A stretch of 64,000 nucleotides of DNA. Source: Escherichia phage JM10. The notes under the pieces were generated by a model. The model was not told the DNA's origin. It was given only the letters and a program-made list of their open reading frames with translations, and ran no database searches. How positions within the stretch are numbered: the stretch's first letter is position 1; every line of letters starts with the position of its first letter. Positions 1-64,000 of the stretch are shown here, one piece after another. A program made the position numbers and the translations under genes. The stretch lies in the sequence record PP400777. One strand, given 5' to 3'.

Positions 1-106
1 ATATATTGAGTGCCCTTGAGGTGGAGCTGTTCATCACGAGCAATGAACTTCATAATCTTGGCATTACCTTCCATAATTTCCATGTTCTTATGGAAGTTAA
101 AGGTAC
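1..106 (-). CDS. nrdB: Ribonucleotide reductase small subunit NrdB, exon 2 (5' part only; CDS continues beyond window start)
   Basis: Minus-strand frame reads (C)[34 protein letters not shown], the conserved R2 segment following FYVSFAC; an in-frame stop at about 135-137 shows it is not continuous with exon 1. Confidence 0.7.
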
Positions 107-1197
107 CGTTATGTTCGATTGAGCTCGCTAATTCTCAACCCGTTCTCTTATGAACTGCTACATATTACTATGCAGACCAGACTATATCACAATCCCAGAG
201 GGATTCTCCCCATTTCGAGTCGCTTGACCCTACGTCCGAAGACTAGTCGTTGAACCTTGCTTTGCAATTGTCGCCGTGCCATCGTTTATATGTTGATGGT
301 GATAAATCTTTCTTATCACAATATGGACAATTCAATTGAATTCTATTTGGATTTAATTTACATCTGTCATTATGTTTTAGATAAAATCCAGGACCTTTAC
401 CAATGTGACCGCAGAAATCACATGTGATTTCTTTTTGTGCAGGATGGGTTCCGTTCTTAACCATTTCTAATGTTTTTGCTGATGTTCTTTTCTTATGGTC
501 TTCTGATAAGAAATGATGTGAACCGTCATTTACCCGTTTTGATTGAGTTTCTGACTGCATTTTACCACCGCAAAATACATGAGTACCTTCTTTTATAGCT
601 GCAATATTGCGTTCTTTAACTTTTGCAATATGCTCAGCTTGTTGAAAATTATGTATACCTAATGCAACTCTATTTAAATTAGATTTACGCTGTATTTCAC
701 CGTCTAAAAGATGAAATGTACCATTTTCTATCTTAGATTTAATAGAGGCAATATTTTTAGCTCGTACTTCAGGGATATTAAAAATCTGGATTTCTCTAGA
801 TTTTGCGGCTTTAGAAGCTAATTCAGAAATTTCTTCAGGAGAATATTTCATTCTAAGCTTTATAGCATGACAAGCCTGGTAATCTTTTTGAGCTAAATGT
901 ATATCATAATGTTCCTGTATAGAAAGGCACATCAAATTATCTAAATCATTATTTTCACGGTTACCGTCTTTATGATGGATTTCGTATGTTCTTCCATCAG
1001 AATCTTTAGGTATAGGTCCGTTAGCATCTATCCAAATTTTTCTATAGTTCAATTGTGCATCCTCTTAAAAGTATAATCATATTTATATTATACTAATTAA
1101 AGGTGCAAGCAAAACCTTGGCTGCTAGTTTTCCTATAAAGGACTTTCCAGCAATTAAAGGAGTTTTCGATAAACGTTACCGTTTAAAGGCGCATTTT
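107..1197 (-). mobile_element. Group I intron in nrdB (about 1091 nt) carrying an HNH homing endonuclease ORF
   Basis: Exon 1 ORF ends FYVSFA then stop; exon 2 resumes the conserved R2 sequence 1.1 kb downstream; proposed junction (exon ends in U, intron ends in G) restores FYVSFA-C-TFNF; the nrdB intron is a known T-even feature. Confidence 0.65.
243..1052 (-). CDS. I-TevIII: Intron-encoded HNH homing endonuclease, full length (269 aa)
   Basis: HNH motif YEIHHKDGNRENNDLDNLMCLSIQEHYDIH; C-terminal CxxC zinc-finger-like region; located inside the nrdB intron. Confidence 0.7.
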   Translation of the reverse strand: MNYRKIWIDANGPIPKDSDGRTYEIHHKDGNRENNDLDNLMCLSIQEHYDIHLAQKDYQACHAIKLRMKYSPEEISELASKAAKSREIQIFNIPEVRAKNIASIKSKIENGTFHLLDGEIQRKSNLNRVALGIHNFQQAEHIAKVKERNIAAIKEGTHVFCGGKMQSETQSKRVNDGSHHFLSEDHKKRTSAKTLEMVKNGTHPAQKEITCDFCGHIGKGPGFYLKHNDRCKLNPNRIQLNCPYCDKKDLSPSTYKRWHGDNCKARFND

Positions 1198-1873
1198 ACG
1201 CAAAAGATACATAAAAACGAATAGCTTCTAAGGCATTAATAACGTGCAAACAGAGGTAAAGAGATTTCATTAAAGCACGTTTAGCTTCGGCTTCTTGTTT
1301 AATAGCTCGGTTTAAACGAAAGTCGGCATCAGGAGATTCTTTAGCTAGTTCTACAAATTCTTTAGCATTTTCCCAATGACGAGTCTTGACTAGAACATCA
1401 TCGTAATATTTACCTATTGATTCAGCTCGTTTCATGATTGCTTCGTCTAATACAATCTCATCAAATACCTTAGATGGATCTGTATAAAGATTTCGCATAA
1501 TATGAGTATATGAACGAGAGTGAATAGTTTCACTGAAAGTCCATGTAGCAACCCATGTATCTAATGAAGGGTCTGAAAGCAATGACATAAGTACCGCAGA
1601 TGGTGCTCTACCTTGGATAGAATCTAATAATGATTGATACTTAAGGTTGTTGGTAAAGATGTCCTGTTGGAACTGTGGAAGCTTATTGAACTGCGCAGAG
1701 TCCAACATCAAGTTTACCTCTTCTGGACGCCAGAAAAACGACAATTGCTTTTCAATAAGTTCTTCAAAAACTTTATGACGCTGAATATCATACCGTGCGA
1801 GGCCAAGACCAGAACCAAAGAACATCGGTTCATTCAAAACATCGACTTGTTGTGTGTTAAAAACTGTACTCAT
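1198..1873 (-). CDS. nrdB: Ribonucleotide reductase small subunit NrdB, exon 1
   Basis: 225-aa ORF with R2 di-iron motifs, ending in the conserved LEAIRFYVSFA followed by a stop inside the intron. Confidence 0.85.
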
Positions 1874-1926
1874 TATATTTTCTCACTTAGTTTAACTCAT
1901 CCATGAGTAAATTATAATCAAAAGTC

Positions 1927-4182
1927 TTAAAGCTTACAAGCAGAACAATCTTCAGCTTTTGGAGTTTCTAGTTCATAGTCGTCAGTACCAGAACCGTCGC
2001 GAGTATTATGATAGTAGAGGTTTTTACCGCCAAAGTACCAGAAGTAAAGCAAATCGTCAAGCATTACAGACATTGGCACTTTACCTTTCTCAAATACTGC
2101 AGGGTCATAGTAAGTATTAGCAGAAGCAGATTGGCACACCCATTTCAACATGATAGCAACTTGGGTCAAATAAGGTTTATTACCTTTCTTAGCAAGTTTC
2201 CACGCATAGTCGTAAAGACTCATGTTATGTTCGATATTAGGAACAACCTGTCGGAAGTTGCCTTCTTTAGATTCTTTAATACTTACTGGACCGCGTGGGG
2301 GCTCAATCCCGTTTGTAGAGTTTGATACTTGACTGCTTGACTCACAAGGCATGAGTGCAGACAACGTTGAGTTACGAATTCCATGTTCTTTGAGTTCAGC
2401 TCGAAGTTCTTCCCAGTCACAGACGTAGTTCGGGGCTGCGATTTGGTCAATCTTTTTATTGTACCAGTCGATAGGTAATTCGCCTCTAGACCATTTAGTG
2501 TCTGAATAATACTCGCAACATCCTTTTTCTTTGGCGAGTTTGATTGATGCTTTGATAAGGCCATATTGCAATCTCTCAAACAATTCATGAGTCAAATCGT
2601 TAGCGTCTTCATATGAAGCAAAGTTGCTTGCTAACCATGCAGCATAGTTCGTCACACCAACACCGAGGTTTCGACGCTTTTTAGCTTTTAAAGCTTCTGG
2701 AACCGGATAATCTTGATAGTCTAACAGGTTATCAAGTGCACGTACTTGTACTTCAGCAAGTTCATTAATTTTATCTTGGTCCTGCCAATCAAAGTTATCT
2801 AACACGAATGCAGACAACGTGCACAACCCGATTTCAGCATCAGGACTATTCACATCATTAGTTGGAATAGCGATTTCACAACATAAGTTACTCTGACGAA
2901 TTGGAGCTTTTTCACGAATAAATGGAGTGTAGTTGTTCGTGTTATCAACGAATTGCGGATAAATTCGAGCAGTACCAGAGCGTTCAGTCATGAACAATTC
3001 AAAGAGTTCTAGTGCTTTGATTCTTTTCTTTCTGATTGTTGGGTCTTTTTCAGCTTTCTCATAAAGCTCACGGAATTTATCTTGATCTTCAAAGAACGAG
3101 TAATACAGTTCGCCTGACATTTCGTGAGGGCTAAATAAAGTAATATAATCATTTTTACCAAGGCGTTCCATCATAAGGTCATTAATCTGAATTCCGTAGT
3201 CCATATGTCGAATACGGTTTTCATCCACGCCTTTGTTATTTTTCAGAACCAATAGGTTCTCTACTTCTAAGTGCCACATTGGATAATACGCTGTAGCAGC
3301 ACCACCACGAATACCGCCTTGAGAACAAGATTTTACTGCAGTTTGGAAATGTTTCCAGAATGGAATAACACCCGTATGTCGAACTTCACCCATACCGATC
3401 TTAGAACCTTCTGCACGAAGCATACCAACGTTGATGCCGATACCGGCTCGTTTAGAAATATATTCAATAATTGATGCTGAAGTTTTGTTAATAGATTTTA
3501 AGGAATCACCGGCTTCAATAACTACACAACTAGAGAACTGGCGAGTTGGAGTACGAGCACCTGCCATAATTGGGGTTGGCAATGAAACTTGATGAGTAGA
3601 AACGGCATCATAAAAACGAATAATATGTTTCAAACGGTCATGAGTTTCGTCTTGGTGTAAGGCCATGCCAATAGCCATGATAGCAAACTGTGGAGTTTCA
3701 TAAATCTTCCCAGTTGTTTTATCTTTAACTAGATATTTTTCTTTAAGCTGCATAGCACCAGCATAAGTCAGGTCAAAGTCTCGTTCATGTTTAATCTGTG
3801 AATCGAGATAAATGATTTCTTCTGCTGAATATTGAGACAACAACTCAGGATCGTATTTGCCTTCATTAACACAGTAAGAAATATGGTCGATAAAAGCAGG
3901 CGGTTCAAACTGCCCATATACATCTTTACGAAGTGCAAACATTAGCCCTTTGGCGGCGACATAATGATAATCAGGTTCTTCGACAGAAATCAAGTTAGCT
4001 GCAACTTTAATACAAATCTTCTGAATATCTTTGGTGCTCATCCCATCGACAAGATGGGTCTTAATTTCTTCGTATAATTCATATGGGTCGATTTGTGTTC
4101 CTTCACATTGCCAAGTTAAGACTTGAATAATTTTCTGTGCATCAAAATTTTGGGATACACCACTGCTCTTAGTTACTTGCAT
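1927..4182 (-). CDS. nrdA: Aerobic ribonucleotide reductase large subunit NrdA
   Basis: 751-aa ORF; class I RNR alpha motifs (ATP-cone N-terminus, NLCCEI active-site region, C-terminal CSACKL); T4 position upstream of nrdB. Confidence 0.93.
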   Translation of the reverse strand: MQVTKSSGVSQNFDAQKIIQVLTWQCEGTQIDPYELYEEIKTHLVDGMSTKDIQKICIKVAANLISVEEPDYHYVAAKGLMFALRKDVYGQFEPPAFIDHISYCVNEGKYDPELLSQYSAEEIIYLDSQIKHERDFDLTYAGAMQLKEKYLVKDKTTGKIYETPQFAIMAIGMALHQDETHDRLKHIIRFYDAVSTHQVSLPTPIMAGARTPTRQFSSCVVIEAGDSLKSINKTSASIIEYISKRAGIGINVGMLRAEGSKIGMGEVRHTGVIPFWKHFQTAVKSCSQGGIRGGAATAYYPMWHLEVENLLVLKNNKGVDENRIRHMDYGIQINDLMMERLGKNDYITLFSPHEMSGELYYSFFEDQDKFRELYEKAEKDPTIRKKRIKALELFELFMTERSGTARIYPQFVDNTNNYTPFIREKAPIRQSNLCCEIAIPTNDVNSPDAEIGLCTLSAFVLDNFDWQDQDKINELAEVQVRALDNLLDYQDYPVPEALKAKKRRNLGVGVTNYAAWLASNFASYEDANDLTHELFERLQYGLIKASIKLAKEKGCCEYYSDTKWSRGELPIDWYNKKIDQIAAPNYVCDWEELRAELKEHGIRNSTLSALMPCESSSQVSNSTNGIEPPRGPVSIKESKEGNFRQVVPNIEHNMSLYDYAWKLAKKGNKPYLTQVAIMLKWVCQSASANTYYDPAVFEKGKVPMSVMLDDLLYFWYFGGKNLYYHNTRDGSGTDDYELETPKAEDCSACKL

Positions 4183-4269
4183 ATATTCCTCAGTATAGGT
4201 TGATAGACATTACTCCAAACGGGATAGTATTTATCCCGTTAATTTATTATACACTTTTAAACTGAAGCG

Positions 4270-4524
4270 TTAATTATCCTCAGCAATAATTTCTTCATAT
4301 TCTTTAGGTGTCAAGACCGTGATATCGAAATAAACCAACGGTTCTTTTTCTATACCGAATCCACCACAGAATTCACGATATTCATAAATTCGTTCATGTG
4401 AATAACAAATGAATCGTTCACCTTTAACTGTGATTTCACTATTTGGTGAAGGGATATCCAGTTCACTTGGATTTTTCATTTCAAAAATTGTGGTGCCATA
4501 TGAATTAATAAAACGTAAAATCAT
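4270..4524 (-). CDS. Hypothetical small protein between td and nrdA
   Basis: 84-aa ORF, compact spacing with neighbours; no recognisable motif. Confidence 0.45.
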   Translation of the reverse strand: MILRFINSYGTTIFEMKNPSELDIPSPNSEITVKGERFICYSHERIYEYREFCGGFGIEKEPLVYFDITVLTPKEYEEIIAEDN

Positions 4525-4525
4525 T

Positions 4526-4837
4526 TTATACCGCCATTTTAGCTTTGATAGCTGGATGAGATTCGTAATTTTTAAGAACGAAATCAGAATGTGTCATCGT
4601 TCCAGTAACCCAGTCCATTTGGATTTTTGTAGGCCAATTCTCAAAATTACTAGGCCAATTAATTTCAAGAGAACACAACTCTTTAGGTTCACGACGAAGA
4701 ACTTCTTTGCATTGTTCTACATGATTGCTGTAGATATGTGTGTTGCCGCCTGAGAACACTAAATCACCTGGGATAAGGTTACACATCTTCGCTACAATAT
4801 GCGTCAAGGCAGCGTACGAGGCAATGTTGAACGGTAG
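4526..4837 (-). CDS. td: Thymidylate synthase, exon 2
   Basis: LPFNIASYAALTHIVAKMCNLIPGDLVFSGGNTHIY... continues TS after the exon 1 end ...VDVFLG; exon1+exon2 = 286 aa. Confidence 0.9.
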   Translation of the reverse strand, partial: LPFNIASYAALTHIVAKMCNLIPGDLVFSGGNTHIYSNHVEQCKEVLRREPKELCSLEINWPSNFENWPTKIQMDWVTGTMTHSDFVLKNYESHPAIKAKMAV

Positions 4838-5853
4838 CATTATGTTCAGATAAGGTCGTTAATCTTATCCCGGAATTATATCCAGCTGCATGTCACCATG
4901 CAGAGCAGACTATATCTCCAACTTGTTAAAGCAAGTTGTCTATCGTTTCGAGTCACTTGACCCTACTCCCTAAAGGGATAGTCGTTAGGCATTTATGTAG
5001 AACCAATTCCACTTATCAGATTTTACACGGTAAGTAACTAATCCTGATGAAATTTCAAAATGTCTAGCCGCATCGGCTGCACATTCAAAAATAATCCCAT
5101 CGCATGAAATCTTTTTGATGTTAGCTGGCTTTTTGCCTTTCATCTTTTCAGATAGTTTAGTTTTAGTTTTTTCTGAATGTTTGTGATTAAAGAACGGGTT
5201 ATTTTCACCTGAACGTTTTCGGCACTTTCCACAAGTATCGGCCGAAGATGGTATGCGAACACCGCATTTACAAAACTTGTGGTTTTCTGGATTCCATCGG
5301 CCATTTTTACTTCCGTGTTTACCATAAAGAGCTTTCCGACCGTCAGGACCAAGCTTAAGCATCTTAGCTTTAACAGTTTCAGCTCGTTTCTTAGCAATTT
5401 CTTCTTTTAATGGATGATTTGAAAGCACATCGCCAAAAGACGCATCAGCAATATTATATCCATTAATTTTAGAATTTAGCTCTTTAATCCAAAAATTTTC
5501 TCGTTCAATAATCAAATCTTTCTCATATGTAATTTCTTCCAGTACAGAGCATTCAAAAACATTACCATGTTTATTAAAAGACCTTTGAAATTTTATAGAA
5601 GAGTGAACACCGTTTTCAAGGTCTTTAAAATGTCTCTTCCATCTTTTCTCAAAATCTTTAGCACTTCCAACATACACTTTACCGTTTAAAGTGTTTTTAA
5701 TCTGATAAATTCCGCTTTTCATAAACACCTCTTTTTATATAGAAGTATTTATTAAAGGGTAGTCCTACAATTTAGCACGGGATTGTCTACTAGAGAGGTC
5801 CCCCGTTTAGATAGATTACAAGTATAAGTCACCTTATACCTAGGCCTAAATTA
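4838..5853 (-). mobile_element. Group I intron in td (1016 nt) with I-TevI ORF
   Basis: Intron begins UAAUUUAGGCCUAGGUAUAAGGUGACUUAUACUUGUAAUCUAUCUAAACGGG (T4 td intron-like 5' end), ends ...AAUG before CUACCG; length 1016 nt as in T4. Confidence 0.88.
4985..5722 (-). CDS. I-TevI: GIY-YIG homing endonuclease I-TevI (intron-encoded)
   Basis: MKSGIYQIKNTLNGKVYVGSAKDFEKRWKRH... GIY-YIG domain plus C-terminal zinc finger/NUMOD3-like DNA-binding region; listed ORF trimmed to the MKSG start. Confidence 0.92.
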   Translation of the reverse strand: MKSGIYQIKNTLNGKVYVGSAKDFEKRWKRHFKDLENGVHSSIKFQRSFNKHGNVFECSVLEEITYEKDLIIERENFWIKELNSKINGYNIADASFGDVLSNHPLKEEIAKKRAETVKAKMLKLGPDGRKALYGKHGSKNGRWNPENHKFCKCGVRIPSSADTCGKCRKRSGENNPFFNHKHSEKTKTKLSEKMKGKKPANIKKISCDGIIFECAADAARHFEISSGLVTYRVKSDKWNWFYINA

Positions 5854-7237
<1,384 letters not shown>

Positions 7238-7300
7238 TTTATTCTCCTCTTCACTTTTATTTTATAGGGCTACTATAACATAGCCCTATCTTGTTATAAA

Positions 7301-7693
7301 CTACTTTTTAAAGGTTTTTTGCAAAAGTTTGATGATTTCGTCGACGTTGGTTTCATCTACGATACAATTGATTTTTGTTACACCTAAAGCTATACCTTCG
7401 TTAGTAGATTGAGGCTTTACTAAATCTACCTCAATAAAGTATTTGAACTCGTCAGGATAAATCTCAAAATAAGTTTCAATTTCACCACCGGCAGAACATA
7501 CAGTACCATCTTCCATAGTTACACTTACTACGTTTGACGTATCGCTATCATAATCAGGTTCCATTCCGTTTACAACAAAACTAGGCCCGTGGAGTTCAAT
7601 CAATTTTAACATCTTAGCGTTATTATGTGGTGCTTCTTGAACAAAGTCATCTTTAAATAAAGGGTTAATGATATAAGATTTTCCGATTTCCAT
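7301..7693 (-). CDS. Hypothetical protein (130 aa)
   Basis: ORF with SD GAGGAAA upstream and an early-promoter-like GTTTAC about 55 nt upstream. Confidence 0.5.
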   Translation of the reverse strand: MEIGKSYIINPLFKDDFVQEAPHNNAKMLKLIELHGPSFVVNGMEPDYDSDTSNVVSVTMEDGTVCSAGGEIETYFEIYPDEFKYFIEVDLVKPQSTNEGIALGVTKINCIVDETNVDEIIKLLQKTFKK

Positions 7694-7778
7694 TTTGATT
7701 TCCTCATGTTGTTGATAGGTTTATACTAACACATCCAGGGAAGAAGTAAACAACTTTTTCGGCAATTTACAGATACTC

Positions 7779-7800
7779 AAAAGGGAGACCGAAGTCTCCC
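7779..7800 (-). terminator. Rho-independent terminator after gene 32
   Basis: Perfect hairpin GGGAGAC-UUCG-GUCUCCC (minus-strand RNA) followed by a U-run, 7 nt after the gene 32 stop. Confidence 0.8.
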
Positions 7801-7806
7801 AATTTA

Positions 7807-8706
7807 TTATAGACCAGCTAACAGGTCATCGAGGTCGCCATCGTCAGAAGACGAGGAACTCATGAAGTCATCTTCAGTTTTTGCAGAACCAAAGGCTTCC
7901 ATGTCTTTATCAAAATCGTCAAGGTCAGAAGCAACTTTATCTGCAACAGAAGCTGCGGCAGCTGCTGCACCACCAAGAGCGGCAGTACCAAGAACTTGAT
8001 TAAATTTAGTATTCAATTCTTCAAACGATTTGAACTTATCTTTAGAAGTCATTTCAGAAAGGTCAACCATTTGTTCGAACAATTCTTTCTGGAAAGATTC
8101 ATCATCAATGTTTGGAATCGCAGATTGATTCAGGAATTTAGATTCGTCGTAGTTACTGAAACCAGAAACCTGTTTAACTTTCAGCACAAAGTTAGCACCT
8201 TCCCATGGGCAAGTTACATCAACTGGAGTTTCACCCATTTCAGTATCGACTGCAATCATTGCATTGATTTTGTCCCAAATCTTTTTACCGAAACGATATT
8301 TAAATACTTTACCTTCATTATCTGGAGCTTGTGGGTCTTTAACAACCAGAATATTAGCCCAATAAGAAGTTTTACGTTTCAGTTGAGAATATTCAGTTTT
8401 GTTGGTATTGTACAGGTCATTTTTACTAATGTACTGACATACAGGACAAGAGTCATAATCGCCGTGTGTAGATGAACAGGTTTCAATATACCATTTACCA
8501 TTTTTCTTGAACCCGTGGTTAACAAGAATTGTAAACGGAAGTGCGTCATCTGTTTTTGCCGGCAGGAAACGAATTACCGCTTGACCATTACCGGATGCAT
8601 CGAGTTTCAGCTTCCATTCACCTTTATCTTCTGAAGAGAAACCTTTGTTACCATTCAGTTTAGCCATCTGAGCTGCGAGGTCTGCGGTACTTTTACGTTT
8701 AAACAT
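7807..8706 (-). CDS. 32: Single-stranded DNA-binding protein gp32
   Basis: [49 protein letters not shown]..., acidic C-terminal tail; 299 aa. Confidence 0.95.
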
Positions 8707-8800
8707 TTTATTTGCCTTTATTTAGATTATTTAATTTATTTACAGTTGGTTGCTACGACACTTATACCTCGTAGCTGGTATGATTTATTTATAAAGTAAT
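8707..8800 (-). promoter_or_regulatory. Gene 32 5' leader: hairpin/pseudoknot candidate plus A/U-rich unstructured operator
   Basis: Stem GCUACGA/UCGUAGC at about 8752-8775 followed (toward the ATG) by UAAAUAAAUUAAAUAAUCUAAAUAAAGG; matches the known architecture of the gp32 translational autoregulation site. Confidence 0.55.
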
Positions 8801-8822
8801 TTTAACACACAAGAAATAAAGC

Positions 8823-9476
8823 TTAATACTTACATGATTTGATTGTTTCTATGAACAATTTCTTAGCAGCATTTCCATCGATTTGAAGTATTTTTCGATA
8901 TGCCTTTAATTTAGTAGAATAATTTTGCCAGACTAAGTTATCGGTGAGTTCGTCGTGCTTATCTATAATATTCAAAAATGAGTCCAATAATAAGAAAGTC
9001 TCAAATGAAATTATATTGCTTTGTAGCAATTTGAATATGTAGCTCGACTGAACGTTATTATTATAATCAAATATCTCTTGAAGCGCACTAACTTCAACTT
9101 TCTTACTGAAATAGTAGATGTTACGTACGTCTTCAGCAAACGTCTCTTTAGCTTGTTTGAGACGTCCAATATATTCCCTATAGAAAACTAATGCATCAGC
9201 GTCTGATATCTCACCAATCCATGCGTCTTGGTTAGCAACTAAGTTGCTTATGAATATCAAGGTGAGTTCCTTCAATTTATATTTCTCTGCTAGTTTTTCA
9301 AAGAAATATTTATCTCGACGTTTTTGATACGCATTATCCGAAACACGCATGCACCAGTTATATTTGATTACGTCATACCGACCACCAAAGTGGTTTTTGC
9401 ACATCAAGTATAGTTTATATACTGATTTACCGTTAATATACCGTTCTCCGCCAGGAGGCATGCGTATTTTAATCAT
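8823..9476 (-). CDS. 59: Helicase loader gp59
   Basis: 217-aa ORF in T4 order between 32 and 33, same length as T4 gp59. Confidence 0.8.
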   Translation of the reverse strand: MIKIRMPPGGERYINGKSVYKLYLMCKNHFGGRYDVIKYNWCMRVSDNAYQKRRDKYFFEKLAEKYKLKELTLIFISNLVANQDAWIGEISDADALVFYREYIGRLKQAKETFAEDVRNIYYFSKKVEVSALQEIFDYNNNVQSSYIFKLLQSNIISFETFLLLDSFLNIIDKHDELTDNLVWQNYSTKLKAYRKILQIDGNAAKKLFIETIKSCKY

Positions 9477-9811
9477 AATAAGAAATCTAACGTATTAGTT
9501 TTTTCACCACGAGCAACTGATGGGCGAAGCATGTTTTCGTCAATTGCTTCGCTTGTAATTTTTTCAACAATTCCTGTAGGAATAAATTTAGCAAATTGTG
9601 TTTCTGGAATAGAATTTTCTTCCAAGAAAGCAGTTGTTGCTTCTAAATAAGACATACCAAATTGTTCAACCATGGATTCGATAATGAATCCGTTTTCTTG
9701 TCGGTCAAGCAATTTAGCGATATCATCTTTATCATGTTTTACTGCTAATTCTTGTTCAGATAAACCGGCCTCATCAACCGGTTTAATATCACTTAGTGAA
9801 AACTGTGTCAT
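9473..9811 (-). CDS. 33: Late transcription co-activator gp33
   Basis: 112-aa acidic ORF at the T4 gene 33 position. Confidence 0.8.
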   Translation of the reverse strand: MTQFSLSDIKPVDEAGLSEQELAVKHDKDDIAKLLDRQENGFIIESMVEQFGMSYLEATTAFLEENSIPETQFAKFIPTGIVEKITSEAIDENMLRPSVARGEKTNTLDFLL

Positions 9812-10058
9812 AAAGCTCGACTACCTCTTCGTTTTCAGCTTCAAATTGATCACGAGCGTCTTTATGATAAAGAACTAACAAACGATTAAACATTTTTCCA
9901 TCAACGCCAAGCTCTTCTTTAGCACGAGTACGAATGTCTTTAATCAGTTCATTATAACCAGAAATTTTAAGTTTGTTATCAGAAGCTTCCTTGACTAGTT
10001 TAGCCAGTTCTTCACCATGCACATCTTGATTAAATTCAACTGCTTCTTTCTTAGCCAT
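9789..10058 (-). CDS. dsbA: dsDNA-binding protein DsbA (late transcription enhancer)
   Basis: 89 aa from the internal ATG (listed ORF has a 6-codon extension overlapping gene 33); position between rnh and 33. Confidence 0.7.
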   Translation of the reverse strand: MAKKEAVEFNQDVHGEELAKLVKEASDNKLKISGYNELIKDIRTRAKEELGVDGKMFNRLLVLYHKDARDQFEAENEEVVELYDTVFTK

Positions 10059-10065
10059 GTTTACC

Positions 10066-10983
10066 TCAGAATTCATTAATTACACTTGTTAATTTAGAAA
10101 GACCAGATTTTACAAAGTATGAATAAATCTTGCCTTTAGGTTGTTGTTTATATGAGTTATAATACTCTATAATGGTTGAAGCAATATTATCAGGTATATA
10201 ATCAAAATCAATGAGAACCAAATTTTCTTGATACCGTTTATATTCTTCTGCACTTAATAATACTTCAGCTTGAGAACGGTCATTAGCAATTGCTTCAATA
10301 ATTGATGTTTTCATACTTGGAGTTCGTTCACCATCAACTCTGGTAAACCAGAAGTCACCACGAACTCGAACAGATGCAACGCCGTCTTTACGGTCACCTT
10401 TAAGAATTTTAGTCATGCAATCAATTTCAGCAGAACAGTTCTTAATTTTAACCCATTTTTTCTGTGGTGGCGACCACTGTTTAACGTTAGGATATTTGTG
10501 TAATTGTGTAAAGTCACCATCTGATGCAACAATACATACCTTATGACCAGCTAATGACAAATATTTAGTTAATACACCGATATGGTCATCCGCTTCATAC
10601 TTGTCAATATCCATTACAACGTATGGCATGTATTTCTTAATCTCATCAACAACTTGATGGAGTGCAGTAAAATATCCTTCCCAATCCCACTTTGAAGCTT
10701 CACGATCGGTTTTACGATTTTTCTTGTAATAGTAAGCAAAGTCACGACGCCAATAACCTGAAGTAGCATTATCCATACACAATACAAATTTTGTATAGCC
10801 TTGCTTACGGAACATCACTACGTTTTTACGAATTGAATTCAAGATTACATGGCGAACCATTGGTATCGTAATTTTATCGCCGTCTTCAAAGTTGTTTAAT
10901 GCGGCTGCCAATGCAATGTTACTAAAGTCGGCAAGTGCAATACCTTCTTTATAATCTTCATCCAACATCATTTCTAAATCCAT
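10066..10983 (-). CDS. rnh: RNase H / 5'-3' exonuclease (FEN-1 family)
   Basis: 305-aa ORF at the T4 rnh position, divergent from gene 34. Confidence 0.85.
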   Translation of the reverse strand: MDLEMMLDEDYKEGIALADFSNIALAAALNNFEDGDKITIPMVRHVILNSIRKNVVMFRKQGYTKFVLCMDNATSGYWRRDFAYYYKKNRKTDREASKWDWEGYFTALHQVVDEIKKYMPYVVMDIDKYEADDHIGVLTKYLSLAGHKVCIVASDGDFTQLHKYPNVKQWSPPQKKWVKIKNCSAEIDCMTKILKGDRKDGVASVRVRGDFWFTRVDGERTPSMKTSIIEAIANDRSQAEVLLSAEEYKRYQENLVLIDFDYIPDNIASTIIEYYNSYKQQPKGKIYSYFVKSGLSKLTSVINEF

Positions 10984-11048
10984 ATGAACCTCTTGTTCAG
11001 TTAGTCAACTTTTCTATAGTAACACACTCATTTGAAAGCGTAAACTGG

Positions 11049-11056
11049 TATAAATA
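11049..11056 (+). promoter_or_regulatory. T4-type late promoter (TATAAATA) for gene 34
   Basis: Exact TATAAATA about 30 nt upstream of the gene 34 ATG, with AAGGA Shine-Dalgarno. Confidence 0.7.
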
Positions 11057-11086
11057 AGTATTATTGAAACAATAAAGGAAAAACGA

Positions 11087-14000
11087 ATGGCCGACATCAA
11101 ACGTAAGTTCAGAGCCGAAGACGGTCTGGACGCCGGTGGCGACAAGATTGTTAACGTAGCATTAGCCGACCGTACAGTAGGTACTGATGGCGTAAACGTT
11201 GACTTCCTGGTACAAGAAAACACCGTTCAAGTATATGATTCTACGCGTGGATATAACAAAGGATTTGTTGTTCTTTATGACAACCGTTTATATCAAGCAA
11301 TAAATGATATCGTGTCTCCTTCCGGGGCATTTAACCTTTTACAATGGCGTGCAGTTCGTACTGATGCACAATGGATAACTGTCGCTTCTGGGACTTATCA
11401 ACTTTCTTCAGGTGAATCGATTTCGGTTAACACTGGTGCCGGCAATGATATGGTTTTCACGTTGCCGAATACGCCGGTTGATGGTGATACTGTTGTTTTG
11501 GCTGATATTGGTGGAAGAACCGGGACAGTTAAAGTACAGATTAACGCGTCTGTGCAGAGTATTTTAAACTTTAGAGGTGAACAAGTTCGTACAGTTTTAA
11601 TGACGCGCCCACGTTCACAACTATTGTTTGTGTTTAGTAATCGTTTGTGGCAGATGTATATTATCGATTATGGTAAAGAATCAATCACTGTTACACCTGC
11701 GACACCATATCAAGCACAAGCAAATGATTTTATCGTTCGTCGTTTTACTAGTGCAGCACCAATCAACATTACACTTCCACGTAATGCTAACAATGGTGAT
11801 ATAATCCACCTAGTTGATTTAGATAAATTAAACCCACTGTATCATACAATTGTTAAAACATTTGATGATACAACGTCTATCGGTGAAGTCGGGACTCATA
11901 TTGCCGAAGGCAGAAATGACTCTGACGCGTTTTTTGTTTTTGATGCTGCAAATAGTTTATGGCGTATACGGGAAGGCGACCAGAAATCGCGTCTTCGTAT
12001 TATCCGTGCGGATTCAAATATTCGTCCAAATGAAGAAGTTCTTATTTTTGGCACAAATAACGCTACAACCGGAACTATTAATCTTACGCTGCCTTCTGGA
12101 ATTTTGAGTGGTGACACTGTTAAAATTTCAATGAACTACATGCGTAAAGGCCAAACAGTAAAAATTAAAGCTGCCGAAGGTGATACAATTGCTTCTTCTG
12201 TTGCATTGCTTCAGTTCCCTAAACGTTCTGAATATCCACCTGATGCTCAATGGGTCTCTGTTACTGAACTAGAATTCAATGGCACTACTTCATATGTTCC
12301 TGTATTAGAATTAGCGTATATCGAAGACACCGTTGCTGGTACACGTTATTGGGTTGTTCAACAAAACGTCCCGACTGTAGAACGTGTTGATGCTGGAACT
12401 GATGCTACACGAGCTCGTTTAGGTGTTATTGCTCTTGCTACTCAAGCGCAAGCAAATGTTGATTTAGAGAATACTCCAGCTAAAGAAGTGGCTATTACTC
12501 CTGAAACGTTGGCAAATCGTACAGCAACTGAAACTCGACGCGGTATCGCTAAAATTGCTACAACAGCACAAGTTAATCAGGATTCTACTGCAACATTTGT
12601 GGATGATACTATCGTTACGCCTAAGAAATTAAATGAGCGTACAGCGACTGAAACTCGTCGCGGTTTAGCAGAAATAGCTACTCAAGCAGAGACTGATGCT
12701 GGGACTGATGATACAACTATTATCACTCCTAAGAAATTACAGGCACGTCAGGGTTCAGAAACTCTGTCTGGTATAGTTAAATATGTATCGACTGCTTCAG
12801 CTACTCCTGCTGCTACTCGTGGAACTGCAGGCACTAACGTTTATAATAAAGACACAACTACGTTAACTATTTCGCCTAAAGCTCTCGATCAGTATAAAGC
12901 GACTTCTACTCAACAGGGTGCTACTATTCTGGCTCTTGAAAGTGAAGTAATTGCTGGTCAATCCCAAGCAGGTTATTCTCACGCTGTAGTAACTCCTGAA
13001 ACACTACATAAGAAAACTTCTACTGATGGACGTATTGGTTTAATTGAAATTGCTACGCAAGAAGAAACTAATGCTGGGACTGATTATACACGTGCAGTAA
13101 CGCCTAAGACGTTAAATGATAGGAAAGCTACGGAAGGATTATCCGGCATAGCCGAACTTGCTACGCAAGTTGAATTTGATACTGGAACTGACGATACTCG
13201 TATCTCAACTCCACTGAAAATTAAAACTCATTTTGATTCTTCTGACCGTACCAGTGTTAATTCTGATTCCGGACTTATTGAAGAAGGAACCTTGTGGAAC
13301 CATTATACTCTTGATATTTCTAAAGCAAATGAAACACAACGTGGCACACTTCGCGTAGCGACCCAGGCAGAATCTAATACAGGAACTTTAGATGATGTTC
13401 TTATTACTCCTAAAAAGCTTTTAGGGACTAAGTCCACTGAAACGTCTGAAGGCGTAATTAAGGTTGCTACTCAGGCTGAAACTGTAACAGGAACTTCTGC
13501 TAATACTGCTGTATCTCCAAAAAATTTAAAATGGATTGCGCAGAGTGAACCTACCTGGGCAGCTACTACTGCGATAAGAGGTTTTGTTAAAACTTCATTC
13601 GGTTCTATTACATTTGTTGGCGACGATACTCAAGGTAGTACACAGGACCTGAATCTTTACGAGAAAAATAGTTATGCTATTTCTCCATATGAATTAAATC
13701 GCGTATTAGCAAATTATTTGCCATTGAAAGCTAAAGCTGTAGATAGTAATTTATTAGATGGACTAGATTCATCTCAGTTCATTCGTAGGGATATTGCACA
13801 GACGGTTAATGGTTCACTAACCTTAACCCAACAAACGAATCTGAGTGCCCCTCTTGTATCATCTAGTACTGCTACGTTTGGTGGTTCAGTTTCGGCAAAT
13901 AGTACATTAACTATTTCTAACTCTGGAACAGCAACTCGTCTGATTTTTGAAAAAGGACCTCAAACTGGAACTAACCCAGCGCAGACGATGACTATCAGAG

Positions 14001-14962
14001 TTTGGGGAAATCAGTTTGGCGGCGGATCAGATACATCACGTTCTACTGTATTTGAAGTTGGAGATGAAACATCTAATCACTTTTATTCTCAACGTAATAA
14101 AGCTGGGAATATAACGTTTAGCATTAACGGTACTGTGATGCCGATAAATGTTAACGCTTCAGGTTCTTTGAACGCTAACGGCGTTGCAACATTTGGTAGT
14201 TCAGTTACAGCCAATGGTGAATTCATTAGCAAGTCTGCAAATGCATTTAGAGTAATTAGTGGTGATTACGGATTCTTTATTCGTAATGATGCTGCTAATA
14301 CCTATTTTATGCTCACTGCATCAGGTGATCAGACCGGTGGTTTTAATGGATTACGCCCATTATTAATTAATAATCAATCCGGTCAGATTACAATTGGTGA
14401 AGGCTTAATCGTTGCCAAAGGTGCTACTATAAATTCAGGTGGTTTGACTGTTAACTCGAGAATTCGTTCTCATGGTACTAAAACATCTGATTTATATACC
14501 CGTGCACCAACATCTGATACTGTAGGATTCTGGTCAATAGATATTAACGATTCAGCCACTTATAACCAATTCCCTGGTTATTTTAAAATGGTTGAAAAAA
14601 CTAATGAAGTGACTGGACTTCCATACTTAGAACGTGGCGAAGAAGTTAAATCTCCTGGTACATTGACTCAGTTTGGTAATACACTTGATTCACTTTACCA
14701 AGATTGGATTACTTATCCAACAACTCCAGAAGCACGTACCACTCGCTGGACACGTACATGGCAGAAAACTAAAAATTCTTGGTCAAGTTTTGTTCAGGTA
14801 TTTGATGGAGGTAACCCTCCTCAACCATCTGATATTGGTGCTTTACCATCTGATAATGCTACAATGGGGAATCTTACTATTCGTGATTTCTTAAGGATTG
14901 GTAATGTCCGCATTATTCCAGACCCTGTGAATAAATCTGTTAAATTCGAGTGGATTGAATAA
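11087..14962 (+). CDS. 34: Long tail fibre proximal subunit gp34
   Basis: 1291-aa ORF; repeated TPxxL..R.ATE..RG.A.IATQ.E...GTDD motifs; first gene of the 34-38 late operon. Confidence 0.93.
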   Translation: MADIKRKFRAEDGLDAGGDKIVNVALADRTVGTDGVNVDFLVQENTVQVYDSTRGYNKGFVVLYDNRLYQAINDIVSPSGAFNLLQWRAVRTDAQWITVASGTYQLSSGESISVNTGAGNDMVFTLPNTPVDGDTVVLADIGGRTGTVKVQINASVQSILNFRGEQVRTVLMTRPRSQLLFVFSNRLWQMYIIDYGKESITVTPATPYQAQANDFIVRRFTSAAPINITLPRNANNGDIIHLVDLDKLNPLYHTIVKTFDDTTSIGEVGTHIAEGRNDSDAFFVFDAANSLWRIREGDQKSRLRIIRADSNIRPNEEVLIFGTNNATTGTINLTLPSGILSGDTVKISMNYMRKGQTVKIKAAEGDTIASSVALLQFPKRSEYPPDAQWVSVTELEFNGTTSYVPVLELAYIEDTVAGTRYWVVQQNVPTVERVDAGTDATRARLGVIALATQAQANVDLENTPAKEVAITPETLANRTATETRRGIAKIATTAQVNQDSTATFVDDTIVTPKKLNERTATETRRGLAEIATQAETDAGTDDTTIITPKKLQARQGSETLSGIVKYVSTASATPAATRGTAGTNVYNKDTTTLTISPKALDQYKATSTQQGATILALESEVIAGQSQAGYSHAVVTPETLHKKTSTDGRIGLIEIATQEETNAGTDYTRAVTPKTLNDRKATEGLSGIAELATQVEFDTGTDDTRISTPLKIKTHFDSSDRTSVNSDSGLIEEGTLWNHYTLDISKANETQRGTLRVATQAESNTGTLDDVLITPKKLLGTKSTETSEGVIKVATQAETVTGTSANTAVSPKNLKWIAQSEPTWAATTAIRGFVKTSFGSITFVGDDTQGSTQDLNLYEKNSYAISPYELNRVLANYLPLKAKAVDSNLLDGLDSSQFIRRDIAQTVNGSLTLTQQTNLSAPLVSSSTATFGGSVSANSTLTISNSGTATRLIFEKGPQTGTNPAQTMTIRVWGNQFGGGSDTSRSTVFEVGDETSNHFYSQRNKAGNITFSINGTVMPINVNASGSLNANGVATFGSSVTANGEFISKSANAFRVISGDYGFFIRNDAANTYFMLTASGDQTGGFNGLRPLLINNQSGQITIGEGLIVAKGATINSGGLTVNSRIRSHGTKTSDLYTRAPTSDTVGFWSIDINDSATYNQFPGYFKMVEKTNEVTGLPYLERGEEVKSPGTLTQFGNTLDSLYQDWITYPTTPEARTTRWTRTWQKTKNSWSSFVQVFDGGNPPQPSDIGALPSDNATMGNLTIRDFLRIGNVRIIPDPVNKSVKFEWIE

Positions 14963-14970
14963 GAGGTATT

Positions 14971-16098
14971 ATGGAAAAATTTATGGCTAAGTTTGGACAA
15001 GGATACGTCCAAACGCCATTTTTATCGGAAAGCAATTCAGTACGATTTAAATTAAGCATAGCGGGATCTTGCCCGCTATCAACATCTCCTGCTTATATTA
15101 AGTTCCAGGATAATCCACTTGGGTCCCAGGTTTTTTCTGTTGGATTAAACGTTCGTGTAATAAATCCTACAACAGGTGCAGTAGTTGAATCTAAGTCATA
15201 TAATTTCTCTACTGAAAACGACGCCACGTCAAGTGCATTTGTTACTTACATGGACACATATGCTTCAAATTTTATATTTGCTCTTGTTACTAACGCTAAA
15301 ACAAACTTTCCTCCTGAAGTTCTCGCATGGTTTACCAAAGCTGGGAGTTCTGCTATTCCATTAGCTCAACAAGTTTTAAATATAGTGGACATTTCTTATT
15401 CTGCATTTTATATTTCTGGTAAGAACGCTATAGCACTAGAACATATTAAGTATAGTAATAAGAAAACTTCAACCGACTATAGTACACCACTTGATGTTGT
15501 GTACGACACTATCGATGATATTGGTGCTACCGGCTTCCCTAGTCGTACGTACGAATCGACAGACACATTTTTATCTGCTGTTGGAGGTACTAATAACGAA
15601 ATTAAAAGGATGCCTACAACATCCCTTATTACACCTCTCGCTGGGTATAAATTGAAGCCTGGAGATTTCCTTTATATGAAATTCCAACTAATGGCAGATG
15701 CTGATTTGTTAGCACAAGGGACGACACGACTTTCTATTCGTTTCTTTAAATCTCCTTCTACTTCACCTATTTCATTTAAGGATATAAACTTTGATGGGGG
15801 TGCAGGTGAATGGAAGATATATGAAGACTACATAGAAATTCCTGCTGGTGCTGACGGGTTCACGATTTATTGTTATCGTACAGCTCCAGTCGGGCAAGGC
15901 GGATTAAGAAACGTTATATTCACTGAAGTGTCATGTAATGGAAGCGTTTCAAAACCTGCTGAGTTTGGTATAAATGGTATTCGTGTAAATTATGTTTCAG
16001 AATCTTTAAGTGCCCCAGACATAATGACATTACCTACTCAATCTTCAACTGATACTGGTAAGGTATTTGGACAAGAATTTAAAGAAGCATCAGAATAA
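14971..16098 (+). CDS. 35: Long tail fibre hinge connector gp35
   Basis: 375-aa ORF immediately after gene 34. Confidence 0.85.
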   Translation: MEKFMAKFGQGYVQTPFLSESNSVRFKLSIAGSCPLSTSPAYIKFQDNPLGSQVFSVGLNVRVINPTTGAVVESKSYNFSTENDATSSAFVTYMDTYASNFIFALVTNAKTNFPPEVLAWFTKAGSSAIPLAQQVLNIVDISYSAFYISGKNAIALEHIKYSNKKTSTDYSTPLDVVYDTIDDIGATGFPSRTYESTDTFLSAVGGTNNEIKRMPTTSLITPLAGYKLKPGDFLYMKFQLMADADLLAQGTTRLSIRFFKSPSTSPISFKDINFDGGAGEWKIYEDYIEIPAGADGFTIYCYRTAPVGQGGLRNVIFTEVSCNGSVSKPAEFGINGIRVNYVSESLSAPDIMTLPTQSSTDTGKVFGQEFKEASE

Positions 16099-16103
16099 AT
16101 TTA

Positions 16104-16128
16104 GGGAGACTTCGGTCTCCCATTTTTG
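16104..16128 (+). terminator. Rho-independent terminator after gene 35
   Basis: GGGAGAC-UUCG-GUCUCCC hairpin followed by AUUUUUG. Confidence 0.75.
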
Positions 16129-16136
16129 TATAAATA
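16129..16136 (+). promoter_or_regulatory. T4-type late promoter (TATAAATA) for gene 36
   Basis: Exact TATAAATA about 25 nt upstream of the gene 36 ATG, AAGGAG Shine-Dalgarno. Confidence 0.7.
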
Positions 16137-16160
16137 TGGTATACATATAAGGAGACAACT

Positions 16161-16823
16161 ATGGCCGATTTAAAAGCTGGTAGTACAACTGGCGGTGCTG
16201 TTATATGGCATCAAGGTAATTTCCCTTTAATGCCAGCAGGTGATGACGTCCTGTATAAAACGTTTAAACTCTATTCAGAATATAATAAACCACAAGCTGC
16301 TGATAACGATTTCGTTTCTAAAGCTAATGGTGGTACTTACGCTGCAACTGTTCGATTTAACGGAGGCGTACATGTTCCTACTGTAGGTAGTAGTCAACAG
16401 TGTGGTGTTTATCCAGGTAACGGTGATGCAGCTACTTTTGATATGGCAAATATTGACATCGTTTCGTGGAATGGTATTGGTTTTAAGTCATCACAAGGTT
16501 CAGCAGACCGAACTGTTGTTATTAACGCTCGTACCGGTGATATTAATACGAAAGGCGTTGTATCTGCTTCAGGACAAGTAAGAAGCGATATGACTGCTCC
16601 GGTTGCAGCAAATGATCTCACAAGAAAAGATTATGTTGATGGACGAATAAATATTGTTACGGATAACGCAAATTCCCGTGTATTGCGTAAAGGCGATACA
16701 ATGACTGGTACTTTAACAGCACCAAACTTTTTCTCACAGAATCCGGCGTCTGAGGCTAATCATGTTCCTCGTTTCGACCAGATTGTAATTAAAGATTCTG
16801 TTCAAGATTTCGGCTATTATTAA
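16161..16823 (+). CDS. 36: Long tail fibre distal connector gp36
   Basis: 220-aa ORF in the T4 position. Confidence 0.85.
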
Positions 16824-16831
16824 GAGGACTT

Positions 16832-19800
16832 ATGGCTACTTTAAAACAAATACAATTTAAAAGAAGCAAAACCGCAGGTGCACGTCCTGCTGCTTCAGTA
16901 TTAGCCGAAGGTGAATTGGCTATAAACTTAAAAGATAGAACAATTTTTACTAAAGATGATACAGGAAATATCATTGATCTAGGTATTGCTAAAGGCGGTC
17001 AAATTGATGGAAATGTAACTATTGATGGAACTTTACGCGTCAATGGACCAATAAACAACTTTGGAAATTTTTCTACAAGTGGTACTATTACGGCAAGTAA
17101 TATTGTTTCTGCTACAGTATTCAGATCAACATCCGGTTCATTTTATACAAGAGCAATAAATGATACTGCAAAGGCCCATCTTTGGTTTGAAAATACAAAT
17201 GGCTCAGAACGTGGCGTTTTATATTCAAACCCGCAGTCTGAAAATGAAGGCGTAATTACAATGCGTGTTCGTCAAGGAACCGCTGCGGAAGCTCAAAATT
17301 CAGAATTTCATTTCATTTCTACTGATGGCGGTATCTTCCAGGCACGCAAATTAACTGCTTTAACTTCTATTAGTACACCAACTATTAGTGTTAATTTAAT
17401 TAATCATGATTCTAAATCATTTGGACAATATGATTCACAATCTTTGGTTAACTATGTTTATCCTGGAACTGGTGAAACGAATGGTGTAAACTATCTTCGT
17501 AAAGTTTGCGCTACGTCCGGTGGTACAATTTATCATGAAATTGTTACTGCACAAAAAGGCCTGTCTGATGAAGTTTCTTGGTGGACTGGTAATACACCAT
17601 TATTTAAACTATATGGTATTCGTAGCGACGGCAGACTGATTATCCGCAATAGCCTGGCCATCGGTACTGTGACGGGAGGGTTTCCGTCAAGCGATTATGG
17701 CAATGTTGAGGCACTAGGAAATATATTTCTTGCTTTAGGTGATAACGGGACAGGTTTACGCTATCGAAAAACCGGGGTATTTGATTTCGTTGGTTCTGGA
17801 CTATCTGTCGCATCTATTACACCTGACAGTTTCCGTAGTACTCGTAAAGGTATATTTGGTCGTTCCGAGGACCAAGGCGCAACTTGGATAATGCCTGGGA
17901 CCAACGCCGCGTTTTTAACGGTTCAAACACAGGCTGATGAAAACACTGCTGGAGACGGTCAAACCCATATTGGATATAATTCTGGCGGGAAAATGTCCCA
18001 CTATTTCCGTGGTAAAGGCCAAACTAATATTAATACTCAAGAAGGCATGGAAGTTAACCCGGGTATTTTGAAATTGGTAACTGGCTCTAATAACGTACAG
18101 TTTTATGCTAACGGAACAGTATCTTCAATACAAAGAATTAAATTTGATAATGGATTAGTTCTTACTGGTGCTAGACCCGATGGTATTCAACTTGATGCTC
18201 CTACAACAACAGATGGCACTAAAACTATATTGTGGGCCGGCGGTACTCGTGAGGGTCAGAATAAAAGTTATGTATCTATTAAAGCATGGGGTAATTCATT
18301 TAACGCATCTGGCGATCGTAATCGTGAAACGGTTTTTGAAGTAGCTGATGGACAAGGATATTATTTCTACGCTCAACGTACTAATCCTGCGTCAGGTCAA
18401 ACAGTAGGTCCGGTTAACTTTAAATTTAACGGAACTGTCGAAACAGGCCATATCATAGGCCTTGGTAATATAAGTGCCTCCGGTACAGGTTCTTTTGGTG
18501 GCAATGTTACTATGTCTAACGGTTTGTTTGTCCAAGGTGGTTCTTCTATTACTGGACAAGTTAAAATCGGCGGAACAGCTGATGCATTAAGAATTTGGAA
18601 TGCTGAATACGGGGCTATTTTCCGTCGTTCTGAAGATAAACTTTATATTATTCCAACTCCACAAAATGCTGGTGAATCAGGTGGTATTTCTAATTTACGT
18701 CCATTTACCATGACTCTTAGTACTGGTAAAATGGAATTTAAACATGATGTTGGACTTGGTGATAACGGCTCCGGTGGAAGCATATTATTTGTAGATAACA
18801 CTAACAAAGCCACTACTAATAACGGTCGTTTATACGTTAATATGACAAGTGATGCTATAGTGCTTAATGCTCCTACACAAGAAACATCTAACTTTATCCA
18901 AGGACGCAAAGCTAACGTCACTAAATGGTATGTTGGTATTGGCGACAGTGGTGATTCTGTTCGTATGCATAGCTATGCATATTCCCACGGCTTGGTATTA
19001 AGTGCTAACTCCGTTGATATTACTAAACCGTTAAAAGTTGGTAATGCTCAATTCGGTACTGATGGTAATATCACCGGTGGTTCTGGTAACTTTGCCAACT
19101 TGAACACCACAATAAATAACCTTAAGACGGATATCGTCTCAAGTTATCCAATTGGCGCTCCGATTCCTTGGCCAACGGATACTCCTCCTGACGGTTACGC
19201 TATTATGGAAGGTCAGACTTTTGATAAGTCTGCATACCCAAAATTGGCTATGGCTTACCCATCTGGCGCTCTGCCTGATATGCGTGGTCAAACTATCAAG
19301 GGTAAACCATCTGGGCGTGCTGTATTAAGTACAGAAGCCGATGGTGTTAAGTCACATAGCCATAGTGCAAGTGCATCAAGCACAGATTTGGGTACTAAAA
19401 ACACATCAAGTTTTGATTATGGTACTAAAACCTCTTCAAGCTTTGATTATGGTACGAAGACTAGCAATACAACAGGTAACCATAACCATACAGTAAGCGG
19501 TACTACTGGTGCAGCAGGTAACCACCAGCACTCACAAACCGGTCCAAGGGGTCCTAATAATCAACCAACAGGAATATTTCCTAATGGATCTACTCTAATT
19601 AGTGGAACCCAGGTTGTTGGTTTTGGCCTAAGCAACGGTGTCGTGCCTGGTTCAAGCCAATATATTGCAAAGTCATCGACAGAAGGTAACCATACACACT
19701 CTTGGTCTGGTACTACTAGCTCTACGGGTAACCATGCTCATACTGTAGGTATTGGTGCTCACACTCACACGGTAGGTATTGGTGCTCATTCTCATACTGT

Positions 19801-19903
19801 TGCAATTGGTTCCCATGGACATACAATAACTGTAAATGCCACAGGAAATACAGAAAACACAGTTAAAAACGTTGCTTTTAACTATATCGTTCGTTTAGCA
19901 TAA
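16832..19903 (+). CDS. 37: Long tail fibre distal subunit gp37 (receptor-binding)
   Basis: 1023-aa ORF; C-terminal Gly/Ser-rich variable region with repeated HxH boxes ([40 protein letters not shown]), typical of T4-type gp37 tips. Confidence 0.93.
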
Positions 19904-19933
19904 GGAGAAGGGACTTCTGTCCCTTTTTATAAT
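19902..19933 (+). promoter_or_regulatory. Structured (split) ribosome-binding site of gene 38
   Basis: AAGGAG lies about 27 nt upstream of the ATG with hairpin AGGGAC-UUCU-GUCCCU between; folding would bring the SD to normal spacing, as described for T4 gene 38. Confidence 0.6.
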
Positions 19934-20485
19934 ATGAAACTCTATCACTATTATTTTGACACTAAAGAATTTTACAAAGAAGAAAATTATAAACCATTAA
20001 AAGGCGTAGGATTTCCGGCTCATTCGACACCAAAAAAACCTTTAGACCCTAAAGAAGGCTATGCTGTTGTATTTGATGAACGCGAACAAGAATGGGTATA
20101 TGTTGAAGACCATCGTGGAAAAACAGTATGGACTTATGATAAGCAAAAAATTGTTATTGACACTCCAGGTGCTCTTCAAAATGTTACTACAGAAGAACCC
20201 GGTGAATTTGACATTTGGACCGACGACGGGTGGAAGGAAGATGAAGCATATAAACGCGTAGTTCAACGTGATAAGAAAATTCATGAACTCTATAAATTAT
20301 TCAGTGTTTTAAGTTCTCTTATCGACGCAGAGGTTGCTAATAGAGAAGAAAAACGAAAATTTAAAGAGCTCAAAAAATTCTTTGCCCTTTTAGAAAAACA
20401 TGAACATCTTGGCGGCGAATTCCCTAAATTCCCTGACCTTGAAAATAAATCTATTATCAAAGCGATTATAAATATCTTTAAGTAA
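19934..20485 (+). CDS. 38: Tail fibre assembly chaperone gp38
   Basis: 183-aa ORF following gene 37, same length as T4 gp38. Confidence 0.8.
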   Translation: MKLYHYYFDTKEFYKEENYKPLKGVGFPAHSTPKKPLDPKEGYAVVFDEREQEWVYVEDHRGKTVWTYDKQKIVIDTPGALQNVTTEEPGEFDIWTDDGWKEDEAYKRVVQRDKKIHELYKLFSVLSSLIDAEVANREEKRKFKELKKFFALLEKHEHLGGEFPKFPDLENKSIIKAIINIFK

Positions 20486-20494
20486 GGAGGTATT

Positions 20495-21154
20495 ATGGCA
20501 ACACCAAAAGTGTCATTTTCGCCTGGTGATATTCTATTTGGGTTGCTAGATCGTATTTTCAAAGATAACGCTACTGGAAAGGTTTTAATGTCCCGAGTAG
20601 CGGTAATTATTCTTTTGTTCCTAATGGCACTAATATGGTACAAAGGAAGTATTTTGCTGGATTATTATGTAAGAGCTAAGTATGATACTTATACTGAAAT
20701 AATCCAAAAAGAACGAGCTTTACGTTTTGAATCTGCGGCTCTAGAACAACTGCAAATAGTTCATATCTCATCTGGTGCAGATTTTAGTGCTGTGTATTCT
20801 TTCAGACCTAAAAACTTAAATTATTTTGTCGACCTTATAGCTTATGAAGGCAAACTACCTAGCACAATTTCTGAAAAGTCCCTTGGCGGATTCCCAGTGG
20901 ATAAAACGGCCAATGAATATATAATTCATTTAAGTGGCCGTCATTTCTCATCTAAATCAGAATTTGCATTTTTGCCTACAAAATCTAAGACTGCCGAACT
21001 TTCTTATATGTATAGTTGTCCATACTTTAATTTGGATAACATCTATGCTGGAACTGTGACGATGTATTGGTATAAGGGGAGTAATATACTTGAGGAAGAT
21101 CGCTTAGCGGCTATATGCAACCAAGCGATCCGAATACTAGGAAGGGCTAAATAA
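20495..21154 (+). CDS. t: Holin T
   Basis: MATPKVSFSPGDILFGLLDRIFKDNATGKVLMSRVAVIILLF... single N-terminal TM segment and large periplasmic domain; 219 aa. Confidence 0.93.
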   Translation: MATPKVSFSPGDILFGLLDRIFKDNATGKVLMSRVAVIILLFLMALIWYKGSILLDYYVRAKYDTYTEIIQKERALRFESAALEQLQIVHISSGADFSAVYSFRPKNLNYFVDLIAYEGKLPSTISEKSLGGFPVDKTANEYIIHLSGRHFSSKSEFAFLPTKSKTAELSYMYSCPYFNLDNIYAGTVTMYWYKGSNILEEDRLAAICNQAIRILGRAK

Positions 21155-21427
21155 TTAGTTGTTAGAATACATCGCTAAATGACGATAAATATTTTCAAAA
21201 CCTTCATTGAATTCACTAATCAGTGTTTTCTTTTCTTCGGCAGTTAAATTTGTAATTAGTTTTCTGAACGAATTCTGATTTAGCTGCCGACCATCTTTTT
21301 TAATTCCAATCTCATTCAAGAATCCGATGAAACTTGCTCGGTCTTCAACAATATCTTCCCTAGAGAATTTAATCAAAATAGAAGCAATAGTAATAATTTC
21401 ACGTACGATTTCAATGTCTTTATTCAT
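21155..21427 (-). CDS. asiA: Anti-sigma70 factor AsiA
   Basis: MNKDIEIVREIITIASILIKFSREDIVEDRASFIGFLNEIG...; 90 aa. Confidence 0.9.
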   Translation of the reverse strand: MNKDIEIVREIITIASILIKFSREDIVEDRASFIGFLNEIGIKKDGRQLNQNSFRKLITNLTAEEKKTLISEFNEGFENIYRHLAMYSNN

Positions 21428-21473
21428 AACGTTTTATTCATTCCACTTAATTGATAGGAGTATAGTACCATTA

Positions 21474-21689
21474 TCAGTGTTGATTGTAAACGGCTTTTTC
21501 TACGCTTTTAACGTAATTGGTATAGTCTTCCTGTTCGTACGAGTGTAAGGCCAAGAACAGAGCTAATAGTTCATTATAGACTAAAGCCTCACGCTCACGT
21601 TCGGCCTCTACTACGTTCTGAAGATTATGGCTCATATTGTTCCTTATAACTATCAATGTAGTCCTGTATGTCAAAGAATGACATTTCAT
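21474..21689 (-). CDS. Hypothetical small protein
   Basis: ORF in the asiA-motA early cluster; true start may be the internal ATG at about 21635. Confidence 0.4.
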   Translation of the reverse strand: MKCHSLTYRTTLIVIRNNMSHNLQNVVEAEREREALVYNELLALFLALHSYEQEDYTNYVKSVEKAVYNQH

Positions 21690-21924
21690 ATTCTAGGACA
21701 TTAAGAGCCTGTTCTTCAGTGTAGTCAGAACCAAATACGATAGTGATTTCACCGGGTTTAGAATGACTGAAATCAACACTAAACTCAATTCGAGAACAGA
21801 CTTCATCTTCCATATCTACGATAACACTACGACACACTTCTCGGTTAACCTGATAAAGCTCTGCAAGTTCTTCACATCGAATAACAAGTTCAGTGGCAGG
21901 ATTTTCTTTGATTTTAGTAAGCAT
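21625..21924 (-). CDS. Hypothetical highly acidic protein (about 99 aa)
   Basis: Listed 128-aa ORF trimmed to the internal ATG; D/E-rich (EELAELYQ, DMEDEV, DYTEEQ, DYIDSYKEQYEP); the composition resembles DNA-mimic anti-restriction proteins (T4 Arn lies in this region) but I cannot confirm homology. Confidence 0.4.
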   Translation of the reverse strand: MLTKIKENPATELVIRCEELAELYQVNREVCRSVIVDMEDEVCSRIEFSVDFSHSKPGEITIVFGSDYTEEQALNVLEYEMSFFDIQDYIDSYKEQYEP

Positions 21925-22007
21925 AGTCTTTACCCTTATGTTTTTGTTTGCGTTTAGATTGAAGTTCTGATTTCTTCTTGTCCTTATGGACAGAAGCCTT
22001 ATTGAAA

Positions 22008-22223
22008 TCATGTTTTGCTACAAGATTGTTCATAATGATTTATAACCTCGTTTAAACATTTGTCTGTGAAAGAAAACTTTTTAGCCACAGAACATTCGAT
22101 AATGTGTTCTTTCAAATCTTTAGAGACAGTATAATCCATCTCAGTAATAAAGTGGCGAATTAAAGCTTTATTCTTATCATTAACAGAATTAAAATAATCT
22201 GCTTTAGAATCAATTATTCTCAT
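22008..22223 (-). CDS. Hypothetical small protein
   Basis: 71-aa ORF overlapping neighbours by a few nt (operon-style packing). Confidence 0.45.
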   Translation of the reverse strand: MRIIDSKADYFNSVNDKNKALIRHFITEMDYTVSKDLKEHIIECSVAKKFSFTDKCLNEVINHYEQSCSKT

Positions 22224-22491
22224 CGTATAATTTCCTTAATTGATATTGAAACGAGCTAATAATTTCTTCGTTCATTTTAATATACATGTCGCGCAAGAAA
22301 GGTTTTAACCCATCACGAATAATTGCTAACGTATCACCTTTACATAAATTAACCAAATAAGGATGGTCTAAAGCATCCCAACCAGGCTGATTAGCATACA
22401 TACCATAGTTTTCTTCCATCATATGATTAAGACGTTTGATATCTTGGATACGTGATTCAATAGCATCTTTCTGGAGTTGTTTAATATTCAT
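22210..22491 (-). CDS. Hypothetical protein (93 aa)
   Basis: ORF in the compact early gene cluster. Confidence 0.45.
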   Translation of the reverse strand: MNIKQLQKDAIESRIQDIKRLNHMMEENYGMYANQPGWDALDHPYLVNLCKGDTLAIIRDGLKPFLRDMYIKMNEEIISSFQYQLRKLYDENN

Positions 22492-22952
22492 TAGTAAAGG
22501 TCCTCAGAGTAAAGTTCTTTTTCATTACCACCACGTTCAATACGTACTTGGCCAGCGTAAGTTGCAATAATCATTGCTTCTTCACGTGTCCAATAATTAC
22601 TATATTGGTCAATAAACCCTTGGTCATCATCACAAACTTGTTGAGTAACTAATTGAGGTTTAACTACATCTAAAACTTCTGCCATATCTTTAGAATAATG
22701 ACGAACTCCAGGAATAATAAGAGTTCGTCCATCTTTTAATTTAAAACGGTTGGCTGCACAGACAATTCGTCGTTGATACTTTTGGTTTTCATCCCAATAC
22801 AAAGTCTGCCAACAGATTTCAGGAACTTCATCTAAAACATTTTGTTCTGTATATTCACCGCCGTAAGAAGCTAATTTAGCAGCCAGACTTTCCGGAGTCT
22901 CACGCGACAAAGCTTTATCTAACAGAGCTAAACGTTCTTTAAAAGTTTTCAT
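22491..22952 (-). CDS. Hypothetical protein (153 aa)
   Basis: ORF in the compact early gene cluster. Confidence 0.5.
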
Positions 22953-23278
22953 TTAAACCATCCTTTAATACGTTGCCAAATAGATTTTTGTGCTTGTTTA
23001 TTTACACCAATCGAACGAATAACCGGTTGTGACTGCTGATATTCTTTATAATCTTCTTTATAGATTTCGTAAGCGGCATCAACAAATGAACTGATCGCTG
23101 CCATGTAGTTTTTACGAAGGCCAAATGGCGCGTCATTATTTTCACGAATAACCGTATATTGGCCTGCTTTAATCTTTACAATTGTCCCTAAATAAGCCCC
23201 GTGGTACCAAATATCCCATCCTTCCTGAGTAGGTTCTGCACATTTACGAAGTTCGTTAATAATATTCAGCTTATTCAT
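22949..23278 (-). CDS. Hypothetical protein (109 aa)
   Basis: ORF with ATGA-type overlap to the downstream gene. Confidence 0.5.
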
Positions 23279-23288
23279 TATGTATTCC

Positions 23289-23921
23289 TCACAGTACGTT
23301 AGTTACAAGGGTAATGATTTCTTTGGACACATTAGGGAAGTCAATGTAAGTATATTTACCACCGATCTTAATCTTAACATCGTTTTCAAGAGAAGTAAAC
23401 AGCTTTGATTCAGTTTCTGACATGTTGTATGCAAAGATTCTAAGAGAACCATCTCGACGAATTTCGATCTGACGAATACCTAGAACTCGTTTTGCAAATC
23501 GAACTTCCAAGTTACTACGGTTTTCACCAATTTCTTTAACTTCAACTTTATCTTTAATATTTTCAAAAACAAAGTTTGCTAATTCATGCATTTCAGGAGT
23601 AACTCCACGTGCTTTTCTAGTGTTACGTTTCTGAAGAAGTTCCGGAGCATTTTCTTGGGCAAAGAGGTCTGCAGCTTTTTGGATAATATCCATTGCTTCG
23701 CCTGTTGCTACAAGTCCATCACCGGATTTTTCGACTAAACCTTTCTTAATCAATACACCAATGTTAGAGTTAACAACCGATGCATTGTATTCCGCTTCCA
23801 GAGCTTCACGGACATTGGCAGCAGTGGTGAAGTTGTTCTTAATGATATAAACCATTATTGCAGCAGTTTTTTCATTCAGAGCGTTTTCAGAAGCTTTGAT
23901 GATGTAAGTAACTTTAGACAT
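23289..23921 (-). CDS. motA: Middle transcription activator MotA
   Basis: MSKVTYIIKAS... NSNIGVLIKKGLVEKSGDGL... ; 210 aa; position upstream of asiA cluster and downstream of 52. Confidence 0.85.
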   Translation of the reverse strand: MSKVTYIIKASENALNEKTAAIMVYIIKNNFTTAANVREALEAEYNASVVNSNIGVLIKKGLVEKSGDGLVATGEAMDIIQKAADLFAQENAPELLQKRNTRKARGVTPEMHELANFVFENIKDKVEVKEIGENRSNLEVRFAKRVLGIRQIEIRRDGSLRIFAYNMSETESKLFTSLENDVKIKIGGKYTYIDFPNVSKEIITLVTNVL

Positions 23922-23989
23922 TTCATTTCTCCAATTTAGTTGTTTTGTTTTGATAGGTCTATAATATCATGTTTGAAGCACATGTAAAC
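23922..23989 (-). promoter_or_regulatory. Early promoter upstream of motA
   Basis: Minus strand GTTTAC - 17 nt - TATTAT, then GGAG Shine-Dalgarno before the ATG. Confidence 0.6.
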
Positions 23990-24002
23990 TGTTTTGTGAG
24001 AA

Positions 24003-24029
24003 AAATGCACAAAAGGGAGCTTCGGCTCC
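24003..24029 (-). terminator. Terminator-like hairpin after gene 52
   Basis: GGGAGC-CGAA-GCUCCC hairpin followed by UUUUGUGCAUUUUU on the minus-strand transcript. Confidence 0.6.
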
Positions 24030-24106
24030 CTAATCATGTTTGTCCAACCAATACAGCCAAATCACTAGTGCAGCTATTGCACCGAGAAATCCTAAGGCTA
24101 GGGCAC

Positions 24107-25432
24107 TCAAAGTGCCTCCAAGTCTTTAGTGTACTCTGTCACAACATCAGTAGACTTCCAATACTCATTTTCTTCTTTCTTAGCTTTAGCTTCTTCTGCT
24201 AGTTTACGTGCTTCATCGGAAGTGATATGGAAGATGTTAAGACCTACCAGTTTATCGACATGTTCTTTATACATTTCGATTTGTGCTAGCTCTTCAGTCA
24301 AAGCTTTACGGGTCTTGCCTTGAATCACAATTTCACCGTTGATAACTTTTTTGATGAAGTGTGCCTTAGCAAAAGCCAGTTTAAATGCTTTTTCAGATTC
24401 AAGGATTTTATTGTCAATACGTTTCTGAACGTAAGTCTTACGGACTTCAACAAAATCTTTGATTAAGTCCACTACGTTATCGTAGACCGCTAATTTACCC
24501 TTTTCATTAATCACTGCGATGTTTTGTGAACGACGTTCGATGAGACTAAAATCTTTCATGATTTTTTCATGACGTAGCTCTTCATCATCAGGAAGCGAGT
24601 ACTCTTTACGGAACTTCACCTTAAACCCAAAGCCGTGTTCACCACAATCATCTTCCCATGAGATTAGACCTTTGTCTTCCAACGGGTCGAGAACCTTACT
24701 CACATACGTTTCACGGTCGAATTTATATGGGATTTCAGTTATCTGCATTTGAGTGCGAGATGTGAACTTATACGTTCCGTGAATCTCATAACGCCCATCA
24801 ACTTCATGTACTTCACCACGGAATTCCGGGAATTCAACTTTTGGCTTAGTGACATTTTTACCTTGAAGAGCTTGTAATACAGCCTTTTTGACTGATTTAA
24901 AACTATGAGGCAGAATATTTGTTGCGTAACCGGTTGCAATACCAGAGACGCCATTCAAAAGAACTGTCGGAATAATAGGAAGATAGAATTTTGGTGGAAT
25001 GTGTTCTTTATCTTCATGAGCTGGAGCATATTCAGTATCTTTATATACGTTATAGAAATTTTTACTTACACGAGCAAAAATATAACGAGATGCTGCAGCT
25101 TTTTGAACTGTTCGAGAACCAAAGTTGCCTTGGCCATCTAACAGTGGATAGTTGTTGTTCCATGTGTTAGCCATCAATGCACCTGCATCTTGTGCAGAAG
25201 ATTCTCCATGATGATAACCTAAATCTGCAACACCGCCTGCAATTGACGCAAGTTTATGAAATTTTTCTTTATTACCACGAGCCAAATCTAACGCACGATG
25301 AACCACAAAACGTTGAACCGGCTTAAATCCATCAATCATGTTTGGGATTGCACGGTTTTCAACGGTGTACATAGCATATGCTAAGGCTTCGTTATCAATA
25401 ATACTTTTTAGATTACGAGAATTCAATTGCAT
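24107..25432 (-). CDS. 52: DNA topoisomerase II medium subunit gp52 (GyrA-like)
   Basis: 441-aa ORF; T4 gp52 size and position. Confidence 0.88.
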   Translation of the reverse strand: MQLNSRNLKSIIDNEALAYAMYTVENRAIPNMIDGFKPVQRFVVHRALDLARGNKEKFHKLASIAGGVADLGYHHGESSAQDAGALMANTWNNNYPLLDGQGNFGSRTVQKAAASRYIFARVSKNFYNVYKDTEYAPAHEDKEHIPPKFYLPIIPTVLLNGVSGIATGYATNILPHSFKSVKKAVLQALQGKNVTKPKVEFPEFRGEVHEVDGRYEIHGTYKFTSRTQMQITEIPYKFDRETYVSKVLDPLEDKGLISWEDDCGEHGFGFKVKFRKEYSLPDDEELRHEKIMKDFSLIERRSQNIAVINEKGKLAVYDNVVDLIKDFVEVRKTYVQKRIDNKILESEKAFKLAFAKAHFIKKVINGEIVIQGKTRKALTEELAQIEMYKEHVDKLVGLNIFHITSDEARKLAEEAKAKKEENEYWKSTDVVTEYTKDLEAL

Positions 25433-25436
25433 ATTT

Positions 25437-25577
25437 TCACCATATTAATGAACGAATAACCATTATAACATCTGAAATGAAAAGCACTACTTGGATTAGT
25501 CCAAACATCACACCGTAGTACAGAACCGTAAGCAACGACAAGAGCCCGAAGGCTCCTGCTAAGATTTTCTTAATCAT
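25437..25577 (-). CDS. Small hydrophobic protein (46 aa), not in ORF track
   Basis: MIKKILAGAFGLLSLLTVLYYGVMFGLIQVVLFISDVIMVIRSLIW; between ndd and 52 where T4 carries small genes such as ac and stp; start overlaps the stop of the next small ORF (TAATG). Confidence 0.45.
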   Translation of the reverse strand: MIKKILAGAFGLLSLLTVLYYGVMFGLIQVVLFISDVIMVIRSLIW

Positions 25578-25723
25578 TACTCGCCTTTTAACACATTAAG
25601 AAGAGCTAAGACCGCTAAGGTACCTTGTGATACCGCCTGTTGAAATACTGTTGTTTCGCCTGTAACTAAAGTGCTAACGAATAAAAACGACCAACACAGC
25701 AATGCAATAATCCATGCTACCAT
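25577..25723 (-). CDS. Small hydrophobic protein (48 aa), not in ORF track
   Basis: MVAWIIALLCWSFLFVSTLVTGETTVFQQAVSQGTLAVLALLNVLKGE; translationally coupled to the downstream small ORF. Confidence 0.45.
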   Translation of the reverse strand: MVAWIIALLCWSFLFVSTLVTGETTVFQQAVSQGTLAVLALLNVLKGE

Positions 25724-25775
25724 TTTAATTACCTCAAAAATAAATTAAAGGCCCAACTTAATAGGCCCGTATAAA

Positions 25776-26222
25776 TTAGTAACTCTGAAGAATGAATTTG
25801 AAGTTATCAGCCAGAAGACGGTTCATTTCAGTGAGTGTTTGATATTCTGATGTATGATTGCGAGTGAATGCCAGAGCCAATTGTCCTTTACCATAACCAG
25901 TGGTCAGTGGTTTCATGTTCTTAGCTGCAACAAAGATTACATCATATTCAATATTGTTAGTGCCCATAGTACGGGCTAGTTGCGAACGGCCTTGACGAAT
26001 GTGAGAAAGAATTGCATCCAACCCTTGTTTAGAACGTTGACGTCCTACAAAGAATCGTGCTGCTACTTGTCGCCAGTCAGATGAACCTTTAACAAAGAAG
26101 TAAAAACCTTCACGAGAACGAAACTCTTTAGAAACTTCAGAACCGTATTCGCCATTACGAACTACTGCAACAACTTCACCGCCAACTGCCAGAAGGTCTT
26201 TACGAGTTAAATATTTGGACAT
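25776..26222 (-). CDS. ndd: Nucleoid disruption protein Ndd
   Basis: ...[92 protein letters not shown]; 148 aa. Confidence 0.85.
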
Positions 26223-26298
26223 GCTAATTTCCTCAATTGATTAATGTTTTTGTAATCCATGAGAGCATTATACTCTGCTCTCAAGAGTTTGTACAATT

Positions 26299-26520
26299 TT
26301 ATTCGGCCATATCAGAACGTTCAAAAAGCTCTTCAACAGTTAAACATTCAGTGTCATCTTCAATAAAGAATCGAGTCCAACACGTTGGGGCGATACAGTT
26401 ATGAGTTTGTCCGGCGATAGAAGCTACACGAATAAGCTGCTGACCATTATTCAGAACAAATTTTTCACCAATTTCAACATCTTTAAAAAGCTTAGCCATT
26501 TTGTATTCCTCATGTTTCAA
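26299..26520 (-). CDS. Hypothetical small protein (73 aa)
   Basis: ORF between ndd and the rIIB-proximal genes. Confidence 0.45.
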   Translation of the reverse strand: MKHEEYKMAKLFKDVEIGEKFVLNNGQQLIRVASIAGQTHNCIAPTCWTRFFIEDDTECLTVEELFERSDMAE

Positions 26521-26569
26521 TAGGACTACTATATCATAGTCCTACTTAGTTGTAAACACTTTTATGAAA

Positions 26570-27046
26570 TTAAAGATGAAGATACCACCCGTTGTAGTTG
26601 CTCTTGCGGATGATTTTCTTTAGGTCTTCATGGTCTCCCACGAACTTTATAGAATAAGAGAAGACGTCAGGTGAGGTTTCTTTGACATTCAATATAATAA
26701 TACAGTCAGCGACTCGATGATTAAGGAAGGGCCCTATGTTGATTCCGTTGCCACCCGGATAATCACCACTGTATCCTGTGGTAACCGAAATCCATTTAGA
26801 ATCTATCTGGTGTGTCTTGACTTCTACACGAATTCCACAATACTTGGGATGGGCTAACACGTCCCATGCATACGTGTACGGGTCTTCTACGTCTTCAATA
26901 CCTTTGTTAACATATCCGTCTAGCCAATTTGCTACTACATACTCTGCAAAGACCGCAACCTTACAACGTCGAACAACGTCTTCTTTTATTTGACCTGGAT
27001 CTTGTTTCAACGAGTACCGAGCAGTATCAGCAATCTTCACCTTCAT
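26570..27046 (-). CDS. Hypothetical protein (about 158 aa; occupies the position of T4 denB)
   Basis: Listed 206-aa ORF overlaps the upstream gene by 128 nt; trimmed to the internal ATG (MKVKIADT...). Assignment as endonuclease IV is by position only. Confidence 0.4.
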   Translation of the reverse strand: MKVKIADTARYSLKQDPGQIKEDVVRRCKVAVFAEYVVANWLDGYVNKGIEDVEDPYTYAWDVLAHPKYCGIRVEVKTHQIDSKWISVTTGYSGDYPGGNGINIGPFLNHRVADCIIILNVKETSPDVFSYSIKFVGDHEDLKKIIRKSNYNGWYLHL

Positions 27047-27062
27047 TTCACTAGTCAAAAAC

Positions 27063-27350
27063 TCATTCGACAGGATAAATGTCGGAAGACTCTTCAGCCT
27101 CAACAGCCCCAAGTTCGTCTTTATCATAGATACCTCTGATGTGTAGTTCGCCAAAATAAATGCGGTCACCTTCTTCAAGATATTCTGCATCTACCGGCGG
27201 GATTTCAATAACAACTTCGTCACATTCTAACCAGCCATAGTGTGCATCGCCAGGATGTTTTACCAATTTAGCACAATAAACTGATTTACACTTATGATGA
27301 CCACGAAGATTAGCAATTTTGGATTCTGATACGTCAAATGGATGAATCAT
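27063..27350 (-). CDS. Hypothetical protein (95 aa)
   Basis: ORF immediately downstream of the rIIB terminator; contains HxC...C...C pattern. Confidence 0.45.
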   Translation of the reverse strand: MIHPFDVSESKIANLRGHHKCKSVYCAKLVKHPGDAHYGWLECDEVVIEIPPVDAEYLEEGDRIYFGELHIRGIYDKDELGAVEAEESSDIYPVE

Positions 27351-27360
27351 AATTACCCCT

Positions 27361-27386
27361 AAAGAAAAAAGGGGACCGAAGTCCCC
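27361..27386 (-). terminator. Rho-independent terminator after rIIB
   Basis: GGGGAC-UUCG-GUCCCC hairpin followed by UUUUUUCUUU on the minus-strand transcript. Confidence 0.75.
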
Positions 27387-27391
27387 AATTA

Positions 27392-28318
27392 TTATTCTGC
27401 AAATAATTCAGTAACGTCTGAAATTACTTCGTAACGACAAGTACGCATCTTAGCATCGCCATAGTCAACTGGGATAGATACAACATCACGTGGATGAACT
27501 TTAACCTTAACAACTTTATCTGAGCTAGAACCAAAGTGGCGAATATAAGATTTAGCACAAACGTGGAGACCGCGAGAACAGGTTTGAGTATCATCGTCGT
27601 TAACTCGAGTACGAGGCATTGAAACAACTTTACCTGGGGAGTTATCAAATGTACCACTATAGCAGTCTAAATAGTCCTTACGAACTACTTTCCACGCATA
27701 GAAATGACCATCTTCAGTGATTTCAATATCATTTGCAACCAAGAAGTCGAATAAACGTTGTACAGCTTTTTCGCTCGGGTTTTCTAACAGGTTTTCAAGG
27801 AATGGCAGATAGAATTTAAAGTCTTCACCTTTTTCCATAGAATCAATAATACGATTAACCAGGCCAGAACGAATCTCTATACCTTGATAAAATAAACTAC
27901 CACCTTCAATAACAACATTACCGTCAACAAACTTACTAATAGCTTTCTTGATGTTAATAAGTTCGACAGCTTTACTAAGGTTTCCTGCGACCAGATTAGC
28001 TTTAATTTCTTCAAAATTTGCATGACTTGATGGAGTCGCATTGTATGCTACGCGTCCTTCAATAATTGAAATAAATTTAGATGACGCGTTCCATACGATT
28101 TCAGGACGATGGCCGCCGATAATAGGTTCATCATTTTCTGGAACTTCTTCAACTTTCGAAGTCTCATCTTCGGCTTTAAAATTCTTAACAATCTTACGAA
28201 GAGTATCTGTTGAAATGTCGAAGTAATCAGCAATTTCCCGACGGGTCCATTGACCTGATTCAACCAGTCTGTAAGCTTCTAACTGTTCTTCTTGGGACAA
28301 GCATTTGATATTGTACAT
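27392..28318 (-). CDS. rIIB: rIIB protein
   Basis: MYNIKCLSQEEQLEAYRLVESGQWTRREIADYF...; 308 aa; directly downstream of rIIA. Confidence 0.9.
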   Translation of the reverse strand: MYNIKCLSQEEQLEAYRLVESGQWTRREIADYFDISTDTLRKIVKNFKAEDETSKVEEVPENDEPIIGGHRPEIVWNASSKFISIIEGRVAYNATPSSHANFEEIKANLVAGNLSKAVELINIKKAISKFVDGNVVIEGGSLFYQGIEIRSGLVNRIIDSMEKGEDFKFYLPFLENLLENPSEKAVQRLFDFLVANDIEITEDGHFYAWKVVRKDYLDCYSGTFDNSPGKVVSMPRTRVNDDDTQTCSRGLHVCAKSYIRHFGSSSDKVVKVKVHPRDVVSIPVDYGDAKMRTCRYEVISDVTELFAE

Positions 28319-28327
28319 AATGTTTCC

Positions 28328-30541
28328 TTATTTGGCCGCTTCCACGGCCTTCATGAATTTAACGATTTGAGCGACCTGTTCTTTGGAAAGAGCACCACGT
28401 CGTCCCATGTATTCTGACACAATATGATAATTGGTTTCGAATTCAATAACCATTTTATCATCATTATCGTAAGCATTATCTTTAAGCTTATCGAAAATTT
28501 TAGCACACAATTCTAACTTCTTATTCAGGTCTGTATTAGTAGCACCTGCGAATCGATTCCATCCCCAGCGATTATTTACTGTGGAGAGTTTTGCAAAATC
28601 TTTACTGATTTCTTTGTTCTTAGAGCTAAAATACTTACTAAGGAAGTTAAGCTCTTCATTACGAGTAATATGATTCAAATAAGGCTGTGCTCTACGACTT
28701 GGTGATACATACTCATCATAATCCACTTTATCAATTAGCGTAATATAGTCATTAATTGATTTTTCGAACAAGCATTCTACTTCACCAAGTTTACGAACTT
28801 TCTTAGCAATCTGTGGACGGACTACAGTGAACTCTTTAATATCTGACAAATCAGCAATACGGGTCAAGAAATTAGAGTCATAGTTCAACCAACCTTTATC
28901 TGCGTCAAGACATTCAGCATTAGAACGATTACGAACTATAGCATAACCTTGGATTTCACCAGCTTCACTCGCTGGAATAAAGAGATCTTCCGATACCCAA
29001 ACATCGTTTTCATTCTTAAAGAACCGATGAGCACTTGGGGATTTAGGACGAGGCTGGGATGAACGTTCTTTAACTTCAATCCACGGTTTAACTAATGCAA
29101 GAATTTCAGATGTCTTATAAAATTTAAGGCTATCACCAGCGAAAATAACCTTTAATCGTTCCAGAAGTTTCATTGCAACTTCATCTTCCGGGTTAATGAA
29201 TAATACGCTACTACCCCATCCGGAAGGAACCTTATCAACGAGTGTTGATGCATCGGTGGAAGTCAAAGCATCGTTCAGAGCACGCATCATTGGTACGCGG
29301 CCTTTCACATCGTCAATAACGATATCAATATGCTTACGACTAATACCTAGCAGGCTATTAATTGAAATAGTTGCAGACGAGCTTCCGCTTTCACGAATAC
29401 GACGAAGTCGTGGGTCTGAAACTATATCATATACAACGCCAAGGTTGCACCATTCAGGTCCCATTTTAAAACGTTTGTACAACTCAGAATAAGTTAGTTG
29501 TTCTTTAGAGTATTTCAGTGATTCGATATTAGAACCGGCTTTTTCCATATATTTACGAGCAGAGTAACCAAGAGAATCGATTTCACGGAATACATGACGT
29601 GGATATTTACAATCAATCCATTTCTTAGAATCTTCAGCGAACAATTTAGCATCGATTTCTGCAACGCGTTTATGGATATTTGCTACTGTACGTTTATCAA
29701 ATGACAATGCTTCACGAGACGGGGCTACATCTAGTTCACCCATAGGGAATTTAATATAAGCTGTAGTGCATCGCGTCATCATCCATGTTTGTTCTTTAAT
29801 AACACTTCCAATTGGATATACAATACCACCATAAACAGCCATGATATTACCACGTTCACCCCATGGAGCTTCCTTGGCTAAATAAACATCATCGAATTCC
29901 GGGAAGTATTTGATATCTTTAACACCACGAACTTCTGCAATATTGCCGAGAGGACGCATAACATAAGCAATTTCGGATGCGAACTTTTCAAAATCTTCTG
30001 GGTTAACAGGCACAACTACTTCTACACCCGTACGGTCATCAGGGCCCATCTTATCTACAAAGGTTGGCTTAATTTGTGGACCCGTGTCATCTTGGTAGAT
30101 TACGTAACCACGAACTTCACCGTTGTGATAAGACGTAAGGTTAAACGTATCGGTATATGCTAGTGGAGCTTTAGAGCCGAGTCCGAATCCACCAATAAAA
30201 TCGTTACTCGATGTTTTAGTTGAAGCAAAATATGAGTTATAAATTCCTGGTTCTTCATCATTACCACGAATAGTGAAATCACTCATACCAGGACCAAAGT
30301 CTCGAACTACAAAACGTGGGTCTAAACGACCTGGAGCCTGAACAATAAACTTATCAGTGCAACCATTAAGAATTTGTCCATCGATACAGTTTGTGATTAA
30401 TTCACGTACACAAGCCAATTCTTTGTTTGTATAAAGGTCATTAGACAAAATCTTATAAACTTTGCTATTGCCTTGAATAGTGAATGCTGTGCTCTTACCG
30501 CCTGAACCAATAATCGTTTCTTTAGCCGTTTCAATAATCAT
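28328..30541 (-). CDS. rIIA: rIIA protein (GHKL/HSP90-like ATPase domain)
   Basis: MIIETAKETIIGSGGKSTAFTIQGNSKVYKILSNDLYTNKELACVRELITNCIDG...; 737 aa. Confidence 0.93.
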   Translation of the reverse strand: MIIETAKETIIGSGGKSTAFTIQGNSKVYKILSNDLYTNKELACVRELITNCIDGQILNGCTDKFIVQAPGRLDPRFVVRDFGPGMSDFTIRGNDEEPGIYNSYFASTKTSSNDFIGGFGLGSKAPLAYTDTFNLTSYHNGEVRGYVIYQDDTGPQIKPTFVDKMGPDDRTGVEVVVPVNPEDFEKFASEIAYVMRPLGNIAEVRGVKDIKYFPEFDDVYLAKEAPWGERGNIMAVYGGIVYPIGSVIKEQTWMMTRCTTAYIKFPMGELDVAPSREALSFDKRTVANIHKRVAEIDAKLFAEDSKKWIDCKYPRHVFREIDSLGYSARKYMEKAGSNIESLKYSKEQLTYSELYKRFKMGPEWCNLGVVYDIVSDPRLRRIRESGSSSATISINSLLGISRKHIDIVIDDVKGRVPMMRALNDALTSTDASTLVDKVPSGWGSSVLFINPEDEVAMKLLERLKVIFAGDSLKFYKTSEILALVKPWIEVKERSSQPRPKSPSAHRFFKNENDVWVSEDLFIPASEAGEIQGYAIVRNRSNAECLDADKGWLNYDSNFLTRIADLSDIKEFTVVRPQIAKKVRKLGEVECLFEKSINDYITLIDKVDYDEYVSPSRRAQPYLNHITRNEELNFLSKYFSSKNKEISKDFAKLSTVNNRWGWNRFAGATNTDLNKKLELCAKIFDKLKDNAYDNDDKMVIEFETNYHIVSEYMGRRGALSKEQVAQIVKFMKAVEAAK

Positions 30542-30553
30542 ATTTTTCTCTCA

Positions 30554-30754
30554 TCACAAGTTACGTTTAAAAATTTCTGCTACTTCAAGAAGTTCTTCTT
30601 TAGTAGCTGTATCGGTTTGTATTTTATATCGAATTTCTTTAAAGCGTTCTTTAAAGGACTCTGCTGACTCGATATCAAAAAATCTTTGGATAAGCCGGAA
30701 TTCCCGGAGCACTGCTTTATCAAAAAGTTCCAAGTCCACGTTATATGTTCTCAT
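30554..30754 (-). CDS. Hypothetical small protein (rIIA.1 position)
   Basis: 66-aa ORF immediately upstream of rIIA. Confidence 0.5.
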   Translation of the reverse strand: MRTYNVDLELFDKAVLREFRLIQRFFDIESAESFKERFKEIRYKIQTDTATKEELLEVAEIFKRNL

Positions 30755-30846
30755 AATATTCTCTTCAGTAGATTCCTAGGGCACTATTACTAAAGACCAT
30801 ATAATCTATCATCTTATGTGTAATAGTGCCTCAGGCGATTCAGGAT

Positions 30847-31947
30847 TTACGCTGTGAAGATTTTATCCCACATCGCAACAACTGCATCTCGGTTATACTT
30901 CTTCCATACTGCTTCAGCACGTTTAACTCGAGCTTCGTATGTGTCAGTGAATTCTAATACAGCTTTTGTGTAAAGCGCAACTACTTCTTTCTTAGGAGTA
31001 GAGGAATCAATTTCTACACGCACAGTATCTGGGTCGTATTCGAATGTCGCATGAGGATAATCCTTAAAAACTAACTGGATTACAGGGACACCTTTAGAGA
31101 TGGCTTCAATAGAACTATTCTCTACCGTACCTGTGTCAGGACACGTATTAATAAGTGCTTTAGCTGTTTTAAGACGTTCCATGATTTCACTGTGTGGAGC
31201 ATCAATAATAACAGGATATTTAGCTGGTGGGGCCCATTTGCTTGGACAATAACCAATACCATTTTCGCCTAGTGCTTTAATTGCTTCGAGAGCAACATCA
31301 GTACGACGCATTTTAGTGTCATAACGTTGTGCACTAATAATCAGATCAGTCGCCGGAAGAACTTCAGGTTTCTCATTCAAACAAATAACCGGATAATCTT
31401 CGGCTTCAAACAACGGATTTGCTCGCCAATAATCATAATCAATTTTGTCAGTCAGACCTGAAGTCATATAACAATATTTGCGTTCAAATTCACGGAAGGC
31501 TTTAGTAGGAGCATAACTCTTACCACCGTTCTTATGAATTTGAATAGTCTGGTCCCAAATTTGAACAATGCCACGAGATACCGGTTCAAATGGTGTTGCC
31601 ATAAAATTCTTATGAACTTTAGAGAGACCTGCGTCTTTAATTGCCTGAACGGTTAGTTTAGTCGGTTCCATAGTAACAACAAAATCGTATTCATGGATGC
31701 CGGCTAGTTCAACAATCTTACGAGCCATAGTATAACTCATACCTAGACTGAATTTTGTCAGATGACCAACAGGATGATGATTAACCTTCCAATCACCAAA
31801 TGTGTCATTATCAAAACCGATATAATCAATATCAGCACCGATGGACACAAGATATTTCAACACATTTAAATGTACTGCTTCAAGACCACCTTGTACACGG
31901 TCAGGATTAAATGGGACTGCGCGAGATGGGATAAACATAACTTTCAT
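30847..31947 (-). CDS. GT-B fold (GT4-like) glycosyltransferase; candidate DNA hmC sugar transferase
   Basis: 366-aa ORF; C-terminal motif TGTVENSSIEAISKGVPVIQ resembles the E-x-F-G...EA-M/I-A/S-x-G-x-PVI nucleotide-sugar binding motif of retaining GT-B enzymes; sits where T4 has gene 60/mobA. Confidence 0.65.
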   Translation of the reverse strand: MKVMFIPSRAVPFNPDRVQGGLEAVHLNVLKYLVSIGADIDYIGFDNDTFGDWKVNHHPVGHLTKFSLGMSYTMARKIVELAGIHEYDFVVTMEPTKLTVQAIKDAGLSKVHKNFMATPFEPVSRGIVQIWDQTIQIHKNGGKSYAPTKAFREFERKYCYMTSGLTDKIDYDYWRANPLFEAEDYPVICLNEKPEVLPATDLIISAQRYDTKMRRTDVALEAIKALGENGIGYCPSKWAPPAKYPVIIDAPHSEIMERLKTAKALINTCPDTGTVENSSIEAISKGVPVIQLVFKDYPHATFEYDPDTVRVEIDSSTPKKEVVALYTKAVLEFTDTYEARVKRAEAVWKKYNRDAVVAMWDKIFTA

Positions 31948-31959
31948 AATTAAGCCTTA

Positions 31960-31991
31960 TTAAAATTAAAATGAAGCTCCCGAAGGAGCTT
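31960..31991 (-). terminator. Terminator-like hairpin at the end of gene 39
   Basis: AAGCUCC-UUCG-GGAGCUU hairpin overlapping the stop codon, followed by CAUUUUAAUUUUAAU. Confidence 0.55.
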
Positions 31992-33810
31992 AGGACATCC
32001 ATTCTTTACGAAGTTCTGAATCATCACCCATCAACATTTCAAAGAGTTCTTTCCAATTTTCAGGAAGTTTAACTACGTCGTACACAGGGTTCTGAATCAT
32101 TTCACGATATTCTGACTTTTCAAGGGAGCCCAATCCCTTGATGTATCGAATACTATGCTTAGGCAGTGTATCTTTAACTTCTTCATACTCAGCTACAGTA
32201 TAAAACCATTTTTGAGTTTTGCCAATTTGTGCAATAATTACAGGCGTTTTAACAAAGCGAATACGTCCTTGTTCGAACAATTCAGGCCAATTACTAAAGA
32301 AAGCAAGCAAAGCCGGATAAATACTTCCAAGACCGTCATGATCGGCATCGGTCATAATTGCAATATTACGATAGTTCGTATTCTCTGCCTTTTCACCAAG
32401 AATAAGACCTGTGATAGCACAGATATCAAAGAGCTCTTTGTTCTTCATCATATCAGCATATGACATACCCCAGCTATTCATCACCTTACCACGTAACGGG
32501 AATCCGCCGTGTAGTTCACGGTCACGAACATCAATGAGATAACCAATTGCAGAATCACCTTCTGTTAAGAACAATGTCGTATCTGCATCTTTACCACATT
32601 GGTTAGCTTTAATATGCTTATGAACCTTAGCTTTAGTTGCCTTTTTAGCTGCTTTAGTTTCTGCAGCCTTTTCTGCCGCCAATTTACGAGCTAATGCTGC
32701 TTCAATTATAGGCATTAAAACTGCTTCAGAATTCAAAATATTTTTTGCCAATTTTTTTGTATCTAATTTAATATGCGTCCGAATTTCGCCATAAGGACTT
32801 GTTAAACGCTCTTTTGTTTGGGAATCAAAACGAAGGTTCTTCATTCCACGAACGAACATTAAGAGAGTGAGACATTCCTTGATGCGCGCTTTAGTCACGT
32901 CGATTTTATATTTGCGTTTAATAGCCGGAATTAATTCTTCGCAAATGTCGTCCATCACACATTCAATGTGATGACCACCGTTTTTGGTATGGATGTTATT
33001 CACATAAGTTAAATGACGGAAGCCATCTGGTGACCGTCCAATGGCAATAGAGCATCCGTCTTGTTCTTGAATGATGGTCTCTTCATCAAATTGTTTAGCA
33101 AACTTCTTAAAGTTACCTTGAATCTTTTTGCCATTAAATTTAAATTCAATACCAGGATAAACAACCGCCAATGTTTGGAGACGGTCTATAGTAATATCTT
33201 GGTATATTTTTTCAAATTGATTCATTTCAAAATGTGAGAAATCAGGAATAAACTCGACCTTAGTACCGTTGTTTTTAGACGGCTTAGATTTCCAAGAAAT
33301 ATTATCAGCGTTATTAGAACAATTAACGGTCAATTCATTTTTACCATCTGAAGTAGTGCCAACAAAAGAGACAGAAAAAATATTTGTTAATGAAGAACCG
33401 ACACCGTTTTGTCCACCCGTAACACGTTCTTTGTCGTCACCAAAGTTGCCACCGGCTTTTGTACGTGTCCACGCCGCAACTGGTCCTGGAATTTCTTCTC
33501 CTTCAGGAGTAATAACTGTTTCTTGAGGAATACCTCGACCATTATCTTCAACAGTCACTTTATTAGAATTTAAATCAATACTAACGGAAATTTTATTAGC
33601 ATATTTGAAATTGGTTCGAATAGCTTCGTCTACTGAGTTGTCAATAATTTCATCAATTAATTTGAGAACACCTGCAACATATTTAACCTTTTTAAATTCA
33701 CCGAATAGGAAACGTTCTTGTTCTTCATTGGCAACACTTCCAATATACATGCCAGGACGCTTCAAACAATGCTCTTTATCAGATAGCATTTCAATTTTAT
33801 TATCAATCAT
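31990..33810 (-). CDS. 39: DNA topoisomerase II large subunit, uninterrupted gp39+gp60 fusion (GyrB-like)
   Basis: Start taken at ATG (MIDNKIEMLSDKEHCLKRPGMYIGS; the listed ORF begins 5 codons earlier at a TTG); about 606 aa, i.e. includes the segment that T4 encodes separately as gene 60. Confidence 0.88.
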   Translation of the reverse strand: MIDNKIEMLSDKEHCLKRPGMYIGSVANEEQERFLFGEFKKVKYVAGVLKLIDEIIDNSVDEAIRTNFKYANKISVSIDLNSNKVTVEDNGRGIPQETVITPEGEEIPGPVAAWTRTKAGGNFGDDKERVTGGQNGVGSSLTNIFSVSFVGTTSDGKNELTVNCSNNADNISWKSKPSKNNGTKVEFIPDFSHFEMNQFEKIYQDITIDRLQTLAVVYPGIEFKFNGKKIQGNFKKFAKQFDEETIIQEQDGCSIAIGRSPDGFRHLTYVNNIHTKNGGHHIECVMDDICEELIPAIKRKYKIDVTKARIKECLTLLMFVRGMKNLRFDSQTKERLTSPYGEIRTHIKLDTKKLAKNILNSEAVLMPIIEAALARKLAAEKAAETKAAKKATKAKVHKHIKANQCGKDADTTLFLTEGDSAIGYLIDVRDRELHGGFPLRGKVMNSWGMSYADMMKNKELFDICAITGLILGEKAENTNYRNIAIMTDADHDGLGSIYPALLAFFSNWPELFEQGRIRFVKTPVIIAQIGKTQKWFYTVAEYEEVKDTLPKHSIRYIKGLGSLEKSEYREMIQNPVYDVVKLPENWKELFEMLMGDDSELRKEWMS

Positions 33811-34486
33811 TAGATTTTCTCTCAAATTGCATGACTATATTTTTGTATGAACCTTCCGGAAATCCACGTTTAATGCTTTCTTTAGCAAATTTCCCAACCT
33901 TTGGTTTATCCAATTCTAACCATAATTTATATAAAGCAGATTCATATTCCCATACAGGACTTTTACGATTTTTAAGCCCACACTTTATAAGTGCTTCCTT
34001 TGTATGTTTCTTATTATAAAATGGATTGTTTTTGCCACTCATTGCTTTAGAATGTTCCGGGCGCTTAATTCCATACATCGGATTAAGATCGCCTTTCTTG
34101 ATAACGGATTGTAGTTCAATAGTTTCTTCAGAGTGATTGTGTCCATAAAATGGATTTAACTCTTTTGAAACATCCATACCAAAGCACCCATCGACTGTGG
34201 CATAAGACATGTTGAAAAATTTTTCAGATTTAACCACATTATGCAATTTCTGGTAATACAACTCACAAAACGTCGCTTCTTCCCGTGTATCAAATTCGCC
34301 AATAATACATGAATCAAATAAATGAGGATTATCTTTTATCTCTTTATCATAAATTTGTTTATATTTTTTCGACTTTACCGTACCATGATAGTGATTGTTT
34401 GTATGTTTATCAAGATAAGTAGACCCTATATAAAACGGTGGCAACTTATCGCCTGTGTATATTGTTAAGTATGTTATGTATTTCAT
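33803..34486 (-). CDS. GIY-YIG family homing endonuclease-like protein with NUMOD3 repeats (seg-like)
   Basis: N-terminal YITYLTIYTGDKLPPFYIGS (GIY-YIG-like) and repeated NPFYGHNHSEET / NPMYGIKRPEHSKAMSGKNNPFYNKKHTKEA NUMOD3-type motifs. Confidence 0.65.
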   Translation of the reverse strand: MKYITYLTIYTGDKLPPFYIGSTYLDKHTNNHYHGTVKSKKYKQIYDKEIKDNPHLFDSCIIGEFDTREEATFCELYYQKLHNVVKSEKFFNMSYATVDGCFGMDVSKELNPFYGHNHSEETIELQSVIKKGDLNPMYGIKRPEHSKAMSGKNNPFYNKKHTKEALIKCGLKNRKSPVWEYESALYKLWLELDKPKVGKFAKESIKRGFPEGSYKNIVMQFERKSND

Positions 34487-34513
34487 AAAGGTATTCTATC
34501 ATCCGAAATCTAA

Positions 34514-34535
34514 AGCAAAAAGGGCCGAAGCCCTT
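34514..34535 (-). terminator. Terminator-like hairpin
   Basis: AAGGGC-UUCG-GCCCUU followed by UUUUGCUUU on the minus-strand transcript, overlapping the stop of the 141-aa ORF. Confidence 0.6.
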
Positions 34536-34959
34536 ATTTAAATTTAATTTTCTGAAGTGCATCAATTGCAGCCAAACGTCCTTGTTCACTTTTAACTGTA
34601 ATGACCACATCGCCTGATACGATCACCGAACCATCAACAAATTCTATAGAGCCTTTTTTGAAATCGACAGCTGTATCTGGTTCCTGAACTTCTTCAAAGA
34701 ATTTAAATTCTGCACCATAAAGCAGAATATCACCTTGCATACTATGAATAGTTCGGCCATAATCGCCTACGGCTTCTACAGCAATAACCGAAACACCGTA
34801 ACCAATCATCTCTTCCACAATAAAATCTTTGGACAATAAAGTAGTATGCAGATTAGTATTAAGACGTTTACCAGTCGTATTAAGAATTCTCAAGAAATTA
34901 TCTTCCTGTCCTTTGATAATACGATATTTCTTACCAACTTCAAAACCTTTAAAAGCCAT
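34534..34959 (-). CDS. Hypothetical protein (141 aa)
   Basis: ORF upstream of the seg-like gene; position and size are compatible with T4 goF but I cannot confirm. Confidence 0.5.
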   Translation of the reverse strand: MAFKGFEVGKKYRIIKGQEDNFLRILNTTGKRLNTNLHTTLLSKDFIVEEMIGYGVSVIAVEAVGDYGRTIHSMQGDILLYGAEFKFFEEVQEPDTAVDFKKGSIEFVDGSVIVSGDVVITVKSEQGRLAAIDALQKIKFK

Positions 34960-34961
34960 AA

Positions 34962-35141
34962 TTAACCCTTCTTAAGTAAGTCGTAAAAACCACCATTCAC
35001 ATGTTTAGGAGCAGAAACCCGACGAGTAGACAGATGATGACATTCAGGGCAAACATCGTTTTCTCGTTCAGAAATTCTTTTAATTTTTTCATATTCATGA
35101 CCACAATCTTCAGATTGACATTTATAGTCGTATAACGGCAT
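34962..35141 (-). CDS. Small zinc-ribbon protein (59 aa), not in ORF track
   Basis: [59 protein letters not shown]: C-x4-C ... C-x2-C zinc ribbon (FmdB-like); start overlaps upstream stop (TAATG). Confidence 0.55.
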   Translation of the reverse strand: MPLYDYKCQSEDCGHEYEKIKRISERENDVCPECHHLSTRRVSAPKHVNGGFYDLLKKG

Positions 35142-35554
35142 TATTGTTCCTTAAAATGTGCTTTCAACATTTGATACAAAGACCATGCCTGGTCGTTATT
35201 TTCGATAGTAATTGTCATCACCGGAAATTCAGACAATTCGTCAAGTTCACCAGAATCTTGCTCTTCGGACGCTTGATACGGATTTCCCACTTCGTCAAAG
35301 AACTCTGCTTCATTCGTGGAGAGCCAGATAAAGTTTTCATCAAGAATATCACCGCCTGTTGCGTATCCAACCGTGCCAGTAGATGTCACAATTTTAGTAG
35401 GACGACCAAGATGGTCAACATCTAATACTTTAAATGGTTCCATGCCAAGACGTCGTGCATAAATCCCATTATCAGTGTGGCCTTTAATAAACTCTTCTTG
35501 GGCACGTTTATCTTTAAATTGGTACCATGAGTTAACGCGGAATTTATTAGCCAT
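35141..35554 (-). CDS. Hypothetical acidic protein
   Basis: Listed 143-aa ORF trimmed to the ATG overlapping the upstream stop. Confidence 0.45.
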
Positions 35555-35781
35555 TAGTAAGTTTCCTTCCAATAAGTTGTACCGTTTTCAGTGATTTCAC
35601 GGAAGATACCATAGATAGGCATTTCATCACCGAGTTTTTCGTAAACGTAAACCACTTCAGTGTAGCATAAAAATTCAGTCCAGTTTTTCTGTACAACAAC
35701 TAAATCAGGATTAAACAGAACATCTTCAAACTCATCGATGTTTGAATCAGTAGTTACGTTTTTAATGATTTGACGTTTCAT
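35554..35781 (-). CDS. Hypothetical small protein (about 75 aa)
   Basis: Listed ORF N-terminus runs through the promoter/hairpin; trimmed to the ATG preceded by AAGAGGAG. Confidence 0.45.
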
Positions 35782-35838
35782 AATATTCTCCTCTTGTTTT
35801 GATATGTCTATAGTATCATAGACCATAGTTGTTGTACA

Positions 35839-36363
35839 TCATTTTAGCAAAATAAAATCAACTTGTTCCGCCAATGAACGTCTGAACATTAATTGACAAC
35901 TTCCGAGGATGAAATCAGGTGCTTCATAGACCGCGATGTAGTATCCTTTAGCTTTCAAGAGTTCAACATCCACCTGGTCATCAAACCATGCATAAACCGC
36001 GTCAACACTTTCAAATCCAAAATAGAACCCTTTAGCCCAATCTTCACTCAATTCAAATGTGTGCTCAATTCTATAGTATCTTAAGATATTTTGTTCAAGG
36101 AGTTTGTCTTCATTTACTGTAGGACGATTAGGGACATTATAGTTGTCGCCGTGATGGTAGAAGTTACCTGAGAGTATTCCATGCTTATCAAGGAACTCCC
36201 ATGTTTCTTCAGAGTTGTCGGTGCCCGACCAACCGTATGGCGAACGAGGTTCTTTATTCCAAGAGGTTTCCCAAATTCTGACGGCTTTACCATCTTCGAT
36301 AGCAATTCCTGGTAATGATTCACGTTGAGTACAAAAACTACGTTCTACGCGGTAAACTAACAT
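35839..36363 (-). CDS. Hypothetical protein (174 aa)
   Basis: ORF with GGAGAA Shine-Dalgarno and early promoter cassette upstream. Confidence 0.5.
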   Translation of the reverse strand: MLVYRVERSFCTQRESLPGIAIEDGKAVRIWETSWNKEPRSPYGWSGTDNSEETWEFLDKHGILSGNFYHHGDNYNVPNRPTVNEDKLLEQNILRYYRIEHTFELSEDWAKGFYFGFESVDAVYAWFDDQVDVELLKAKGYYIAVYEAPDFILGSCQLMFRRSLAEQVDFILLK

Positions 36364-36418
36364 ATTATTCTCCTCTGGTTGATATAGTTATATTACCAAA
36401 ACCAGAGGAGAAGTAAAC
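36364..36418 (-). promoter_or_regulatory. Early promoter with anti-Shine-Dalgarno inverted repeat
   Basis: Minus strand GTTTAC-UUCUCCUCUGGUUUUGG-TAATAT..AACCAGAGGAG..ATG: the 11-nt arm CUCCUCUGGUU in the spacer is complementary to AACCAGAGGAG containing the SD. Confidence 0.6.
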
Positions 36419-36422
36419 AACT

Positions 36423-36842
36423 TTATGCGAAAGCAGCTGGGCTATATTTTTTAATTTGGAATTCAGGAACTACCATGAACTGTCCAGCGAAAACGATGTT
36501 ATAAAGCTTAACACCATCTTCTACCCAACGGTCGCTAATAAATCCAGCGATTTGCTTAGTTTTCCACGGTGTTCCATCAGTTGCCGCAGCAATAGTGAAT
36601 TCATGGTCTTTTTCAACAGAAACTGATCTGCATAGTCCCCATTTGAACGCTTTTTCTTCTGGTTCAATGAACTGGCTTGAGACGTAGCCAATATTACCAT
36701 TAGCATCACGAACTTTAACTTGGTTATGACCAAAAACCGGATCACTCACAGAAAGAACTTCAACCAACTTACCGGCAACTTTAGAGCGAGAAGCAACAGA
36801 TACATATACGTAATCACCTGTAGAGAGATTTACAATATTCAT
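36423..36842 (-). CDS. Paralog family member 1 (139 aa), unknown function
   Basis: Shares C-terminal motif ...SDRWVEDGVKLYNIVFAGQFMVVPE with the next two genes. Confidence 0.55.
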   Translation of the reverse strand: MNIVNLSTGDYVYVSVASRSKVAGKLVEVLSVSDPVFGHNQVKVRDANGNIGYVSSQFIEPEEKAFKWGLCRSVSVEKDHEFTIAAATDGTPWKTKQIAGFISDRWVEDGVKLYNIVFAGQFMVVPEFQIKKYSPAAFA

Positions 36843-36851
36843 AATAATTCC

Positions 36852-37307
36852 TTAAGCTTTACGAGGAGACACATAGCGAGTGATTTCAGATTCTTTAACA
36901 ACTCGGAAGTCACCTAAGAATACGATATTGTATAACTTTTCACCATCTTCAACCCATTGGTCACTAATGAAGCCACACATAGTATCAGTTTTGCTTGGAT
37001 AGCCGTATTCATCGATGAAGTCAAATTCTTTATCAGTCTGGAATTCAACACCTTTACACAAGGCCCATTTGAACTGTACATTAGGCTCAGTAGAAGCAAA
37101 AGCACCACTCACACGAGTTTCCAGGAATTTAGGACTTACGTAAGCGTACTGAGTATCCTGATGTCCAAAACTAGGAATGATTCGAACTTTAACTTCTTTA
37201 ATACGTCCCATGCCATTAGTACGAAGTCCTACTACTTCAACCAGCTTTCCTGCAGCTTTAGAACGAGACGCTGTCGATACACGTTTAATTTCACCAATAT
37301 TAATCAT
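36852..37307 (-). CDS. Paralog family member 2 (about 151 aa), unknown function
   Basis: ...FISDQWVEDGEKLYNIVFLGDFRVVKE; listed N-terminal 21 codons overlap the promoter repeat and were trimmed. Confidence 0.55.
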   Translation of the reverse strand: MINIGEIKRVSTASRSKAAGKLVEVVGLRTNGMGRIKEVKVRIIPSFGHQDTQYAYVSPKFLETRVSGAFASTEPNVQFKWALCKGVEFQTDKEFDFIDEYGYPSKTDTMCGFISDQWVEDGEKLYNIVFLGDFRVVKESEITRYVSPRKA

Positions 37308-37337
37308 ATTTTTTCTCTCTTTGTTTAAGTTGAATTC

Positions 37338-37368
37338 ATTATACTCCATCCATCCTTGGATGTAAAAC
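37338..37368 (-). promoter_or_regulatory. Conserved 30-nt early promoter repeat (copy 1)
   Basis: Plus ATTATACTCCATCCATCCTTGGATGTAAAAC = minus GTTTTACATCCAAGGATGGATGGAGTATAAT (-35 / -10). Confidence 0.6.
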
Positions 37369-37369
37369 A

Positions 37370-37864
37370 TTAATTAAGAATATTAACTACTGCACTACGT
37401 GGAACAACACTAAAATCACCAGCATGAACAACGTTAATAAGTTCAACACCATCTTCAATCCACTGATCAGTTACCCATCCACTCACTGGACCTGCGAACG
37501 GACGTCGAATTGAAACAGCTTTACACAACAAATCAGTAGGCTCAATAGGCTTAATCAGAGTACCGTACATACAAGCGATATCCATATCAATACAGATGTC
37601 TTTAACGGGTTCTACTTCTTCAATAAACAGTTCAAAGTCGGTGCTTGGAAGGGCGGTAGTAGAAATTGTACCGTATGAATTTTTAATTTCTAAGAATAAC
37701 CAAGGGCCTTCCGTTTGTTTGATGAAGTTAACAATAGTGAAACTATTACCTTGAGTGGCACCTAAAATTTCACAAAACTTTTCATAAGCTCGCACTGAAG
37801 CACCGTACCAGTTGATTTGTTTTTCGTCTTTCAGGATGTAAGTAGCCGTAGTATTGATATTCAT
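37370..37864 (-). CDS. Paralog family member 3 (about 164 aa), unknown function
   Basis: ...VTDQWIEDGVELINVVHAGDFSVVPRSAV; listed N-terminus starts at a TTG within the promoter; trimmed to ATG (MNINTTATY). Confidence 0.55.
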   Translation of the reverse strand: MNINTTATYILKDEKQINWYGASVRAYEKFCEILGATQGNSFTIVNFIKQTEGPWLFLEIKNSYGTISTTALPSTDFELFIEEVEPVKDICIDMDIACMYGTLIKPIEPTDLLCKAVSIRRPFAGPVSGWVTDQWIEDGVELINVVHAGDFSVVPRSAVVNILN

Positions 37865-37894
37865 AATGTTTTCCTGTTTGGTTAAGATAGAAAG

Positions 37895-37924
37895 ATTATA
37901 CTCCAACCATCCTTGGATGTAAAC
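37895..37924 (-). promoter_or_regulatory. Conserved 30-nt early promoter repeat (copy 2)
   Basis: Plus ATTATACTCCAACCATCCTTGGATGTAAAC = minus GTTTACATCCAAGGATGGTTGGAGTATAAT; abuts the dexA stop. Confidence 0.6.
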
Positions 37925-37929
37925 TGGTT

Positions 37930-38607
37930 TTATCGCTGTTTTACACTTAACGGGTCAGGATTCTCAGGGACATCTTCAAGGCCAAGCGCATAACGCTGAG
38001 CATATTTTAACATCAAAATATCTTTAGCACAATCATGAATACTATCATGGGCAACGAATCCTTTTAGCGTACCCATCGGTAATGGACACATACTTAATCC
38101 TCGTGTCAACGAGTAAGCTTCGATTGCCGTACGAATATCGCGTTGAGCCCAGAATTTAACCGGTTCTAATTTATCAGTATCAATCTCTGGTTCAAGAACA
38201 CCTTCATCACGATAGAGGTCACGAATCAAATCGACCAATATTGGGAAGTCAAAGCTCATACCACGGCACCACATCTGTGATTTCCATTGGTCAACTTTAT
38301 TAGCTCGGCAATAGTCTAAAAAGATTTTAATGCCTTCAAGCGTAGTGACATCATCTTCAGACGGAGCCAGGTTTTTACGCGCTTCAGCCGATTGTTCTTT
38401 CCACCATTTCATAGTGGATTTAGCGAAAACTCGCTTCCCTTTCTGAGAAGCTAAATTAAATTTAATTCGCTTACCTCGTTGAACAAGTTCTTCAAATGAT
38501 TCAACAACTTCAGGGTCGGAATTATATGCAATAACCGCAAGGTCAATAACAGCCGCTTTTGATGTATTGCCGAATGTTTCAAAATCTATAATAACATCAG
38601 TGCTCAT
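37930..38607 (-). CDS. dexA: Exonuclease A (DEDD 3'-5' exonuclease)
   Basis: MSTDVIIDFETFGNTSKAAVIDLAVIAY... DEDDh-type motifs; 225 aa; adjacent to dda. Confidence 0.8.
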   Translation of the reverse strand: MSTDVIIDFETFGNTSKAAVIDLAVIAYNSDPEVVESFEELVQRGKRIKFNLASQKGKRVFAKSTMKWWKEQSAEARKNLAPSEDDVTTLEGIKIFLDYCRANKVDQWKSQMWCRGMSFDFPILVDLIRDLYRDEGVLEPEIDTDKLEPVKFWAQRDIRTAIEAYSLTRGLSMCPLPMGTLKGFVAHDSIHDCAKDILMLKYAQRYALGLEDVPENPDPLSVKQR

Positions 38608-38616
38608 AATTTTCTC

Positions 38617-39930
38617 TCAAATAAAATGGACGTCAAACCGACCACGAGTTGTGCCGACATACAATAACTGTTTAGCTAATTCTGAATCGGCATAATGGAT
38701 ACACGGCGTATAAACAAAGGCCGTGTCAACAGACATACCCTGGGCCTTATGGAAGGTTGATACTGGTAGTGCCTTCACCTTAGTGAACATACGTTTAGCA
38801 TCCCAGAATTCGCTCCATGGAGCTTTACCACCTTTATTCCAGAATTTGTATGTTTCTGCGGTCTTAGCCAAAAACAAATTGAATTTATAAAGCTCTTCTT
38901 CAGAAGAAATAACCTTTATATCTTCGCGGATGTATTCTTCATCATCCCCGTATGTTTCTACTGTAAGATTCCAGTATCGTATCATATATTCGCCTGAAAC
39001 ACCGCGTGCTTTAACGAATGTAGACGTTTCTACAGCGTCTCGAATACGAACGAATTGCCCGTTATTGAAAAGCATTTCGGTCATATTTTTACCATCTAGC
39101 TTATATGTCTTAGTAAATGGCTCTTGTAGAACAATGACCTCGTCTTTAATAAATGGTTTTTCTGTTTCAAGAAGTTTTCGGCGAATAATTGAATTTAACT
39201 TGTCCACCGACTTATTTGTGAATGCCATCATTCGATTTTCGAAAAGGTCTTCAGGAGTTTTAACGATGTTAAAATAGTTCATCATATACGATTTAAGGTC
39301 TGTATATCCGTGAACACCGTGTCCATCAACTACTTTATCGTAAATCCATTTGCCATTACGAATATCAGTCGCAACATCAATAATTGGTGCATTGCTACGT
39401 TTAACTTCTGTAAGGTCGCATTGCACAAAGTCTTTGTGAGTGAAGAAAGGACTTAGATACGCAGTTGATTCGCCTGGGTCTACCGGACGAATCTGGCATC
39501 GGTCGCCGATTCCAATTACTGTACACCATTTAGGGATACTAGCTAACATTATTTTAAACAGAGAACGGTCGCACATTGACGCTTCATCAAATAACAGTAC
39601 ACGACACAAGGCTAAGTCGGGAACCTTTTTCTGTTCAAACAATACGTTTTCTTCGTATGTAGTTGGGTTGATTTTAAGAATGCTATGAATAGTCGATGCT
39701 TCTTGACCCGCAAGTTTGCTTAGAACCTTTTTAGCAGCATGTGTAGGGGCTGCTAAAATAATACCTGATTCTCCGGCAGAAATAAGAGCTTCAACGATGA
39801 ATCTAGTAAGGGTTGTTTTACCTGTACCAGCGGGCCCATTAATAGTTACGTGATGTTTCTTTTCTTTAATAGCGTTCATAACAACGTTGAAGGCGTTTTT
39901 CTGGCCTTCAGTCAAATCATCAAATGTCAT
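38617..39930 (-). CDS. dda: Dda DNA helicase (SF1B)
   Basis: Walker A INGPAGTGKTT, helicase motifs; 437 aa. Confidence 0.9.
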   Translation of the reverse strand: MTFDDLTEGQKNAFNVVMNAIKEKKHHVTINGPAGTGKTTLTRFIVEALISAGESGIILAAPTHAAKKVLSKLAGQEASTIHSILKINPTTYEENVLFEQKKVPDLALCRVLLFDEASMCDRSLFKIMLASIPKWCTVIGIGDRCQIRPVDPGESTAYLSPFFTHKDFVQCDLTEVKRSNAPIIDVATDIRNGKWIYDKVVDGHGVHGYTDLKSYMMNYFNIVKTPEDLFENRMMAFTNKSVDKLNSIIRRKLLETEKPFIKDEVIVLQEPFTKTYKLDGKNMTEMLFNNGQFVRIRDAVETSTFVKARGVSGEYMIRYWNLTVETYGDDEEYIREDIKVISSEEELYKFNLFLAKTAETYKFWNKGGKAPWSEFWDAKRMFTKVKALPVSTFHKAQGMSVDTAFVYTPCIHYADSELAKQLLYVGTTRGRFDVHFI

Positions 39931-40238
39931 CGTAAAGTCCCTGCAATTGGAATACTAACAATACGGCCTGTGTCCAGAATTCGTTGATACAATCTTTGCG
40001 TCTCCGCATCTAGTTTAATGTGTTTCATTTCAAGCTTATTAAACCAGAACTTACGCGGAGTTTCGACCATTCTTAGAACTCCCATTTTTAAATCTGTTTT
40101 ATACTGCGTTTTCAAAGTATCGAAAACTTTATCTGCAATATCCTTTCTAAAAAATACTGCAGGACGATGCTCATCAAGTGGAACCGGGACAGTAAATCCT
40201 TCCATATCTCGATAAACTATTGCATATACATAAACCAT
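39927..40238 (-). CDS. Hypothetical protein (103 aa, dda.1 position)
   Basis: ORF overlapping the dda start by 4 nt. Confidence 0.5.
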   Translation of the reverse strand: MVYVYAIVYRDMEGFTVPVPLDEHRPAVFFRKDIADKVFDTLKTQYKTDLKMGVLRMVETPRKFWFNKLEMKHIKLDAETQRLYQRILDTGRIVSIPIAGTLR

Positions 40239-40240
40239 AA

Positions 40241-40987
40241 TTAACCTTTAATCAGTTGGAATAATGATGCGCTAAGTGGTAAGCCACGTTTCAATTTTAA
40301 TTTACCAATGAAACCAATCTTTTCAAAACGTTGCAGACCTTGGATAACTTTATCATATGTATCGAAAAGCGATTCAGCGTCAGTTAATTTAGTTTTAGTT
40401 TTCCAGTCAGAGCCTTTAAGAAGAACGTTGAGTTTAGTAAGTTCATGGCCTTCTGCTTGATGTGAGCCATTAATGCGTGCTTTCAAAGCAACAATTCTAA
40501 GTTTAGATTCGTTAGATAAAGGTTGATTTTTCATCATGTTCGCCATATGCTTAACACGATTTTCACGTTTTGCTCGGATTTTTAAAATAGTACCATAAAC
40601 ATTTTTAATTTGGGCCCATTTCTTCTCGTCGAGATTAAGTTTCTCTACTTTACGGGCAGAAGGATTAGCGATACGTCTTGCAATGGCATCACGTTTCACA
40701 ATAAGTTCTTCTAATGTTAAATCAGAACGAGCCGTGTTATATTTTTTCTTAACTGGGATAACATTACCTTTAATGTAGCCTATATCGTTATTAAAACGTT
40801 CTAAGGATAATTTCTCACCTTCAACAGAGTTATTGAAAGATTCGCCTGAGTAAGCGCAGACCTTTTGATCAAGAATGTTTTTAAGGTAATTAAAGTCTAA
40901 GTTAAAATCCTTAGAGCGTCTCTTCGCAGAAGCTCTGGTGTGGTCAAGACGACGATTGATTTTGTTAATTTTATTATTTGATAACAT
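40241..40987 (-). CDS. Hypothetical basic protein (248 aa; T4 srd position)
   Basis: K/R-rich ORF; assignment as Srd is positional only. Confidence 0.45.
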   Translation of the reverse strand: MLSNNKINKINRRLDHTRASAKRRSKDFNLDFNYLKNILDQKVCAYSGESFNNSVEGEKLSLERFNNDIGYIKGNVIPVKKKYNTARSDLTLEELIVKRDAIARRIANPSARKVEKLNLDEKKWAQIKNVYGTILKIRAKRENRVKHMANMMKNQPLSNESKLRIVALKARINGSHQAEGHELTKLNVLLKGSDWKTKTKLTDAESLFDTYDKVIQGLQRFEKIGFIGKLKLKRGLPLSASLFQLIKG

Positions 40988-41139
40988 AATATTTTCCTCT
41001 GTCTTACGGACGTTAGGTCATTTAGCTGATAAGCTTATAGTATCATGCCCTCAGGTAGTGTACACTCTTTTTTCATAAAATGCTTTAATTTTTTATGTGT
41101 TATAATGGTTCTGAGTTCCATCCGGTTATTCCAATTCAG

Positions 41140-41748
41140 TCAGTAACTGACAATAGACAGATTCCAGATTGTATAACGTCCATCTTGAATAATAGAATCT
41201 ACACGCAGTGTAGTCCCTATAGGGAGCATAAATTCACATTCGTCGGATATAAGTCTAGCATTAGACCGTCTTGTAGCTTCAGGGAAAGCTCCATTGAACT
41301 CACAAGATGGCGCAGCCAGAATCATGTTAAGCATATGTTCACGGAAGTTGAAAGCAAATGGTGCATCTTTGATGCAGAACATATTAAATGTTCCGTAAAA
41401 ATTATACGAAGCAAAGTTACGTGCTACACCGAACACTGGACTGAAGCTCATTACTCTGTCAAATTTAATAATACTACCAATGCCTTTATCATCAAGTGTG
41501 GCCATAGTTTTCTTAGAGATTCCACGATACATTGTCTCAGGAACAGAAGACGTCCAATTTCTACGAACGATTGAACTTAACTCCTGTTGAATACAGTCTG
41601 GCTTGTTTTCCATACACTGCCACAGTACACTTTGTTCAATGTCGCTGAATTGACTATCAATTTCGTACTGCAATACATCTTGATATTCGGGGTTTTGAGC
41701 ACGACGAACCATTTCTTCAATTTCACACTCGTTATACGGCATAAACAT
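41140..41748 (-). CDS. modA: ADP-ribosyltransferase, ModA-like
   Basis: R-S-E ART signature candidates: MYRGIS, FSP, SDECEF; 202 aa; tandem with a second ART. Confidence 0.65.
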   Translation of the reverse strand: MFMPYNECEIEEMVRRAQNPEYQDVLQYEIDSQFSDIEQSVLWQCMENKPDCIQQELSSIVRRNWTSSVPETMYRGISKKTMATLDDKGIGSIIKFDRVMSFSPVFGVARNFASYNFYGTFNMFCIKDAPFAFNFREHMLNMILAAPSCEFNGAFPEATRRSNARLISDECEFMLPIGTTLRVDSIIQDGRYTIWNLSIVSY

Positions 41749-41805
41749 TTAGGTTTCTCCTGTGGTTGATAAAGGTATAGTATCATCATCGGAAGAGTTT
41801 GTACA

Positions 41806-42387
41806 CTAAAAATTCAACATTTTCAAATGAATGATTTTGTATAATCGAGATAAAGGGTCATATTCTAAGTCTTCAATTTCCACAATCTCAAATCTAGAGA
41901 TACCTGAGACCATGTACTCTTGTTCAGATTCAATCATATCTAGGACGTCAACACGCGTTTCTTCCATAACATGCTTAGGGTTCTTTCCGGCGAGTACAAT
42001 GTTAATCATGTTTTGGTAGTAATCAAAAATGAATGGAGCATTCCTGAGACTAAGAATAGTGTACGTCTGATATTCCCATCTCCCAGAGAATTGACGAGCT
42101 GTACTGAAATCAGTTGTGAACGATGTTACTCGTCCAGGAGACCAATGGCATCCAACAGAAAGAAGGGAAAGACGTTCTACTTCTTCTGGAGTTACACCAC
42201 GGTAGAGTTCTACTGGTACTGTAGAAGTCATATGCTTACGAACAAGATGGTCTAATCCATAGTGGAAATCCGGGTCTTCCTTAGAATCGGTGCAAGCCCA
42301 GAGAATGTTTTGTTCTTGGCGGGTGAATTTGCTATCAATCAGATTTGTTAGGTATTCACGTTCTTGAAGTTCAGATTGACATGTCAT
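41806..42387 (-). CDS. modB: ADP-ribosyltransferase, ModB-like
   Basis: LYRGV, TSFTTD, ESEQEY motifs; paralogous to the adjacent ART; 193 aa. Confidence 0.6.
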   Translation of the reverse strand: MTCQSELQEREYLTNLIDSKFTRQEQNILWACTDSKEDPDFHYGLDHLVRKHMTSTVPVELYRGVTPEEVERLSLLSVGCHWSPGRVTSFTTDFSTARQFSGRWEYQTYTILSLRNAPFIFDYYQNMINIVLAGKNPKHVMEETRVDVLDMIESEQEYMVSGISRFEIVEIEDLEYDPLSRLYKIIHLKMLNF

Positions 42388-42443
42388 GATAGACCTCCAT
42401 TTAAAGATAAGCCTATCATAACACGAGAGGAGGGAATGTAAAC
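42388..42443 (-). promoter_or_regulatory. Early promoter with anti-SD element
   Basis: Minus GTTTAC-AUUCCCUCCUCUCGUGU-TATGAT ... AUGGAGGUCUAUC-ATG; CCCUCC in the spacer is complementary to the GGAGG Shine-Dalgarno. Confidence 0.55.
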
Positions 42444-42603
42444 TACTTTTTAAGCTTTCCTACTAAAGGTCCATCAGGGCCAGGTTGTTCTAACATGAAT
42501 AAGGACGCTTTAAAAAGCAATGTCAACCCTTTCACCATTCGATACCATGTCTCAAAGTCTTTTTCCTTGATTTCTAGTAAGAATTTCTCTTTCAATTTCT
42601 CTT

Positions 42604-42792
42604 TCATTTCCATGGACTCCATGGTGGAGGGTCGTCATAATAAGATGCAAGGTCTTTCAGGGCTTCAACAGGTAAACTAAAGCCGTGACGTTGTATAATA
42701 CTATCTAGTTCATCAACAAGTTCACTACGATGCACTTTAGGAGCCTCAACTTCAGGCTCGCCAAACATACTCATAAGGTCCATATTATTCAC
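42604..42792 (-). CDS. Hypothetical small acidic protein (62 aa)
   Basis: ORF overlapping the upstream gene by 8 nt. Confidence 0.45.
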   Translation of the reverse strand: MNNMDLMSMFGEPEVEAPKVHRSELVDELDSIIQRHGFSLPVEALKDLASYYDDPPPWSPWK

Positions 42793-43249
42793 CTAAATAA
42801 AAACTAGGCTGCTCGGAGAATGTTTCTAGCGCTACACCTTTTGTCTTAAAAAATTTCCAAATAGCTCGTTGCAAATGGATTAAATCTGCTAATGATGTAA
42901 TAAAGTATTTTTTGGCAAAATACTTATGGTCTCGCTTTTCAAACAAGTCTAAACGCTTTTCAGGATTCACATAAACGGCATTTTCCGTAGATTCATAACC
43001 TAAGTCCTTTATGCCTTCTTCAAGACTAAACGGAGAATTTTTAGAACGAGTAATAGCTCCAACTCGCTCTACACGAATTTTGTAACCTTTAGGAATCTGC
43101 AATTTGCAGAATTCTTCTACGATATATTGCGGATTATTTAGACTTTTGTTAATGAGAATAGCTATTTCTAGTGGAGTCTTATCTTCTACTGGTATATGTT
43201 TAAATGACTTGGCTTCAAGCAAATACATTTTAAATAACATAGCATCCAT
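42785..43249 (-). CDS. Hypothetical protein (154 aa)
   Basis: ORF in early cluster. Confidence 0.5.
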   Translation of the reverse strand: MDAMLFKMYLLEAKSFKHIPVEDKTPLEIAILINKSLNNPQYIVEEFCKLQIPKGYKIRVERVGAITRSKNSPFSLEEGIKDLGYESTENAVYVNPEKRLDLFEKRDHKYFAKKYFITSLADLIHLQRAIWKFFKTKGVALETFSEQPSFYLGE

Positions 43250-43424
43250 TATAATTTCCTCGATGGTTCACCCATATAAAGTTTTACAATACGTTCGCCT
43301 TCATCTTCGACGAGCTTCTCTTCATGTTTCTGGAGTTCTTTGACCATTTTCTCTTCAAAAACATCTAACCAATCTTCTGGTTCGACTCCATCATTCCAAC
43401 TTTTAAACCATTTTACTATTCTGT

Positions 43425-43748
43425 TCATTCACAGCTCCCTGAGCTTGAACCACAATCAGAATAACTTGACCCAGAATCACCAGGCCAAGACGATACGTAT
43501 GAATGATTATAACTTGAAGAGCTTGAAGCATTAACCTGTTTTGTTTTTGGACGAATAACTTCTTCCATCATGCCGTCACCAATGTATTCCCAACTTTTTT
43601 CGTGTGTATCAGGAATAGGCATCATACCTTCGCCTGGTTTAACAGCAAACAACTTCTTCAGCATCGTAAGCATTAATTGTTCCTCGAACAAAACGAACAC
43701 CACCGTCATCCCAACGGATTTCGGCATTAAATTTGACGTCTTCACCAT
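43425..43748 (-). CDS. Hypothetical protein with Ser-rich C-terminal tail
   Basis: C-terminus ASSSSSYNHSYVSSWPGDSGSSYSDCGSSSGSCE; N-terminus overlaps the next ORF in another frame, true start uncertain. Confidence 0.4.
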   Translation of the reverse strand: MVKTSNLMPKSVGMTVVFVLFEEQLMLTMLKKLFAVKPGEGMMPIPDTHEKSWEYIGDGMMEEVIRPKTKQVNASSSSSYNHSYVSSWPGDSGSSYSDCGSSSGSCE

Positions 43749-43935
43749 CCATCATGAATGAGTGTACGACTACATCATCATAATATCCAAGACCGTATTT
43801 CAACGAAACTTCTTGAGCAATCAAAGCACCTAATGTGTTATTAGGTTTAATCCAACGATTTAACATATTGTTCTCCTCTTGAGTAAGTAAAAATATCTTA
43901 ACACAGTTTTTAGTTGTTGTAAACTGTAGAAACAA
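43639..43935 (-). CDS. Hypothetical protein (75-98 aa)
   Basis: ORF upstream of and overlapping 43425..43748; start ambiguous. Confidence 0.4.
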   Translation of the reverse strand: MFLQFTTTKNCVKIFLLTQEENNMLNRWIKPNNTLGALIAQEVSLKYGLGYYDDVVVHSFMMDGEDVKFNAEIRWDDGGVRFVRGTINAYDAEEVVCC

Positions 43936-43963
43936 AAAAAAAAAGGAATCCTTCGGGATTCCT
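43933..43963 (-). terminator. Rho-independent terminator after soc
   Basis: AGGAAUCC-CGAA-GGAUUCCU hairpin followed by an 11-nt U-run on the minus-strand transcript. Confidence 0.8.
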
Positions 43964-43971
43964 TAAATTAT

Positions 43972-44208
43972 TTAACCACTTACTGGTGTAGGGGTAAACA
44001 TTGCAGCGTTCTTAGTTTTCCAGTCAGCTGCATCAGAAACTACAGTAGAATATGCAGCCTTTTCAGAAGGAAAGGTCTGATAATGAGAATCTGCAATCCG
44101 ATGTTCGTTTGAATAAATTTCAAACGGTACAGAAACTTCCATACCTTTAACTTCTTTGCCTTCACCAGCCGGATGTGTAAAGGTTTTGATATTAACGTAA
44201 CCACCCAT
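43972..44208 (-). CDS. soc: Small outer capsid protein Soc
   Basis: ...YVNIKTF...HYQTFPSEKAAYSTV...; 78 aa. Confidence 0.85.
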   Translation of the reverse strand: MGGYVNIKTFTHPAGEGKEVKGMEVSVPFEIYSNEHRIADSHYQTFPSEKAAYSTVVSDAADWKTKNAAMFTPTPVSG

Positions 44209-44253
44209 AATTAACTCCTTTGTTGTTTAATTACAGGTGTATTTATAACTTAA

Positions 44254-44775
44254 TCAGTAACCATTATCCTGGCGTTCAAAGTTGTGTTGGTTTTTCAAGT
44301 AGTAAAGTTTAAAGATTTCTTCAGCGGAAAGACCCAGACCTTGGAACATATTCAGAACAAAGTGGAGGATATCAATCATTTCGAATTTAATTTCAAGCTG
44401 GTCTTCAGGAGACAGTTCATCGATACGACGATTTCGATATTCAGCATGTTGTGCTTTCCATGGCTTCCATACACTGCTGGCGGCTTTTTCACCATTGCTC
44501 ATACCACCAAGTGAAGTCAGCAGTTCACGGAATTCATCATCAATATAATCTTTCTGATTACGCAGCCAATCAACAACATCGCCAGCAGTGGCCAATTCAT
44601 CAGGATGTTTGTTATGTTCAGGCTTGTCATTTGCCAGACGAACCTGTAAAGATTTCTGCATATCAAGCATTACCTGCAGTGGGTCTTTATCTTCGTGAAT
44701 CAGAGCATTAAAATAAGCTTCTTCTGCTTTATCAACACCAGAAATAAGTTGGGAACATTCGTTAAAGTGTGCCAT
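44254..44775 (-). CDS. 56: dCTPase-dUTPase gp56 (MazG-like NTP pyrophosphohydrolase)
   Basis: MAHFNEC... start (listed ORF has 5 extra codons); ...EIKFEMIDILHFVLNMFQGLG...LYYLKNQHNFERQDNGY. Confidence 0.85.
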   Translation of the reverse strand: MAHFNECSQLISGVDKAEEAYFNALIHEDKDPLQVMLDMQKSLQVRLANDKPEHNKHPDELATAGDVVDWLRNQKDYIDDEFRELLTSLGGMSNGEKAASSVWKPWKAQHAEYRNRRIDELSPEDQLEIKFEMIDILHFVLNMFQGLGLSAEEIFKLYYLKNQHNFERQDNGY

Positions 44776-44864
44776 TATTTTTCCTTTCAATTCAGTATAA
44801 GAGAGTTAATTCTAACATTAATTTTATAAAGCGTAATAAATAATAAGGTAACTAAGGAGATATT

Positions 44865-45062
44865 ATGTTTAAACTTCCATCGTTAATCAACGCTATTAAA
44901 GGCAATAAAAAGAAAACTGCTATCGCTGCAATAGTTGTAGGTGGCATTATTTCATGGAACTTCGGGATTGCACCATTGTTAGTTGCCCATGGTGTTATGG
45001 TTCCTTCTGTTCCATTGGATACTGTAGTTGACCTAGCTTTTGCTGTTATAGGGCTGGTCTAA
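44865..45062 (+). CDS. Small membrane protein (65 aa), plus strand
   Basis: Strong AAGGAG SD 7 nt upstream of the ATG; two hydrophobic segments; only plus-strand gene in an otherwise minus-strand early region; convergent 4-nt overlap with gene 61. Confidence 0.5.
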   Translation: MFKLPSLINAIKGNKKKTAIAAIVVGGIISWNFGIAPLLVAHGVMVPSVPLDTVVDLAFAVIGLV

Positions 45063-46081
45063 ATTTTAGAATACTGAGATAATCTCATTTTAGCATGCAA
45101 CCCACTTGAAATATTCTGTTTCATATATTCTAAAATTTCTTGTGGTGTTGCATTTTCTTTCATTACCATATCATTCACATCCTTTGATCTCCATGGAGCT
45201 CGATCCCAGAACATGACACGTTCGCCCGCATCAACTAATCGCTTCATGCGAGCTATAGTATCTGGATGCCTAGGTTCATTATCCATTACCCATACCCGAC
45301 GTTCTTTAAATGGTACCACATCTAAATCTATTGAGCCGCCTGTAATAGCGATTGCATTGGGTATGAATAAACTATCAATAGGGCCTTCCATTACCCAGAC
45401 GTCCCCTTCCTTAACACGTTCAACACCATAAATTTTTGTTGCAGACTCAAACGCTTTAATAGTGATATATTTCTGAGGAGCATCTTTACGAAGTGCACGT
45501 CCTTGGAATGACTCGGCCTTCCCATCTTTATTAAAAATAGGAATCACTAAACGTGGTTCAGGAATCTCTTTCTTATATGTGCCAGGTTGAATCTTGTTGA
45601 CCAATTTAGGCCATTCTAATGTGAACCATAATCTGTTCCATGATTCTTTAGGAATACACCGAGACTTAACATATTTCACAATAGGATGCTCTTCAGGCAA
45701 CTTGTCTAGACGAGAACAAGACGGCAAAGAATTTATAGTCTTTTTCTCCGGTTCTGGTTTATGTTCAGGAACCTTTTCAATTTTTGGTTCCATTCTAGCT
45801 TTTTCTTTACGAACTTCCATTAGATATTCGCGATAAAGCTCTTCATCATACTCCTTTAAGTATCCGGAAATTGTATTGTGGTATTGACAGTTATAGCAAT
45901 GTACATTACCAGGAGTACCGCCATAATACCATCCGCGAGCTTTCATTGCATCTGTCTGGGAGTCGCCACAAACTGGACATCGAAATGTTAATTTAAATGT
46001 GCTTGAATTATTGATTTGTCTAAAACGAGGTAGGTGAGAAAACGCACGATAAGCAAATTCATTATCTATCCATTCAGCCAT
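45059..46081 (-). CDS. 61: DNA primase gp61
   Basis: MAEWIDNEFAYRAFSHLPRFRQINNSSTFKLTFRCPVCGDS... zinc ribbon plus TOPRIM; 340 aa. Confidence 0.93.
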   Translation of the reverse strand: MAEWIDNEFAYRAFSHLPRFRQINNSSTFKLTFRCPVCGDSQTDAMKARGWYYGGTPGNVHCYNCQYHNTISGYLKEYDEELYREYLMEVRKEKARMEPKIEKVPEHKPEPEKKTINSLPSCSRLDKLPEEHPIVKYVKSRCIPKESWNRLWFTLEWPKLVNKIQPGTYKKEIPEPRLVIPIFNKDGKAESFQGRALRKDAPQKYITIKAFESATKIYGVERVKEGDVWVMEGPIDSLFIPNAIAITGGSIDLDVVPFKERRVWVMDNEPRHPDTIARMKRLVDAGERVMFWDRAPWRSKDVNDMVMKENATPQEILEYMKQNISSGLHAKMRLSQYSKI

Positions 46082-46120
46082 AGTATTCTCCAGAGGCCTT
46101 AAATTAATAAGGCCATCTTA

Positions 46121-46615
46121 TCACAACTTATTAATATTTACTTTAATTCGCTTTCTTTTCTTGGAATGAATTTGTTCGGGGCCTTTATTTACGACTGCAC
46201 CTGTAGTTGTTCCTGATGCAATAGCTTGAGGGCTGCCACCTGAATCGCCAGCAACCATATCCTCAAATAAAGGGAGCTCTTTAAATATTTCTTTCTGTTG
46301 TTCTTCCGTAATGTTATAGCGTGAAGCTACAGCACTCCAGGCAGACATCATTGAGGCCATTCCATTAAGACCTGGAACAGTGCTCATCATTCGCTTCATT
46401 GAACGAACTGAAGCATGAAAAGGTGTATACGCCGCTTTCTCTTCGGGAGTGGAAGGGCGTTTAAGAACACTTCCACGTTCATCGATGATTTTGGCTTCAT
46501 ATGCTTTCCATTCGGTAAAAGGTTTTTGCATTAGTCGAATAAACTTATATGCGTAAACAGAATCTATTGCAGTGTTAATAATACCCATAGGTACCTCCTG
46601 AGTATATTTAATCAA
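46121..46615 (-). CDS. Hypothetical protein (164 aa)
   Basis: ORF in the 61-41 intergenic cluster. Confidence 0.5.
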   Translation of the reverse strand: MIKYTQEVPMGIINTAIDSVYAYKFIRLMQKPFTEWKAYEAKIIDERGSVLKRPSTPEEKAAYTPFHASVRSMKRMMSTVPGLNGMASMMSAWSAVASRYNITEEQQKEIFKELPLFEDMVAGDSGGSPQAIASGTTTGAVVNKGPEQIHSKKRKRIKVNINKL

Positions 46616-46805
46616 TTACAAAGATTGCTTTGTCGCCATTTATATCTGTGACTTCATATGTAGTGCCTTCATACTGTGGAATATTCCAAATTACACCATC
46701 ATTAGCTTTTACGCTAATATGGTATTGGTGTTTTGAAACAACTTCATAATCTTCAAAACTTGTAAAAACACTAATTTTAGAACCAGTGCAAATTGCAGTA
46801 GTCAT
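46608..46805 (-). CDS. Hypothetical small protein (65 aa)
   Basis: ORF with 8-nt overlap to the downstream gene. Confidence 0.45.
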   Translation of the reverse strand: MTTAICTGSKISVFTSFEDYEVVSKHQYHISVKANDGVIWNIPQYEGTTYEVTDINGDKAIFVID

Positions 46806-46806
46806 T

Positions 46807-47466
46807 TTAACCTCGATTCATAAATGCATTAAATATTTGGTCATCAACAGAAATTTCTAATTCGACTTCAATTGCTTCAGCCTTTTCTTCAAGTGGTAAT
46901 TCGTATCCACACACTACAATTTTTTCATCGATATCAAAATATACAGAAGCAATACGATTAATGTTATTTTCAGTTAAGTCTAAATCAACATCAACATCTT
47001 TTTGACCTACACTTAAAGGATAACTAATACGGGTTATTTTATTATCTTTAACAAAGAGACCACCAACATACTCTGTACTACGTTTGAAGTTTACACGTTT
47101 CCGAAATGAAAGATATGAGGCATCTTTACCATGAGCCCTGCTCATAGGACATAATGAATAGCTAGAATAAGAGATGTCAAATCCTACACCTTCAATATGA
47201 GCCAACGCGCCATGATTAAACCAATTATAATCATATGCCAAATCCATTATATTGTAATATGTGAAAGGCACAGGATTAACATCATATGTTGTACCTTTAA
47301 AATCTGCCCAGGCAACGATTTCGTTATCTTTAACAATTACAAAAATTACACCAATATGGTATCCGTTATTATTTTCATTCGGCGTTATATTATAACATTG
47401 CGCATTAGGAAATTTACCATATTTAAATGGCGCATTTTTGTGCATATAATAAATCATATTATTCAC
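46807..47466 (-). CDS. Hypothetical protein (219 aa)
   Basis: ORF in the 61-41 cluster. Confidence 0.5.
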   Translation of the reverse strand: MNNMIYYMHKNAPFKYGKFPNAQCYNITPNENNNGYHIGVIFVIVKDNEIVAWADFKGTTYDVNPVPFTYYNIMDLAYDYNWFNHGALAHIEGVGFDISYSSYSLCPMSRAHGKDASYLSFRKRVNFKRSTEYVGGLFVKDNKITRISYPLSVGQKDVDVDLDLTENNINRIASVYFDIDEKIVVCGYELPLEEKAEAIEVELEISVDDQIFNAFMNRG

Positions 47467-47752
47467 CTGTGATTTCGGTTACGATATCTTTGTTATCGAA
47501 ATTAGGGTCACAATACAAAACATAGTTGTACTGCATGATACCGCCAGACTTAAGTTGTTCAACAACTTTATTAACCATATTAGGACGGTCTCGTTTAGTG
47601 ATGTTCATGATATCAGAGAAGATTTGTTGTTCAACATCTTCTTGATTTGCAGTCATTGACCACTCACAGAGGTCTTTATCATAACCTGCCGTAACTGGAG
47701 CCGGTGCACATGATACTGCAAGTAAGATTGCTGCCAATGATAACTTTTTCAT
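47459..47752 (-). CDS. sp: Spackle periplasmic protein (superinfection exclusion, lysozyme inhibitor)
   Basis: Signal peptide MKKLSLAAILLAVSCAPAPVTA then GYDKDLCEWSMTANQEDVEQQ...QLKSGGIMQYNYVLYCD; 97 aa. Confidence 0.8.
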   Translation of the reverse strand: MKKLSLAAILLAVSCAPAPVTAGYDKDLCEWSMTANQEDVEQQIFSDIMNITKRDRPNMVNKVVEQLKSGGIMQYNYVLYCDPNFDNKDIVTEITGE

Positions 47753-47811
47753 TTTAACTCCTTAGTTGATTTGATAGGACTACTATACTATAGTCCATCT
47801 ATAATGTAAAC
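47753..47811 (-). promoter_or_regulatory. Early promoter upstream of sp
   Basis: Minus GTTTAC - 18 nt - TATAGT, inverted repeat GGACUA/UAGUCC flanking the -10, AAGGAG SD. Confidence 0.55.
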
Positions 47812-47815
47812 AAGT

Positions 47816-48064
47816 TTATTCTTTTTCGCGAATAATAATTACTTGTTGAGGCTGCTGAGCAGATTTCTTTTCGGCAACGATAGACCAAATTAAAGTTCCA
47901 ATCCAACCAATCATCGTCCAGTTAAAGAGTAAAGATACAAAGAAGATTGCTGTTGTGCTTTTTGTGCCACGAATAAGTGCGATTACCCAAGGCAACATGT
48001 AAATGATGATTGAACCAATACCTGCGATTAAAACTGCTACTGAACTAGCTACGAATAATTCCAT
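47816..48064 (-). CDS. Small inner-membrane protein (82 aa), possible superinfection-immunity-type protein
   Basis: Two hydrophobic helices (LIAGIGSIIIYMLPWVIALI; IFFVSLLFNWTMIGWIGTLIWSIV); adjacent to sp. Confidence 0.5.
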   Translation of the reverse strand: MELFVASSVAVLIAGIGSIIIYMLPWVIALIRGTKSTTAIFFVSLLFNWTMIGWIGTLIWSIVAEKKSAQQPQQVIIIREKE

Positions 48065-48125
48065 GTTAATTTCCTCTTGATTTGTTATGTTTATAGTATC
48101 TTATTTTAACTTTGGTGTAAACCAA

Positions 48126-48494
48126 TTAATTAAATTTGTTTAAACGTTCAATACACTGGACGTAGTTATTCGCGATTTGTTTCTGGGTAGGCTCTTTACC
48201 AGTTGTTTCAACATAGCGAATGAATGCGATTTCAGTAGCCTGTAAGCAATGTTCTTTAACGCGTTGTTCTTTTGACAATGCTACAGTATCAGAGTCACGA
48301 TAACGTTGAGCATGGGCATCAGCTTGAATCATTCGATTACCTACAGTAACCGGGTCTTCCACTTCAACTTTAGGTTGTTCATATTGTTTAACATTCGGAT
48401 TGTAAATCAGTTGGCCAACGTTATTAGGAATAAAGCCATGGGCACCACATCCGGTTAATCCGAACACCATTGCTAAAGCGATTAATTTTTTCAT
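48126..48494 (-). CDS. Putative lipoprotein (122 aa)
   Basis: Signal peptide with lipobox MKKLIALAMVFGLTGC. Confidence 0.55.
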   Translation of the reverse strand: MKKLIALAMVFGLTGCGAHGFIPNNVGQLIYNPNVKQYEQPKVEVEDPVTVGNRMIQADAHAQRYRDSDTVALSKEQRVKEHCLQATEIAFIRYVETTGKEPTQKQIANNYVQCIERLNKFN

Positions 48495-48554
48495 TTCAAT
48501 TTCCTCTGTAGTTGATAGAAAGATAGTAACACAGTATGTGGTGCTTGTAAACAG

Positions 48555-48767
48555 CTATTTTAAACTTTTGCGAAATTTGCGTTTTTCTTGACGAATCTGT
48601 CGTTTAGTAGGACGTACAGCAAATTTAACGAAGTCTACTTTGCCGTGTGGAAACTTTTCAGATGCTTCACAGTCCATCATTAGTTCCCATCCTTCCAGAA
48701 TAAGAGCTTTCCATTGTGTAGTTGATGCAAATTCATATGTTGATGGTTTAAACACAGTTGAATACAT
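48555..48767 (-). CDS. Hypothetical basic small protein
   Basis: Listed ORF trimmed to the ATG just after the dmd stop; K/R-rich C-terminus. Confidence 0.4.
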   Translation of the reverse strand: MYSTVFKPSTYEFASTTQWKALILEGWELMMDCEASEKFPHGKVDFVKFAVRPTKRQIRQEKRKFRKSLK

Positions 48768-48768
48768 A

Positions 48769-48960
48769 TTATCCTCTGAAATCAGCTTCAAAAACTTTCT
48801 CGTCATTAATAAATGCTTTAACTAATGTTTTGTTCACTTCAGCAAGTTGTACCGTAACCCACTCGATTTCTTCGCGATCACCTGATAACATCATATCTTT
48901 AGTGAACATCTCACCGCTTTTAAACCAACCGATAAAAGTAACTTTAGTTAATTTGCTCAT
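48769..48960 (-). CDS. dmd: Dmd antitoxin (inhibitor of host RnlA/LsoA RNase toxins)
   Basis: MSKLTKVTFIGWFKSGEMFTKDMMLSGDREEIEWVTVQLAEVNKTLVKAFINDEKVFEADFRG; 63 aa. Confidence 0.75.
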   Translation of the reverse strand: MSKLTKVTFIGWFKSGEMFTKDMMLSGDREEIEWVTVQLAEVNKTLVKAFINDEKVFEADFRG

Positions 48961-49274
48961 ATTTCCTCACAGAATGCCCATTCAGCATGATAAACTGTAG
49001 CACCTTTAGTATCATTCATTTGAACTACATCTACCGGAGAAATTACTCGATAGAGACGTGGTTCACCTCCATAAGAGCGTGCTGCTCGTCCTGCATAAAT
49101 CTTTGCTAAACCGATATCTTCAGTAAAGAATACACGATCCAAGTTTTTCTTACGTCCAGTTTCAGACAGAACTCCTGTTTCTTCAGGAGGACAAAGCATG
49201 TTTTCGATGTTAGCTGAACTACTTGAGCCGTGATAAAAAATCTTAAATTCTGCTTTACAATCGATGGTTTTCAT
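48957..49274 (-). CDS. Hypothetical protein (105 aa)
   Basis: ORF with ATGA overlap to dmd; preceded by a promoter/hairpin cassette. Confidence 0.5.
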   Translation of the reverse strand: MKTIDCKAEFKIFYHGSSSSANIENMLCPPEETGVLSETGRKKNLDRVFFTEDIGLAKIYAGRAARSYGGEPRLYRVISPVDVVQMNDTKGATVYHAEWAFCEEI

Positions 49275-49329
49275 TTTGTTCTCCAGTAGTTGATAGGTCT
49301 ATAATAACACAACTACTGGAGAAGTAAAC
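49275..49329 (-). promoter_or_regulatory. Early promoter with 12-bp anti-SD inverted repeat
   Basis: Minus GTTTAC-UUCUCCAGUAGUUGUGU-TATTAT-AGACCUAUCAACUACUGGAGAACAAA-ATG; arm CUCCAGUAGUUG in the spacer pairs with CAACUACUGGAG carrying the SD. Confidence 0.65.
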
Positions 49330-49704
49330 TTAAAAACGTAATTTAGATATATCTGCGTTGATTTCGTTTTGGTTTGCGTCGTATGCAATTAAACGAACCG
49401 CTTTAGATGGGTCATTCAATGCATAGAAATGATGGAACATTGCTCGAACGATATCACCATTTACGAGTTCTACCTGGATAGGAGAACCTTTTTCGAGTTG
49501 GAAATGTTCATAAGCTTTGATGGTTCGTAGATAATCAAGTTTTTGATTTCCGGCTCCAACAATTTGTACGATACGTTTGCCAATGTTTTCCATACGAGAT
49601 ACAATAGTTTTAGGAGCAAGAATAACGTAGGTTGCCAGCGGAGAAACTACTTCAACAGTTGTGTTTTCGGTGATTGCAGTAAAAATTGCTTGAGACATAT
49701 TCAT
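49330..49704 (-). CDS. Hypothetical protein (124 aa)
   Basis: ORF downstream of gene 41 with its own promoter cassette. Confidence 0.5.
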   Translation of the reverse strand: MNMSQAIFTAITENTTVEVVSPLATYVILAPKTIVSRMENIGKRIVQIVGAGNQKLDYLRTIKAYEHFQLEKGSPIQVELVNGDIVRAMFHHFYALNDPSKAVRLIAYDANQNEINADISKLRF

Positions 49705-49763
49705 AATGTTTTCCTCTTGGTTGGTGTAAGTACATCATATCATGCCTAGAGGAAGATGTAAAC
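49705..49763 (-). promoter_or_regulatory. Early promoter with anti-SD element
   Basis: Minus GTTTAC-AUCUUCCUCUAGGCAUGA-TATGAT ... CCAAGAGGAAAACAUU-ATG; UUCCUCU complementary to the SD AGAGGAA. Confidence 0.6.
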
Positions 49764-49787
49764 CCCGAAAGGAGACCGAAGTCTCCT
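49764..49787 (-). terminator. Terminator-like hairpin after gene 41
   Basis: GGAGAC-UUCG-GUCUCC hairpin 6 nt after the gene 41 stop; U-run is weak on the minus strand (UUUCGGGG) and strong on the plus strand (UUUUUAUU). Confidence 0.55.
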
Positions 49788-49792
49788 TTTTA

Positions 49793-51235
49793 TTAAAATT
49801 TTAGCTCATTGGCTAAGCTATCTAGGTCAGCCCGTGTTGCTTTGGCTTTACCTACGCGTTCCGTACGATTCACCTCTGCCTGACGCATCTGAGCACCTGC
49901 GTTTTCATTTACTGTGTTAGGTGTGTTCATGCCTTCTTGCTCAATCTCAATCCATTTCTGGTTGCCTTTACGTACACCCATCAGGAATTTATTCCACTTA
50001 TTCTTATCACCGTATCGTGATTTGATTTGTTTGATAAGTTGTTGTTCAGCTTGTGCAAGTTCTTCGGTTTCAATTACAGCCAACATGAAATCTGCCGTTG
50101 CTGGTAAACCTGCTGATTCTGCGATATCACTCATGTTCATGTCTGAAGCATCCCATGCTGCACGTCCTACTTGAGCTGCGGTCCATAGAACTGTTTCAGA
50201 TTCTACTGCTAATGCACGAAGTTCTTCTGCGATAGCTTTAACTAAGGTGTAGCTATTTTCAGTGTAAACTCTGATACGACAAGACCCACAAATACCTAAG
50301 TAATCAACCATGATTACAGATGGCACAAAGTTCTTCTTAAGTTTTAACTCATTAAGCAATGCACGAAATGTATTAGCGTTAGCTCCACCAGTAGGATACT
50401 GTTTAACTACTAAACGTCCTAATGTGGATTTTGAACGCCATTTTTCCATCTTGGCTTTATATTCAGCATAAGATACGTTACCATCATCGATATCATCGAG
50501 TGATACGTCAAGCATGTTTGCATCTATACGCTTAGCACAAACTTCTTCAGCCATTTCCATGGAAATATAAAGAACATTATGACCTGTTTGAAGATAATCT
50601 GCAGCAAGTGAACAAAGGCCTAAAGATTTACCAACGTTAACACCGGCCATTAAAACATTTAGTGTACCTGTTTCAGCACCACCTTTAGTGATTTTATTCA
50701 AAATGTTTAATTTGAACGGGACCTTACGTGCTTTATTTAGATAAGAAAGCCAGCGTGCTTCATAGTCTTCCATCCAGTCATGTCCAACATAACTATCGAA
50801 CGAAATTGAAAGTGCTTGACGCATAATATCAGGAATAGCTCCTACGTCAGGCATTTTCTTGTTACGTTGTTCTGGAGGTAGTTCAGCATTAGACTGAATC
50901 TCAATGATTTTGGACGTAGCATTATACATCGCTTTTTGCTGGACATATTTCTCAGTTTCTTTAACCAACCATTCGTGGTCTTCAGGAGTATCAGCCAATT
51001 TTTCAATTAGGTCTGAAGTTCCTTTATATTCGGCTTCAGTTAAAGAACTGTTATCTAAAGCCACCTTTAACGCATTGATAGATGGCATTGCATTATATTC
51101 GTTAACGTGGCTCTTTATAATTTTAAAGACATTTTTTGCCGGTCCACGCTCAAAGTAATCAGAATCCATATAAGGCCAGACCTTAGAAAAATAAGCCTGA
51201 TCATATACGAGATGAGACAAAATAATTTCTACCAC
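49793..51235 (-). CDS. 41: Replicative DNA helicase gp41 (DnaB-like)
   Basis: 480-aa ORF; RecA-fold hexameric helicase motifs (GVNVGKS Walker A); T4 position between 61 cluster and uvsX. Confidence 0.92.
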   Translation of the reverse strand: MVEIILSHLVYDQAYFSKVWPYMDSDYFERGPAKNVFKIIKSHVNEYNAMPSINALKVALDNSSLTEAEYKGTSDLIEKLADTPEDHEWLVKETEKYVQQKAMYNATSKIIEIQSNAELPPEQRNKKMPDVGAIPDIMRQALSISFDSYVGHDWMEDYEARWLSYLNKARKVPFKLNILNKITKGGAETGTLNVLMAGVNVGKSLGLCSLAADYLQTGHNVLYISMEMAEEVCAKRIDANMLDVSLDDIDDGNVSYAEYKAKMEKWRSKSTLGRLVVKQYPTGGANANTFRALLNELKLKKNFVPSVIMVDYLGICGSCRIRVYTENSYTLVKAIAEELRALAVESETVLWTAAQVGRAAWDASDMNMSDIAESAGLPATADFMLAVIETEELAQAEQQLIKQIKSRYGDKNKWNKFLMGVRKGNQKWIEIEQEGMNTPNTVNENAGAQMRQAEVNRTERVGKAKATRADLDSLANELKF

Positions 51236-51244
51236 GATAACTCC

Positions 51245-51607
51245 TTAAAAGAATTTAAATTTTTTCTTGGTTCGTTCATTAAAAGCTTGTTGTACTTGCA
51301 TTGTAACACATTTTTCAACATGTGGTGCAAGTTCTGCTTTTCTGTCCTGGTCAAGAACTGCAAAGTCCATTACGATTTTACCATCAACCCAGTCTAGTTT
51401 TGTAATATAGACTATATGATGAGAACCGTCTTCAAGTGTAATCAGAATCTCTTGAATGACATTTTCCATTGCTGAACGGATAATTTTAAGAGATTCATTA
51501 AACACTCGTTCTTTGCGAATGTCTTCCCCTTCCGAAGAAGGGGATTCATCAACGATTTCTAGATTTAAATCATCGAGATTATTCATCGAAATCTTCCATT
51601 TCGTCAA
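51245..51607 (-). CDS. 40: Head vertex assembly protein gp40 (positional)
   Basis: 120-aa ORF between uvsX and 41; start may be the ATG at 51586 because the listed start overlaps the uvsX end by 29 nt. Confidence 0.55.
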   Translation of the reverse strand: MTKWKISMNNLDDLNLEIVDESPSSEGEDIRKERVFNESLKIIRSAMENVIQEILITLEDGSHHIVYITKLDWVDGKIVMDFAVLDQDRKAELAPHVEKCVTMQVQQAFNERTKKKFKFF

Positions 51608-52751
51608 GGTCGTTTTCTATATCTGCTGCAGACGGAGCATCAGAAGTTTTAACCGGAACTTTAGTTGTTGCTTTGCAATTAATAAGGTCGTTAACAGCGT
51701 CATCAACTTCTTTAATAGAAGAGATAGCACCTAGTTTATATTTAGTTTCAATTGCATCTCGGAAAGGCTTATGTTTAAACAACGGCCCCCAGAATTCTAC
51801 ACAATCAGTAGCTTTAGCACGCCATGATTTTTCTTCACGAATCATTTCACCTGTTTCTTCGTCAAGGAATTCACGAGCATACCACCCGGCTTTAGGCTTA
51901 ACTACAAAACCAATTTCAGTTGCCATTTCTAACAAGCCACTGAATGGGTCAATACCGCCATCAAAATTAACCGTGATCGGGAAAGTAGATTTTTCTTTAA
52001 CAGTACGAGATTTTTCAGCTTTCAACGTGAAGTCATAACCGGTCAATTCTGTACCTTCTTTAACCTGACGTTTAGAGATAAAAAATACCGTGTTGGCAGA
52101 ATAAAGAATACCTGTACCACCGCCCATAATCTCTTTAGGATACAATCCGCCGATTTCCATTGCGGTATGGTTAATTGCAACACACGGAATATCTTTAATA
52201 GTCAGATACGGGGTCACAATACGGAAAAGAGATTTAAGTGCCTTAGCACGAGACATATCACCTACAACTTTCTCGTTCAACGCATCTTCGGTTTCTTTCT
52301 TAGATGCAGTATTACCGATTGAATCGATAAAGATAATAACTTTATCACCACGTTCAATCGCGTCAAGCTGATTAGTCATATCGACTTTAAGTTGTTCGAC
52401 AGATTGAATCGGAGTATGAACTACACGGTCTAAATCAACACCCATTGAACGAAAATAAGATTCTGAAGCACCGAATTCTGAGTCATAAAACAAACAGATT
52501 GCATCTTTATATTTCTTCATATACGCTGCAACCATAGTTAGTCCAAACAATGTTTTAAAATGTTTAGAAGGTGCAGCAAAAATAGTCAAGCCTGATTGCA
52601 ATCCTGCATTCAGAGCACCGCCTAGTGCAATATTCAACATCGGAATACGAGTAGGGACTTCATCACGATTATTAAACAGCTTAGACTTAGTCAAGTCTGC
52701 AGTCATTTTAGAAGTAGAAGCTTTAATCAGACGAGATTTTAAATCAGACAT
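51579..52751 (-). CDS. uvsX: Recombinase UvsX (RecA homolog)
   Basis: 390-aa ORF; RecA-like ATPase core; acidic C-terminus. Confidence 0.92.
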   Translation of the reverse strand: MSDLKSRLIKASTSKMTADLTKSKLFNNRDEVPTRIPMLNIALGGALNAGLQSGLTIFAAPSKHFKTLFGLTMVAAYMKKYKDAICLFYDSEFGASESYFRSMGVDLDRVVHTPIQSVEQLKVDMTNQLDAIERGDKVIIFIDSIGNTASKKETEDALNEKVVGDMSRAKALKSLFRIVTPYLTIKDIPCVAINHTAMEIGGLYPKEIMGGGTGILYSANTVFFISKRQVKEGTELTGYDFTLKAEKSRTVKEKSTFPITVNFDGGIDPFSGLLEMATEIGFVVKPKAGWYAREFLDEETGEMIREEKSWRAKATDCVEFWGPLFKHKPFRDAIETKYKLGAISSIKEVDDAVNDLINCKATTKVPVKTSDAPSAADIENDLDEMEDFDE

Positions 52752-52850
52752 TGTATTTTTTCCATAGGCATCATTATATTTTACTCATGTTTAAAAGATA
52801 AGACGATTATATACTAAGGGTTATACAGCATTTAAAACTTTAAATGGCTC

Positions 52851-53399
52851 TTAACGAGCCCATTTGATGATTTCTGTAATCAAATCATTACGTTCGCTTG
52901 CATTAAATCCTATAACTTTGTTAGCACCATCATGATTAAGTAATTGATACGTTTGGATTTTGTTATGAATTGCAAACTCTTCAAAATGTGAAATGACTGT
53001 ATTAAAACCGAATGAAGACAAAGTAATAAGATCGTCTTCAAAACTTTCAGTCATTTCGTTACGTGTTAAAATAATTGTGAACACATCATGGTTTTGGCAA
53101 AGACGAACATAATCCTGTTCATAAACGTCAAGAACCGAGTCCGCATCTTGTCGAATACGTCCATAAACCCAGTTACTAATATATCCACGGTCTAATAGAT
53201 AAATCTTAGTAGGGTCTAAATAATTCAACATCGTTTCGAAACAGCCAACTTCATTTCGAGACTTAACATCGAAACGTCCATCAACTGTTCGTTTAGGGAA
53301 ATCAATCTTTACATATCTTTCACTAATTTCCATTATGTCATTAATGAAAGTTGTTTTACCAGCATTATCCGGGCCATCTACTAAAATAATTTTAGCCAT
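52851..53399 (-). CDS. P-loop nucleotide kinase (thymidylate-kinase-like)
   Basis: Walker A VDGPDNAGKTT near the N-terminus and a DRGYISNWVYG segment resembling the DRY..S..AYQ motif of dTMP kinases; 182 aa; occupies the T4 beta-glucosyltransferase locus. Confidence 0.55.
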   Translation of the reverse strand: MAKIILVDGPDNAGKTTFINDIMEISERYVKIDFPKRTVDGRFDVKSRNEVGCFETMLNYLDPTKIYLLDRGYISNWVYGRIRQDADSVLDVYEQDYVRLCQNHDVFTIILTRNEMTESFEDDLITLSSFGFNTVISHFEEFAIHNKIQTYQLLNHDGANKVIGFNASERNDLITEIIKWAR

Positions 53400-53400
53400 T

Positions 53401-54300
53401 TTATTCCTCGATTACGACATCTTCGTATTTAGGTATATTATACGGTGAAGAAATTAAAGCGTTAAAGTAGATGAACTCACCAAGACCTGGATGGAATACT
53501 TCTTCAGGATTTTCGAAATATTGAATCTTCGGACGTCCTTTAAGAATTTGATAGTACTCAGTTTTAGTTGGTTTAAAAATTCGAATCAACGCTTCTTCAG
53601 GATACTTATTTCTGTCGAAGCTATTATTTGGATCGGTTATATAAAGCGGTTGGCCTAATTGAATTGCACATTCAACCACTTGTTCAAAACGATAGCACGG
53701 GTCACTAATTCGAAATGGATGAAAAATACCATCTAGATGAATAGGAGCCAAATCACCTACAAGACGCTGCATGATGGAAGGACGTATAACTTTCTGCGTT
53801 ACGATAATCTTATTACCATCTGCACCTGCGTTAACCAGCACTTCTTTTTGACGTTCATTCAACACAGTAGTTTGAAGTGAACGATTAACCGACAACATAT
53901 CAGTTTTTAAGAATTCGTCAATATAAAAACGTGGTTTATTAGGGTCTGCAGTGATATTGAAATTGAATTCCACATCAAAAGCGCCGTCATATCCGGTGAT
54001 ATCTGTGATTAGAAAATCACAATCATAATAAGCAATTAATGAATCAACCACAAATTCATTTTCAGACCAGAAATATTTACGAGTGTTATACGCGTTATCT
54101 TTATACCATAATGGAACAAACTTAAATTCTGGGAAAAGACGTTCGCATTCTTTAATATCGGATGCATTACGTGGATATGTAATCACATCGCCTGGATTAG
54201 CACGGTGCAAATGAAGTTGGAAGTTGCCATCCTTAAGGATAGCATACTGTCCAGTTTCATAAGACCGCATACTCAAAATAGGTACGCGGAAAATAGCCAT
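53401..54300 (-). CDS. Hypothetical protein (299 aa) at the beta-glucosyltransferase locus; possible DNA-modification enzyme
   Basis: No recognisable catalytic motif by eye; ATGA-overlapped with gene 42; not similar to what I recall of T4 Bgt. Confidence 0.45.
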   Translation of the reverse strand: MAIFRVPILSMRSYETGQYAILKDGNFQLHLHRANPGDVITYPRNASDIKECERLFPEFKFVPLWYKDNAYNTRKYFWSENEFVVDSLIAYYDCDFLITDITGYDGAFDVEFNFNITADPNKPRFYIDEFLKTDMLSVNRSLQTTVLNERQKEVLVNAGADGNKIIVTQKVIRPSIMQRLVGDLAPIHLDGIFHPFRISDPCYRFEQVVECAIQLGQPLYITDPNNSFDRNKYPEEALIRIFKPTKTEYYQILKGRPKIQYFENPEEVFHPGLGEFIYFNALISSPYNIPKYEDVVIEE

Positions 54301-55016
54301 TAGTCAAGGAATCCTTTAACATAATCAAAATCACGTTCAAACACATGGGCACTTACCATGGTATGAGTATAATCACCAACTTCTACACCACATTCGTTAG
54401 CGATATAATGAAGTAATTTTCCTTGGAGATAAAAATCCAACTGCATAACAACAGCACAGTTCTGAGAACGCATATGACAGTGGGTATAAAGCTTACCATC
54501 ACGAATATAATAAGTCACTGAGTCAGTACATGGATATTCAAGCGTTTCGTCTGAATCAAGCAAAGCCTGATCAGAACTTTCTAGAATTTGGAACACAACT
54601 CTTCGAGAGTTAGGCTTCTCTTTAAGTTCTTTTAGAAGAGTTGGTAATTGGGCCGCAATGCGAGGACCATAGAAAGTGTTGAAGTTCGCCGGCAAAACAT
54701 CTGATTTTGGTTTAGAAATAAATTTAGCGACATTAGGATATGCCTTAAACGCTTCTTCTGCGTTGGTACCACCAGAAATCATAAACTTCCAGAAGTCTTC
54801 GGCATATTCATAAGAGATGCGGTTAATACGTGGGTCGGTCATTTTGAATGATGATGGAGTGTCAACAACTACTGTCATAGACCCAATTTCATTACAACGT
54901 CCAATACGAGAATCAGTTACGAATTCCGGGTTTTCTAAAATTTCACGATTGACTGCTTTAAATGCGGTTTGAAAATCTGCGGCTTTGATATATTTCATTG
55001 TGTTATGTTTTCCCAT
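54300..55016 (-). CDS. 42: dCMP hydroxymethylase gp42 (thymidylate-synthase fold)
   Basis: TS-family active-site pattern ...YPCTDSVTYYIRDGKLYTHCHMRSQNCAVVMQLDF (Cys nucleophile and RS.N segment); position between uvsX and 43 as in T4. Confidence 0.7.
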   Translation of the reverse strand: MGKHNTMKYIKAADFQTAFKAVNREILENPEFVTDSRIGRCNEIGSMTVVVDTPSSFKMTDPRINRISYEYAEDFWKFMISGGTNAEEAFKAYPNVAKFISKPKSDVLPANFNTFYGPRIAAQLPTLLKELKEKPNSRRVVFQILESSDQALLDSDETLEYPCTDSVTYYIRDGKLYTHCHMRSQNCAVVMQLDFYLQGKLLHYIANECGVEVGDYTHTMVSAHVFERDFDYVKGFLD

Positions 55017-55058
55017 GTTTACCTCAATACAATTTATTATATACTCAATTCGTAAAGC

Positions 55059-55298
55059 TTATTTGAATTTCTTGACAATGTTGATATAACGTAAAGCTTC
55101 AGCATCGATACTTCCAAGAACACTATGAAGAAATGCATCAGCGTAGTATTCCAATTGAACAGGTTCTTTAATCACTTTAGCCGCTTTAGTTTCAAACAGG
55201 CCCATCAGGGCCTGTTTAAGAATTTGTTCATTAGTGTTCAGTTTCATAGTCAAAATCTCTTCATTAAGTTGGTGGTTAAAAGTTTTTCTAGAAATCAT
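55059..55298 (-). CDS. Hypothetical small protein (79 aa)
   Basis: ORF with ATGA overlap to the Cys-rich gene upstream. Confidence 0.45.
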   Translation of the reverse strand: MISRKTFNHQLNEEILTMKLNTNEQILKQALMGLFETKAAKVIKEPVQLEYYADAFLHSVLGSIDAEALRYINIVKKFK

Positions 55299-56455
55299 TC
55301 CGGGTACCTCAAAGCGTCATCAGAGTTAGTTATATCAATAATAGATATAGAGTTTTCTGCTAACCCGTTTTTAGATAATTGACGTTTATAATATCTTTCA
55401 CAATATGTACACGTCGTCCCGCAGATTTCATTAGCACAATCGAAATCTGGATGTCTGAACCACCTTTTTTCTAAAAAGCCATCTAACAAAGAGGTTTCAA
55501 TATTTACTGTATGTGAAAACTCAGTTTCGTTTTCAAGAGTGAAAATAGTCTCTAAAGGCTTCCACAGTTCTAACAAATTACCTTCAAACTTTTCAGAAGC
55601 GTATGCTTCAAGAACTTTCAAAATGTAGTCTGTACTACCTGTACGTCCTGAAACTTTGAATTGAGTGATACCAATATCATTATAAAGTTTCAAATCTTGA
55701 GGACGAACAAAACGAGTTCTCAACCAGTTAAATGGGTCTGTATCACGAGCTTTAATACAGTGCTGCATAGGATATCCGTTTAAGGATTTAGCATCATCAG
55801 CTGTAACATCAGTACTATGGAAAATATAGCAAGAGTCACGATAGCTACAATGTGTTGTATACCCTTTACCAGCATTAGAACAGAACTCATTTACAAGAAC
55901 TTCAAATATTATATTGTTCTTATTGCAAAACTCTGCTGCACGCTTCAGGAAAGAAACTGAACGGTTCTTATGAATTCCACAGCAGACCTTTTTGATATTA
56001 TATTGGTCATGCAAGTATTTGATTTGAGTTACAGCATCGACATGTAGAATTGTTGAAACTTCAATCTCAATGTCTTTATTGACTTCACGAACAATTTCCA
56101 TAACAACAGGGTTAGCGATAGTAATACGCCATACGCCTATTGACCAAAGATACTGAACATAATCCTGAATAGCTTTCTTCTTCCACTCAACTAGTTCTCT
56201 TTTTGAACCAGGATTTATCGTGTTGAGTGTATAGTTAAAGCAAATACCTAATTCGTTACAACGTTTAACGTAATCTTCTAACATCTTTTTGTCAACGTCA
56301 GGAAGCCTAAAATCAGGTCTGGCTGCTACAAAAGCCATTTCTCTTGTAGAGCCGTATACTTCGTTTATCAAGCTATTAGGATAAGTTTTATTGAGCTCTA
56401 CGATTTTATCAAGAAGAGCTAAATCAAAATTCGTTCCGATTTTAAAAGTATTCAT
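55295..56455 (-). CDS. Cys-rich protein of unknown function (386 aa), part of the sugar-nucleotide module
   Basis: 13 Cys including clusters VCCGIH, EFCSNAGKGYTTHCSYRDSC and a C-terminal CANEICGTTCTYC (C-x4-C-x3-C-x2-C); a metal or Fe-S site is possible. Confidence 0.5.
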   Translation of the reverse strand: MNTFKIGTNFDLALLDKIVELNKTYPNSLINEVYGSTREMAFVAARPDFRLPDVDKKMLEDYVKRCNELGICFNYTLNTINPGSKRELVEWKKKAIQDYVQYLWSIGVWRITIANPVVMEIVREVNKDIEIEVSTILHVDAVTQIKYLHDQYNIKKVCCGIHKNRSVSFLKRAAEFCNKNNIIFEVLVNEFCSNAGKGYTTHCSYRDSCYIFHSTDVTADDAKSLNGYPMQHCIKARDTDPFNWLRTRFVRPQDLKLYNDIGITQFKVSGRTGSTDYILKVLEAYASEKFEGNLLELWKPLETIFTLENETEFSHTVNIETSLLDGFLEKRWFRHPDFDCANEICGTTCTYCERYYKRQLSKNGLAENSISIIDITNSDDALRYPE

Positions 56456-56511
56456 TTTTTTGCATCTCGCGTTAATTGATGCGATGGTTTTTGCAGGTCT
56501 TACTTAAATTA

Positions 56512-56898
56512 TTATAGATTAGGTTTATATGATTTAAATGTTTCGAATTCGCCTTTATTCATAAGAGCTTTGAATTCGTCAGGACGCATAGCTTTGTCGT
56601 CGATAATCCAATCATATACTGGTTTATGTGTTAGCAAATTATGGTACTTCAAGCCAATGTTTGCCAAGTTCTGAATCAGACTTGGGAGAATGTCAATTGC
56701 TATACGTCCAGGACCTACTGACTTCATACCGCGAGCAGTGTAAAGCGTTATTGTATGCCCTGCATCATACAGAGCATTAATGGCAGACACCATTTCGACG
56801 TCTGGTTTGAAGTTCACGTAATCACGATTGTTATTCCACTCTGTTATACAATCATCGACATCAAAACAAAGATTAAGCATGTTTTCTACACGGTGCAT
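56512..56898 (-). CDS. HAD-superfamily phosphatase (small, about 128 aa)
   Basis: Motif I-like FDVDDCIT near the N-terminus, motif II TLYTARG, motif IV-like IIDDKAMRPDE; start taken at the ATG overlapping the upstream stop (TAATG) with GGGAA SD. Confidence 0.6.
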   Translation of the reverse strand: MHRVENMLNLCFDVDDCITEWNNNRDYVNFKPDVEMVSAINALYDAGHTITLYTARGMKSVGPGRIAIDILPSLIQNLANIGLKYHNLLTHKPVYDWIIDDKAMRPDEFKALMNKGEFETFKSYKPNL

Positions 56899-58583
56899 TA
56901 GATTCGTTCCCATTGATGAGTGATATCGCCACCGATTGGACGATAGGAAACACCAGTTTCTTTATCAGTTAGTACCCATTTACCAGGATTTTTTGTAATC
57001 AGAGTAGCCGTTACAGGTTCTGCTACGTCATAACTAATAGAGCCGTCCTGAAGTACACGGCCCATGTTACGTAATTGCTTAGTCAGAAGTTCCATACCTT
57101 TATAATATGCGGCTACCGCTTTAAGTGGATTATTCTTGAAATAACCACCTAATGCAATCCAGATAATTGCCACTGCCAAATGATGATACTCGTTAAACGA
57201 ACTCATCTTTCCATATTTGTAAACTAATGGATTGATGTTAATAGTCACATTACAAGTTGTTTCATCAATAGTAAACTGTCCCCAGGTCGGATTAGCATTG
57301 AATTCATCATAACCTGAAACAGCATAAAGCACTTTAGCTTCATCATACAATTTTGGCCCGTAAATCTTGGTTTCGCCAAAATATCCACGAGGGTCGATAA
57401 ACTTGACTTCGCCGTTATCAGTAATCATAGTATTACTGAAGTTCGGGTCACCGTGAATAACAGAGTACTGCCCCTGAGAACGGTTATGATAACGAATAAG
57501 GTGTTCTAAAGCTTGTTTCAGCATTGGCTTCAGACGTCCAATCTTAGTGTAGTTCACATGTGTGATTTTACCAAATGAATCAATCAATGGTTGAATGCTT
57601 TCACAACGATCAATAACTTTCGTATAGAATTCTTTAGTGAAATCACGACGAACAGTTTCAGGACTTACAAAATAAGTGTCTGTGCTGAATTTCAGTGCAT
57701 CTAAAATTGCATCAACAATTTGTGGACGAGCAAGACTTGATTTGGATTTAATATATTCAAATGCCGGCTTACCTTTAATGCGTTCCATTTCAAAGTTATT
57801 TTCATTAACAGAAACTAACTGAGGAACTGAATCTGATTTCACTTTAAGATACCATGAAATCTCATCTTTCTGAAGAGCTCGACCTTGTTCAGTTAATGCG
57901 AATTTAGTTACAGTTTCTTCACCAATTTCAACTGCATTAAAACTACGATTAAGTTCACGAACTTCATGAGCTTTTTCAAGTTTAGGCATATCACCTAAAT
58001 CAATTATATTCATAAGCTCTGATTTATTGAATGCGCCGCTGTAAAGGAATTCTACAAAATCACGTCCTTTGCAGTATTCATGAATTTCCTCATCGGTAGA
58101 ACCCATATAGAATTCCCAGTCTTTGAACTGATAAATTCCTACAACATTACCACCTGTTGAACCTACGTTAGTGATATTTTCACCGTCGAAATTATAGCGA
58201 CATTCGTCACCCTTAACATAGATTGCGTTGACATTCCAAGACCATGAACCAAAATCAGGAATAATATCGCACCAGTTAACAATTACGTTATGGCCATCTA
58301 AATCTTTGTGTAATTTAGCAAGAGCATAAGCAGATCCGTATGCTTCATCAACTGTACGAATAGTCACATTGAACCCTTCTTGCTCACAATAAGCTCGAAC
58401 AGTTTCAGCAAATTTTGAATGAACTACTACAATAATTTCATCTGCGCCAAGGTCAGAATAAATTGTATACAAATTGCTCAGAATAGTGTCTTGTTTATAG
58501 TTAACAAGCACCTTAGGAATATGATGCGTTATTGGATACAAACGAGTTGCCAGTCCAGCACCAAGAATAACAGCTTTTTTCAT
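56898..58583 (-). CDS. Bifunctional sugar-1-phosphate nucleotidyltransferase (RmlA/GalU-like) / APH-fold sugar 1-kinase
   Basis: N-terminus MKKAVILGAGLATRLYPITHHIPKVLV matches the G-x-G-T-R-L signature of sugar-1-P nucleotidyltransferases; C-terminal VIHGDPNFSNTMITDNGEVKFIDPRGYFGE matches the HGD...N / D-x-E motifs of aminoglycoside/choline/anomeric-sugar kinases; 561 aa. Confidence 0.7.
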   Translation of the reverse strand: MKKAVILGAGLATRLYPITHHIPKVLVNYKQDTILSNLYTIYSDLGADEIIVVVHSKFAETVRAYCEQEGFNVTIRTVDEAYGSAYALAKLHKDLDGHNVIVNWCDIIPDFGSWSWNVNAIYVKGDECRYNFDGENITNVGSTGGNVVGIYQFKDWEFYMGSTDEEIHEYCKGRDFVEFLYSGAFNKSELMNIIDLGDMPKLEKAHEVRELNRSFNAVEIGEETVTKFALTEQGRALQKDEISWYLKVKSDSVPQLVSVNENNFEMERIKGKPAFEYIKSKSSLARPQIVDAILDALKFSTDTYFVSPETVRRDFTKEFYTKVIDRCESIQPLIDSFGKITHVNYTKIGRLKPMLKQALEHLIRYHNRSQGQYSVIHGDPNFSNTMITDNGEVKFIDPRGYFGETKIYGPKLYDEAKVLYAVSGYDEFNANPTWGQFTIDETTCNVTININPLVYKYGKMSSFNEYHHLAVAIIWIALGGYFKNNPLKAVAAYYKGMELLTKQLRNMGRVLQDGSISYDVAEPVTATLITKNPGKWVLTDKETGVSYRPIGGDITHQWERI

Positions 58584-58624
58584 GTTGTGGTCCTCATTGG
58601 TAAGTAGGAGTATTGTACACTATT

Positions 58625-58768
58625 CTAGTTAAAGCATTCATACTTCGCTTGTAGTCCAATCATAATCCATCCGATTATAAGAGTCGGAACCATTACTGGA
58701 GCCGTTAAGCTCCAGTAGATAGTCATGACAAGCATCAATAGTAAAAGTCCTATTGTTATTGCTTTCAT
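58625..58768 (-). CDS. Small membrane protein (47 aa), not in ORF track
   Basis: MKAITIGLLLLMLVMTIYWSLTAPVMVPTLIIGWIMIGLQAKYECFN; start overlaps the SIS gene stop (ATGA). Confidence 0.45.
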   Translation of the reverse strand: MKAITIGLLLLMLVMTIYWSLTAPVMVPTLIIGWIMIGLQAKYECFN

Positions 58769-59400
58769 TGCTCGCCTCGTAACATGGCACCTAGTGCACC
58801 GCCTGGATGGAACTTAAGGAAGTCATTAGAGGTAAATCCACGTTCAGACGAAAGGTTGATAGCAAACGTATCGATAAGCGCTAACAACAATGTAGTGGAC
58901 ATAGTCGGAGCCAGAGAATTCTCATCAACCTCTACTGCGATGCCTGTACAGAACGTATAATCAAAAAGAGCTTCGTATTCTTGTGGAATGTCAGGGTTAC
59001 AATGTAACAGAATCTGTTTAACCTGAGGACGAATCATACGAAGATGTTTAGCAACACCTATCATTTCTTCAGTCTTACCAGAACGACTGATGTGAACTAA
59101 TACATCATTAGGTGCAATAAATCCTGCGTCACCATGAGAATAATGCCCGGTGTTCAAATACATGCTAGGAATACCGAGTGAAGCAAAAGTCTCGGAAGCT
59201 TTAGTTGCGATATTAGCATTCTTACCAACACCTGTAATAATTACTCGGCTTTCATAATTACTAAGTCCCGGGCGTCGAAGAGTTTCTAGAATAGCATTAT
59301 AACGAGCAGGGTTTTGACTAATTACTTTGGCCATAGCGGCCAAAGAAGAAGCTTGTTTTATGATTGCGTCAATAGCGATAGTAATAGGAGTAGTTTTCAT
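58765..59400 (-). CDS. Arabinose-5-phosphate isomerase-like SIS-domain protein (KdsD/KpsF N-terminal domain, no CBS pair)
   Basis: SRVIITGVGKNANIATKASETFASLGIPSMYLNTGHYSHGDAGFIAPNDVLVHISRSGKTEEM and ...LAPTMSTT...FHPGGALG align motif-by-motif with the KdsD SIS domain as I recall it (GKVVVMGMGKSGHIG..ATFASTGTPSFF..HGDLGM..DVVIAISNSGESSE ... APTSSTT ... SHPGGALG); 211 aa. Confidence 0.75.
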   Translation of the reverse strand: MKTTPITIAIDAIIKQASSLAAMAKVISQNPARYNAILETLRRPGLSNYESRVIITGVGKNANIATKASETFASLGIPSMYLNTGHYSHGDAGFIAPNDVLVHISRSGKTEEMIGVAKHLRMIRPQVKQILLHCNPDIPQEYEALFDYTFCTGIAVEVDENSLAPTMSTTLLLALIDTFAINLSSERGFTSNDFLKFHPGGALGAMLRGEQ

Positions 59401-59440
59401 ATTTCTCTCATTTAATTAGTTTACCGTCCATGACATTATA

Positions 59441-62152
59441 TCAAAAATCGAACATATCGAACAGAGATGCTTTCTTCTCGTAATCGAGTTTCGCTGCTGA
59501 TGTGAATCCTTCAAGTGGTTTAATAAATGTCTTCTCAAGGAGAACAGTGTAGTCCATCCAATGAAGTACGTCGTCTTTAATTAAATCTGTGATTTCAGTG
59601 CCAGAAGGCCATGCGATACATTTATCACCGAATGGGTTTCCTTCACGTAAAGGCAGAACATATACTTTTTCACCTTCTACAACTTGCGGTGCATCGATAT
59701 TACCTTTGATAGCCCGGTTATACGTCAGAATTCCACGAATATGGAACGGGCATTTGGGACCAGGGAATCCACCGACATCATATTTAGCAATGTTATTCGC
59801 AGAAGATACCGACGCGATGCTAATATAATTCAATTGACGGAATTCTTTTTCAAACTCTTTAAAATATTCTTGTAATGATTCTTCACCTTCTTGAAGCATA
59901 CGACGAATACATTCTTTAAGAGCTTTCTGTACTGCTTTAGGGGTCGAAGATTTCTGAGTCTCTAGACCCATGATTTTGAGTTTAGGCTCAGCGTAACGAG
60001 TGCCTTCCATATCCCACACGTTTAATGCATAACGTTTCTTACCAGTCCAGAATCCACCAATACCTTTAGAACCGAGCGGAGGACCAGCGATAGCTTCTCG
60101 GTCCATGAACATTAAGTGTTGTTTATTGTTCATGTATTCACACATTTCACGGAAACCTCTATCAATAGCAGGTTCCATACGTTCACGAGCGAACTTATCT
60201 AAGAAGTCTACCCAATGGTTGGTATCACGGAATTTAGATTCACCAACCTTATCGATAATTTTATCAGCAGATACGTAAATAGAGTCTGTATCACCATAAA
60301 GAACGAAAGCTTCACCTTCTGTACCACAAACTTCATTCAGATATTCATTAACTTTACGTTCAATCCACTGTAAAGCCATTTGCCCGAATGTTGTGATTGC
60401 AGTAGCATTACGCAAATCATAATAACGGAACCAAACGTTTCCAAGTGCACCATAAAGCGAGTTGATGAGCAATTTACGGTTAATCTGTGCAGTCATACCT
60501 GCAACTTCAGTACGTTGAGCTCTAAACAACATTTCATTAAGAGATTTAGCAGACAACTTTTTAATCTTTTCTTTAATCTCAACGCTGAAGTCGAAACGAT
60601 AATCAACATCTAACGGTTCGTCAACAGAAAGATTAGGATTATGCAATGCCTCTTTAATTATTTCACCATTACGTTGAGCTGCAAGCATGTAACCTTTATG
60701 TTCTTTACGTTGATTAAAGACCTTAGTGATTTCAGTTGGAACTACACCATCACGGTCTTTATAATACATCATGCCGTTAGGAGAACAACTGTACACATCT
60801 GAAGGACGTTCAGCGATTGCGTTAATATAATCATGCAGTGGAGCTACTTTAAACGTTCCTGCTATTGTTTCCGGGCTAATATTCACTTGGCGAATAATAC
60901 TTGGATACAGAGATGTAAGGTCGAAACTCATTACATATTTGTATCGATTTGGAATAGGTTCCTTAACAAAAGCGCCAGGATAAGGTTGAACTGGGTGAGA
61001 ACGACCTTGTGGAATCACCTTGTTCTGTTCTTTAAGGCTATTAAAAATAATAGCATCCCATGTTTTAATTGGGCTAAACACAGATTGAATCTGTATCTTA
61101 GCATAATAACCCATGTCCAAACTCAAGTTGATGAACTGACGCTTAGCATCAATTTGCAATACACGATACACGTCGATAATGTTATAAGAAATATATCGTT
61201 GGTGATTGCTTTCACGAAGCTTAGAAATAGGGCCGTCATATTTCAGTTTACCAACGTTCAATTCAAATTCTGAAATGTAATCCAGAGAATACGACGGTTG
61301 ATTGGTAAAAGAGAATTTTTTGTAAAGGTCAATGTAATCAAGAACAGAGATACCGAACAATGTAATGATTTCACGAGAACCATACATGTTTTCGATAACT
61401 TTAACACGAGTTTTACGATGTGGTGATAAACGTTTCGCAGTAGATTCGCCAAAAATATTCTTGATTCGGTTATACACATATGGAATATCAAATGACTCAA
61501 CGTTCCATCCAGTCAAAATGACAGGAGTTTTCTGTTGCCAGAAGTTGAGATATTCCATCAACAATTCTTTTTCGTTATCGAACGGCATATAAATGATTTT
61601 ATCAATAATTTCGGATGGAACTTCATCACCGCCTTGTTCTTGAAGCTTAGCCGCAATTTCGATAGACCATTCTTCTACATTACCATACGGAGAATTCAAT
61701 AGATCAAATACGTAGAACCTGTCGTCAATTGAGTCATAATGGGTGATAGCATCAATCGGATGTTTTGCTTGTGACGGCTCAGGGAACCCATCCGGAGATG
61801 TTACTTCGATGTCGAAGTTAGCCACACGAATTTTTGTATGGTCGTATTTGATTTCATAGTTATAAGTGTCAGACAAATACGCCAATTTGAAATCGTCCAT
61901 GCCAAGTGCTTCAAGTCCGATATCTTCCATGCGTTTAATCCATTGGGAGGCATCACGCATATTAGCGAACAACTTACGAGTACACGGCTTACCGTAGATA
62001 TCGAAATATTTCGTAGCCTGACTTTCTGGACAATGAGCAAACAGTGATGGTTTATATTCTACTTCACGAGTACGTTCACGGCCATTAGAATCGATGTAAC
62101 GTTCAAAAATTGAATCACCAATCTGTTCAACCGTTAAGTAAAATTCTTTCAT
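59441..62152 (-). CDS. 43: DNA polymerase gp43 (family B)
   Basis: 903 aa; exo motifs FDIEV and YNIIDV, pol motifs SLYPSII and YGDTDS; N-terminal sequence matches what I recall of the RB69 polymerase. Confidence 0.97.
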   Translation of the reverse strand: MKEFYLTVEQIGDSIFERYIDSNGRERTREVEYKPSLFAHCPESQATKYFDIYGKPCTRKLFANMRDASQWIKRMEDIGLEALGMDDFKLAYLSDTYNYEIKYDHTKIRVANFDIEVTSPDGFPEPSQAKHPIDAITHYDSIDDRFYVFDLLNSPYGNVEEWSIEIAAKLQEQGGDEVPSEIIDKIIYMPFDNEKELLMEYLNFWQQKTPVILTGWNVESFDIPYVYNRIKNIFGESTAKRLSPHRKTRVKVIENMYGSREIITLFGISVLDYIDLYKKFSFTNQPSYSLDYISEFELNVGKLKYDGPISKLRESNHQRYISYNIIDVYRVLQIDAKRQFINLSLDMGYYAKIQIQSVFSPIKTWDAIIFNSLKEQNKVIPQGRSHPVQPYPGAFVKEPIPNRYKYVMSFDLTSLYPSIIRQVNISPETIAGTFKVAPLHDYINAIAERPSDVYSCSPNGMMYYKDRDGVVPTEITKVFNQRKEHKGYMLAAQRNGEIIKEALHNPNLSVDEPLDVDYRFDFSVEIKEKIKKLSAKSLNEMLFRAQRTEVAGMTAQINRKLLINSLYGALGNVWFRYYDLRNATAITTFGQMALQWIERKVNEYLNEVCGTEGEAFVLYGDTDSIYVSADKIIDKVGESKFRDTNHWVDFLDKFARERMEPAIDRGFREMCEYMNNKQHLMFMDREAIAGPPLGSKGIGGFWTGKKRYALNVWDMEGTRYAEPKLKIMGLETQKSSTPKAVQKALKECIRRMLQEGEESLQEYFKEFEKEFRQLNYISIASVSSANNIAKYDVGGFPGPKCPFHIRGILTYNRAIKGNIDAPQVVEGEKVYVLPLREGNPFGDKCIAWPSGTEITDLIKDDVLHWMDYTVLLEKTFIKPLEGFTSAAKLDYEKKASLFDMFDF

Positions 62153-62211
62153 TTAATTTCCTTTAGACGAGTTATTGTCTTTTGTTTGTTGATGAACTTA
62201 TTATACTCCAA

Positions 62212-62229
62212 ATGGGACCGAAGTCCCAT
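62212..62229 (-). terminator. Hairpin between regA and gene 43 (attenuator/terminator-like)
   Basis: AUGGGAC-UUCG-GUCCCAU followed by UUGGAGUAUAAU on the minus-strand transcript; short U-run only. Confidence 0.45.
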
Positions 62230-62233
62230 TGCT

Positions 62234-62611
62234 TTAATTACCAATTGTATATTTTGCTTTCAAAGTCCAGTCATCTTTCTGTTTAAAAGAGATAACACGG
62301 AAGTTATTAGTAAGGCCAAACAGATCTTCACGAGCAGAGTCTTCAATAACAATCAATCCCCAGTCTTCAAGCAACTGGGCAATCGAATCACGTCGCTTAT
62401 AGTCTTCACCGTCAATATCAACCTGACGTCCATCCATACGCAACATTTCTTTAAAGTGGACGATGTAGTATTTACCTTGCTTTTGGAGGATATGACAGGA
62501 CTGATAAAGAACTTTATCCTTGTTATTAGCGATGCCCATACGGGTCAAAGTCTCTTTGACTTTCAGAAAATCTTCGGGGTTCTTCAATTTAATTTCAATC
62601 ATTTTTACCAT
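62234..62611 (-). CDS. regA: Translational repressor RegA
   Basis: 125-aa ORF between gene 62 and gene 43 as in T4; [56 protein letters not shown]... Confidence 0.85.
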
Positions 62612-63168
62612 TCCAATGCTAATTTTTTAAATTGTTTTTGTTCTTTCACATTTTTTGTAACTTCTTTGAGAAACTCATCAGTGACCATGGCCTTCAGTTC
62701 TTTAAGGACTATTGACAACTTGTTATTTTTTTCAAGGAGCCGCTTATACTCAGTAGCATCATTCATGTTGATTGTGTAATGTTTCATCAACAGTTTGATA
62801 ACTAGTAACTCTGAAGTGTCTTCGACTAGTTTAGCCCATTTAGAGAATCGACGACCACGAGGAATTGCCGCCATCATATAGTTGAAGTGTGCTTCATCAC
62901 TTAATTCGGAACCGACTAAGTTCATCATGTAAACAGCTGGCATACATTCTGGGAACTGGGATAATGAGTTCTCAACCATAAATTTTGAGTAGTCGACCTG
63001 AGCAATTGACATAGATTTCTTTTCATTAATAGCATTAATGATTTTAAAGAATTCATTCTCAGGTTTTTCTTTAAACATGTCAGCACATTTTTGAATCGCA
63101 TCAGCGTCATTAGACTTCCATGCAATTTGGTGCTCGTTAAGCTGGACGTCATCATCGAATAAGTTCAT
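62605..63168 (-). CDS. 62: Clamp loader small subunit gp62
   Basis: 187-aa ORF downstream of gene 44 with overlap to regA. Confidence 0.8.
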
Positions 63169-63169
63169 A

Positions 63170-64000
63170 TTATTTCCAAGTCAGTTCGCAGGTCAGTTGA
63201 AGAAGCATATACATAACATGTAATTCAATATTACTTGCTAGTCCATGAAACTTATTGTTTTCGCCTGCAATTTCATAAAGCGAAATAATACTTTTACCAG
63301 GTGCAACTTGGTCATAACATTCTGAAACTAATTTATCGATGAACCATGAATAATCTGCGGCATATTTTGGAGCTAATGCACGAAGCTGTTTGATATCTTT
63401 GTTCTTCATTGCTTCGATAACATCAGAGACTGTGCCACGGTCATTAGTTACGATAGACAAAATACCCGCATCAAGAACACCTTTAGACGAGTACTGGTCT
63501 AATTGACCAATTGTACGACGAAAGTCCGGGAAGTTCTTTTTAACCAGAGCTGCAACAACTTTCATATCAGCGATTTCGATATTTTCGTTCTTACAGATTT
63601 CAACCATGCGATGAATCATTTTCTTCATCATTGAGATTTTATCTTCTTCGGTTGGACGTCCGAATTCGATAACTCGACAACGACTGCGTAACGGTTCGAT
63701 AATTCCATCGATGTTGTTGGCAGTAATAATAATAGAACAGTTACTAGAGAATTCTTCCATGAATGTACGAAGGTGCCGTTGTGATTCAGCAAGGCCACTA
63801 CGGTCAAATTCATCGATAACGATAACTTTCGGCTTGCCTTCCATTGAGACTGAACGAGCGAATGCAGTTAACGGACCACGCACAAAATCAATCTTACAAT
63901 CAGAACCGTTGACGAACATCATTTCGGCATTGATATCATTACATAATGCTTTTGCTACGGTTGTTTTACCTGTACCAGGAGAAGGAGAGTGCAAAATAAT
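63170..64000 (-). CDS. 44: Clamp loader ATPase gp44 (AAA+), 3' part; N-terminus lies beyond the window end
   Basis: Walker [13 protein letters not shown] motif (EPLRSRC); ORF still open at position 64000. Confidence 0.88.

Follow-up and report, generated by a model that had tools for sequence, protein, structure and literature searches.

A predicted sugar transferase and a thymidylate-kinase-like protein of the RB69-type arabinosyl-5-hydroxycytosine pathway between uvsX and the thymidylate synthase homolog of Escherichia phage JM10

Gene content of the locus

The window analysed here, a 64,000-nt stretch of Escherichia phage JM10 (PP400777), is 98.9–99.1% identical at the nucleotide level to RB69 and its relatives, comes from an RB69-like Mosigvirus, and keeps the gene order of RB69 ORF045c–055c (Table 1). 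Between uvsX and a thymidylate synthase (ThyA) homolog lie two tightly coupled minus-strand ORFs, one for a P-loop protein of 182 aa and one for a protein of 299 aa; at the equivalent place T4 has the order uvsX-segA-b-gt-42. The initial annotation had described this interval as the T4 beta-glucosyltransferase (Bgt) slot between uvsX and gene 42, occupied by a P-loop kinase and a 299-aa ORF, and was right about the slot as well as the coordinates, strand, and lengths of both genes. The motifs it quoted, VDGPDNAGKTT and DRGYISNWVYG, are residues 7–17 and 70–80 of the 182-aa protein. It had also read an ATGA coupling of the 299-aa gene to gene 42; the junction with the ThyA homolog, however, is TAATG with a 1-nt overlap (...GAC TAATGG...). 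The stop codon of the 299-aa gene and the kinase start are 1 nt apart (TAA A ATG).

Table 1. Features of the locus and of the modification cluster in the window
Feature	Position	Strand	Family match
uvsX recombinase, downstream edge of the slot	51579..52751	-	T4_UVSX_C 1.1e-38, RecA 2.1e-11
182-aa P-loop protein, thymidylate-kinase fold (RB69 gp45 / ORF045c)	52851..53399	-	
299-aa predicted compact GT-B glycosyltransferase (RB69 gp46:47 / ORF046c+047c)	53401..54300	-	
238-aa thymidylate synthase homolog, 5-hydroxy-dCMP synthase type (RB69 gp48)	54300..55016	-	PF00303 1.9e-15
79-aa ORF (RB69 ORF049c)	55059..55298	-	phrog_8601 ("unknown function"); no Pfam match
386-aa Peptidase_U32-family protein (RB69 gp50), inside the modification cluster	55295..56455	-	PF01136 7.3e-11
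133-aa HAD-like phosphatase (RB69 gp51; AfhF homolog)	56512..56913	-	phrog_1238 5.3e-43
561-aa bifunctional arabinose-5-P kinase / UDP-arabinose pyrophosphorylase (RB69 gp52:53; AfhE homolog)	56898..58583	-	
211-aa SIS-domain arabinose-5-phosphate isomerase (RB69 gp55)	58765..59400	-	PF01380 9.6e-10, and annotation
366-aa gp3-type GT-B glycosyltransferase, second (beta) arabinosyltransferase	30847..31947	-	

In the RB69 record the homolog of the 299-aa gene is split into ORF046c and ORF047c because of one extra T (a 1-nt frameshift), whereas it is intact in the window. Both ORFs are real genes, kept in about 345 phage genomes and with dN/dS of 0.00–0.19. A promoter and terminator scan of positions 52600–55400 gave 12 promoter-like sites versus 11.2 expected, and no terminators.

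The ThyA homolog has a full-length match to the phage HY126 crystal structures 9iqc, 9ir2, and 9iqu (E 2.9e-160), being essentially identical to 9iqc, and only 25% identity to T4 gp42. The catalytic Cys is present (C163 ... MRSQN186 ... D194), with Asn, in MRSQN, where E. coli ThyA has D169, and Asp where it has N177, which is the signature of the 5-hydroxy-dCMP synthase branch. [quoted passage not shown] The product of this gene is therefore a flavin-dependent 5-hydroxy-dCMP synthase and not a dCMP hydroxymethylase, as the label "gene 42" had implied, and the modified base is 5-hydroxycytosine (5hoC) instead of hydroxymethylcytosine (PMC13326640).

The remaining cluster genes include those of sugar supply. 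The 561-aa protein carries an N-terminal NTP_transferase domain (8.4e-10) and weak kinase-family matches at residues 308–409; its bifunctional role is taken from PMC13326640, and UDP-arabinose synthesis is reported for its HY126 homolog AfhE. For the HAD phosphatase, conversion of Araf-1,5-P2 to Araf-1-P is described (PMC13326640). As for the other two members, the 79-aa ORF shares 4 nt with the end of the U32 gene, and its positional counterpart in related phages is a chorismate mutase (Pfam CM_2); the U32 protein keeps at least 82% identity in 221 phage records.

The expectation of the initial annotation that the locus serves something other than glucosylation is supported. Belonging to the RB69-type arabinosyl-5-hydroxycytosine pathway, the gene pair in the slot encodes a predicted sugar transferase and a protein resembling nucleotide kinases, and the initial observation is a correct rediscovery of a known system published in 2025–2026. 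He et al. 2026 (Nat Chem Biol) and Mahler et al. 2025 (Cell Host Microbe) reportedly also treat this pathway. RB69 gp45, gp46:47, and gp48 have already been treated by Lee et al., NAR 2026 (PMC13326640).

The predicted 299-aa transferase

According to the AF2 model of the 299-aa protein (pLDDT 95.1) and its structural comparison, the fold is GT-B (GT4-like), with two Rossmann-like domains and a cleft between them, which answers the proposal to look for a GT-A or GT-B fold by structure prediction. Sequence searches, on the other side, returned no Pfam family at E<=0.1 and no NCBIfam family, and a PDB sequence search with a 53-sequence profile of the family gave no real match. The C-terminal domain of the family contains invariant FxPFRxSD, TDPN, and HPG motifs, the last followed by an acidic residue. 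Across 53 sequences, down to 36% identity, F193, P195, F196, R197, D200, T222, P224, N225, H270, P271, and G272 do not vary, and position 275 always holds an acidic residue. These residues may map to the nucleotide-sugar donor contacts of GT-B enzymes, namely a basic residue that follows the first strand of the C-terminal domain, a His/Gly loop, and an acidic residue touching the ribose.

Members of the family occur in 348 phage records, with a ThyA homolog adjoining in every case, and the family's adjacency to ThyA of the N169 type holds in the window and in 26 of 26 T4-like viral loci. The window protein is 99.3%, 45.9%, and 47.5% identical to RB69 gp46:47, DLP3 gp79, and Thanatos TH1_063, respectively (at least 98% of length). 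Nothing substantive separates it from these three; in contrast to the RB69 record the gene is intact in the window, and the activity is still a predicted one. Lee et al. name the RB69 gp46:47 family "arabinosyltransferase 1", and a single arabinosyltransferase, syntenic with gp46:47, is reported for Thanatos (PMC13326640). The mono-arabinosylated phages Thanatos and LC53 carry a transferase of the 299-aa type.

The other arabinosyltransferase of the window, the 366-aa protein, matches PDB 9iqz/9ir0, "phage HY126 glycosyltransferase", over its full length (E 3e-250) and is encoded 21 kb from the 299-aa gene, beside rIIA and a topoisomerase gene. The gp3 type is assigned as the second arabinosyltransferase (PMC13326640, PMC13390438). 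In contrast to the 299-aa family, its structure (PDB 9iqz; "Aat") is solved, and with 12% identity to the 299-aa protein it represents a separate family. The suggestion that the 299-aa protein is a second sugar transferase thus holds in part: the model supports a sugar transferase by fold, but it is most likely the first, base-proximal arabinosyltransferase, predicted to act on the 5-OH of 5-hydroxycytosine.

T4 b-gt shares with this gene the slot between uvsX and the ThyA homolog, the GT-B architecture, and a sugar transferase role in cytosine hypermodification, so that a very divergent Bgt in a glucosylated genome comes to mind. The initial annotation had named this as what would refute its reading; comparison of the two proteins detects no homology (BLASTP E 3.7; hhalign profile-versus-sequence probability 0.3%). 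T4 Bgt is also 52 residues longer and basic (pI 9.05 versus 5.13), and transfers glucose to hydroxymethylcytosine in DNA, whereas arabinose and 5-hydroxycytosine are the predicted substrates of the 299-aa protein. A divergent Bgt together with glucosylated DNA is refuted as far as sequence and literature allow, and is given practically no credence.

Biochemical data for a relative suggest a different role, namely that of a UDP-pentose pyrophosphorylase making UDP-pentose from UTP and pentose-1-P. In the one published assay of the family, purified TH1_063 formed UDP-xylose from UTP and xylose-1-phosphate and showed no transfer to acceptors without a 5-hydroxyl (Brandt et al.); because of that acceptor choice, the lack of transfer is uninformative. 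However, the modelled fold is GT-B and not that of a nucleotidyltransferase, the NTP_transferase domain of the cluster sits in the 561-aa enzyme, whose homolog AfhE reportedly makes UDP-arabinose (PMC13326640), and mono-arabinosylated phages would be left without a transferase. A pyrophosphorylase is therefore highly improbable, and a first arabinosyltransferase is retained as the preferred assignment.

The 182-aa kinase-like protein

The 182-aa protein has a TMK fold in which both the P-loop and the DR(Y/H) motif are present, and its best structural matches are dTMP kinases. It is found in 343 phage records, compared with 348 for the transferase, and evolves under purifying selection (dN/dS 0.06–0.19). 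The P-loop, the DR motif, and R113 are invariant in the family. Regarding sequence similarity to known kinases, the family profile reaches E 0.005–0.07 against PDB TMK sequences, and identity to vaccinia A48R (2v54) and E. coli Tmk is about 15%. The protein stays below dTMP-kinase cut-offs, with 16.6 bits versus 83.25 for TIGR00041 and no PF02223 match at E<=0.1. Asn (N12) takes the position of the type-I P-loop Arg. The LID is shortened and acidic and lacks both the type-II Arg and an Arg cluster of the E. coli type; the single invariant LID Arg is R113, at the LID start, a candidate for a substitute catalytic Arg. Distant relatives have an Arg in the P-loop (GLSRTGKS). With neither the type-I nor the type-II Arg in place, catalytic competence is only presumed.

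Genomic context separates two types of ThyA loci. The kinase lies within 3 kb of 41 of the 44 assessable N169-type loci, but only 1 of 10 loci of the D169 (hydroxymethylase) type. Even very distant metagenomic phage contigs retain the ThyA–GT–kinase trio (38% GT identity; kinase hhalign 99.0–99.5%), as do Rhizobium Pootjesviridae, which use galactose. The association of the kinase with hydroxylase-type ThyA loci, including the distant metagenomic contigs, and its purifying selection are new. The curated names of its cluster amount to "hypothetical protein", "thymidylate kinase", and "RNA polymerase binding protein", the last of which is unsupported. The idea that PS2, a hydroxymethylcytosine phage, hides such a kinase in gp044 was rejected (hhalign probability 0.1%).

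Could the protein be an ordinary dTMP kinase, or another canonical-nucleotide kinase, that boosts dTTP independently of modification? The dTMP-kinase structural matches agree with this, as do the name "thymidylate kinase" in many genome annotations and the P-loop Asp, which is kept as D11. In type-I TMKs this Asp contacts the 3'-OH of deoxyribose. The scores far below family cut-offs and the uneven distribution between N169-type and hydroxymethylase-type loci argue against it, however, as does the lack of such a kinase at the locus in T4 and PS2; moreover, the helix that contacts the base in TMKs is invariant within the family and unlike that of E. coli Tmk. An ordinary dTMP kinase is thus very doubtful. 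The genetic linkage of the 182-aa kinase is to 5-hydroxy-dCMP synthases, not to dTMP synthesis, and points to modified dCMP as its substrate instead of dTMP.

A modified-nucleotide kinase, as initially proposed, is plausible. Within the 5-hydroxycytosine module the protein is a conserved component, and it is probably a (modified) dCMP kinase. As a putative phage-encoded P-loop dNMP kinase it resembles the T4 gp1 type (RB69 gp159); gp159 serves modified dCMP, converting 5hodCMP to 5hodCDP (PMC13326640). Because gp159 already phosphorylates 5hodCMP, a second 5hodCMP kinase looks redundant. Co-divergence of kinase and transferase, which would imply a glycosylated substrate, was rejected: in Dhaka- and Marfa-type phages, transferase and ThyA scores are near-identical, while the kinase is half-diverged. 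Kinase alleles also recombine independently of the transferase, with dS of 0.81 and 0.19, respectively, for the same genome pair.

The proposed pathway and the timing of the first sugar

In the preferred scheme, the ThyA homolog, the 299-aa protein, and the kinase would be translated from one tightly coupled minus-strand unit. The arabinose-5-phosphate isomerase, the bifunctional kinase/pyrophosphorylase, and the HAD phosphatase make UDP-arabinofuranose, as shown elsewhere. With this donor, the 299-aa GT-B protein would add the first, alpha-linked arabinose to the 5-hydroxyl, and the gp3-type enzyme would add the second, both steps being proposed here as well as by Lee et al. The 182-aa protein would be an active P-loop nucleoside-monophosphate kinase travelling with the hydroxylase gene, and would convert 5hodCMP or a glycosylated form of it to the diphosphate, toward the triphosphate for the phage polymerase. 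Taken as a whole, a module of ThyA homolog, base-proximal transferase, and modified-dCMP kinase making arabinosylated 5-hydroxycytosine is considered the likely explanation.

As for the acceptor of the first arabinose, the data of Lee et al. fit a mononucleotide and DNA alike (PMC13326640). One alternative has the sugar added before replication: the 299-aa transferase would arabinosylate free 5hodCMP, and the TMK-like protein would be a dedicated ara-5hodCMP kinase, required because the gp1-type kinase would act on unglycosylated 5hodCMP alone. The polymerase would then incorporate ara-5hodCTP, so that bare 5-hydroxycytosine, an oxidative lesion, would never be exposed in phage DNA. The succession of ThyA, GT, and kinase with 1-nt junctions fits this reaction order in the window, but Dhakavirus has the order kinase, ThyA, GT, and the Marfa-type kinase lies 2 kb off. 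The kinase tracks the hydroxylase and the first transferase across phage families and different sugars and remains under purifying selection despite gp159 acting on 5hodCMP; its alleles, in contrast, recombine independently of the transferase.

Individual DLP3 transferases, including the gp79 homolog, did not arabinosylate 5hoC-DNA (data not shown in PMC13326640), and the best structural matches of the 299-aa protein use small-molecule acceptors. Later arabinoses, however, are added on DNA, and E. coli tolerates 5hodC in plasmid DNA (PMC13326640). Members of the 299-aa (GT1) family are acidic throughout (median pI 5.1, net charge −9 to −18), unlike the basic T4 beta-GT, but this argument is weak, since the DNA-acting DLP3 gp77 is acidic as well (−7.7). 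To our knowledge, nucleotide-level glycosylation has no precedent in phage DNA hypermodification, which also counts against sugar addition before replication. This alternative is judged rather unlikely. If true, it would be the first phage DNA hypermodification with the sugar attached before replication, with the near-universal pairing of TMK-like kinase and 5-hydroxy-dCMP synthase as its genomic signature; it would revise the accepted view that phage DNA acquires its sugars after replication and provide enzymes for glycosylated dNTPs.

For the arabinosyl-5-hydroxycytosine system itself, publications of 2025–2026 already cover the structure, the hydroxylase, and the synthesis of UDP-arabinose. 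Arabinosylated 5-hydroxycytosine affects phage engineering and sequencing, and it shields these phages against the Brig1 glycosylase, restriction enzymes, and CRISPR systems that target DNA.

Locus layout and the thymidylate synthase homolog

The stretch at 52851-54300 is occupied, exactly as the initial annotation had claimed, by a P-loop protein of 182 aa, with VDGPDNAGKTT at residues 7-17 and DRGYISNWVYG at residues 70-80, and by a 299-aa ORF. The T4 gene order (uvsX-segA-b-gt-42-imm-imm.1-43) confirms that T4 keeps its beta-glucosyltransferase gene b-gt in this slot, between uvsX and 42. The genes of the ThyA homolog, the 299-aa protein and the kinase form a tight head-to-tail array: the stop codon of the ThyA homolog shares 1 nt with the start of the 299-aa ORF in TAATG (not ATGA, as first described), the kinase ATG follows the 299-aa stop after a single base, and uvsX is preceded by a 99-nt spacer.

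Features of the window discussed in the text
Feature	Position (nt)	Strand or placement	Basis
gp3-type transferase	30847-31947		E 3e-250
uvsX	51579-52751	downstream of the two ORFs	T4_UVSX_C 1.1e-38
182-aa P-loop ORF	52851-53399	-	ORF call
299-aa ORF	53401-54300	-	ORF call
Thymidylate synthase (ThyA) homolog	54300-55016	upstream of the two ORFs	PF00303 1.9e-15
79-aa ORF, unrecognised	55059-55298	-	
U32-family protein	55295-56455	-	

The region has 98.9-99.1% nucleotide identity to RB69 and ~150 other Mosigvirus genomes. The RB69 counterparts are ORF045c for the 182-aa gene and ORF046c plus ORF047c for the 299-aa gene, a split (AY303349, L001:6701-7601) due to an additional T at codon 182 that neither the window nor any other Mosigvirus genome has; Lee et al. 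likewise attribute it to a sequencing error (PMC13326640). In phage NRG-P0074 (L002:10153-10914), a homing-endonuclease gene, not present in the window or RB69, separates the HAD phosphatase and bifunctional kinase/pyrophosphorylase genes.

According to three observations, the label "dCMP hydroxymethylase" (gene 42) given initially to the ThyA homolog is wrong. The protein is only 25% identical to T4 gp42, is essentially identical to PDB 9iqc, 9ir2 and 9iqu (E 2.9e-160), and, at the positions equivalent to E. coli ThyA D169 and N177, carries Asn (MRSQN) and Asp, the signature used by Lee et al. as the criterion for 5-hydroxy-dCMP (5hodCMP) synthases (PMC13326640).

RB69-type DNA, first believed to contain arabosyl-hydroxymethylcytosine (PMC6024577), in fact has mono- and di-arabinofuranosyl-5-hydroxycytosine, in which an ether bond joins the sugar to C5 (PMC13326640; PMC13390438). 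Its ThyA homolog, gp48, is a flavin-associated, O2-using 5hodCMP synthase, and UDP-arabinofuranose is made by gp55, gp52:53, and gp51; from AlphaFold models, gp46:47 (the 299-aa protein) is predicted to be "arabinosyltransferase 1" and gp3 the second transferase, and gp45 (the 182-aa kinase) is entered just as "nucleotide kinase" (PMC13326640). The pathway is thus already described in papers of 2025-2026, and its finding here is a rediscovery. As for the initial interpretation, the sugar transferase, the putative modified-nucleotide kinase and the non-glucose pathway hold in kind, with 5-hydroxy rather than hydroxymethyl chemistry.

On two distant metagenomic contigs, 355 and 122 kb long, the cluster that contains a ThyA homolog with Asn at position 169 also includes a gene for a Flavodoxin_2 protein, an FMN-dependent NAD(P)H oxidoreductase (L004:1-523 and L005:6739-7293); in L005 this gene lies directly upstream of the homolog. 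Its product may serve the flavin-dependent hydroxylase as flavin reductase.

A neighboring U32-family protein

The U32-family protein has at least 82% identity among phages of enteric and Shewanella hosts (221 records), a conservation exceeding that of the hydroxylase, transferase and kinase. Acinetobacter phages are absent from the organism names listed for these 221 records, and 57 Acinetobacter phage records have the transferase and kinase. The U32 gene of Karam-, Kanagawa-, Thanatos-type and other phages is translationally coupled (4 nt) to the gene of a 79-114-aa protein that scores above the Pfam chorismate mutase cut-off (CM_2, 34.7-44.6 bits vs 27); such gene pairs lie at L069:3483-4894, L006:6462-7852 and L012:4587-6022. 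The window has a different 79-aa ORF in this position. The U32 family includes prephenate-dependent, O2-independent hydroxylases (RlhA, TrhP, UbiU/V). Because the 5hodCMP synthase known so far depends on O2, the U32/chorismate-mutase pair may, by analogy with these enzymes, allow 5-hydroxycytosine to be made anaerobically. In Lee et al. the RB69 U32 protein, gp50, bears the label "sugar or heterocycle reductase" (PMC13326640), and our literature search found no paper connecting U32, prephenate and phage.

The 299-aa transferase

The 299-aa protein has no match in Pfam, NCBIfam or PDB sequence models and is listed as unknown by PHROGs; 138 relatives turned up among the 5.8 billion proteins searched. 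Its structural matches include sucrose-phosphate synthase 6kih (score 17.7), BshA (17.0), PimA (15.7), phage HY126 glycosyltransferase 9iqz (14.5), and T4 alpha-glucosyltransferase (13.2). The crystallised HY126 transferase is a different, gp3-type enzyme, matched in the window by the product of 30847-31947 (E 3e-250); for the 299-aa family no structure has been solved. A divergent T4 beta-glucosyltransferase homolog, the outcome that would have refuted the initial proposal, was rejected (BLASTP E 3.7, hhalign probability 0.3%, and missing from the best 60 structural matches). Residues invariant in the family form an N-terminal SMRS/KDGN loop and the C-terminal-domain motifs FxPFRxSD, TDPN, and HPG plus an acidic residue, which, on an inferred mapping of the residues, would be compatible with a nucleotide-sugar site.

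Members of the family occur in 348 phage records and adjoin the ThyA homolog in every one. The mono-arabinosylated phages LC53 and Thanatos carry it, and for Thanatos a single arabinosyltransferase is reported, at this syntenic position (PMC13326640). Mainly for this reason, the protein is predicted to be probably the first transferase, not the second as originally proposed. Brandt et al. report that the Thanatos homolog TH1_063 made UDP-xylose from UTP and xylose-1-phosphate, which conflicts with a transferase role and would suit a pyrophosphorylase; that assignment fits poorly, being at odds with the fold and with the presence of a dedicated nucleotidyltransferase in the cluster. TH1_063 did not glycosylate unmodified DNA, dCMP, dCTP or cytosine (Brandt et al.), a result that is uninformative because these acceptors have no 5-hydroxyl.

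The 299-aa protein goes by conflicting public names. Most records have "hypothetical protein", UniRef and a number of phage records "RNA polymerase binding protein", and NRG-P0074 "glycosyltransferase"; our analysis found no support for RNA polymerase binding. Serratia phage PS2, which is of the glucosyl-hydroxymethylcytosine type (D169 ThyA, b-gt and ba-gt) and lacks a kinase at the locus, encodes a distant homolog, gp042, directly after gene 42 (L008:4001-4927; hhalign 99.1%, 19% identity). This protein has none of the invariant motifs SMRS, PFRISD, TDPN, and HPG and may be a relic or repurposed.

The kinase and its association with 5-hydroxycytosine loci

The 182-aa protein is named thymidylate kinase by PHROGs (1.6e-45), has no PF02223 match, and scores 16.6 bits against TIGR00041, vs a cut-off of 83.25. 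In an alignment to E. coli Tmk and remote relatives, it retains the Lys/Thr of the P-loop, the DR motif and the invariant R113, where a shortened and acidic LID begins. The type-I P-loop Arg, present in more distant relatives, is replaced by Asn. The kinase would likely be catalytically competent.

Phage records number 343 for the kinase vs 348 for the transferase. We collected 57 viral contigs via the ThyA homolog, ran HMMs of the three proteins over every ORF, and classed ThyA loci by residue 169. A TMK-like kinase lies within 3 kb in 41 of 44 assessable N169-type (5hodCMP-synthase) loci vs 1 of 10 D169-type (hydroxymethylase) loci, the latter including T4 and PS2; phylogenetically, these loci are not independent of one another. 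The association extends over many T4-like genera and to two very remote metagenomic contigs, 122 and 355 kb long (transferase 38% identical, kinase hhalign 99.0-99.5%), and includes Rhizobium Pootjesviridae, whose base-proximal sugar is galactose (PMC13326640). It is also kept where an unrelated 434-446-aa protein replaces the transferase. At these N169-type loci (L046:6171-8123, L051:6682-9425, L056:6723-8551), the gene of this protein, which has no Pfam match, precedes that of a divergent TMK-like kinase whose P-loop contains Arg (GLSRTGKS), and 5-hydroxycytosine may bear a different sugar or substituent.

The usual gene order is ThyA-transferase-kinase; it is kinase-ThyA-transferase in Dhakavirus, and in Marfa-type phages the kinase lies 2 kb upstream. 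Kinase dN/dS is 0.06-0.19, with similar values for ThyA and the transferase. Between the otherwise close phages L012 and L013, dS is 0.81 for the kinase (L012:7619-8161) vs 0.17-0.19 for ThyA and the transferase; the kinase allele has been swapped by recombination independently of its neighbors.

RB69 gp159, a gp1-type kinase, phosphorylates 5hodCMP in vitro, and gp159 with gp48 is enough to place 5hodC in E. coli DNA (PMC13326640). The candidate role of the TMK-like enzyme is most likely that of a 5hodCMP kinase belonging to the module itself, which would be redundant in T4-like phages. The experiments of Lee et al. do not distinguish a mononucleotide from DNA as the first-arabinose acceptor, and individual DLP3 transferases showed no activity on 5-hydroxycytosine DNA (PMC13326640). 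These negative assays, the gene order, selection on the kinase despite gp159, and the acidic transferase (pI 5.1 vs 9.05 for T4 Bgt) would agree with a kinase acting on arabinosyl-5hodCMP from the adjacent transferase, glycosylation then preceding replication. We consider this unlikely, as it has no known precedent, the gene order varies, kinase alleles recombine independently, and a DNA-acting DLP3 transferase is acidic too.

For the TMK-like kinase, the comparative evidence is what is new here. Occurrence with 5-hydroxycytosine loci across lineages and sugars, together with dN/dS, points to selection for the kinase as a core component of the 5-hydroxycytosine module whatever the sugar, and so argues for a putative modified-dCMP kinase rather than an ordinary dTMP kinase.

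Follow-up and report, generated by a model that had tools for sequence, protein, structure and literature searches.

Gene content of the block

A block of five ORFs on the minus strand lies in the window analysed here, a 64,000-nucleotide stretch of Escherichia phage JM10 (PP400777), bounded by the genes for DNA polymerase and for a thymidylate-synthase (TS) homolog (Table 1). All five had been called in a first-pass annotation and were found at the same positions: they encode a SIS-domain protein, an AfhE-like nucleotidyltransferase/kinase fusion, an AfhF-like HAD phosphatase, a protein of the U32 family (with 13 Cys, in line with its earlier description as Cys-rich), and a small 79-aa product. 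A sixth ORF of 47 aa, absent from that annotation, is also present in the block; it encodes hydrophobic residues and starts at an ATG that overlaps the stop codon of the SIS gene. The RB69 record describes gp54 as "similar to T4 42-imm intercistronic region".

The base composition of the block is the same as that of its flanks, and the region is ~98% identical, over its full length, to 152 phage records, all of them RB69-like Mosigvirus; this is a conserved gene block and no chance ORF pattern. Start-to-stop overlaps occur in the AfhE-like/HAD pair and in the U32/79-aa pair, where the start of the 79-aa ORF overlaps the U32 stop, suggesting translational coupling. Gene order is shared with the RB69 (gp45-gp55, gp3) and HY126 Afh system, the proteins are essentially the same, and nothing of substance differs. 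One technical point concerns the RB69 reference, in which gp52/53 are split because of a sequencing error and gp46/47 by frameshift errors; both ORFs are intact in JM10. We think that the block probably comprises two functional units, a UDP-arabinofuranose pathway and the U32 protein.

Table 1. Features of the JM10 block and of associated genes, with RB69 counterparts
Feature	Position	Strand	Counterpart or assignment
SIS ORF, 211 aa	58765-59400	(-)	RB69 gp55 homolog, putative arabinose-5-phosphate isomerase
Hydrophobic small ORF, 47 aa	58625-58768	(-)	In RB69 gp54 region
AfhE-like nucleotidyltransferase/kinase fusion, 561 aa	56898-58583	(-)	RB69 gp52:53
AfhF-like HAD phosphatase, 133 aa	56512-56913	(-)	RB69 gp51
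Cys-rich U32-family protein, 386 aa	55295-56455	(-)	RB69 gp50
Small ORF, 79 aa	55059-55298	(-)	RB69 ORF049c
Thymidylate-synthase homolog, 238 aa	54300-55016	(-)	RB69 gp48, 5-hydroxy-dCMP synthase
Glycosyltransferase	53401-54300	(-)	RB69 gp46:47 homolog, putative first DNA arabinosyltransferase
P-loop nucleotide kinase	52851-53399	(-)	RB69 gp45, thymidylate-kinase-like
Second glycosyltransferase	30847-31947	(-)	RB69 gp3 homolog
DNA polymerase, 903 aa	59441-62152		Other flank of the five-ORF block

Arabinose activation and the modified base

The SIS protein matches Pfam SIS (9.6e-10), the NCBIfam KpsF/GutQ and KdsD families (8.9e-32 and 3.9e-30, both below curated cutoffs and spanning ~150-160 positions of models of 268 and 328 positions), and PDB 3etn (9.6e-25), 5uqi and 2xhz. 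The Pfam and NCBIfam check returned KpsF/GutQ and KdsD, not GmhA, which supports its initial description as KdsD-like; the isomerase assignment of RB69 gp55 is computational (PMC13326640). The proposed fusion is borne out as well: residues 3-99 of the 561-aa protein match Pfam NTP_transferase (8.4e-10) and contain the GxGxxTRL motif (G8-A-G-L-A-T-R-L), residues ~308-409 give weak kinase-fold matches (Fructosamin_kin, EcKL, RIO1, APH) and include H377-G-D-x4-N and an IDP at 396, and the protein matches PDB 1jyk at 2e-5. The phosphatase carries a D18-V-D-D motif, belongs with the "capsule biosynthesis phosphatase" family TIGR01689 (4.3e-13), as expected for a HAD enzyme, and is 100% identical to PDB 9IQW over residues 5-133.

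That these three proteins make the activated arabinose attached to the DNA of RB69-type phages is already published; the nucleotide-activated D-arabinose supply for DNA hypermodification proposed from the JM10 sequence agrees with the assignments made for RB69 gp55, gp52:53 and gp51 (PMC6024577; PMC13326640). In the biochemistry by He et al. 2026 on the near-identical phage HY126, as relayed in PMC13326640, AfhE is a kinase and UDP-arabinose pyrophosphorylase: Ara-1,5-P2 is reportedly formed from Ara5P by its C-terminal kinase-fold domain and turned into Ara-1-P by AfhF, after which the N-terminal nucleotidyltransferase of AfhE forms UDP-Araf from Ara-1-P and UTP. Ara-1,5-bisphosphate is likewise reported there as the kinase product in close relatives.

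In RB69-type DNA the arabosyl groups are ether-linked to 5-hydroxycytosine (PMC13326640), a base identified, as opposed to hmC, by NMR/MS and 18O2 labelling (PMC13326640; also PMC13390438); hydrolysed DNA of close relatives is reported to contain 5-hydroxy-dC (243 Da), not 5-hm-dC. RB69 gp48 is a flavin/O2-dependent 5-hydroxy-dCMP synthase of demonstrated activity, which requires a reductant, and the TS homolog alone yields 5-hydroxy-dC in E. coli (PMC13326640). The JM10 TS homolog is ~97% identical to PDB 9IQC/9IR2/9IQU, and its residues C163, E160, N186 and D194 correspond to EcThyA C146, L143E, D169N and N177D. The identity to 9IQC and the D169N/N177D/L143E signature rule out a dCMP hydroxymethylase, as which this neighbour had first been taken, and identify it as a 5-hydroxy-dCMP synthase. 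The first glycosyltransferase (gp46:47), assigned computationally (PMC13326640), gave no match in Pfam and PDB sequence searches; every T4-like locus examined has a counterpart of it, by both position and sequence. The second one, located between rIIA and the topoisomerase gene, in the same position as RB69p003, matches PDB 9IQZ/9IR0 over all 366 residues (E 3e-250) and is essentially identical to 9IQZ. The P-loop kinase has weak dTMP-kinase and AAA matches, which fits the thymidylate-kinase-like label of gp45 in the RB69 annotation and in a published table (PMC13326640).

We are highly confident that the first unit is a UDP-D-arabinofuranose pathway feeding 5-hydroxycytosine arabinosylation, although the activities were measured on HY126 and RB69 proteins. 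From ribulose-5-P the SIS isomerase would form arabinose-5-P, which would be phosphorylated at C1 by the kinase domain at the C-terminus of the 561-aa enzyme; the HAD phosphatase would take off the C5 phosphate, and the N-terminal nucleotidyltransferase domain would produce UDP-arabinofuranose. The adjoining TS homolog, using flavin and O2, would supply 5-hydroxy-dCMP, and the two glycosyltransferases would put arabinose on 5-hydroxycytosine in DNA; the isomerase and glycosyltransferase assignments, partly computational, are putative.

This system shares with that of T4 the neighbourhood, between gene 43 and uvsX, and the strategy, in which a TS homolog replaces dCMP at the nucleotide level and the DNA is then glycosylated. 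By contrast, the JM10-type base is 5-hydroxy-C with an ether-linked sugar and not 5-hydroxymethyl-C, its hydroxylase uses flavin and O2 whereas T4 gp42 uses folate, and the sugar donor is made by the phage, whereas the alpha- and beta-glucosyltransferases of T4 draw on host UDP-glucose. The logic of the pathway is identical to that of ADP-/GDP-heptose synthesis, which employs GmhA, HldE or HddA, GmhB and a nucleotidyltransferase: a SIS isomerase, an anomeric kinase yielding a bisphosphate, a HAD enzyme removing the distal phosphate, and nucleotidyl transfer, with a bifunctional kinase/nucleotidyltransferase in both. The two differ in the sugar (heptose versus pentose), in the SIS type (GmhA versus KdsD) and in the kinase fold, protein-kinase-like/APH in the phage and ribokinase-type in HldE. 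Modelled RB69 gp51 and DLP3 gp81 phosphatases structurally match GmhB (PMC13326640).

The U32-family protein and its gene neighbourhoods

The 386-aa protein matches Pfam Peptidase_U32 above the curated cutoff (7.3e-11), a family with a TIM-barrel fold. The U32 domain and this fold are shared with the bacterial factors RlhA (ho5C2501 in 23S rRNA), TrhP (ho5U34 in tRNA) and UbiU/UbiV (anaerobic ubiquinone synthesis), from which the phage proteins are nevertheless distant: among four E. coli paralogs, their family profile aligns best to RlhA (hhalign, E 1.1e-5, 205 columns), and matches to TrhP and UbiU/UbiV are weaker. RlhA is an rRNA cytidine-C5 hydroxylase with two essential cysteines, C169 and C176 (PMC5727448), which align with C203 and C209 of the phage protein. 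Nine Cys are invariant across 71 homologs, down to 46% identity, and presumably bind Fe-S; among them are four in the core (C192, C203, C209, C233) and those of a CX4CX3CX2C set near the C-terminus. The canonical CX6CX15CX3/4C motif is only partly kept: a CX5C pair aligns, displaced Cys would have to supply the other ligands, and the second canonical Cys is a Gly in the MAFFT register. Extra C-terminal Cys occur in both RlhA and the phage protein, whereas the DUF3656 region and the C-terminal extension of RlhA are missing from the latter.

Hydroxylation by U32 proteins is independent of O2 and relies on 4Fe-4S clusters and prephenate (PMC6747719, PMC10990095), although, according to PMC10990095, their direct hydroxylase activity had not been demonstrated in vitro. 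The JM10 protein is 99.5% identical to RB69 gp50 and is among the best-conserved of the cluster, with 79-87% identity across genera versus 65-84% for the polymerase and 42-71% for AfhE-like proteins. The accessible RB69/HY126 literature gives no roles for gp49, gp50 and gp54, apart from an undiscussed table label of gp50 as "sugar or heterocycle reductase" (PMC13326640), and we did not find gp50 described there as an oxygen-independent cytosine hydroxylase. The coupled 79-aa ORF has no match in Pfam, NCBIfam or PDB, is limited to Mosigvirus, Tegunavirus and a few others, where it is often truncated or frameshifted, and is unrelated to the chorismate mutase that fills this slot in other genera.

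The distance between U32 and the TS homolog never exceeds four genes in T4-like phages, and in most T4-like genera other than Mosigvirus a chorismate mutase gene stands beside U32. Kanagawavirus, Marfavirus, Tegunavirus, Bragavirus and Shewanella Thanatos have a chorismate mutase that matches CM_2 above the Pfam cutoff no more than three genes away from U32, directly downstream in three of those genera, and the two stay adjacent where the cluster is rearranged; none of the three U32-less phages has a chorismate mutase. Seven unrelated viral or metagenomic loci have U32 abutting a DAHP synthase (NCBIfam 2.6e-70), and in five of them this synthase carries a fused chorismate mutase domain. Some of the diverse loci combine U32 with SIS and AfhE, others with TAGT and UDP-galactopyranose mutase; in unrelated viral loci its immediate neighbours are homologs of the first glycosyltransferase, and genes for a dUTPase_2-type NTP pyrophosphatase, dCMP deaminase and a thymidylate-kinase-like kinase lie around it. 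No TS homolog resembling 5-hydroxy-dCMP synthase was present in 39 diverse U32 loci (619 kb; 8-10 kb flanks). U32 is missing from phages of Acinetobacter, a strictly aerobic host, and from E. coli Dhakavirus JS10 and Serratia 4S, phages of facultative anaerobes, where it is therefore not required; as all of these carry the sugar genes, U32 is dispensable for arabinosylation.

Alternative readings and the candidate role of U32

The first-pass scheme, read literally, joined all five genes in one NDP-arabinose pathway, with Ru5P turned into Ara5P, then by the HAD enzyme into free arabinose, by the kinase into Ara-1-P and by the nucleotidyltransferase into the sugar donor, and ended in transfer to hmC supplied by a hydroxymethylase of the gene 42 type. 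Its domain content fits on paper, the function labels in Table 1 of PMC13326640 give the same step order, and arabinosyl-hmC was the 2018 report (PMC6024577), but we judge it highly improbable: the text of PMC13326640, citing the HY126 biochemistry, places the kinase before the phosphatase via Ara-1,5-bisphosphate, so that free arabinose is no intermediate, the acceptor is 5-hydroxycytosine, the JM10 TS homolog bears the D169N signature, and other phages make the same sugar with neither U32 nor the 79-aa ORF. What stands of that pathway is the SIS, fusion and HAD part; U32 and the 79-aa ORF drop out of it. For U32 itself, GenBank annotations ("peptidase", "collagenase-like protease") and the historical family name favour a collagenase-type peptidase, a function that we consider extremely improbable given that characterised bacterial members are Fe-S hydroxylation factors and that invariant Cys sets in a nucleotide-metabolism context are unlike a protease. 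Hydroxylation of RNA (ho5C in rRNA or ho5U in tRNA), tuning host or phage translation with the cluster position incidental, would agree with RlhA as nearest E. coli paralog and with RlhA and TrhP being RNA enzymes; it is very unlikely in view of the deoxynucleotide-metabolism and DNA-glycosylation neighbourhood, constant across unrelated phages, and of the missing RlhA regions.

Two further possibilities keep U32 closer to arabinosylation. It might act in the sugar branch as a reductase, epimerase or tailoring enzyme of arabinose phosphate or UDP-arabinose, for instance in furanose handling, as may be suggested by its location, with the HAD phosphatase on one side and base-modifying genes on the other, by its place after SIS and AfhE homologs in several unrelated viral loci, by a downstream ORF with weak SDR/epimerase similarity in some loci and by the gp50 label (PMC13326640). 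This is improbable, however, because Acinetobacter phages, which arabinosylate 5-hydroxycytosine, lack U32, the described cluster of DLP3 (gp76-83), which makes tri-arabosyl chains, has no U32 counterpart (PMC13326640), U32 also accompanies galactofuranose/TAGT-type glycosylation genes without SIS or AfhE, and a sugar role would not account for why U32 recurs next to chorismate mutase and DAHP synthase. Alternatively, U32 could be an accessory of the TS-type hydroxylase, transferring electrons from Fe-S to flavin or serving as a protective or assembly factor; proximity to the TS homolog in T4-like phages, the reductant needed by the flavin enzyme and conserved Cys suggestive of redox chemistry are consistent with this. 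We regard it as unlikely, since the 39 diverse loci have no TS homolog in their flanks, the TS homolog needs no U32 to function in E. coli or in Acinetobacter phages, and the prephenate-pathway neighbours indicate the family's own hydroxylation chemistry. To our knowledge, moreover, no U32 member acts on sugars, which weighs against a sugar-branch role.

We give about an even chance to the reading, drawn from sequence and gene context, that the U32 protein would provide an anaerobic route to 5-hydroxycytosine and belong to the base and not the sugar branch. The 386-aa protein, perhaps with the coupled 79-aa ORF, would act as an Fe-S enzyme that hydroxylates cytosine at C5 independently of O2, with oxygen from prephenate and most likely a deoxycytidine nucleotide as substrate. 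The chemistry of the bacterial U32 factors requires prephenate and hydroxylates pyrimidines at C5 or aromatic rings, and phage U32 genes pair with prephenate-pathway enzymes; unlike those factors, this candidate activity is phage-encoded within deoxynucleotide and DNA-glycosylation clusters. The reading is favoured by the high conservation of U32, by its absence from the phages of strictly aerobic Acinetobacter and by the 39 loci that have U32 beside glycosyltransferase homologs and no such TS homolog in their flanks; against it stand the lack of U32 in JS10 and Serratia 4S, the frequent proximity of U32 to sugar-activation genes and the formation of 5-hydroxy-dC in E. coli by the TS homolog alone. 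Mosigviruses would rely on prephenate from the host, whereas in most other genera a phage-encoded chorismate mutase stands by U32. The proposed pair of TS homolog and U32 would parallel the paired host routes TrhO/TrhP and UbiIHF/UbiUV. The sugar-activation part of the system was already known, and the hydroxylase role of gp50 is what we infer in addition; if true, it would make the same modified base possible while the enteric host grows anaerobically.

Gene block and arabinose route

The five minus-strand ORFs (211, 561, 133, 386 and 79 aa) that the first-pass annotation had reported for this region are all present. They are flanked on one side by a family-B DNA polymerase of 903 aa and on the other by a thymidylate-synthase (TS) homolog of 238 aa; further downstream come a 299-aa ORF, a P-loop protein of 182 aa and UvsX. 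Base composition is uniform over the block region, and the 4.3-kb block aligns along its entire length, at ~98% identity, with 152 phage records, every one of them RB69-like (Mosigvirus); its equivalents in the RB69 reference are gp55, gp53:52, gp51, gp50 and gp49, and the TS homolog corresponds to gp48. A scan of 52700-59600 for promoters and terminators gave counts no higher than the shuffled expectation. An additional, strongly hydrophobic ORF of 47 aa (MKAITIGLLLLMLVMTIYWSLTAPVMVPTLIIGWIMIGLQAKYECFN), missed by that annotation, has an ATG overlapping the stop of the SIS gene; RB69 marks gp54, at the same position, as 'similar to T4 42-imm intercistronic region', and the product may be an Imm-like membrane peptide. 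The GenBank labels of the block are misleading: the HAD phosphatase appears as 'phosphoheptose isomerase' or 'capsule biosynthesis protein', the 561-aa protein as 'bifunctional protein GlmU', the 386-aa protein as 'peptidase/collagenase' and the 5-hydroxy-dCMP synthase as 'dCMP hydroxymethylase'. The window also encodes AdfA (anti-DarT factor A, 219 aa; Pfam E 6.6e-120), a counter-defence protein directed at the toxin-antitoxin system DarTG.

Pfam, NCBIfam and PDB matches, together with sequence motifs, bear out the earlier domain calls for the three sugar enzymes. The 211-aa SIS protein matches the NCBIfam models KpsF/GutQ (8.9e-32) and KdsD (3.9e-30), below full-length cutoffs and over ~150-160 of their 268 and 328 positions, and resembles the solved phosphosugar isomerases PDB 3etn (9.6e-25), 5uqi and 2xhz. 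No GmhA-type match appeared in the NCBIfam search, and this ranking rules out a GmhA-type (heptose) isomerase in favor of the KdsD type first proposed. The 561-aa ORF is intact, with an N-terminal NTP_transferase domain (8.4e-10), weak C-terminal APH, fructosamine-kinase and EcKL matches, and clear GxGxxTRL and HGDxxxxN motifs, while the 133-aa HAD protein has a DVDD motif and is 100% identical to PDB 9IQW over residues 5-133. The window therefore encodes the architecture of AfhE of phage HY126 (one polypeptide with a nucleotidyltransferase followed by a kinase fold), an AfhF-type HAD and a KdsD/GutQ-type SIS. Arabinose was found in RB69 DNA by Thomas et al. 2018 (PMC6024577). According to PMC13326640, which cites He et al. 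2026, the HY126 route leads from Ru5P to Ara5P (isomerase), Ara-1,5-bisphosphate (AfhE kinase domain), Ara-1-P (AfhF phosphatase) and UDP-arabinofuranose (AfhE nucleotidyltransferase domain); Ara5P kinase, 5-phosphatase and UDP-Ara pyrophosphorylase activities, and arabosyl-5-hydroxy-dC in virion DNA, are reported for HY126 and RB69. The sugar-pathway idea was thus right and already published for these phages, but the proposed release of free arabinose by the HAD enzyme before the kinase acts does not agree with the route as given there, in which the kinase precedes the phosphatase and free arabinose is no intermediate. The arabinose module of RB69-type phages, which explains their evasion of restriction and CRISPR, is already characterised, and confirming it in the window adds little.

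In the T4 glucosyl-hydroxymethylcytosine (hmC) system a folate-dependent dCMP hydroxymethylase lies next to gene 43, whereas here we find a TS homolog with the signature of a 5-hydroxy-dCMP synthase. Mapped by the conserved 31-residue Cys-to-Asp spacing from the catalytic C163, and numbered on what we take to be the E. coli ThyA sequence, its residues E160, C163, N186 and D194 correspond to ThyA L143E, C146, D169N and N177D. The signature consists of L143E, D169N and N177D (PMC13326640). The TS homolog is ~97% identical to PDB 9IQC, 9IR2 and 9IQU, and a 366-aa ORF in the rIIA-topoisomerase gap, homologous to RB69 gp3, is essentially identical to the glycosyltransferase PDB 9IQZ/9IR0. Because the accession codes are consecutive, we infer that 9IQC/9IR2/9IQU, 9IQW and 9IQZ/9IR0 are HY126 proteins, 9IQC being the HY126 hydroxylase. 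D169N and the near-identity to 9IQC exclude a T4-type folate-dependent dCMP hydroxymethylase beside gene 43. RB69 gp48, with bound flavin, makes 5-hydroxy-dCMP using oxygen from 18O2, and Lee et al. 2026 showed that arabinose is ether-linked to 5-hydroxycytosine, not to hmC (PMC13326640); an independent 2026 paper calls the earlier hmC assignment erroneous (PMC13390438). The acceptor is therefore not the hmC assumed by the first-pass annotation.

U32 protein and its companions in T4-like phages

The Cys-rich 386-aa protein (hereafter U32) matches Pfam Peptidase_U32 (PF01136) above the curated cutoff and has the U32 TIM-barrel fold, with a confident AlphaFold model (71 homologs; pLDDT 93, pTM 0.91); PDB sequence searches with U32 and the 79-aa ORF gave chance-level matches only. 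All 13 cysteines are identical in six phage genera and nine (C158, C192, C203, C209, C233, C340, C345, C349, C352) are invariant in 71 homologs, down to 46% identity, in the sets C192-x10-C203-x5-C209-x23-C233 and, C-terminally, C340-x4-C345-x3-C349-x2-C352. The exact 4Fe-4S ligand pattern CX6CX15CX3/4C is not present in the phage family; UbiU and UbiV, two of its E. coli paralogs, themselves depart from it (PMC6747719). As the canonical four-Cys spacing is not kept, we regard the predicted binding of an Fe-S cluster by phage U32 as plausible at most. In hhalign comparisons of the family profile with four E. coli paralogs, RlhA scored best (E 1.1e-5, 205 columns), followed by progressively worse matches to TrhP, UbiU and UbiV. 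The alignment lays phage "C-SYRDSCYIFHS" on RlhA "CVAYSGQCYISHA" and therefore places C203/C209 on C169/C176, both essential in RlhA (PMC5727448). RlhA is required for 5-hydroxycytidine in 23S rRNA and needs Fe-S biogenesis, prephenate and conserved cysteines (PMC5727448), UbiU/UbiV are 4Fe-4S proteins of O2-independent ubiquinone hydroxylation (PMC6747719), and prephenate is the oxygen donor of U32 hydroxylation (PMC10990095).

By tblastn, the U32 gene occurs in 221 phage records, each at least 81.6% identical, and the AfhE-like gene in 376, at 25-100% identity (42-100% in T4-like phages). Across nine loci compared with the window, identities were 79-87% for U32, 61-84% for the polymerase, 68-82% for the TS homolog and 42-71% for the AfhE-like protein. 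Such conservation is unusual for a supposedly accessory gene; in the compared loci L001-L005 and L008, from genera whose polymerases share 65-84% identity, the cross-genus identity of U32 is equalled solely by UvsX (some genera) and by the small HAD phosphatase of Entb_45, an Enterobacter phage. A tally of organism names found no Acinetobacter among the 221 U32 records, and 57 Acinetobacter phage records have the AfhE-like gene. The Lazarus locus contains SIS, AfhE, HAD, TS, glycosyltransferase (GT) and kinase genes and lacks U32, which is also absent from E. coli Dhakavirus JS10 and Serratia 4S. Since all these phages have the AfhE-like route without it, U32 is dispensable for arabinosylation, and the five genes do not form the single pathway originally suggested: U32-less loci keep SIS, AfhE and HAD. 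The idea that U32 can be strictly predicted from the physiology of the host was rejected: it fits the Acinetobacter phages but fails for JS10 and Serratia 4S.

At the position taken in the window by the 79-aa ORF, Entb_45 has a 79-aa gene for a type II chorismate mutase (CM) (CM_2 score 40.9 bits, cutoff 27; PDB 1ybz, 3.5e-8). CM occurs in 51 phage records; in five compared lineages (Kanagawavirus, Marfavirus, Tegunavirus, Bragavirus and Shewanella Thanatos) it is at most three genes away from U32, directly downstream of it in three of the five, every copy scoring above the Pfam cutoff; even in the rearranged Thanatos-2 cluster the two genes are still adjacent. None was found in three U32-less loci, nor, by tblastn and a custom HMM, anywhere in the 64-kb window, so that Mosigviruses would rely on host prephenate. 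In the locus of Klebsiella phage Marfa (L025) there is no CM match between U32 and the TS homolog, whose ORF starts are ~1.2 kb apart; Kpn BM7 (L002), annotated as the same genus, does carry CM. Given that Mosigvirus also lacks it, CM may have been lost more than once. The window's 79-aa ORF was rejected as an AroQ (type II) CM: it does not show the CM_2 profile with its conserved Arg/Lys/Glu/Ser/Gln catalytic set, and it has no Pfam or NCBIfam match, no BLASTP similarity to the Entb_45 CM and an hhalign probability of 0.2%, and in Tegunavirus CM and a homolog of this ORF stand side by side. Its homologs are limited to Mosigvirus-like phages, Tegunavirus and a few others, and many copies are shortened to 47-58 aa or carry frameshifts, although the Mosigvirus genomes concerned are otherwise near-identical and U32 in them is at least 99% identical. 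The overlap between the start of the ORF and the stop of U32 hints at coupling of the two genes.

U32 loci beyond T4-like phages

A protein search returned ~250 U32 homologs at 46-58% identity, and a scan of viral contigs located 52 U32 loci. U32 directly follows a homolog of the first GT in eight loci and accompanies GT, SIS and AfhE homologs in seven others; three loci have a TET-associated GT and/or a UDP-galactopyranose mutase, both in two of the three. A Pfam census of the 136 nearest neighbors was headed by DNA polymerase III alpha (9), thymidylate kinase (8), DAHP synthase (DAHPS; 7) and CM (5). DAHPS, with or without a CM domain, stands beside U32 in seven non-T4-like viral loci (NCBIfam 2.6e-70 vs 2.9e-17 for Kdo8P synthase), and five of the seven have a fused C-terminal CM domain (see table). 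This repeated independent pairing of U32 with prephenate-making enzymes fits the known chemistry of the U32 family. The fusion spans the first step of the shikimate pathway and the prephenate-forming one.

One viral locus (L054) has the order dUTPase_2-type pyrophosphatase, GT-like, thymidylate-kinase-like, GT homolog, U32, polymerase and RecA. Phage DNA polymerase III alpha has an N-terminal uracil-DNA-glycosylase domain in three cases, and these genomes also carry U32, dCMP deaminase and thymidylate-kinase-like genes. Another cluster (L014), with two U32 paralogs, contains in addition a radical SAM/SPASM protein and a nucleoside deoxyribosyltransferase and adjoins a dockerin-bearing GH43; it has the look of a cluster for nucleoside modification, carried by an anaerobic Firmicute or a prophage of one, a setting suggested by the dockerin-bearing glycoside hydrolase nearby.

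Coordinates of features in the window and in compared viral loci (L numbers)
Sequence	Feature	Coordinates	Strand	Remarks
Window	366-aa ORF, RB69 gp3 homolog	30847-31947		
Window	AdfA	46807-47466	-	
Window	First GT, 299 aa	53401-54300	-	
Window	TS homolog, RB69 gp48	54300-55016	-	
Window	79-aa ORF, RB69 gp49	55059-55298	-	
Window	U32, RB69 gp50	55295-56455	-	
Window	47-aa ORF	58625-58768	-	
L049	DAHPS-CM fusion	6411-7430		adjoins U32
L050	DAHPS-CM fusion	9-968		adjoins U32
L052	DAHPS-CM fusion	6321-7373		adjoins U32
L053	DAHPS-CM fusion	6332-7384		adjoins U32
L063	DAHPS-CM fusion	9079-10194		adjoins U32
L016	Uracil-DNA-glycosylase-polymerase III alpha	1423-3561		
L021	Uracil-DNA-glycosylase-polymerase III alpha	3391-7986		
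L017	Uracil-DNA-glycosylase-polymerase III alpha	1428-3566		
L014	Cluster with two U32 paralogs	10001-17428		with NT5C 5'-nucleotidase, PnuC-like transporter, deoxynucleoside kinase

Proposed role of U32

The simplest reading is that phage U32 would be an O2-independent cytosine C5 hydroxylase; we consider its chances evenly balanced because it draws on context and family analogy only. Several other roles can be envisaged. The protein could be a sugar-tailoring enzyme, and a table in PMC13326640, the only place where that paper mentions RB69 gp50, calls it a "sugar or heterocycle reductase". Nevertheless, U32 tracks GT and deoxynucleotide genes whatever the sugar, so that a role tied to the base, and not to the sugar, is probable. 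It might instead act as a redox helper for the TS homolog; among the flanks of 39 diverse U32 loci (619 kb; custom HMM) there was no TS-type hydroxylase, the sole match being one ordinary thymidylate synthase that keeps D169 and N177. Finally, U32 could be an RNA hydroxylase, the closest paralog RlhA serving 23S rRNA, or a true peptidase, as its Pfam family name has it; the deoxynucleotide genes around it speak against both.

Extending the hydroxylase reading, U32 would found a phage subfamily of prephenate-dependent, O2-independent Fe-S hydroxylases that produce 5-hydroxy-(deoxy)cytidine, a proposal we hold just as likely to be wrong as right. Enteric T4-like phages would have in it an anaerobic twin of their flavin/O2 TS-type hydroxylase, redundant with that enzyme; many uncultured phages, which probably infect anaerobes, would have it as their sole hydroxylase, and a phage CM or DAHPS-CM fusion would raise the supply of the oxygen donor, prephenate. 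Full-text searches, with He et al. 2026 (Nat Chem Biol; doi 10.1038/s41589-026-02150-z) and Mahler et al. 2025 (Cell Host Microbe; doi 10.1016/j.chom.2025.06.005) outside their scope, found no link of U32, CM or prephenate to phage 5-hydroxycytosine, and this specific and testable hypothesis is apparently unreported.

If true, this would explain how gut phages maintain complete DNA modification under anoxia, a condition in which the published flavin/O2 enzyme is unable to act. It would also, to our knowledge, be the first case of a virus drawing on prephenate as oxygen donor, and it would account for the CM genes of T4-like phages, otherwise without explanation in the literature surveyed. As of 2024 there was no in vitro assay of a U32 hydroxylase, since the substrates described so far were ribosome precursors, tRNA and quinones of the membrane (PMC10990095); the field could thus gain a small soluble substrate, dCMP. 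U32 would also provide a genomic marker for DNA modification based on 5-hydroxypyrimidines in uncultured phages that have no TS homolog.

Follow-up and report, generated by a model that had tools for sequence, protein, structure and literature searches.

Genes of the gp50 locus

The window, that is, the whole stretch of 64,000 nucleotides (64 kb) of Escherichia phage JM10 DNA analyzed in this work (record PP400777), contains on its minus strand a genuine ORF of 386 aa which begins with ATG and whose span, as listed in Table 1, includes the stop codon. This ORF is gp50 of the RB69-like Mosigviruses, and its gene is under strong purifying selection (dN/dS 0.02–0.09).

The DNA of RB69 contains arabinosyl-5-hydroxycytosine; the phage dCTPase depletes dCTP, and cytosine in DNA is completely replaced (PMC13326640). 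The ThyA homologue of the window, located 280 bp from gp50, is 98.7% identical to RB69 gp48, which was shown experimentally to make 5-hydroxy-dCMP (5hodCMP) with O2 and flavin. Its need for O2 was established by 18O2 labelling, and it is the only known 5-hydroxy-dCMP synthase; it holds its flavin loosely and is active in E. coli without gp50 (PMC13326640).

Table 1. Features of the gp50 region, with positions counted from the first letter of the window
Feature	Position	Strand	Basis
Thymidylate-kinase-like nucleotide kinase, RB69 gp45 orthologue	52851..53399	-	PHROG 761; PMC13326640 Table 1
DNA arabinosyltransferase 1, RB69 gp46:47 orthologue, one intact ORF here	53401..54300	-	PMC13326640 Table 1
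ThyA homologue, 5-hydroxy-dCMP synthase, RB69 gp48 orthologue	54300..55016	-	Pfam Thymidylat_synt
ORF049, 79 aa, RB69p049 orthologue	55059..55298	-	PHROG 8601; ATG overlaps the U32 stop (ATGA)
gp50, divergent Peptidase_U32-family protein, 386 aa	55295..56455	-	RB69 gp50 orthologue
C-terminal Cys block C340-x4-C345-x3-C349-x2-C352	55400..55438	-	Invariant in 121 homologues
Pfam Peptidase_U32 match, aa 94-286, TIM-barrel core	55598..56176	-	Profile search and structure model
Central Cys block C192-x10-C203-x5-C209-x23-C233, candidate [4Fe-4S] site	55757..55882	-	Invariant in 121 homologues
Weak candidate for a sigma-70-like promoter, TTTAAA-16-TATAAT, close upstream of the U32 gene start	56511..56538	-	Promoter scan
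HAD phosphatase, AfhF-like, RB69 gp51 orthologue, sugar branch	56512..56913	-	TIGR01689 match; PMC13326640
Bifunctional sugar kinase/nucleotidyltransferase, AfhE-like, RB69 gp52:53 orthologue, sugar branch	56898..58583	-	Pfam NTP_transferase and kinase-like matches; PMC13326640
Arabinose-5-phosphate isomerase, RB69 gp55 orthologue, sugar branch	58765..59400	-	SIS domain, KpsF/GutQ/KdsD models

ORF049 occupies a slot beside the chorismate mutase gene of related phages, or replaces that gene, and it coexists with chorismate mutase in Yersinia, Pectobacterium and other phages. The possibility that it is a diverged AroQ chorismate mutase was rejected: it had no Pfam or NCBIfam match at E ≤ 10 and is unrelated to phage chorismate mutases (BLASTP E = 6.9, hhalign probability 0.1%). 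AF2 modelled it, with low confidence, as a hairpin of two helices (pLDDT 70, pTM 0.46). No chorismate mutase was found elsewhere in the 64-kb window. Promoter and terminator scans of the gp50 region returned sites no more frequently than in shuffled sequence, with 22 promoter-like sites around gp50 versus 26.7 expected in shuffles.

Family, fold and conserved cysteines of gp50

The Pfam family Peptidase_U32 (PF01136) matched gp50 well above its gathering score (E = 7.3e-11, 42.2 bits versus 22.4), and this family is present in the precomputed annotation of all close gp50 homologues. An earlier note on this DNA had recognized no glycosyltransferase or kinase motif and had proposed profile searches for radical SAM, U32 and TIM-barrel families; gp50 is indeed neither of these two kinds of enzyme, and U32 is the correct family. 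The radical SAM reading was dropped: the spacing C345-x3-C349-x2-C352 fits CX3CX2C, but there was no PF04055 match, and the motif lies at the extreme C-terminus, together with a fourth invariant cysteine, C340. The predicted TIM-barrel fold resembles that of a solved U32 protein, Mk0906 of Methanopyrus kandleri (PDB 5d88), which shares 14% identity with gp50 over 247 residues and differs from it by the lack of such a C-terminal Cys block. This structure was reached through fold comparison alone, sequence searches of PDB chains with the single gp50 protein and with its profile having returned chance matches only. No clear homology to a housekeeping phage protein unrelated to modification emerged.

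The thirteen cysteines and the two Cys blocks reported earlier were confirmed on the ORF, residue by residue (positions 66, 72, 158, 159, 177, 192, 203, 209, 233, 340, 345, 349, and 352). They amount to 3.4% of residues, versus 1.2% for the other long ORFs in the window (binomial P = 0.001). Conservation gives firmer support than Cys content: nine of them (158, 192, 203, 209, 233, 340, 345, 349, and 352) never vary among 121 homologues, whose identity goes down to about 47%. The central block appears to correspond to the canonical U32 Cys motif and is predicted to bind metal. Its C203 and C209 fall on the CX6C pair of RlhA in the alignment, although its overall spacing is CX10CX5CX23C versus the canonical CX6CX15CX3/4C, the CX3/4C pair having no counterpart in gp50. 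Among 131 representatives of a wider clade, at 24–49% identity, C192 and C233 were 98–100% conserved, and C203 and C209 only about 61%. The C-terminal block, CANEICGTTCTYC, was 85–88% conserved in this wider clade, the rest being mostly gaps, and is modelled in gp50 with pLDDT above 90; it is a candidate for a second, clade-specific metal or Fe-S site. The suggestion of an Fe-S enzyme is supported, gp50 being very probably a metal (Fe-S) enzyme.

The characterized U32 members RlhA, TrhP and UbiU/V are needed for hydroxylations that depend on prephenate and proceed without O2 (PMC5727448, PMC6599085, PMC6747719, PMC10990095). By the time of PMC10990095 (2024), in vitro reconstitution had not been achieved for any U32 hydroxylase, so that the catalytic role of the family rests on genetics.

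RlhA (YdcP), the 5-hydroxycytidine-2501 synthase of E. coli 23S rRNA, belongs to the same Pfam family as gp50 and is its best E. coli profile match (hhalign probability 84%, 205 columns, about 22% identity over the barrel). Its activity needs Fe-S biogenesis and prephenate (PMC5727448), and its outcome is a hydroxyl on C5 of cytosine, as proposed below for gp50. However, RlhA is a 653-aa protein with extra domains, acting on a ribosomal precursor, whereas gp50 lacks these domains and has a C-terminal CX4CX3CX2C block of its own. In gp50, PF01136 was the only domain at E ≤ 0.1, Peptidase_U32_C (PF16325) and the other RNA-associated C-terminal domains were not found, and the protein ends in a short Cys4 tail.

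The absence of Peptidase_U32_C also distinguishes gp50 from TrhP (YegQ), whose substrate is tRNA and not the deoxynucleotide proposed for gp50. In the synthesis of tRNA ho5U34, the O2-independent U32/prephenate route of TrhP and the O2-dependent route of TrhO lead to the same product; anaerobes are expected to have the U32 route only, and facultative organisms both (PMC6599085).

UbiU-UbiV, the O2-independent ubiquinone hydroxylases, are U32 proteins like gp50. Each subunit binds one [4Fe-4S] cluster through four conserved Cys, and prephenate is the oxygen donor (PMC6747719, PMC10990095). The invariant cysteines of gp50 would be sufficient for two clusters in one chain, where the UbiU-UbiV heterodimer has two over two chains. 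These hydroxylases differ from gp50 in their lipid substrate, heterodimeric state, need for UbiT and Cys spacing. In line with this, gp50 is not a UbiU/UbiV orthologue (18.5 bits against the NCBIfam UbiU model, cut-off 440), and neither a second U32 gene nor an SCP2/UbiT gene was found in the gp50 cluster of the window.

To our knowledge, the substrates of U32 hydroxylation are RNA polymers or a lipid, with no mononucleotide among them.

Genes beside the relatives of gp50

Genes for prephenate supply recur next to gp50 relatives, and this linkage is found in independent phage lineages. Of 17 T4-like loci, 14 have a stand-alone AroQ chorismate mutase gene (Pfam CM_2, 36–43 bits, cut-off 27) placed between the U32 and ThyA-like genes, an arrangement also seen in 56 GenBank phage records. 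Of 43 distant loci, 14 have either a DAHP synthase-chorismate mutase fusion or a stand-alone chorismate mutase next to the U32 gene. KDO8P synthase was rejected for the proteins of cluster 4, which matched DAHP synthase models at E values of 1e-59 to 1e-65 versus 1e-17 to 1e-19 for KDO8P synthase, several of them being fused to CM_2. All cluster 4 scores are below the NCBI curated cut-offs, so that “DAHP synthase-like” is the safe wording. Two other candidates were discarded: the 82-aa gene upstream of U32 in jumbo-type contigs is predicted to encode a membrane protein and not a chorismate mutase, and the 248–254-aa gene downstream of U32 in loci L074 and L077 has no similarity to DAHP synthase.

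The distant loci also contain TMK-like kinases, dUTPase_2/MazG (dNTP pyrophosphatase) and dCMP deaminase, and eleven of them hold homologues of the first RB69 arabinosyltransferase (5hoC-type glycosyltransferase). In one cellular cluster, the U32 relative is accompanied by NT5C, a PnuC-type transporter, a deoxynucleoside kinase, a nucleoside deoxyribosyltransferase and a methyltransferase. No thymidylate-synthase-family ORF was present within 8–10 kb of the U32 gene in 42 of the 43 distant loci, a span beyond which a ThyA homologue could lie; the ~50-kb phages with a U32 gene do carry ThyX. Within that scope, the U32 gene seems able to take the place of ThyA. The nucleotide-gene and prephenate-gene neighbors of these relatives point to a hydroxylase of base or nucleotide, and not to a function on sugar.

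The distribution of the U32 gene was also informative. It occurs in 221 phage records, all with Enterobacterales or Shewanella hosts; the phage records from Acinetobacter (57) and Rhizobium (20) that bear the ThyA homologue all lack it. This host-range correlation, phylogenetically uncorrected, rests on a few clades. Phages of strict aerobes do not have the gene. Without the ThyA homologue, it is found on contigs binned with gut anaerobes, and the 11 matches of the clade among 185,579 species genomes were mostly in MAGs of gut anaerobes. The gene is not required for enteric hosts in general, since Dhakavirus WG01, an E. coli phage with the same pathway, lacks it, as does, by annotation, Kosakonia 305. 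This distribution of gp50 and gp48 among phages mirrors the dual-pathway logic of TrhP and TrhO, with the difference that the O2-dependent partner of gp50 is a flavin-binding ThyA homologue and not a rhodanese.

A possible oxygen-independent route to 5-hydroxy-dCMP

The reading that we favor, with modest confidence and from comparative evidence, is that gp50 may be an anaerobic, prephenate-dependent Fe-S C5-hydroxylase of the U32 family, acting on deoxypyrimidine nucleotides. It would be a soluble, single-subunit enzyme and would do anaerobically what its neighbor gp48 does with O2 and FMN. The ThyA-like 5hodCMP synthases of the gp48 type (RB69 gp48, DLP3 gp80 and the HY126 homologue) share with it the pathway and the proposed product, but they are unrelated in fold and cofactor, having a thymidylate-synthase fold, FMN, and O2 as the source of oxygen.

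The proposed mechanism would begin with dCMP supplied by the phage dCTPase, which would bind, together with prephenate, in a TIM-barrel pocket lined with invariant Arg, Lys and Asn. The cluster or clusters held by C192/C203/C209/C233 and C340/C345/C349/C352 would relay two electrons, taken from the pyrimidine ring, to an acceptor in the cell. Decarboxylation of prephenate would free its C4 hydroxyl as a nucleophile, a chemistry already proposed for UbiU/V (PMC10990095), to yield 5hodCMP, phenylpyruvate and CO2. The 5hodCMP would then be phosphorylated by the phage dNMP kinase(s), used by the DNA polymerase, and arabinosylated on DNA. Prephenate would have to come from host PheA and TyrA here, as the phage of the window, unlike related phages, has no chorismate mutase of its own.

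An extension of this proposal, which we hold tentatively and put a little short of an even chance, is that the dedicated U32 clade as a whole comprises O2-independent, prephenate-consuming deoxypyrimidine-nucleotide hydroxylases of phages, fed by their own chorismate mutase or DAHP synthase-chorismate mutase. Phages of strict anaerobes would then depend on U32 alone for 5-hydroxypyrimidine DNA, which serves as acceptor in DNA glycosylation, while those of facultative anaerobes, such as RB69-like viruses, would use it as a backup to the O2-dependent ThyA-like enzyme. The only demonstrated 5-hydroxy-dCMP route of RB69-like phages needs O2, yet oxygen is largely absent where their hosts live; with a second, anaerobic route, the upkeep of the modification in the gut would be explained.

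If this is true, gp50 would be the first of the U32 hydroxylases to act on a small, soluble substrate and would catalyze the first prephenate-dependent step in DNA biosynthesis. A single chain of 386 aa would be far easier to handle in vitro than a ribosome precursor, tRNA or membrane quinone, and could settle whether U32 proteins are themselves hydroxylases and how prephenate donates the oxygen. Chorismate mutase and DAHP synthase would join the auxiliary metabolic genes of phages with a defined purpose, and the U32 clade would become a marker gene from which DNA hypermodification based on 5-hydroxypyrimidines could be predicted in uncultured anaerobe phages, which is relevant to restriction and CRISPR evasion and to phage therapy. 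Should the hydroxylase reading be wrong, gp50 would still be a conserved, predicted Fe-S enzyme of a well-studied model phage.

Among the alternatives, hydroxylation could be post-replicative, with gp50 acting on cytosine within DNA rather than on dCMP, in the way that RlhA and TrhP modify RNA polymers. All characterized nucleic-acid U32 proteins indeed have polymers as their substrates, and RlhA is the top E. coli match, but we consider this improbable: gp50 has PF01136 only, without the C-terminal domains of TrhP and RlhA, dCTP depletion and complete replacement would leave little cytosine in DNA (PMC13326640), and the dNMP kinases, dCMP deaminase, NT5C and deoxynucleoside kinase beside its relatives argue for a mononucleotide. 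A comparably small chance is given to a redox helper, for instance an Fe-S protein which provides gp48 with reduced flavin or reduces a pathway intermediate. The published computational label for gp50, “sugar or heterocycle reductase” (PMC13326640 Table 1), its Fe-S-like Cys motifs, and its position beside a protein that binds flavin loosely would be in line with this. Nevertheless, gp48 works in E. coli on its own, in Acinetobacter phages gp48 and the complete pathway occur in the absence of gp50, and almost all distant relatives lack a nearby ThyA homologue; the recurrent chorismate mutase and DAHP synthase neighbors would be left unexplained, and no known U32 member is a reductase.

The earlier note had placed gp50 in the sugar pathway, and an epimerase, oxidoreductase or transferase acting on arabinose-5-phosphate, UDP-arabinose or DNA-linked arabinose would account for its position between the HAD phosphatase and the base-branch genes, and for the AfhE-like genes in 19 of the 43 distant loci. 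As a function, this location did not hold up, and we find it rather less probable still: the U32 gene occurs without an AfhE-like gene in the other 24 loci; relatives lie with nucleotide kinases, dCMP deaminase, dNTP pyrophosphatase and a DNA glycosyltransferase in loci free of sugar-nucleotide genes; adjacent prephenate-supplying enzymes would have no explanation; Acinetobacter phages form the same arabinosylated base (PMC13326640), and phage DLP3 makes tri-arabinosyl-5hoC, without a gp50 gene; and the isomerase, AfhE and AfhF already cover UDP-arabinose synthesis, as far as the work of He et al. is reported in PMC13326640.

Slightly less probable again is a phage analogue of TrhP or RlhA, forming ho5U34 in tRNA or ho5C in rRNA and tuning translation during infection. 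Family membership would suit such a role, for which prephenate supply would be equally useful, but the missing C-terminal domains speak against RNA, the relatives of gp50 always lie within gene sets for DNA precursors and DNA glycosylation, and E. coli already has trhP, trhO and rlhA. A true peptidase or collagenase is highly improbable, being suggested by database names (“peptidase,” “collagenase-like protease”) alone, which many GenBank annotations carry. The name is historical, the characterized U32 members being tied to hydroxylation; genes related to proteolysis are absent from the gp50 context, and the pattern of invariant Cys and Arg/Lys fits a barrel that binds a cofactor and a small anion.

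The cysteine-rich protein gp50 and its locus

DNA of RB69 contains mono- and poly-arabinosylated 5-hydroxycytosine (Lee et al., NAR 2026, PMC13326640). In that work, the ThyA homologue gp48 was found to bind flavin and to make 5-hydroxy-dCMP (5hodCMP), the oxygen coming from O2 according to 18O2 labelling, and an isomerase with AfhE-like and AfhF-like proteins accounted for UDP-arabinose (PMC13326640). The protein gp50 figures there as a table entry, "Sugar or heterocycle reductase", with the structural hit 5d88 (PMC13326640). In the literature that our search covered, no paper joins U32, arabinosyl and phage, and none ties TrhP, U32 or prephenate to the gp50 gene or to phage-DNA 5-hydroxycytosine. 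The papers on Thanatos and on the Durham collection are silent about the family to which gp50 belongs.

The window phage is T4-like, of the RB69 group (Mosigvirus), and its locus is flanked by DNA polymerase, UvsX and gp41. All genes of the cluster lie tightly packed on the minus strand, in the order arabinose-5-P isomerase, AfhE-like kinase/nucleotidyltransferase, HAD phosphatase, gp50, ORF049, ThyA homologue, glycosyltransferase and thymidylate-kinase-like protein (see table for coordinates). The gp50 gene is 99.9% identical in DNA to that of Escherichia phage NRG-P0074, and the protein 99.5% identical to RB69p050. The glycosyltransferase and the AfhE-like protein are each encoded here by one intact ORF. 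In the RB69 reference each is divided in two (RB69p046/047 and RB69p052/053), so the present ORFs agree with the published view that errors of the old sequencing produced these divisions.

The earlier note had described a cysteine-rich protein of 386 residues with two cysteine blocks, and this was borne out: the ORF starts with ATG, comprises 386 codons plus stop and encodes 13 cysteines (3.4%, where the window's remaining long ORFs have 1.2%; binomial P = 0.001). The C-terminal block is C340-x4-C345-x3-C349-x2-C352 (CANEICGTTCTYC) and the central one C192-x10-C203-x5-C209, followed by C233. Across 121 homologues, the most distant of them about 47% identical, nine cysteines are invariant; this pattern is not due to chance. 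The gene is under strong purifying selection, with a dN/dS of 0.02-0.09 against six orthologues.

The hint of a U32 or Fe-S family given by the same note proved right. Residues 94-286 matched Pfam Peptidase_U32 (42.2 bits, cut-off 22.4), and a confident AlphaFold2 model built from 74 sequences (pLDDT 93, pTM 0.91) displayed strands and helices alternating as in a TIM barrel. Of the four U32 proteins characterised in E. coli, RlhA was the best profile match (probability 84%, E = 7e-6, 205 columns), with C203 and C209 aligned onto its CX6C pair; the canonical U32 cysteine motif is reproduced only in part. The Pfam search of gp50 found no Peptidase_U32_C domain, and the UbiU model scored 18.5 bits (cut-off 440). 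The protein is orthologous to none of the four. When 1.84 billion representatives were searched with the profile, no more than 480 clusters passed E <= 1e-30, and 1,700 passed E <= 1e-3, by which the gp50 clade is small and well separated. In 131 of these representatives (24-49% identity), C192 and C233 were conserved at 98-100%, the four C-terminal cysteines at 85-88%, C203 and C209 at about 61% and C158 at 56%. It is very probable that gp50 is a U32-family Fe-S enzyme.

Characterised members of this family have been connected with hydroxylations. Formation of 5-hydroxycytidine 2501 in 23S rRNA requires RlhA, which depends on Fe-S biogenesis and prephenate (PMC5727448). In tRNA, prephenate-dependent formation of 5-hydroxyuridine requires TrhP, and the unrelated TrhO makes the same base with O2 (PMC6599085). 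UbiU and UbiV, each holding one [4Fe-4S] cluster through four cysteines, are essential for O2-independent ubiquinone hydroxylation (PMC6747719). The oxygen donor is prephenate; as of 2024, there was no in vitro assay (PMC10990095).

Prephenate-supply genes beside the U32 gene

In Enterobacter phage Entb_45, the U32 stop is overlapped by a 79-aa gene encoding an AroQ chorismate mutase (CM; Pfam CM_2, 40.9 bits, cut-off 27), the enzyme that makes prephenate. This CM matched 56 phage records by tblastn and, among the matches listed, adjoins the ThyA-like gene and, where annotated, the U32 gene; it was found in 14 of the 17 T4-like loci examined. With the clade profile, 52 loci were fetched from IMG/VR and 11 from GTDB species genomes. 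A CM domain occurs in 14 of the 43 loci carrying distant relatives (37-58% identity). In many cases the neighbour of the distant U32 gene is of one of three kinds: a DAHP synthase (DAHPS)-like protein with C-terminal CM_2 in L031, L034, L035 and L045, a stand-alone CM_2 in L037, L040 and relatives, and a DAHPS-like protein alone in L020. A prephenate-making enzyme thus adjoins the U32 gene by two architectures in unrelated phage lineages, and some loci also place the shikimate-pathway entry enzyme next to it. It is likely that gp50 uses prephenate. No CM was found in the 64-kb window, and in this phage prephenate would have to come from host PheA and TyrA.

The DAHPS-like phage proteins, for which DAHPS models far outscored KDO8PS models with scores under NCBI curated cut-offs, look like shikimate-pathway auxiliary metabolic genes when fused to CM_2. 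They may still have a KDO8P-type activity, because the DAHPS-CM_2 loci also encode arabinose-5-P isomerase.

ORF049 is predicted from its ATGA overlap to be translationally coupled to the U32 gene. No family was detectable for it, and identification as a CM was ruled out by Pfam, BLASTP and profile comparison. Its predicted structure is a low-confidence two-helix hairpin, and it is confined to close relatives (at least 81% identity in a large protein database). Truncated variants of 47-58 aa in several assemblies suggest that it may be decaying. ORF049 and the CM gene occur together in Yersinia and Pectobacterium phages and in the related phage contig L021. In two phage loci (L015, L017), the CM ORF read from its first start has an N-terminal extension, MRRINH(T/M)MNE..., which resembles the N-terminus of ORF049 (M..INHKLNEEL) and suggests that a remnant of ORF049 either has been joined in frame with the CM gene or lies upstream of it.

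Coordinates of features in the window and in related loci
Feature	Sequence	Coordinates	Strand	Length
Minus-strand gene cluster	window	52851-59400	-	
Glycosyltransferase	window	53401-54300	-	299 aa
ORF049 (own ATG overlaps gp50 stop, ATGA)	window	55059-55298	-	79 aa
gp50	window	55295-56455	-	386 aa
AfhE-like protein	window	56898-58583	-	561 aa
CM ORF with N-terminal extension	L015, L017 (Escherichia phage EcS1, Serratia CHI14-type)	11158-11502 in each		
DAHPS-like (type I-beta) with C-terminal CM_2	uncultured phages	L031:8411-9433, L034:7302-8357, L035:8332-9387, L045:11079-12197, L061:6931-7959		
ThyX, dCMP deaminase, OGG_N/HhH-GPD DNA glycosylase	L071 (~49.8-kb phage)	15108-17129		
Radical SAM/SPASM protein	L074 (466-kb megaphage contig)	1314-2249		
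Radical SAM/SPASM protein	L075 (cellular cluster)	14160-15185		
Cellular cassette	L066 (Phocaeicola faecalis isolate)	3044-7137		
Cellular cassette	L059, L065, L067, L068, L046			
Cellular cassette, extended	L075 (Bacillota contig)	7135-17428		

Genomic context and distribution against oxygen

Six-frame translations of the 43 distant loci, with flanks of 8-10 kb, were searched with E. coli ThyA, T4 gp42, RB69-type gp48, the L022 enzyme and a broad HMM; a thymidylate-synthase-family ORF was present in L022 only. Homologues of the first RB69 arabinosyltransferase occur in 11 of these loci and AfhE-like genes in 19. Further recurrent genes encode TMK-like kinases, dUTPase_2/MazG-like proteins and dCMP deaminases. 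A phage of about 49.8 kb, recovered from three samples, carries primase and, further on, TMK-like, glycosyltransferase, U32, Pol III alpha, RecA, ThyX and dCMP deaminase genes, the U32 gene overlapping the glycosyltransferase stop. A few kb from that pair, ThyX, dCMP deaminase and a DNA glycosylase stand in a row; an 8-oxoG-type glycosylase of a phage beside nucleotide-modification genes is unusual. In a 466-kb and a 60-kb contig, dCMP deaminase precedes U32, accompanied by thymidylate kinase, UDG and Pol III alpha; in the former, the two genes overlap and MazG/dUTPase_2 is also present. These contexts, with the cellular ones below, point to a deoxynucleotide as the substrate of gp50-type U32 proteins, and in several phages the U32 gene occupies the logical slot of T4 gp42.

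On cellular contigs (Phocaeicola faecalis, Bacillota and Clostridia MAGs), the U32 clade member comes last in a cassette of GP88 (PF17338), a guanylate-kinase and SAM-methyltransferase fusion and a 265-285-aa protein of unknown function. On the Bacillota contig, this is followed by NT5C, a PnuC-like transporter, a deoxynucleoside kinase, a tRNA-synt_2c-like protein, a radical SAM/SPASM protein, a second U32 paralogue and a nucleoside deoxyribosyltransferase. To judge by its genes, the cluster may make a modified deoxynucleoside or deoxynucleotide, perhaps first hydroxylated and then methylated, conceivably for defence, DNA modification or secondary metabolism. The radical SAM/SPASM proteins found near U32 members, here and on the 466-kb contig, could be a maturase or partner enzyme.

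By tblastn, the U32 gene was present in 221 phage records, with hosts all Enterobacterales or Shewanella, and the ThyA-like 5hodCMP synthase in 373, including 57 of Acinetobacter and 20 of Rhizobium phages, none of which matched the U32 gene (raw Fisher P = 2e-37, a value that ignores phylogeny and rests on few clades). A gap of 2 nt separates the phosphatase gene from the ThyA gene in Acinetobacter phage Mokit, and in Acinetobacter phage DLP3, with its tri-arabinosylated base, locus tags go directly from ThyA homologue to phosphatase (PMC13326640). The clade was found in 11 of 185,579 species genomes, mostly MAGs of gut and other anaerobic lineages, where phage-contig binning is unreliable as host evidence. 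The pattern is threefold: phages of aerobes have the ThyA-like gene alone, many of those infecting facultative anaerobes have both genes, and anaerobe-binned contigs have U32 without ThyA. The same pattern is described for TrhO/TrhP and UbiIHF/UbiUV; in the former case, the authors reason that anaerobes depend on TrhP and that organisms of both regimes gain from having both routes (PMC6599085). Exceptions exist: E. coli Dhakavirus WG01 has the ThyA-like synthase and sugar genes without the U32 gene, as do, by annotation for the missing U32 gene, Kosakonia phage 305 and Enterobacter phage Q7622. Such enteric phages provide a natural control for the hypothesis below.

Proposed function and alternatives

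The gp50 gene most likely represents a clade of U32 hydroxylases that came to serve the modification of DNA precursors. Family and context together lead us to favour, by somewhat better than even chances, a prephenate-dependent, O2-independent dCMP C5-hydroxylase. C203 and C209, with C192 and/or C233, would hold one [4Fe-4S] cluster in the position canonical for U32 proteins, and the C-terminal Cys4 block is a probable second metal site. The resulting 5hodCMP would join the gp48 product on its way through kinase, polymerase and arabinosyltransferase; dUMP is a possible substrate in phages where dCMP deaminase precedes the U32 gene.

The same chemistry on DNA is unlikely. The phage removes dCTP and replaces cytosine completely (PMC13326640), which favours a mononucleotide. 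Two further points favour it: gp50 lacks the domains with which RlhA and TrhP bind polymers, and its relatives are placed among dNMP-handling enzymes. An RNA hydroxylase is rated lower still. A role as redox helper or as reductase, whether for gp48 or for some other intermediate, would fit the published reductase label, and we give it the same small chance as action on DNA. Placement in the sugar pathway, proposed in the earlier note, is probably wrong, given that 24 of the 43 distant loci do not have an AfhE-like gene and that dNMP-handling genes recur; a sugar-branch enzyme ranks just above the RNA hydroxylase. A peptidase is highly improbable, and the remaining probability falls to something not considered. 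Every one of these alternatives leaves unexplained either the CM/DAHPS linkage or the contexts devoid of ThyA and sugar genes.
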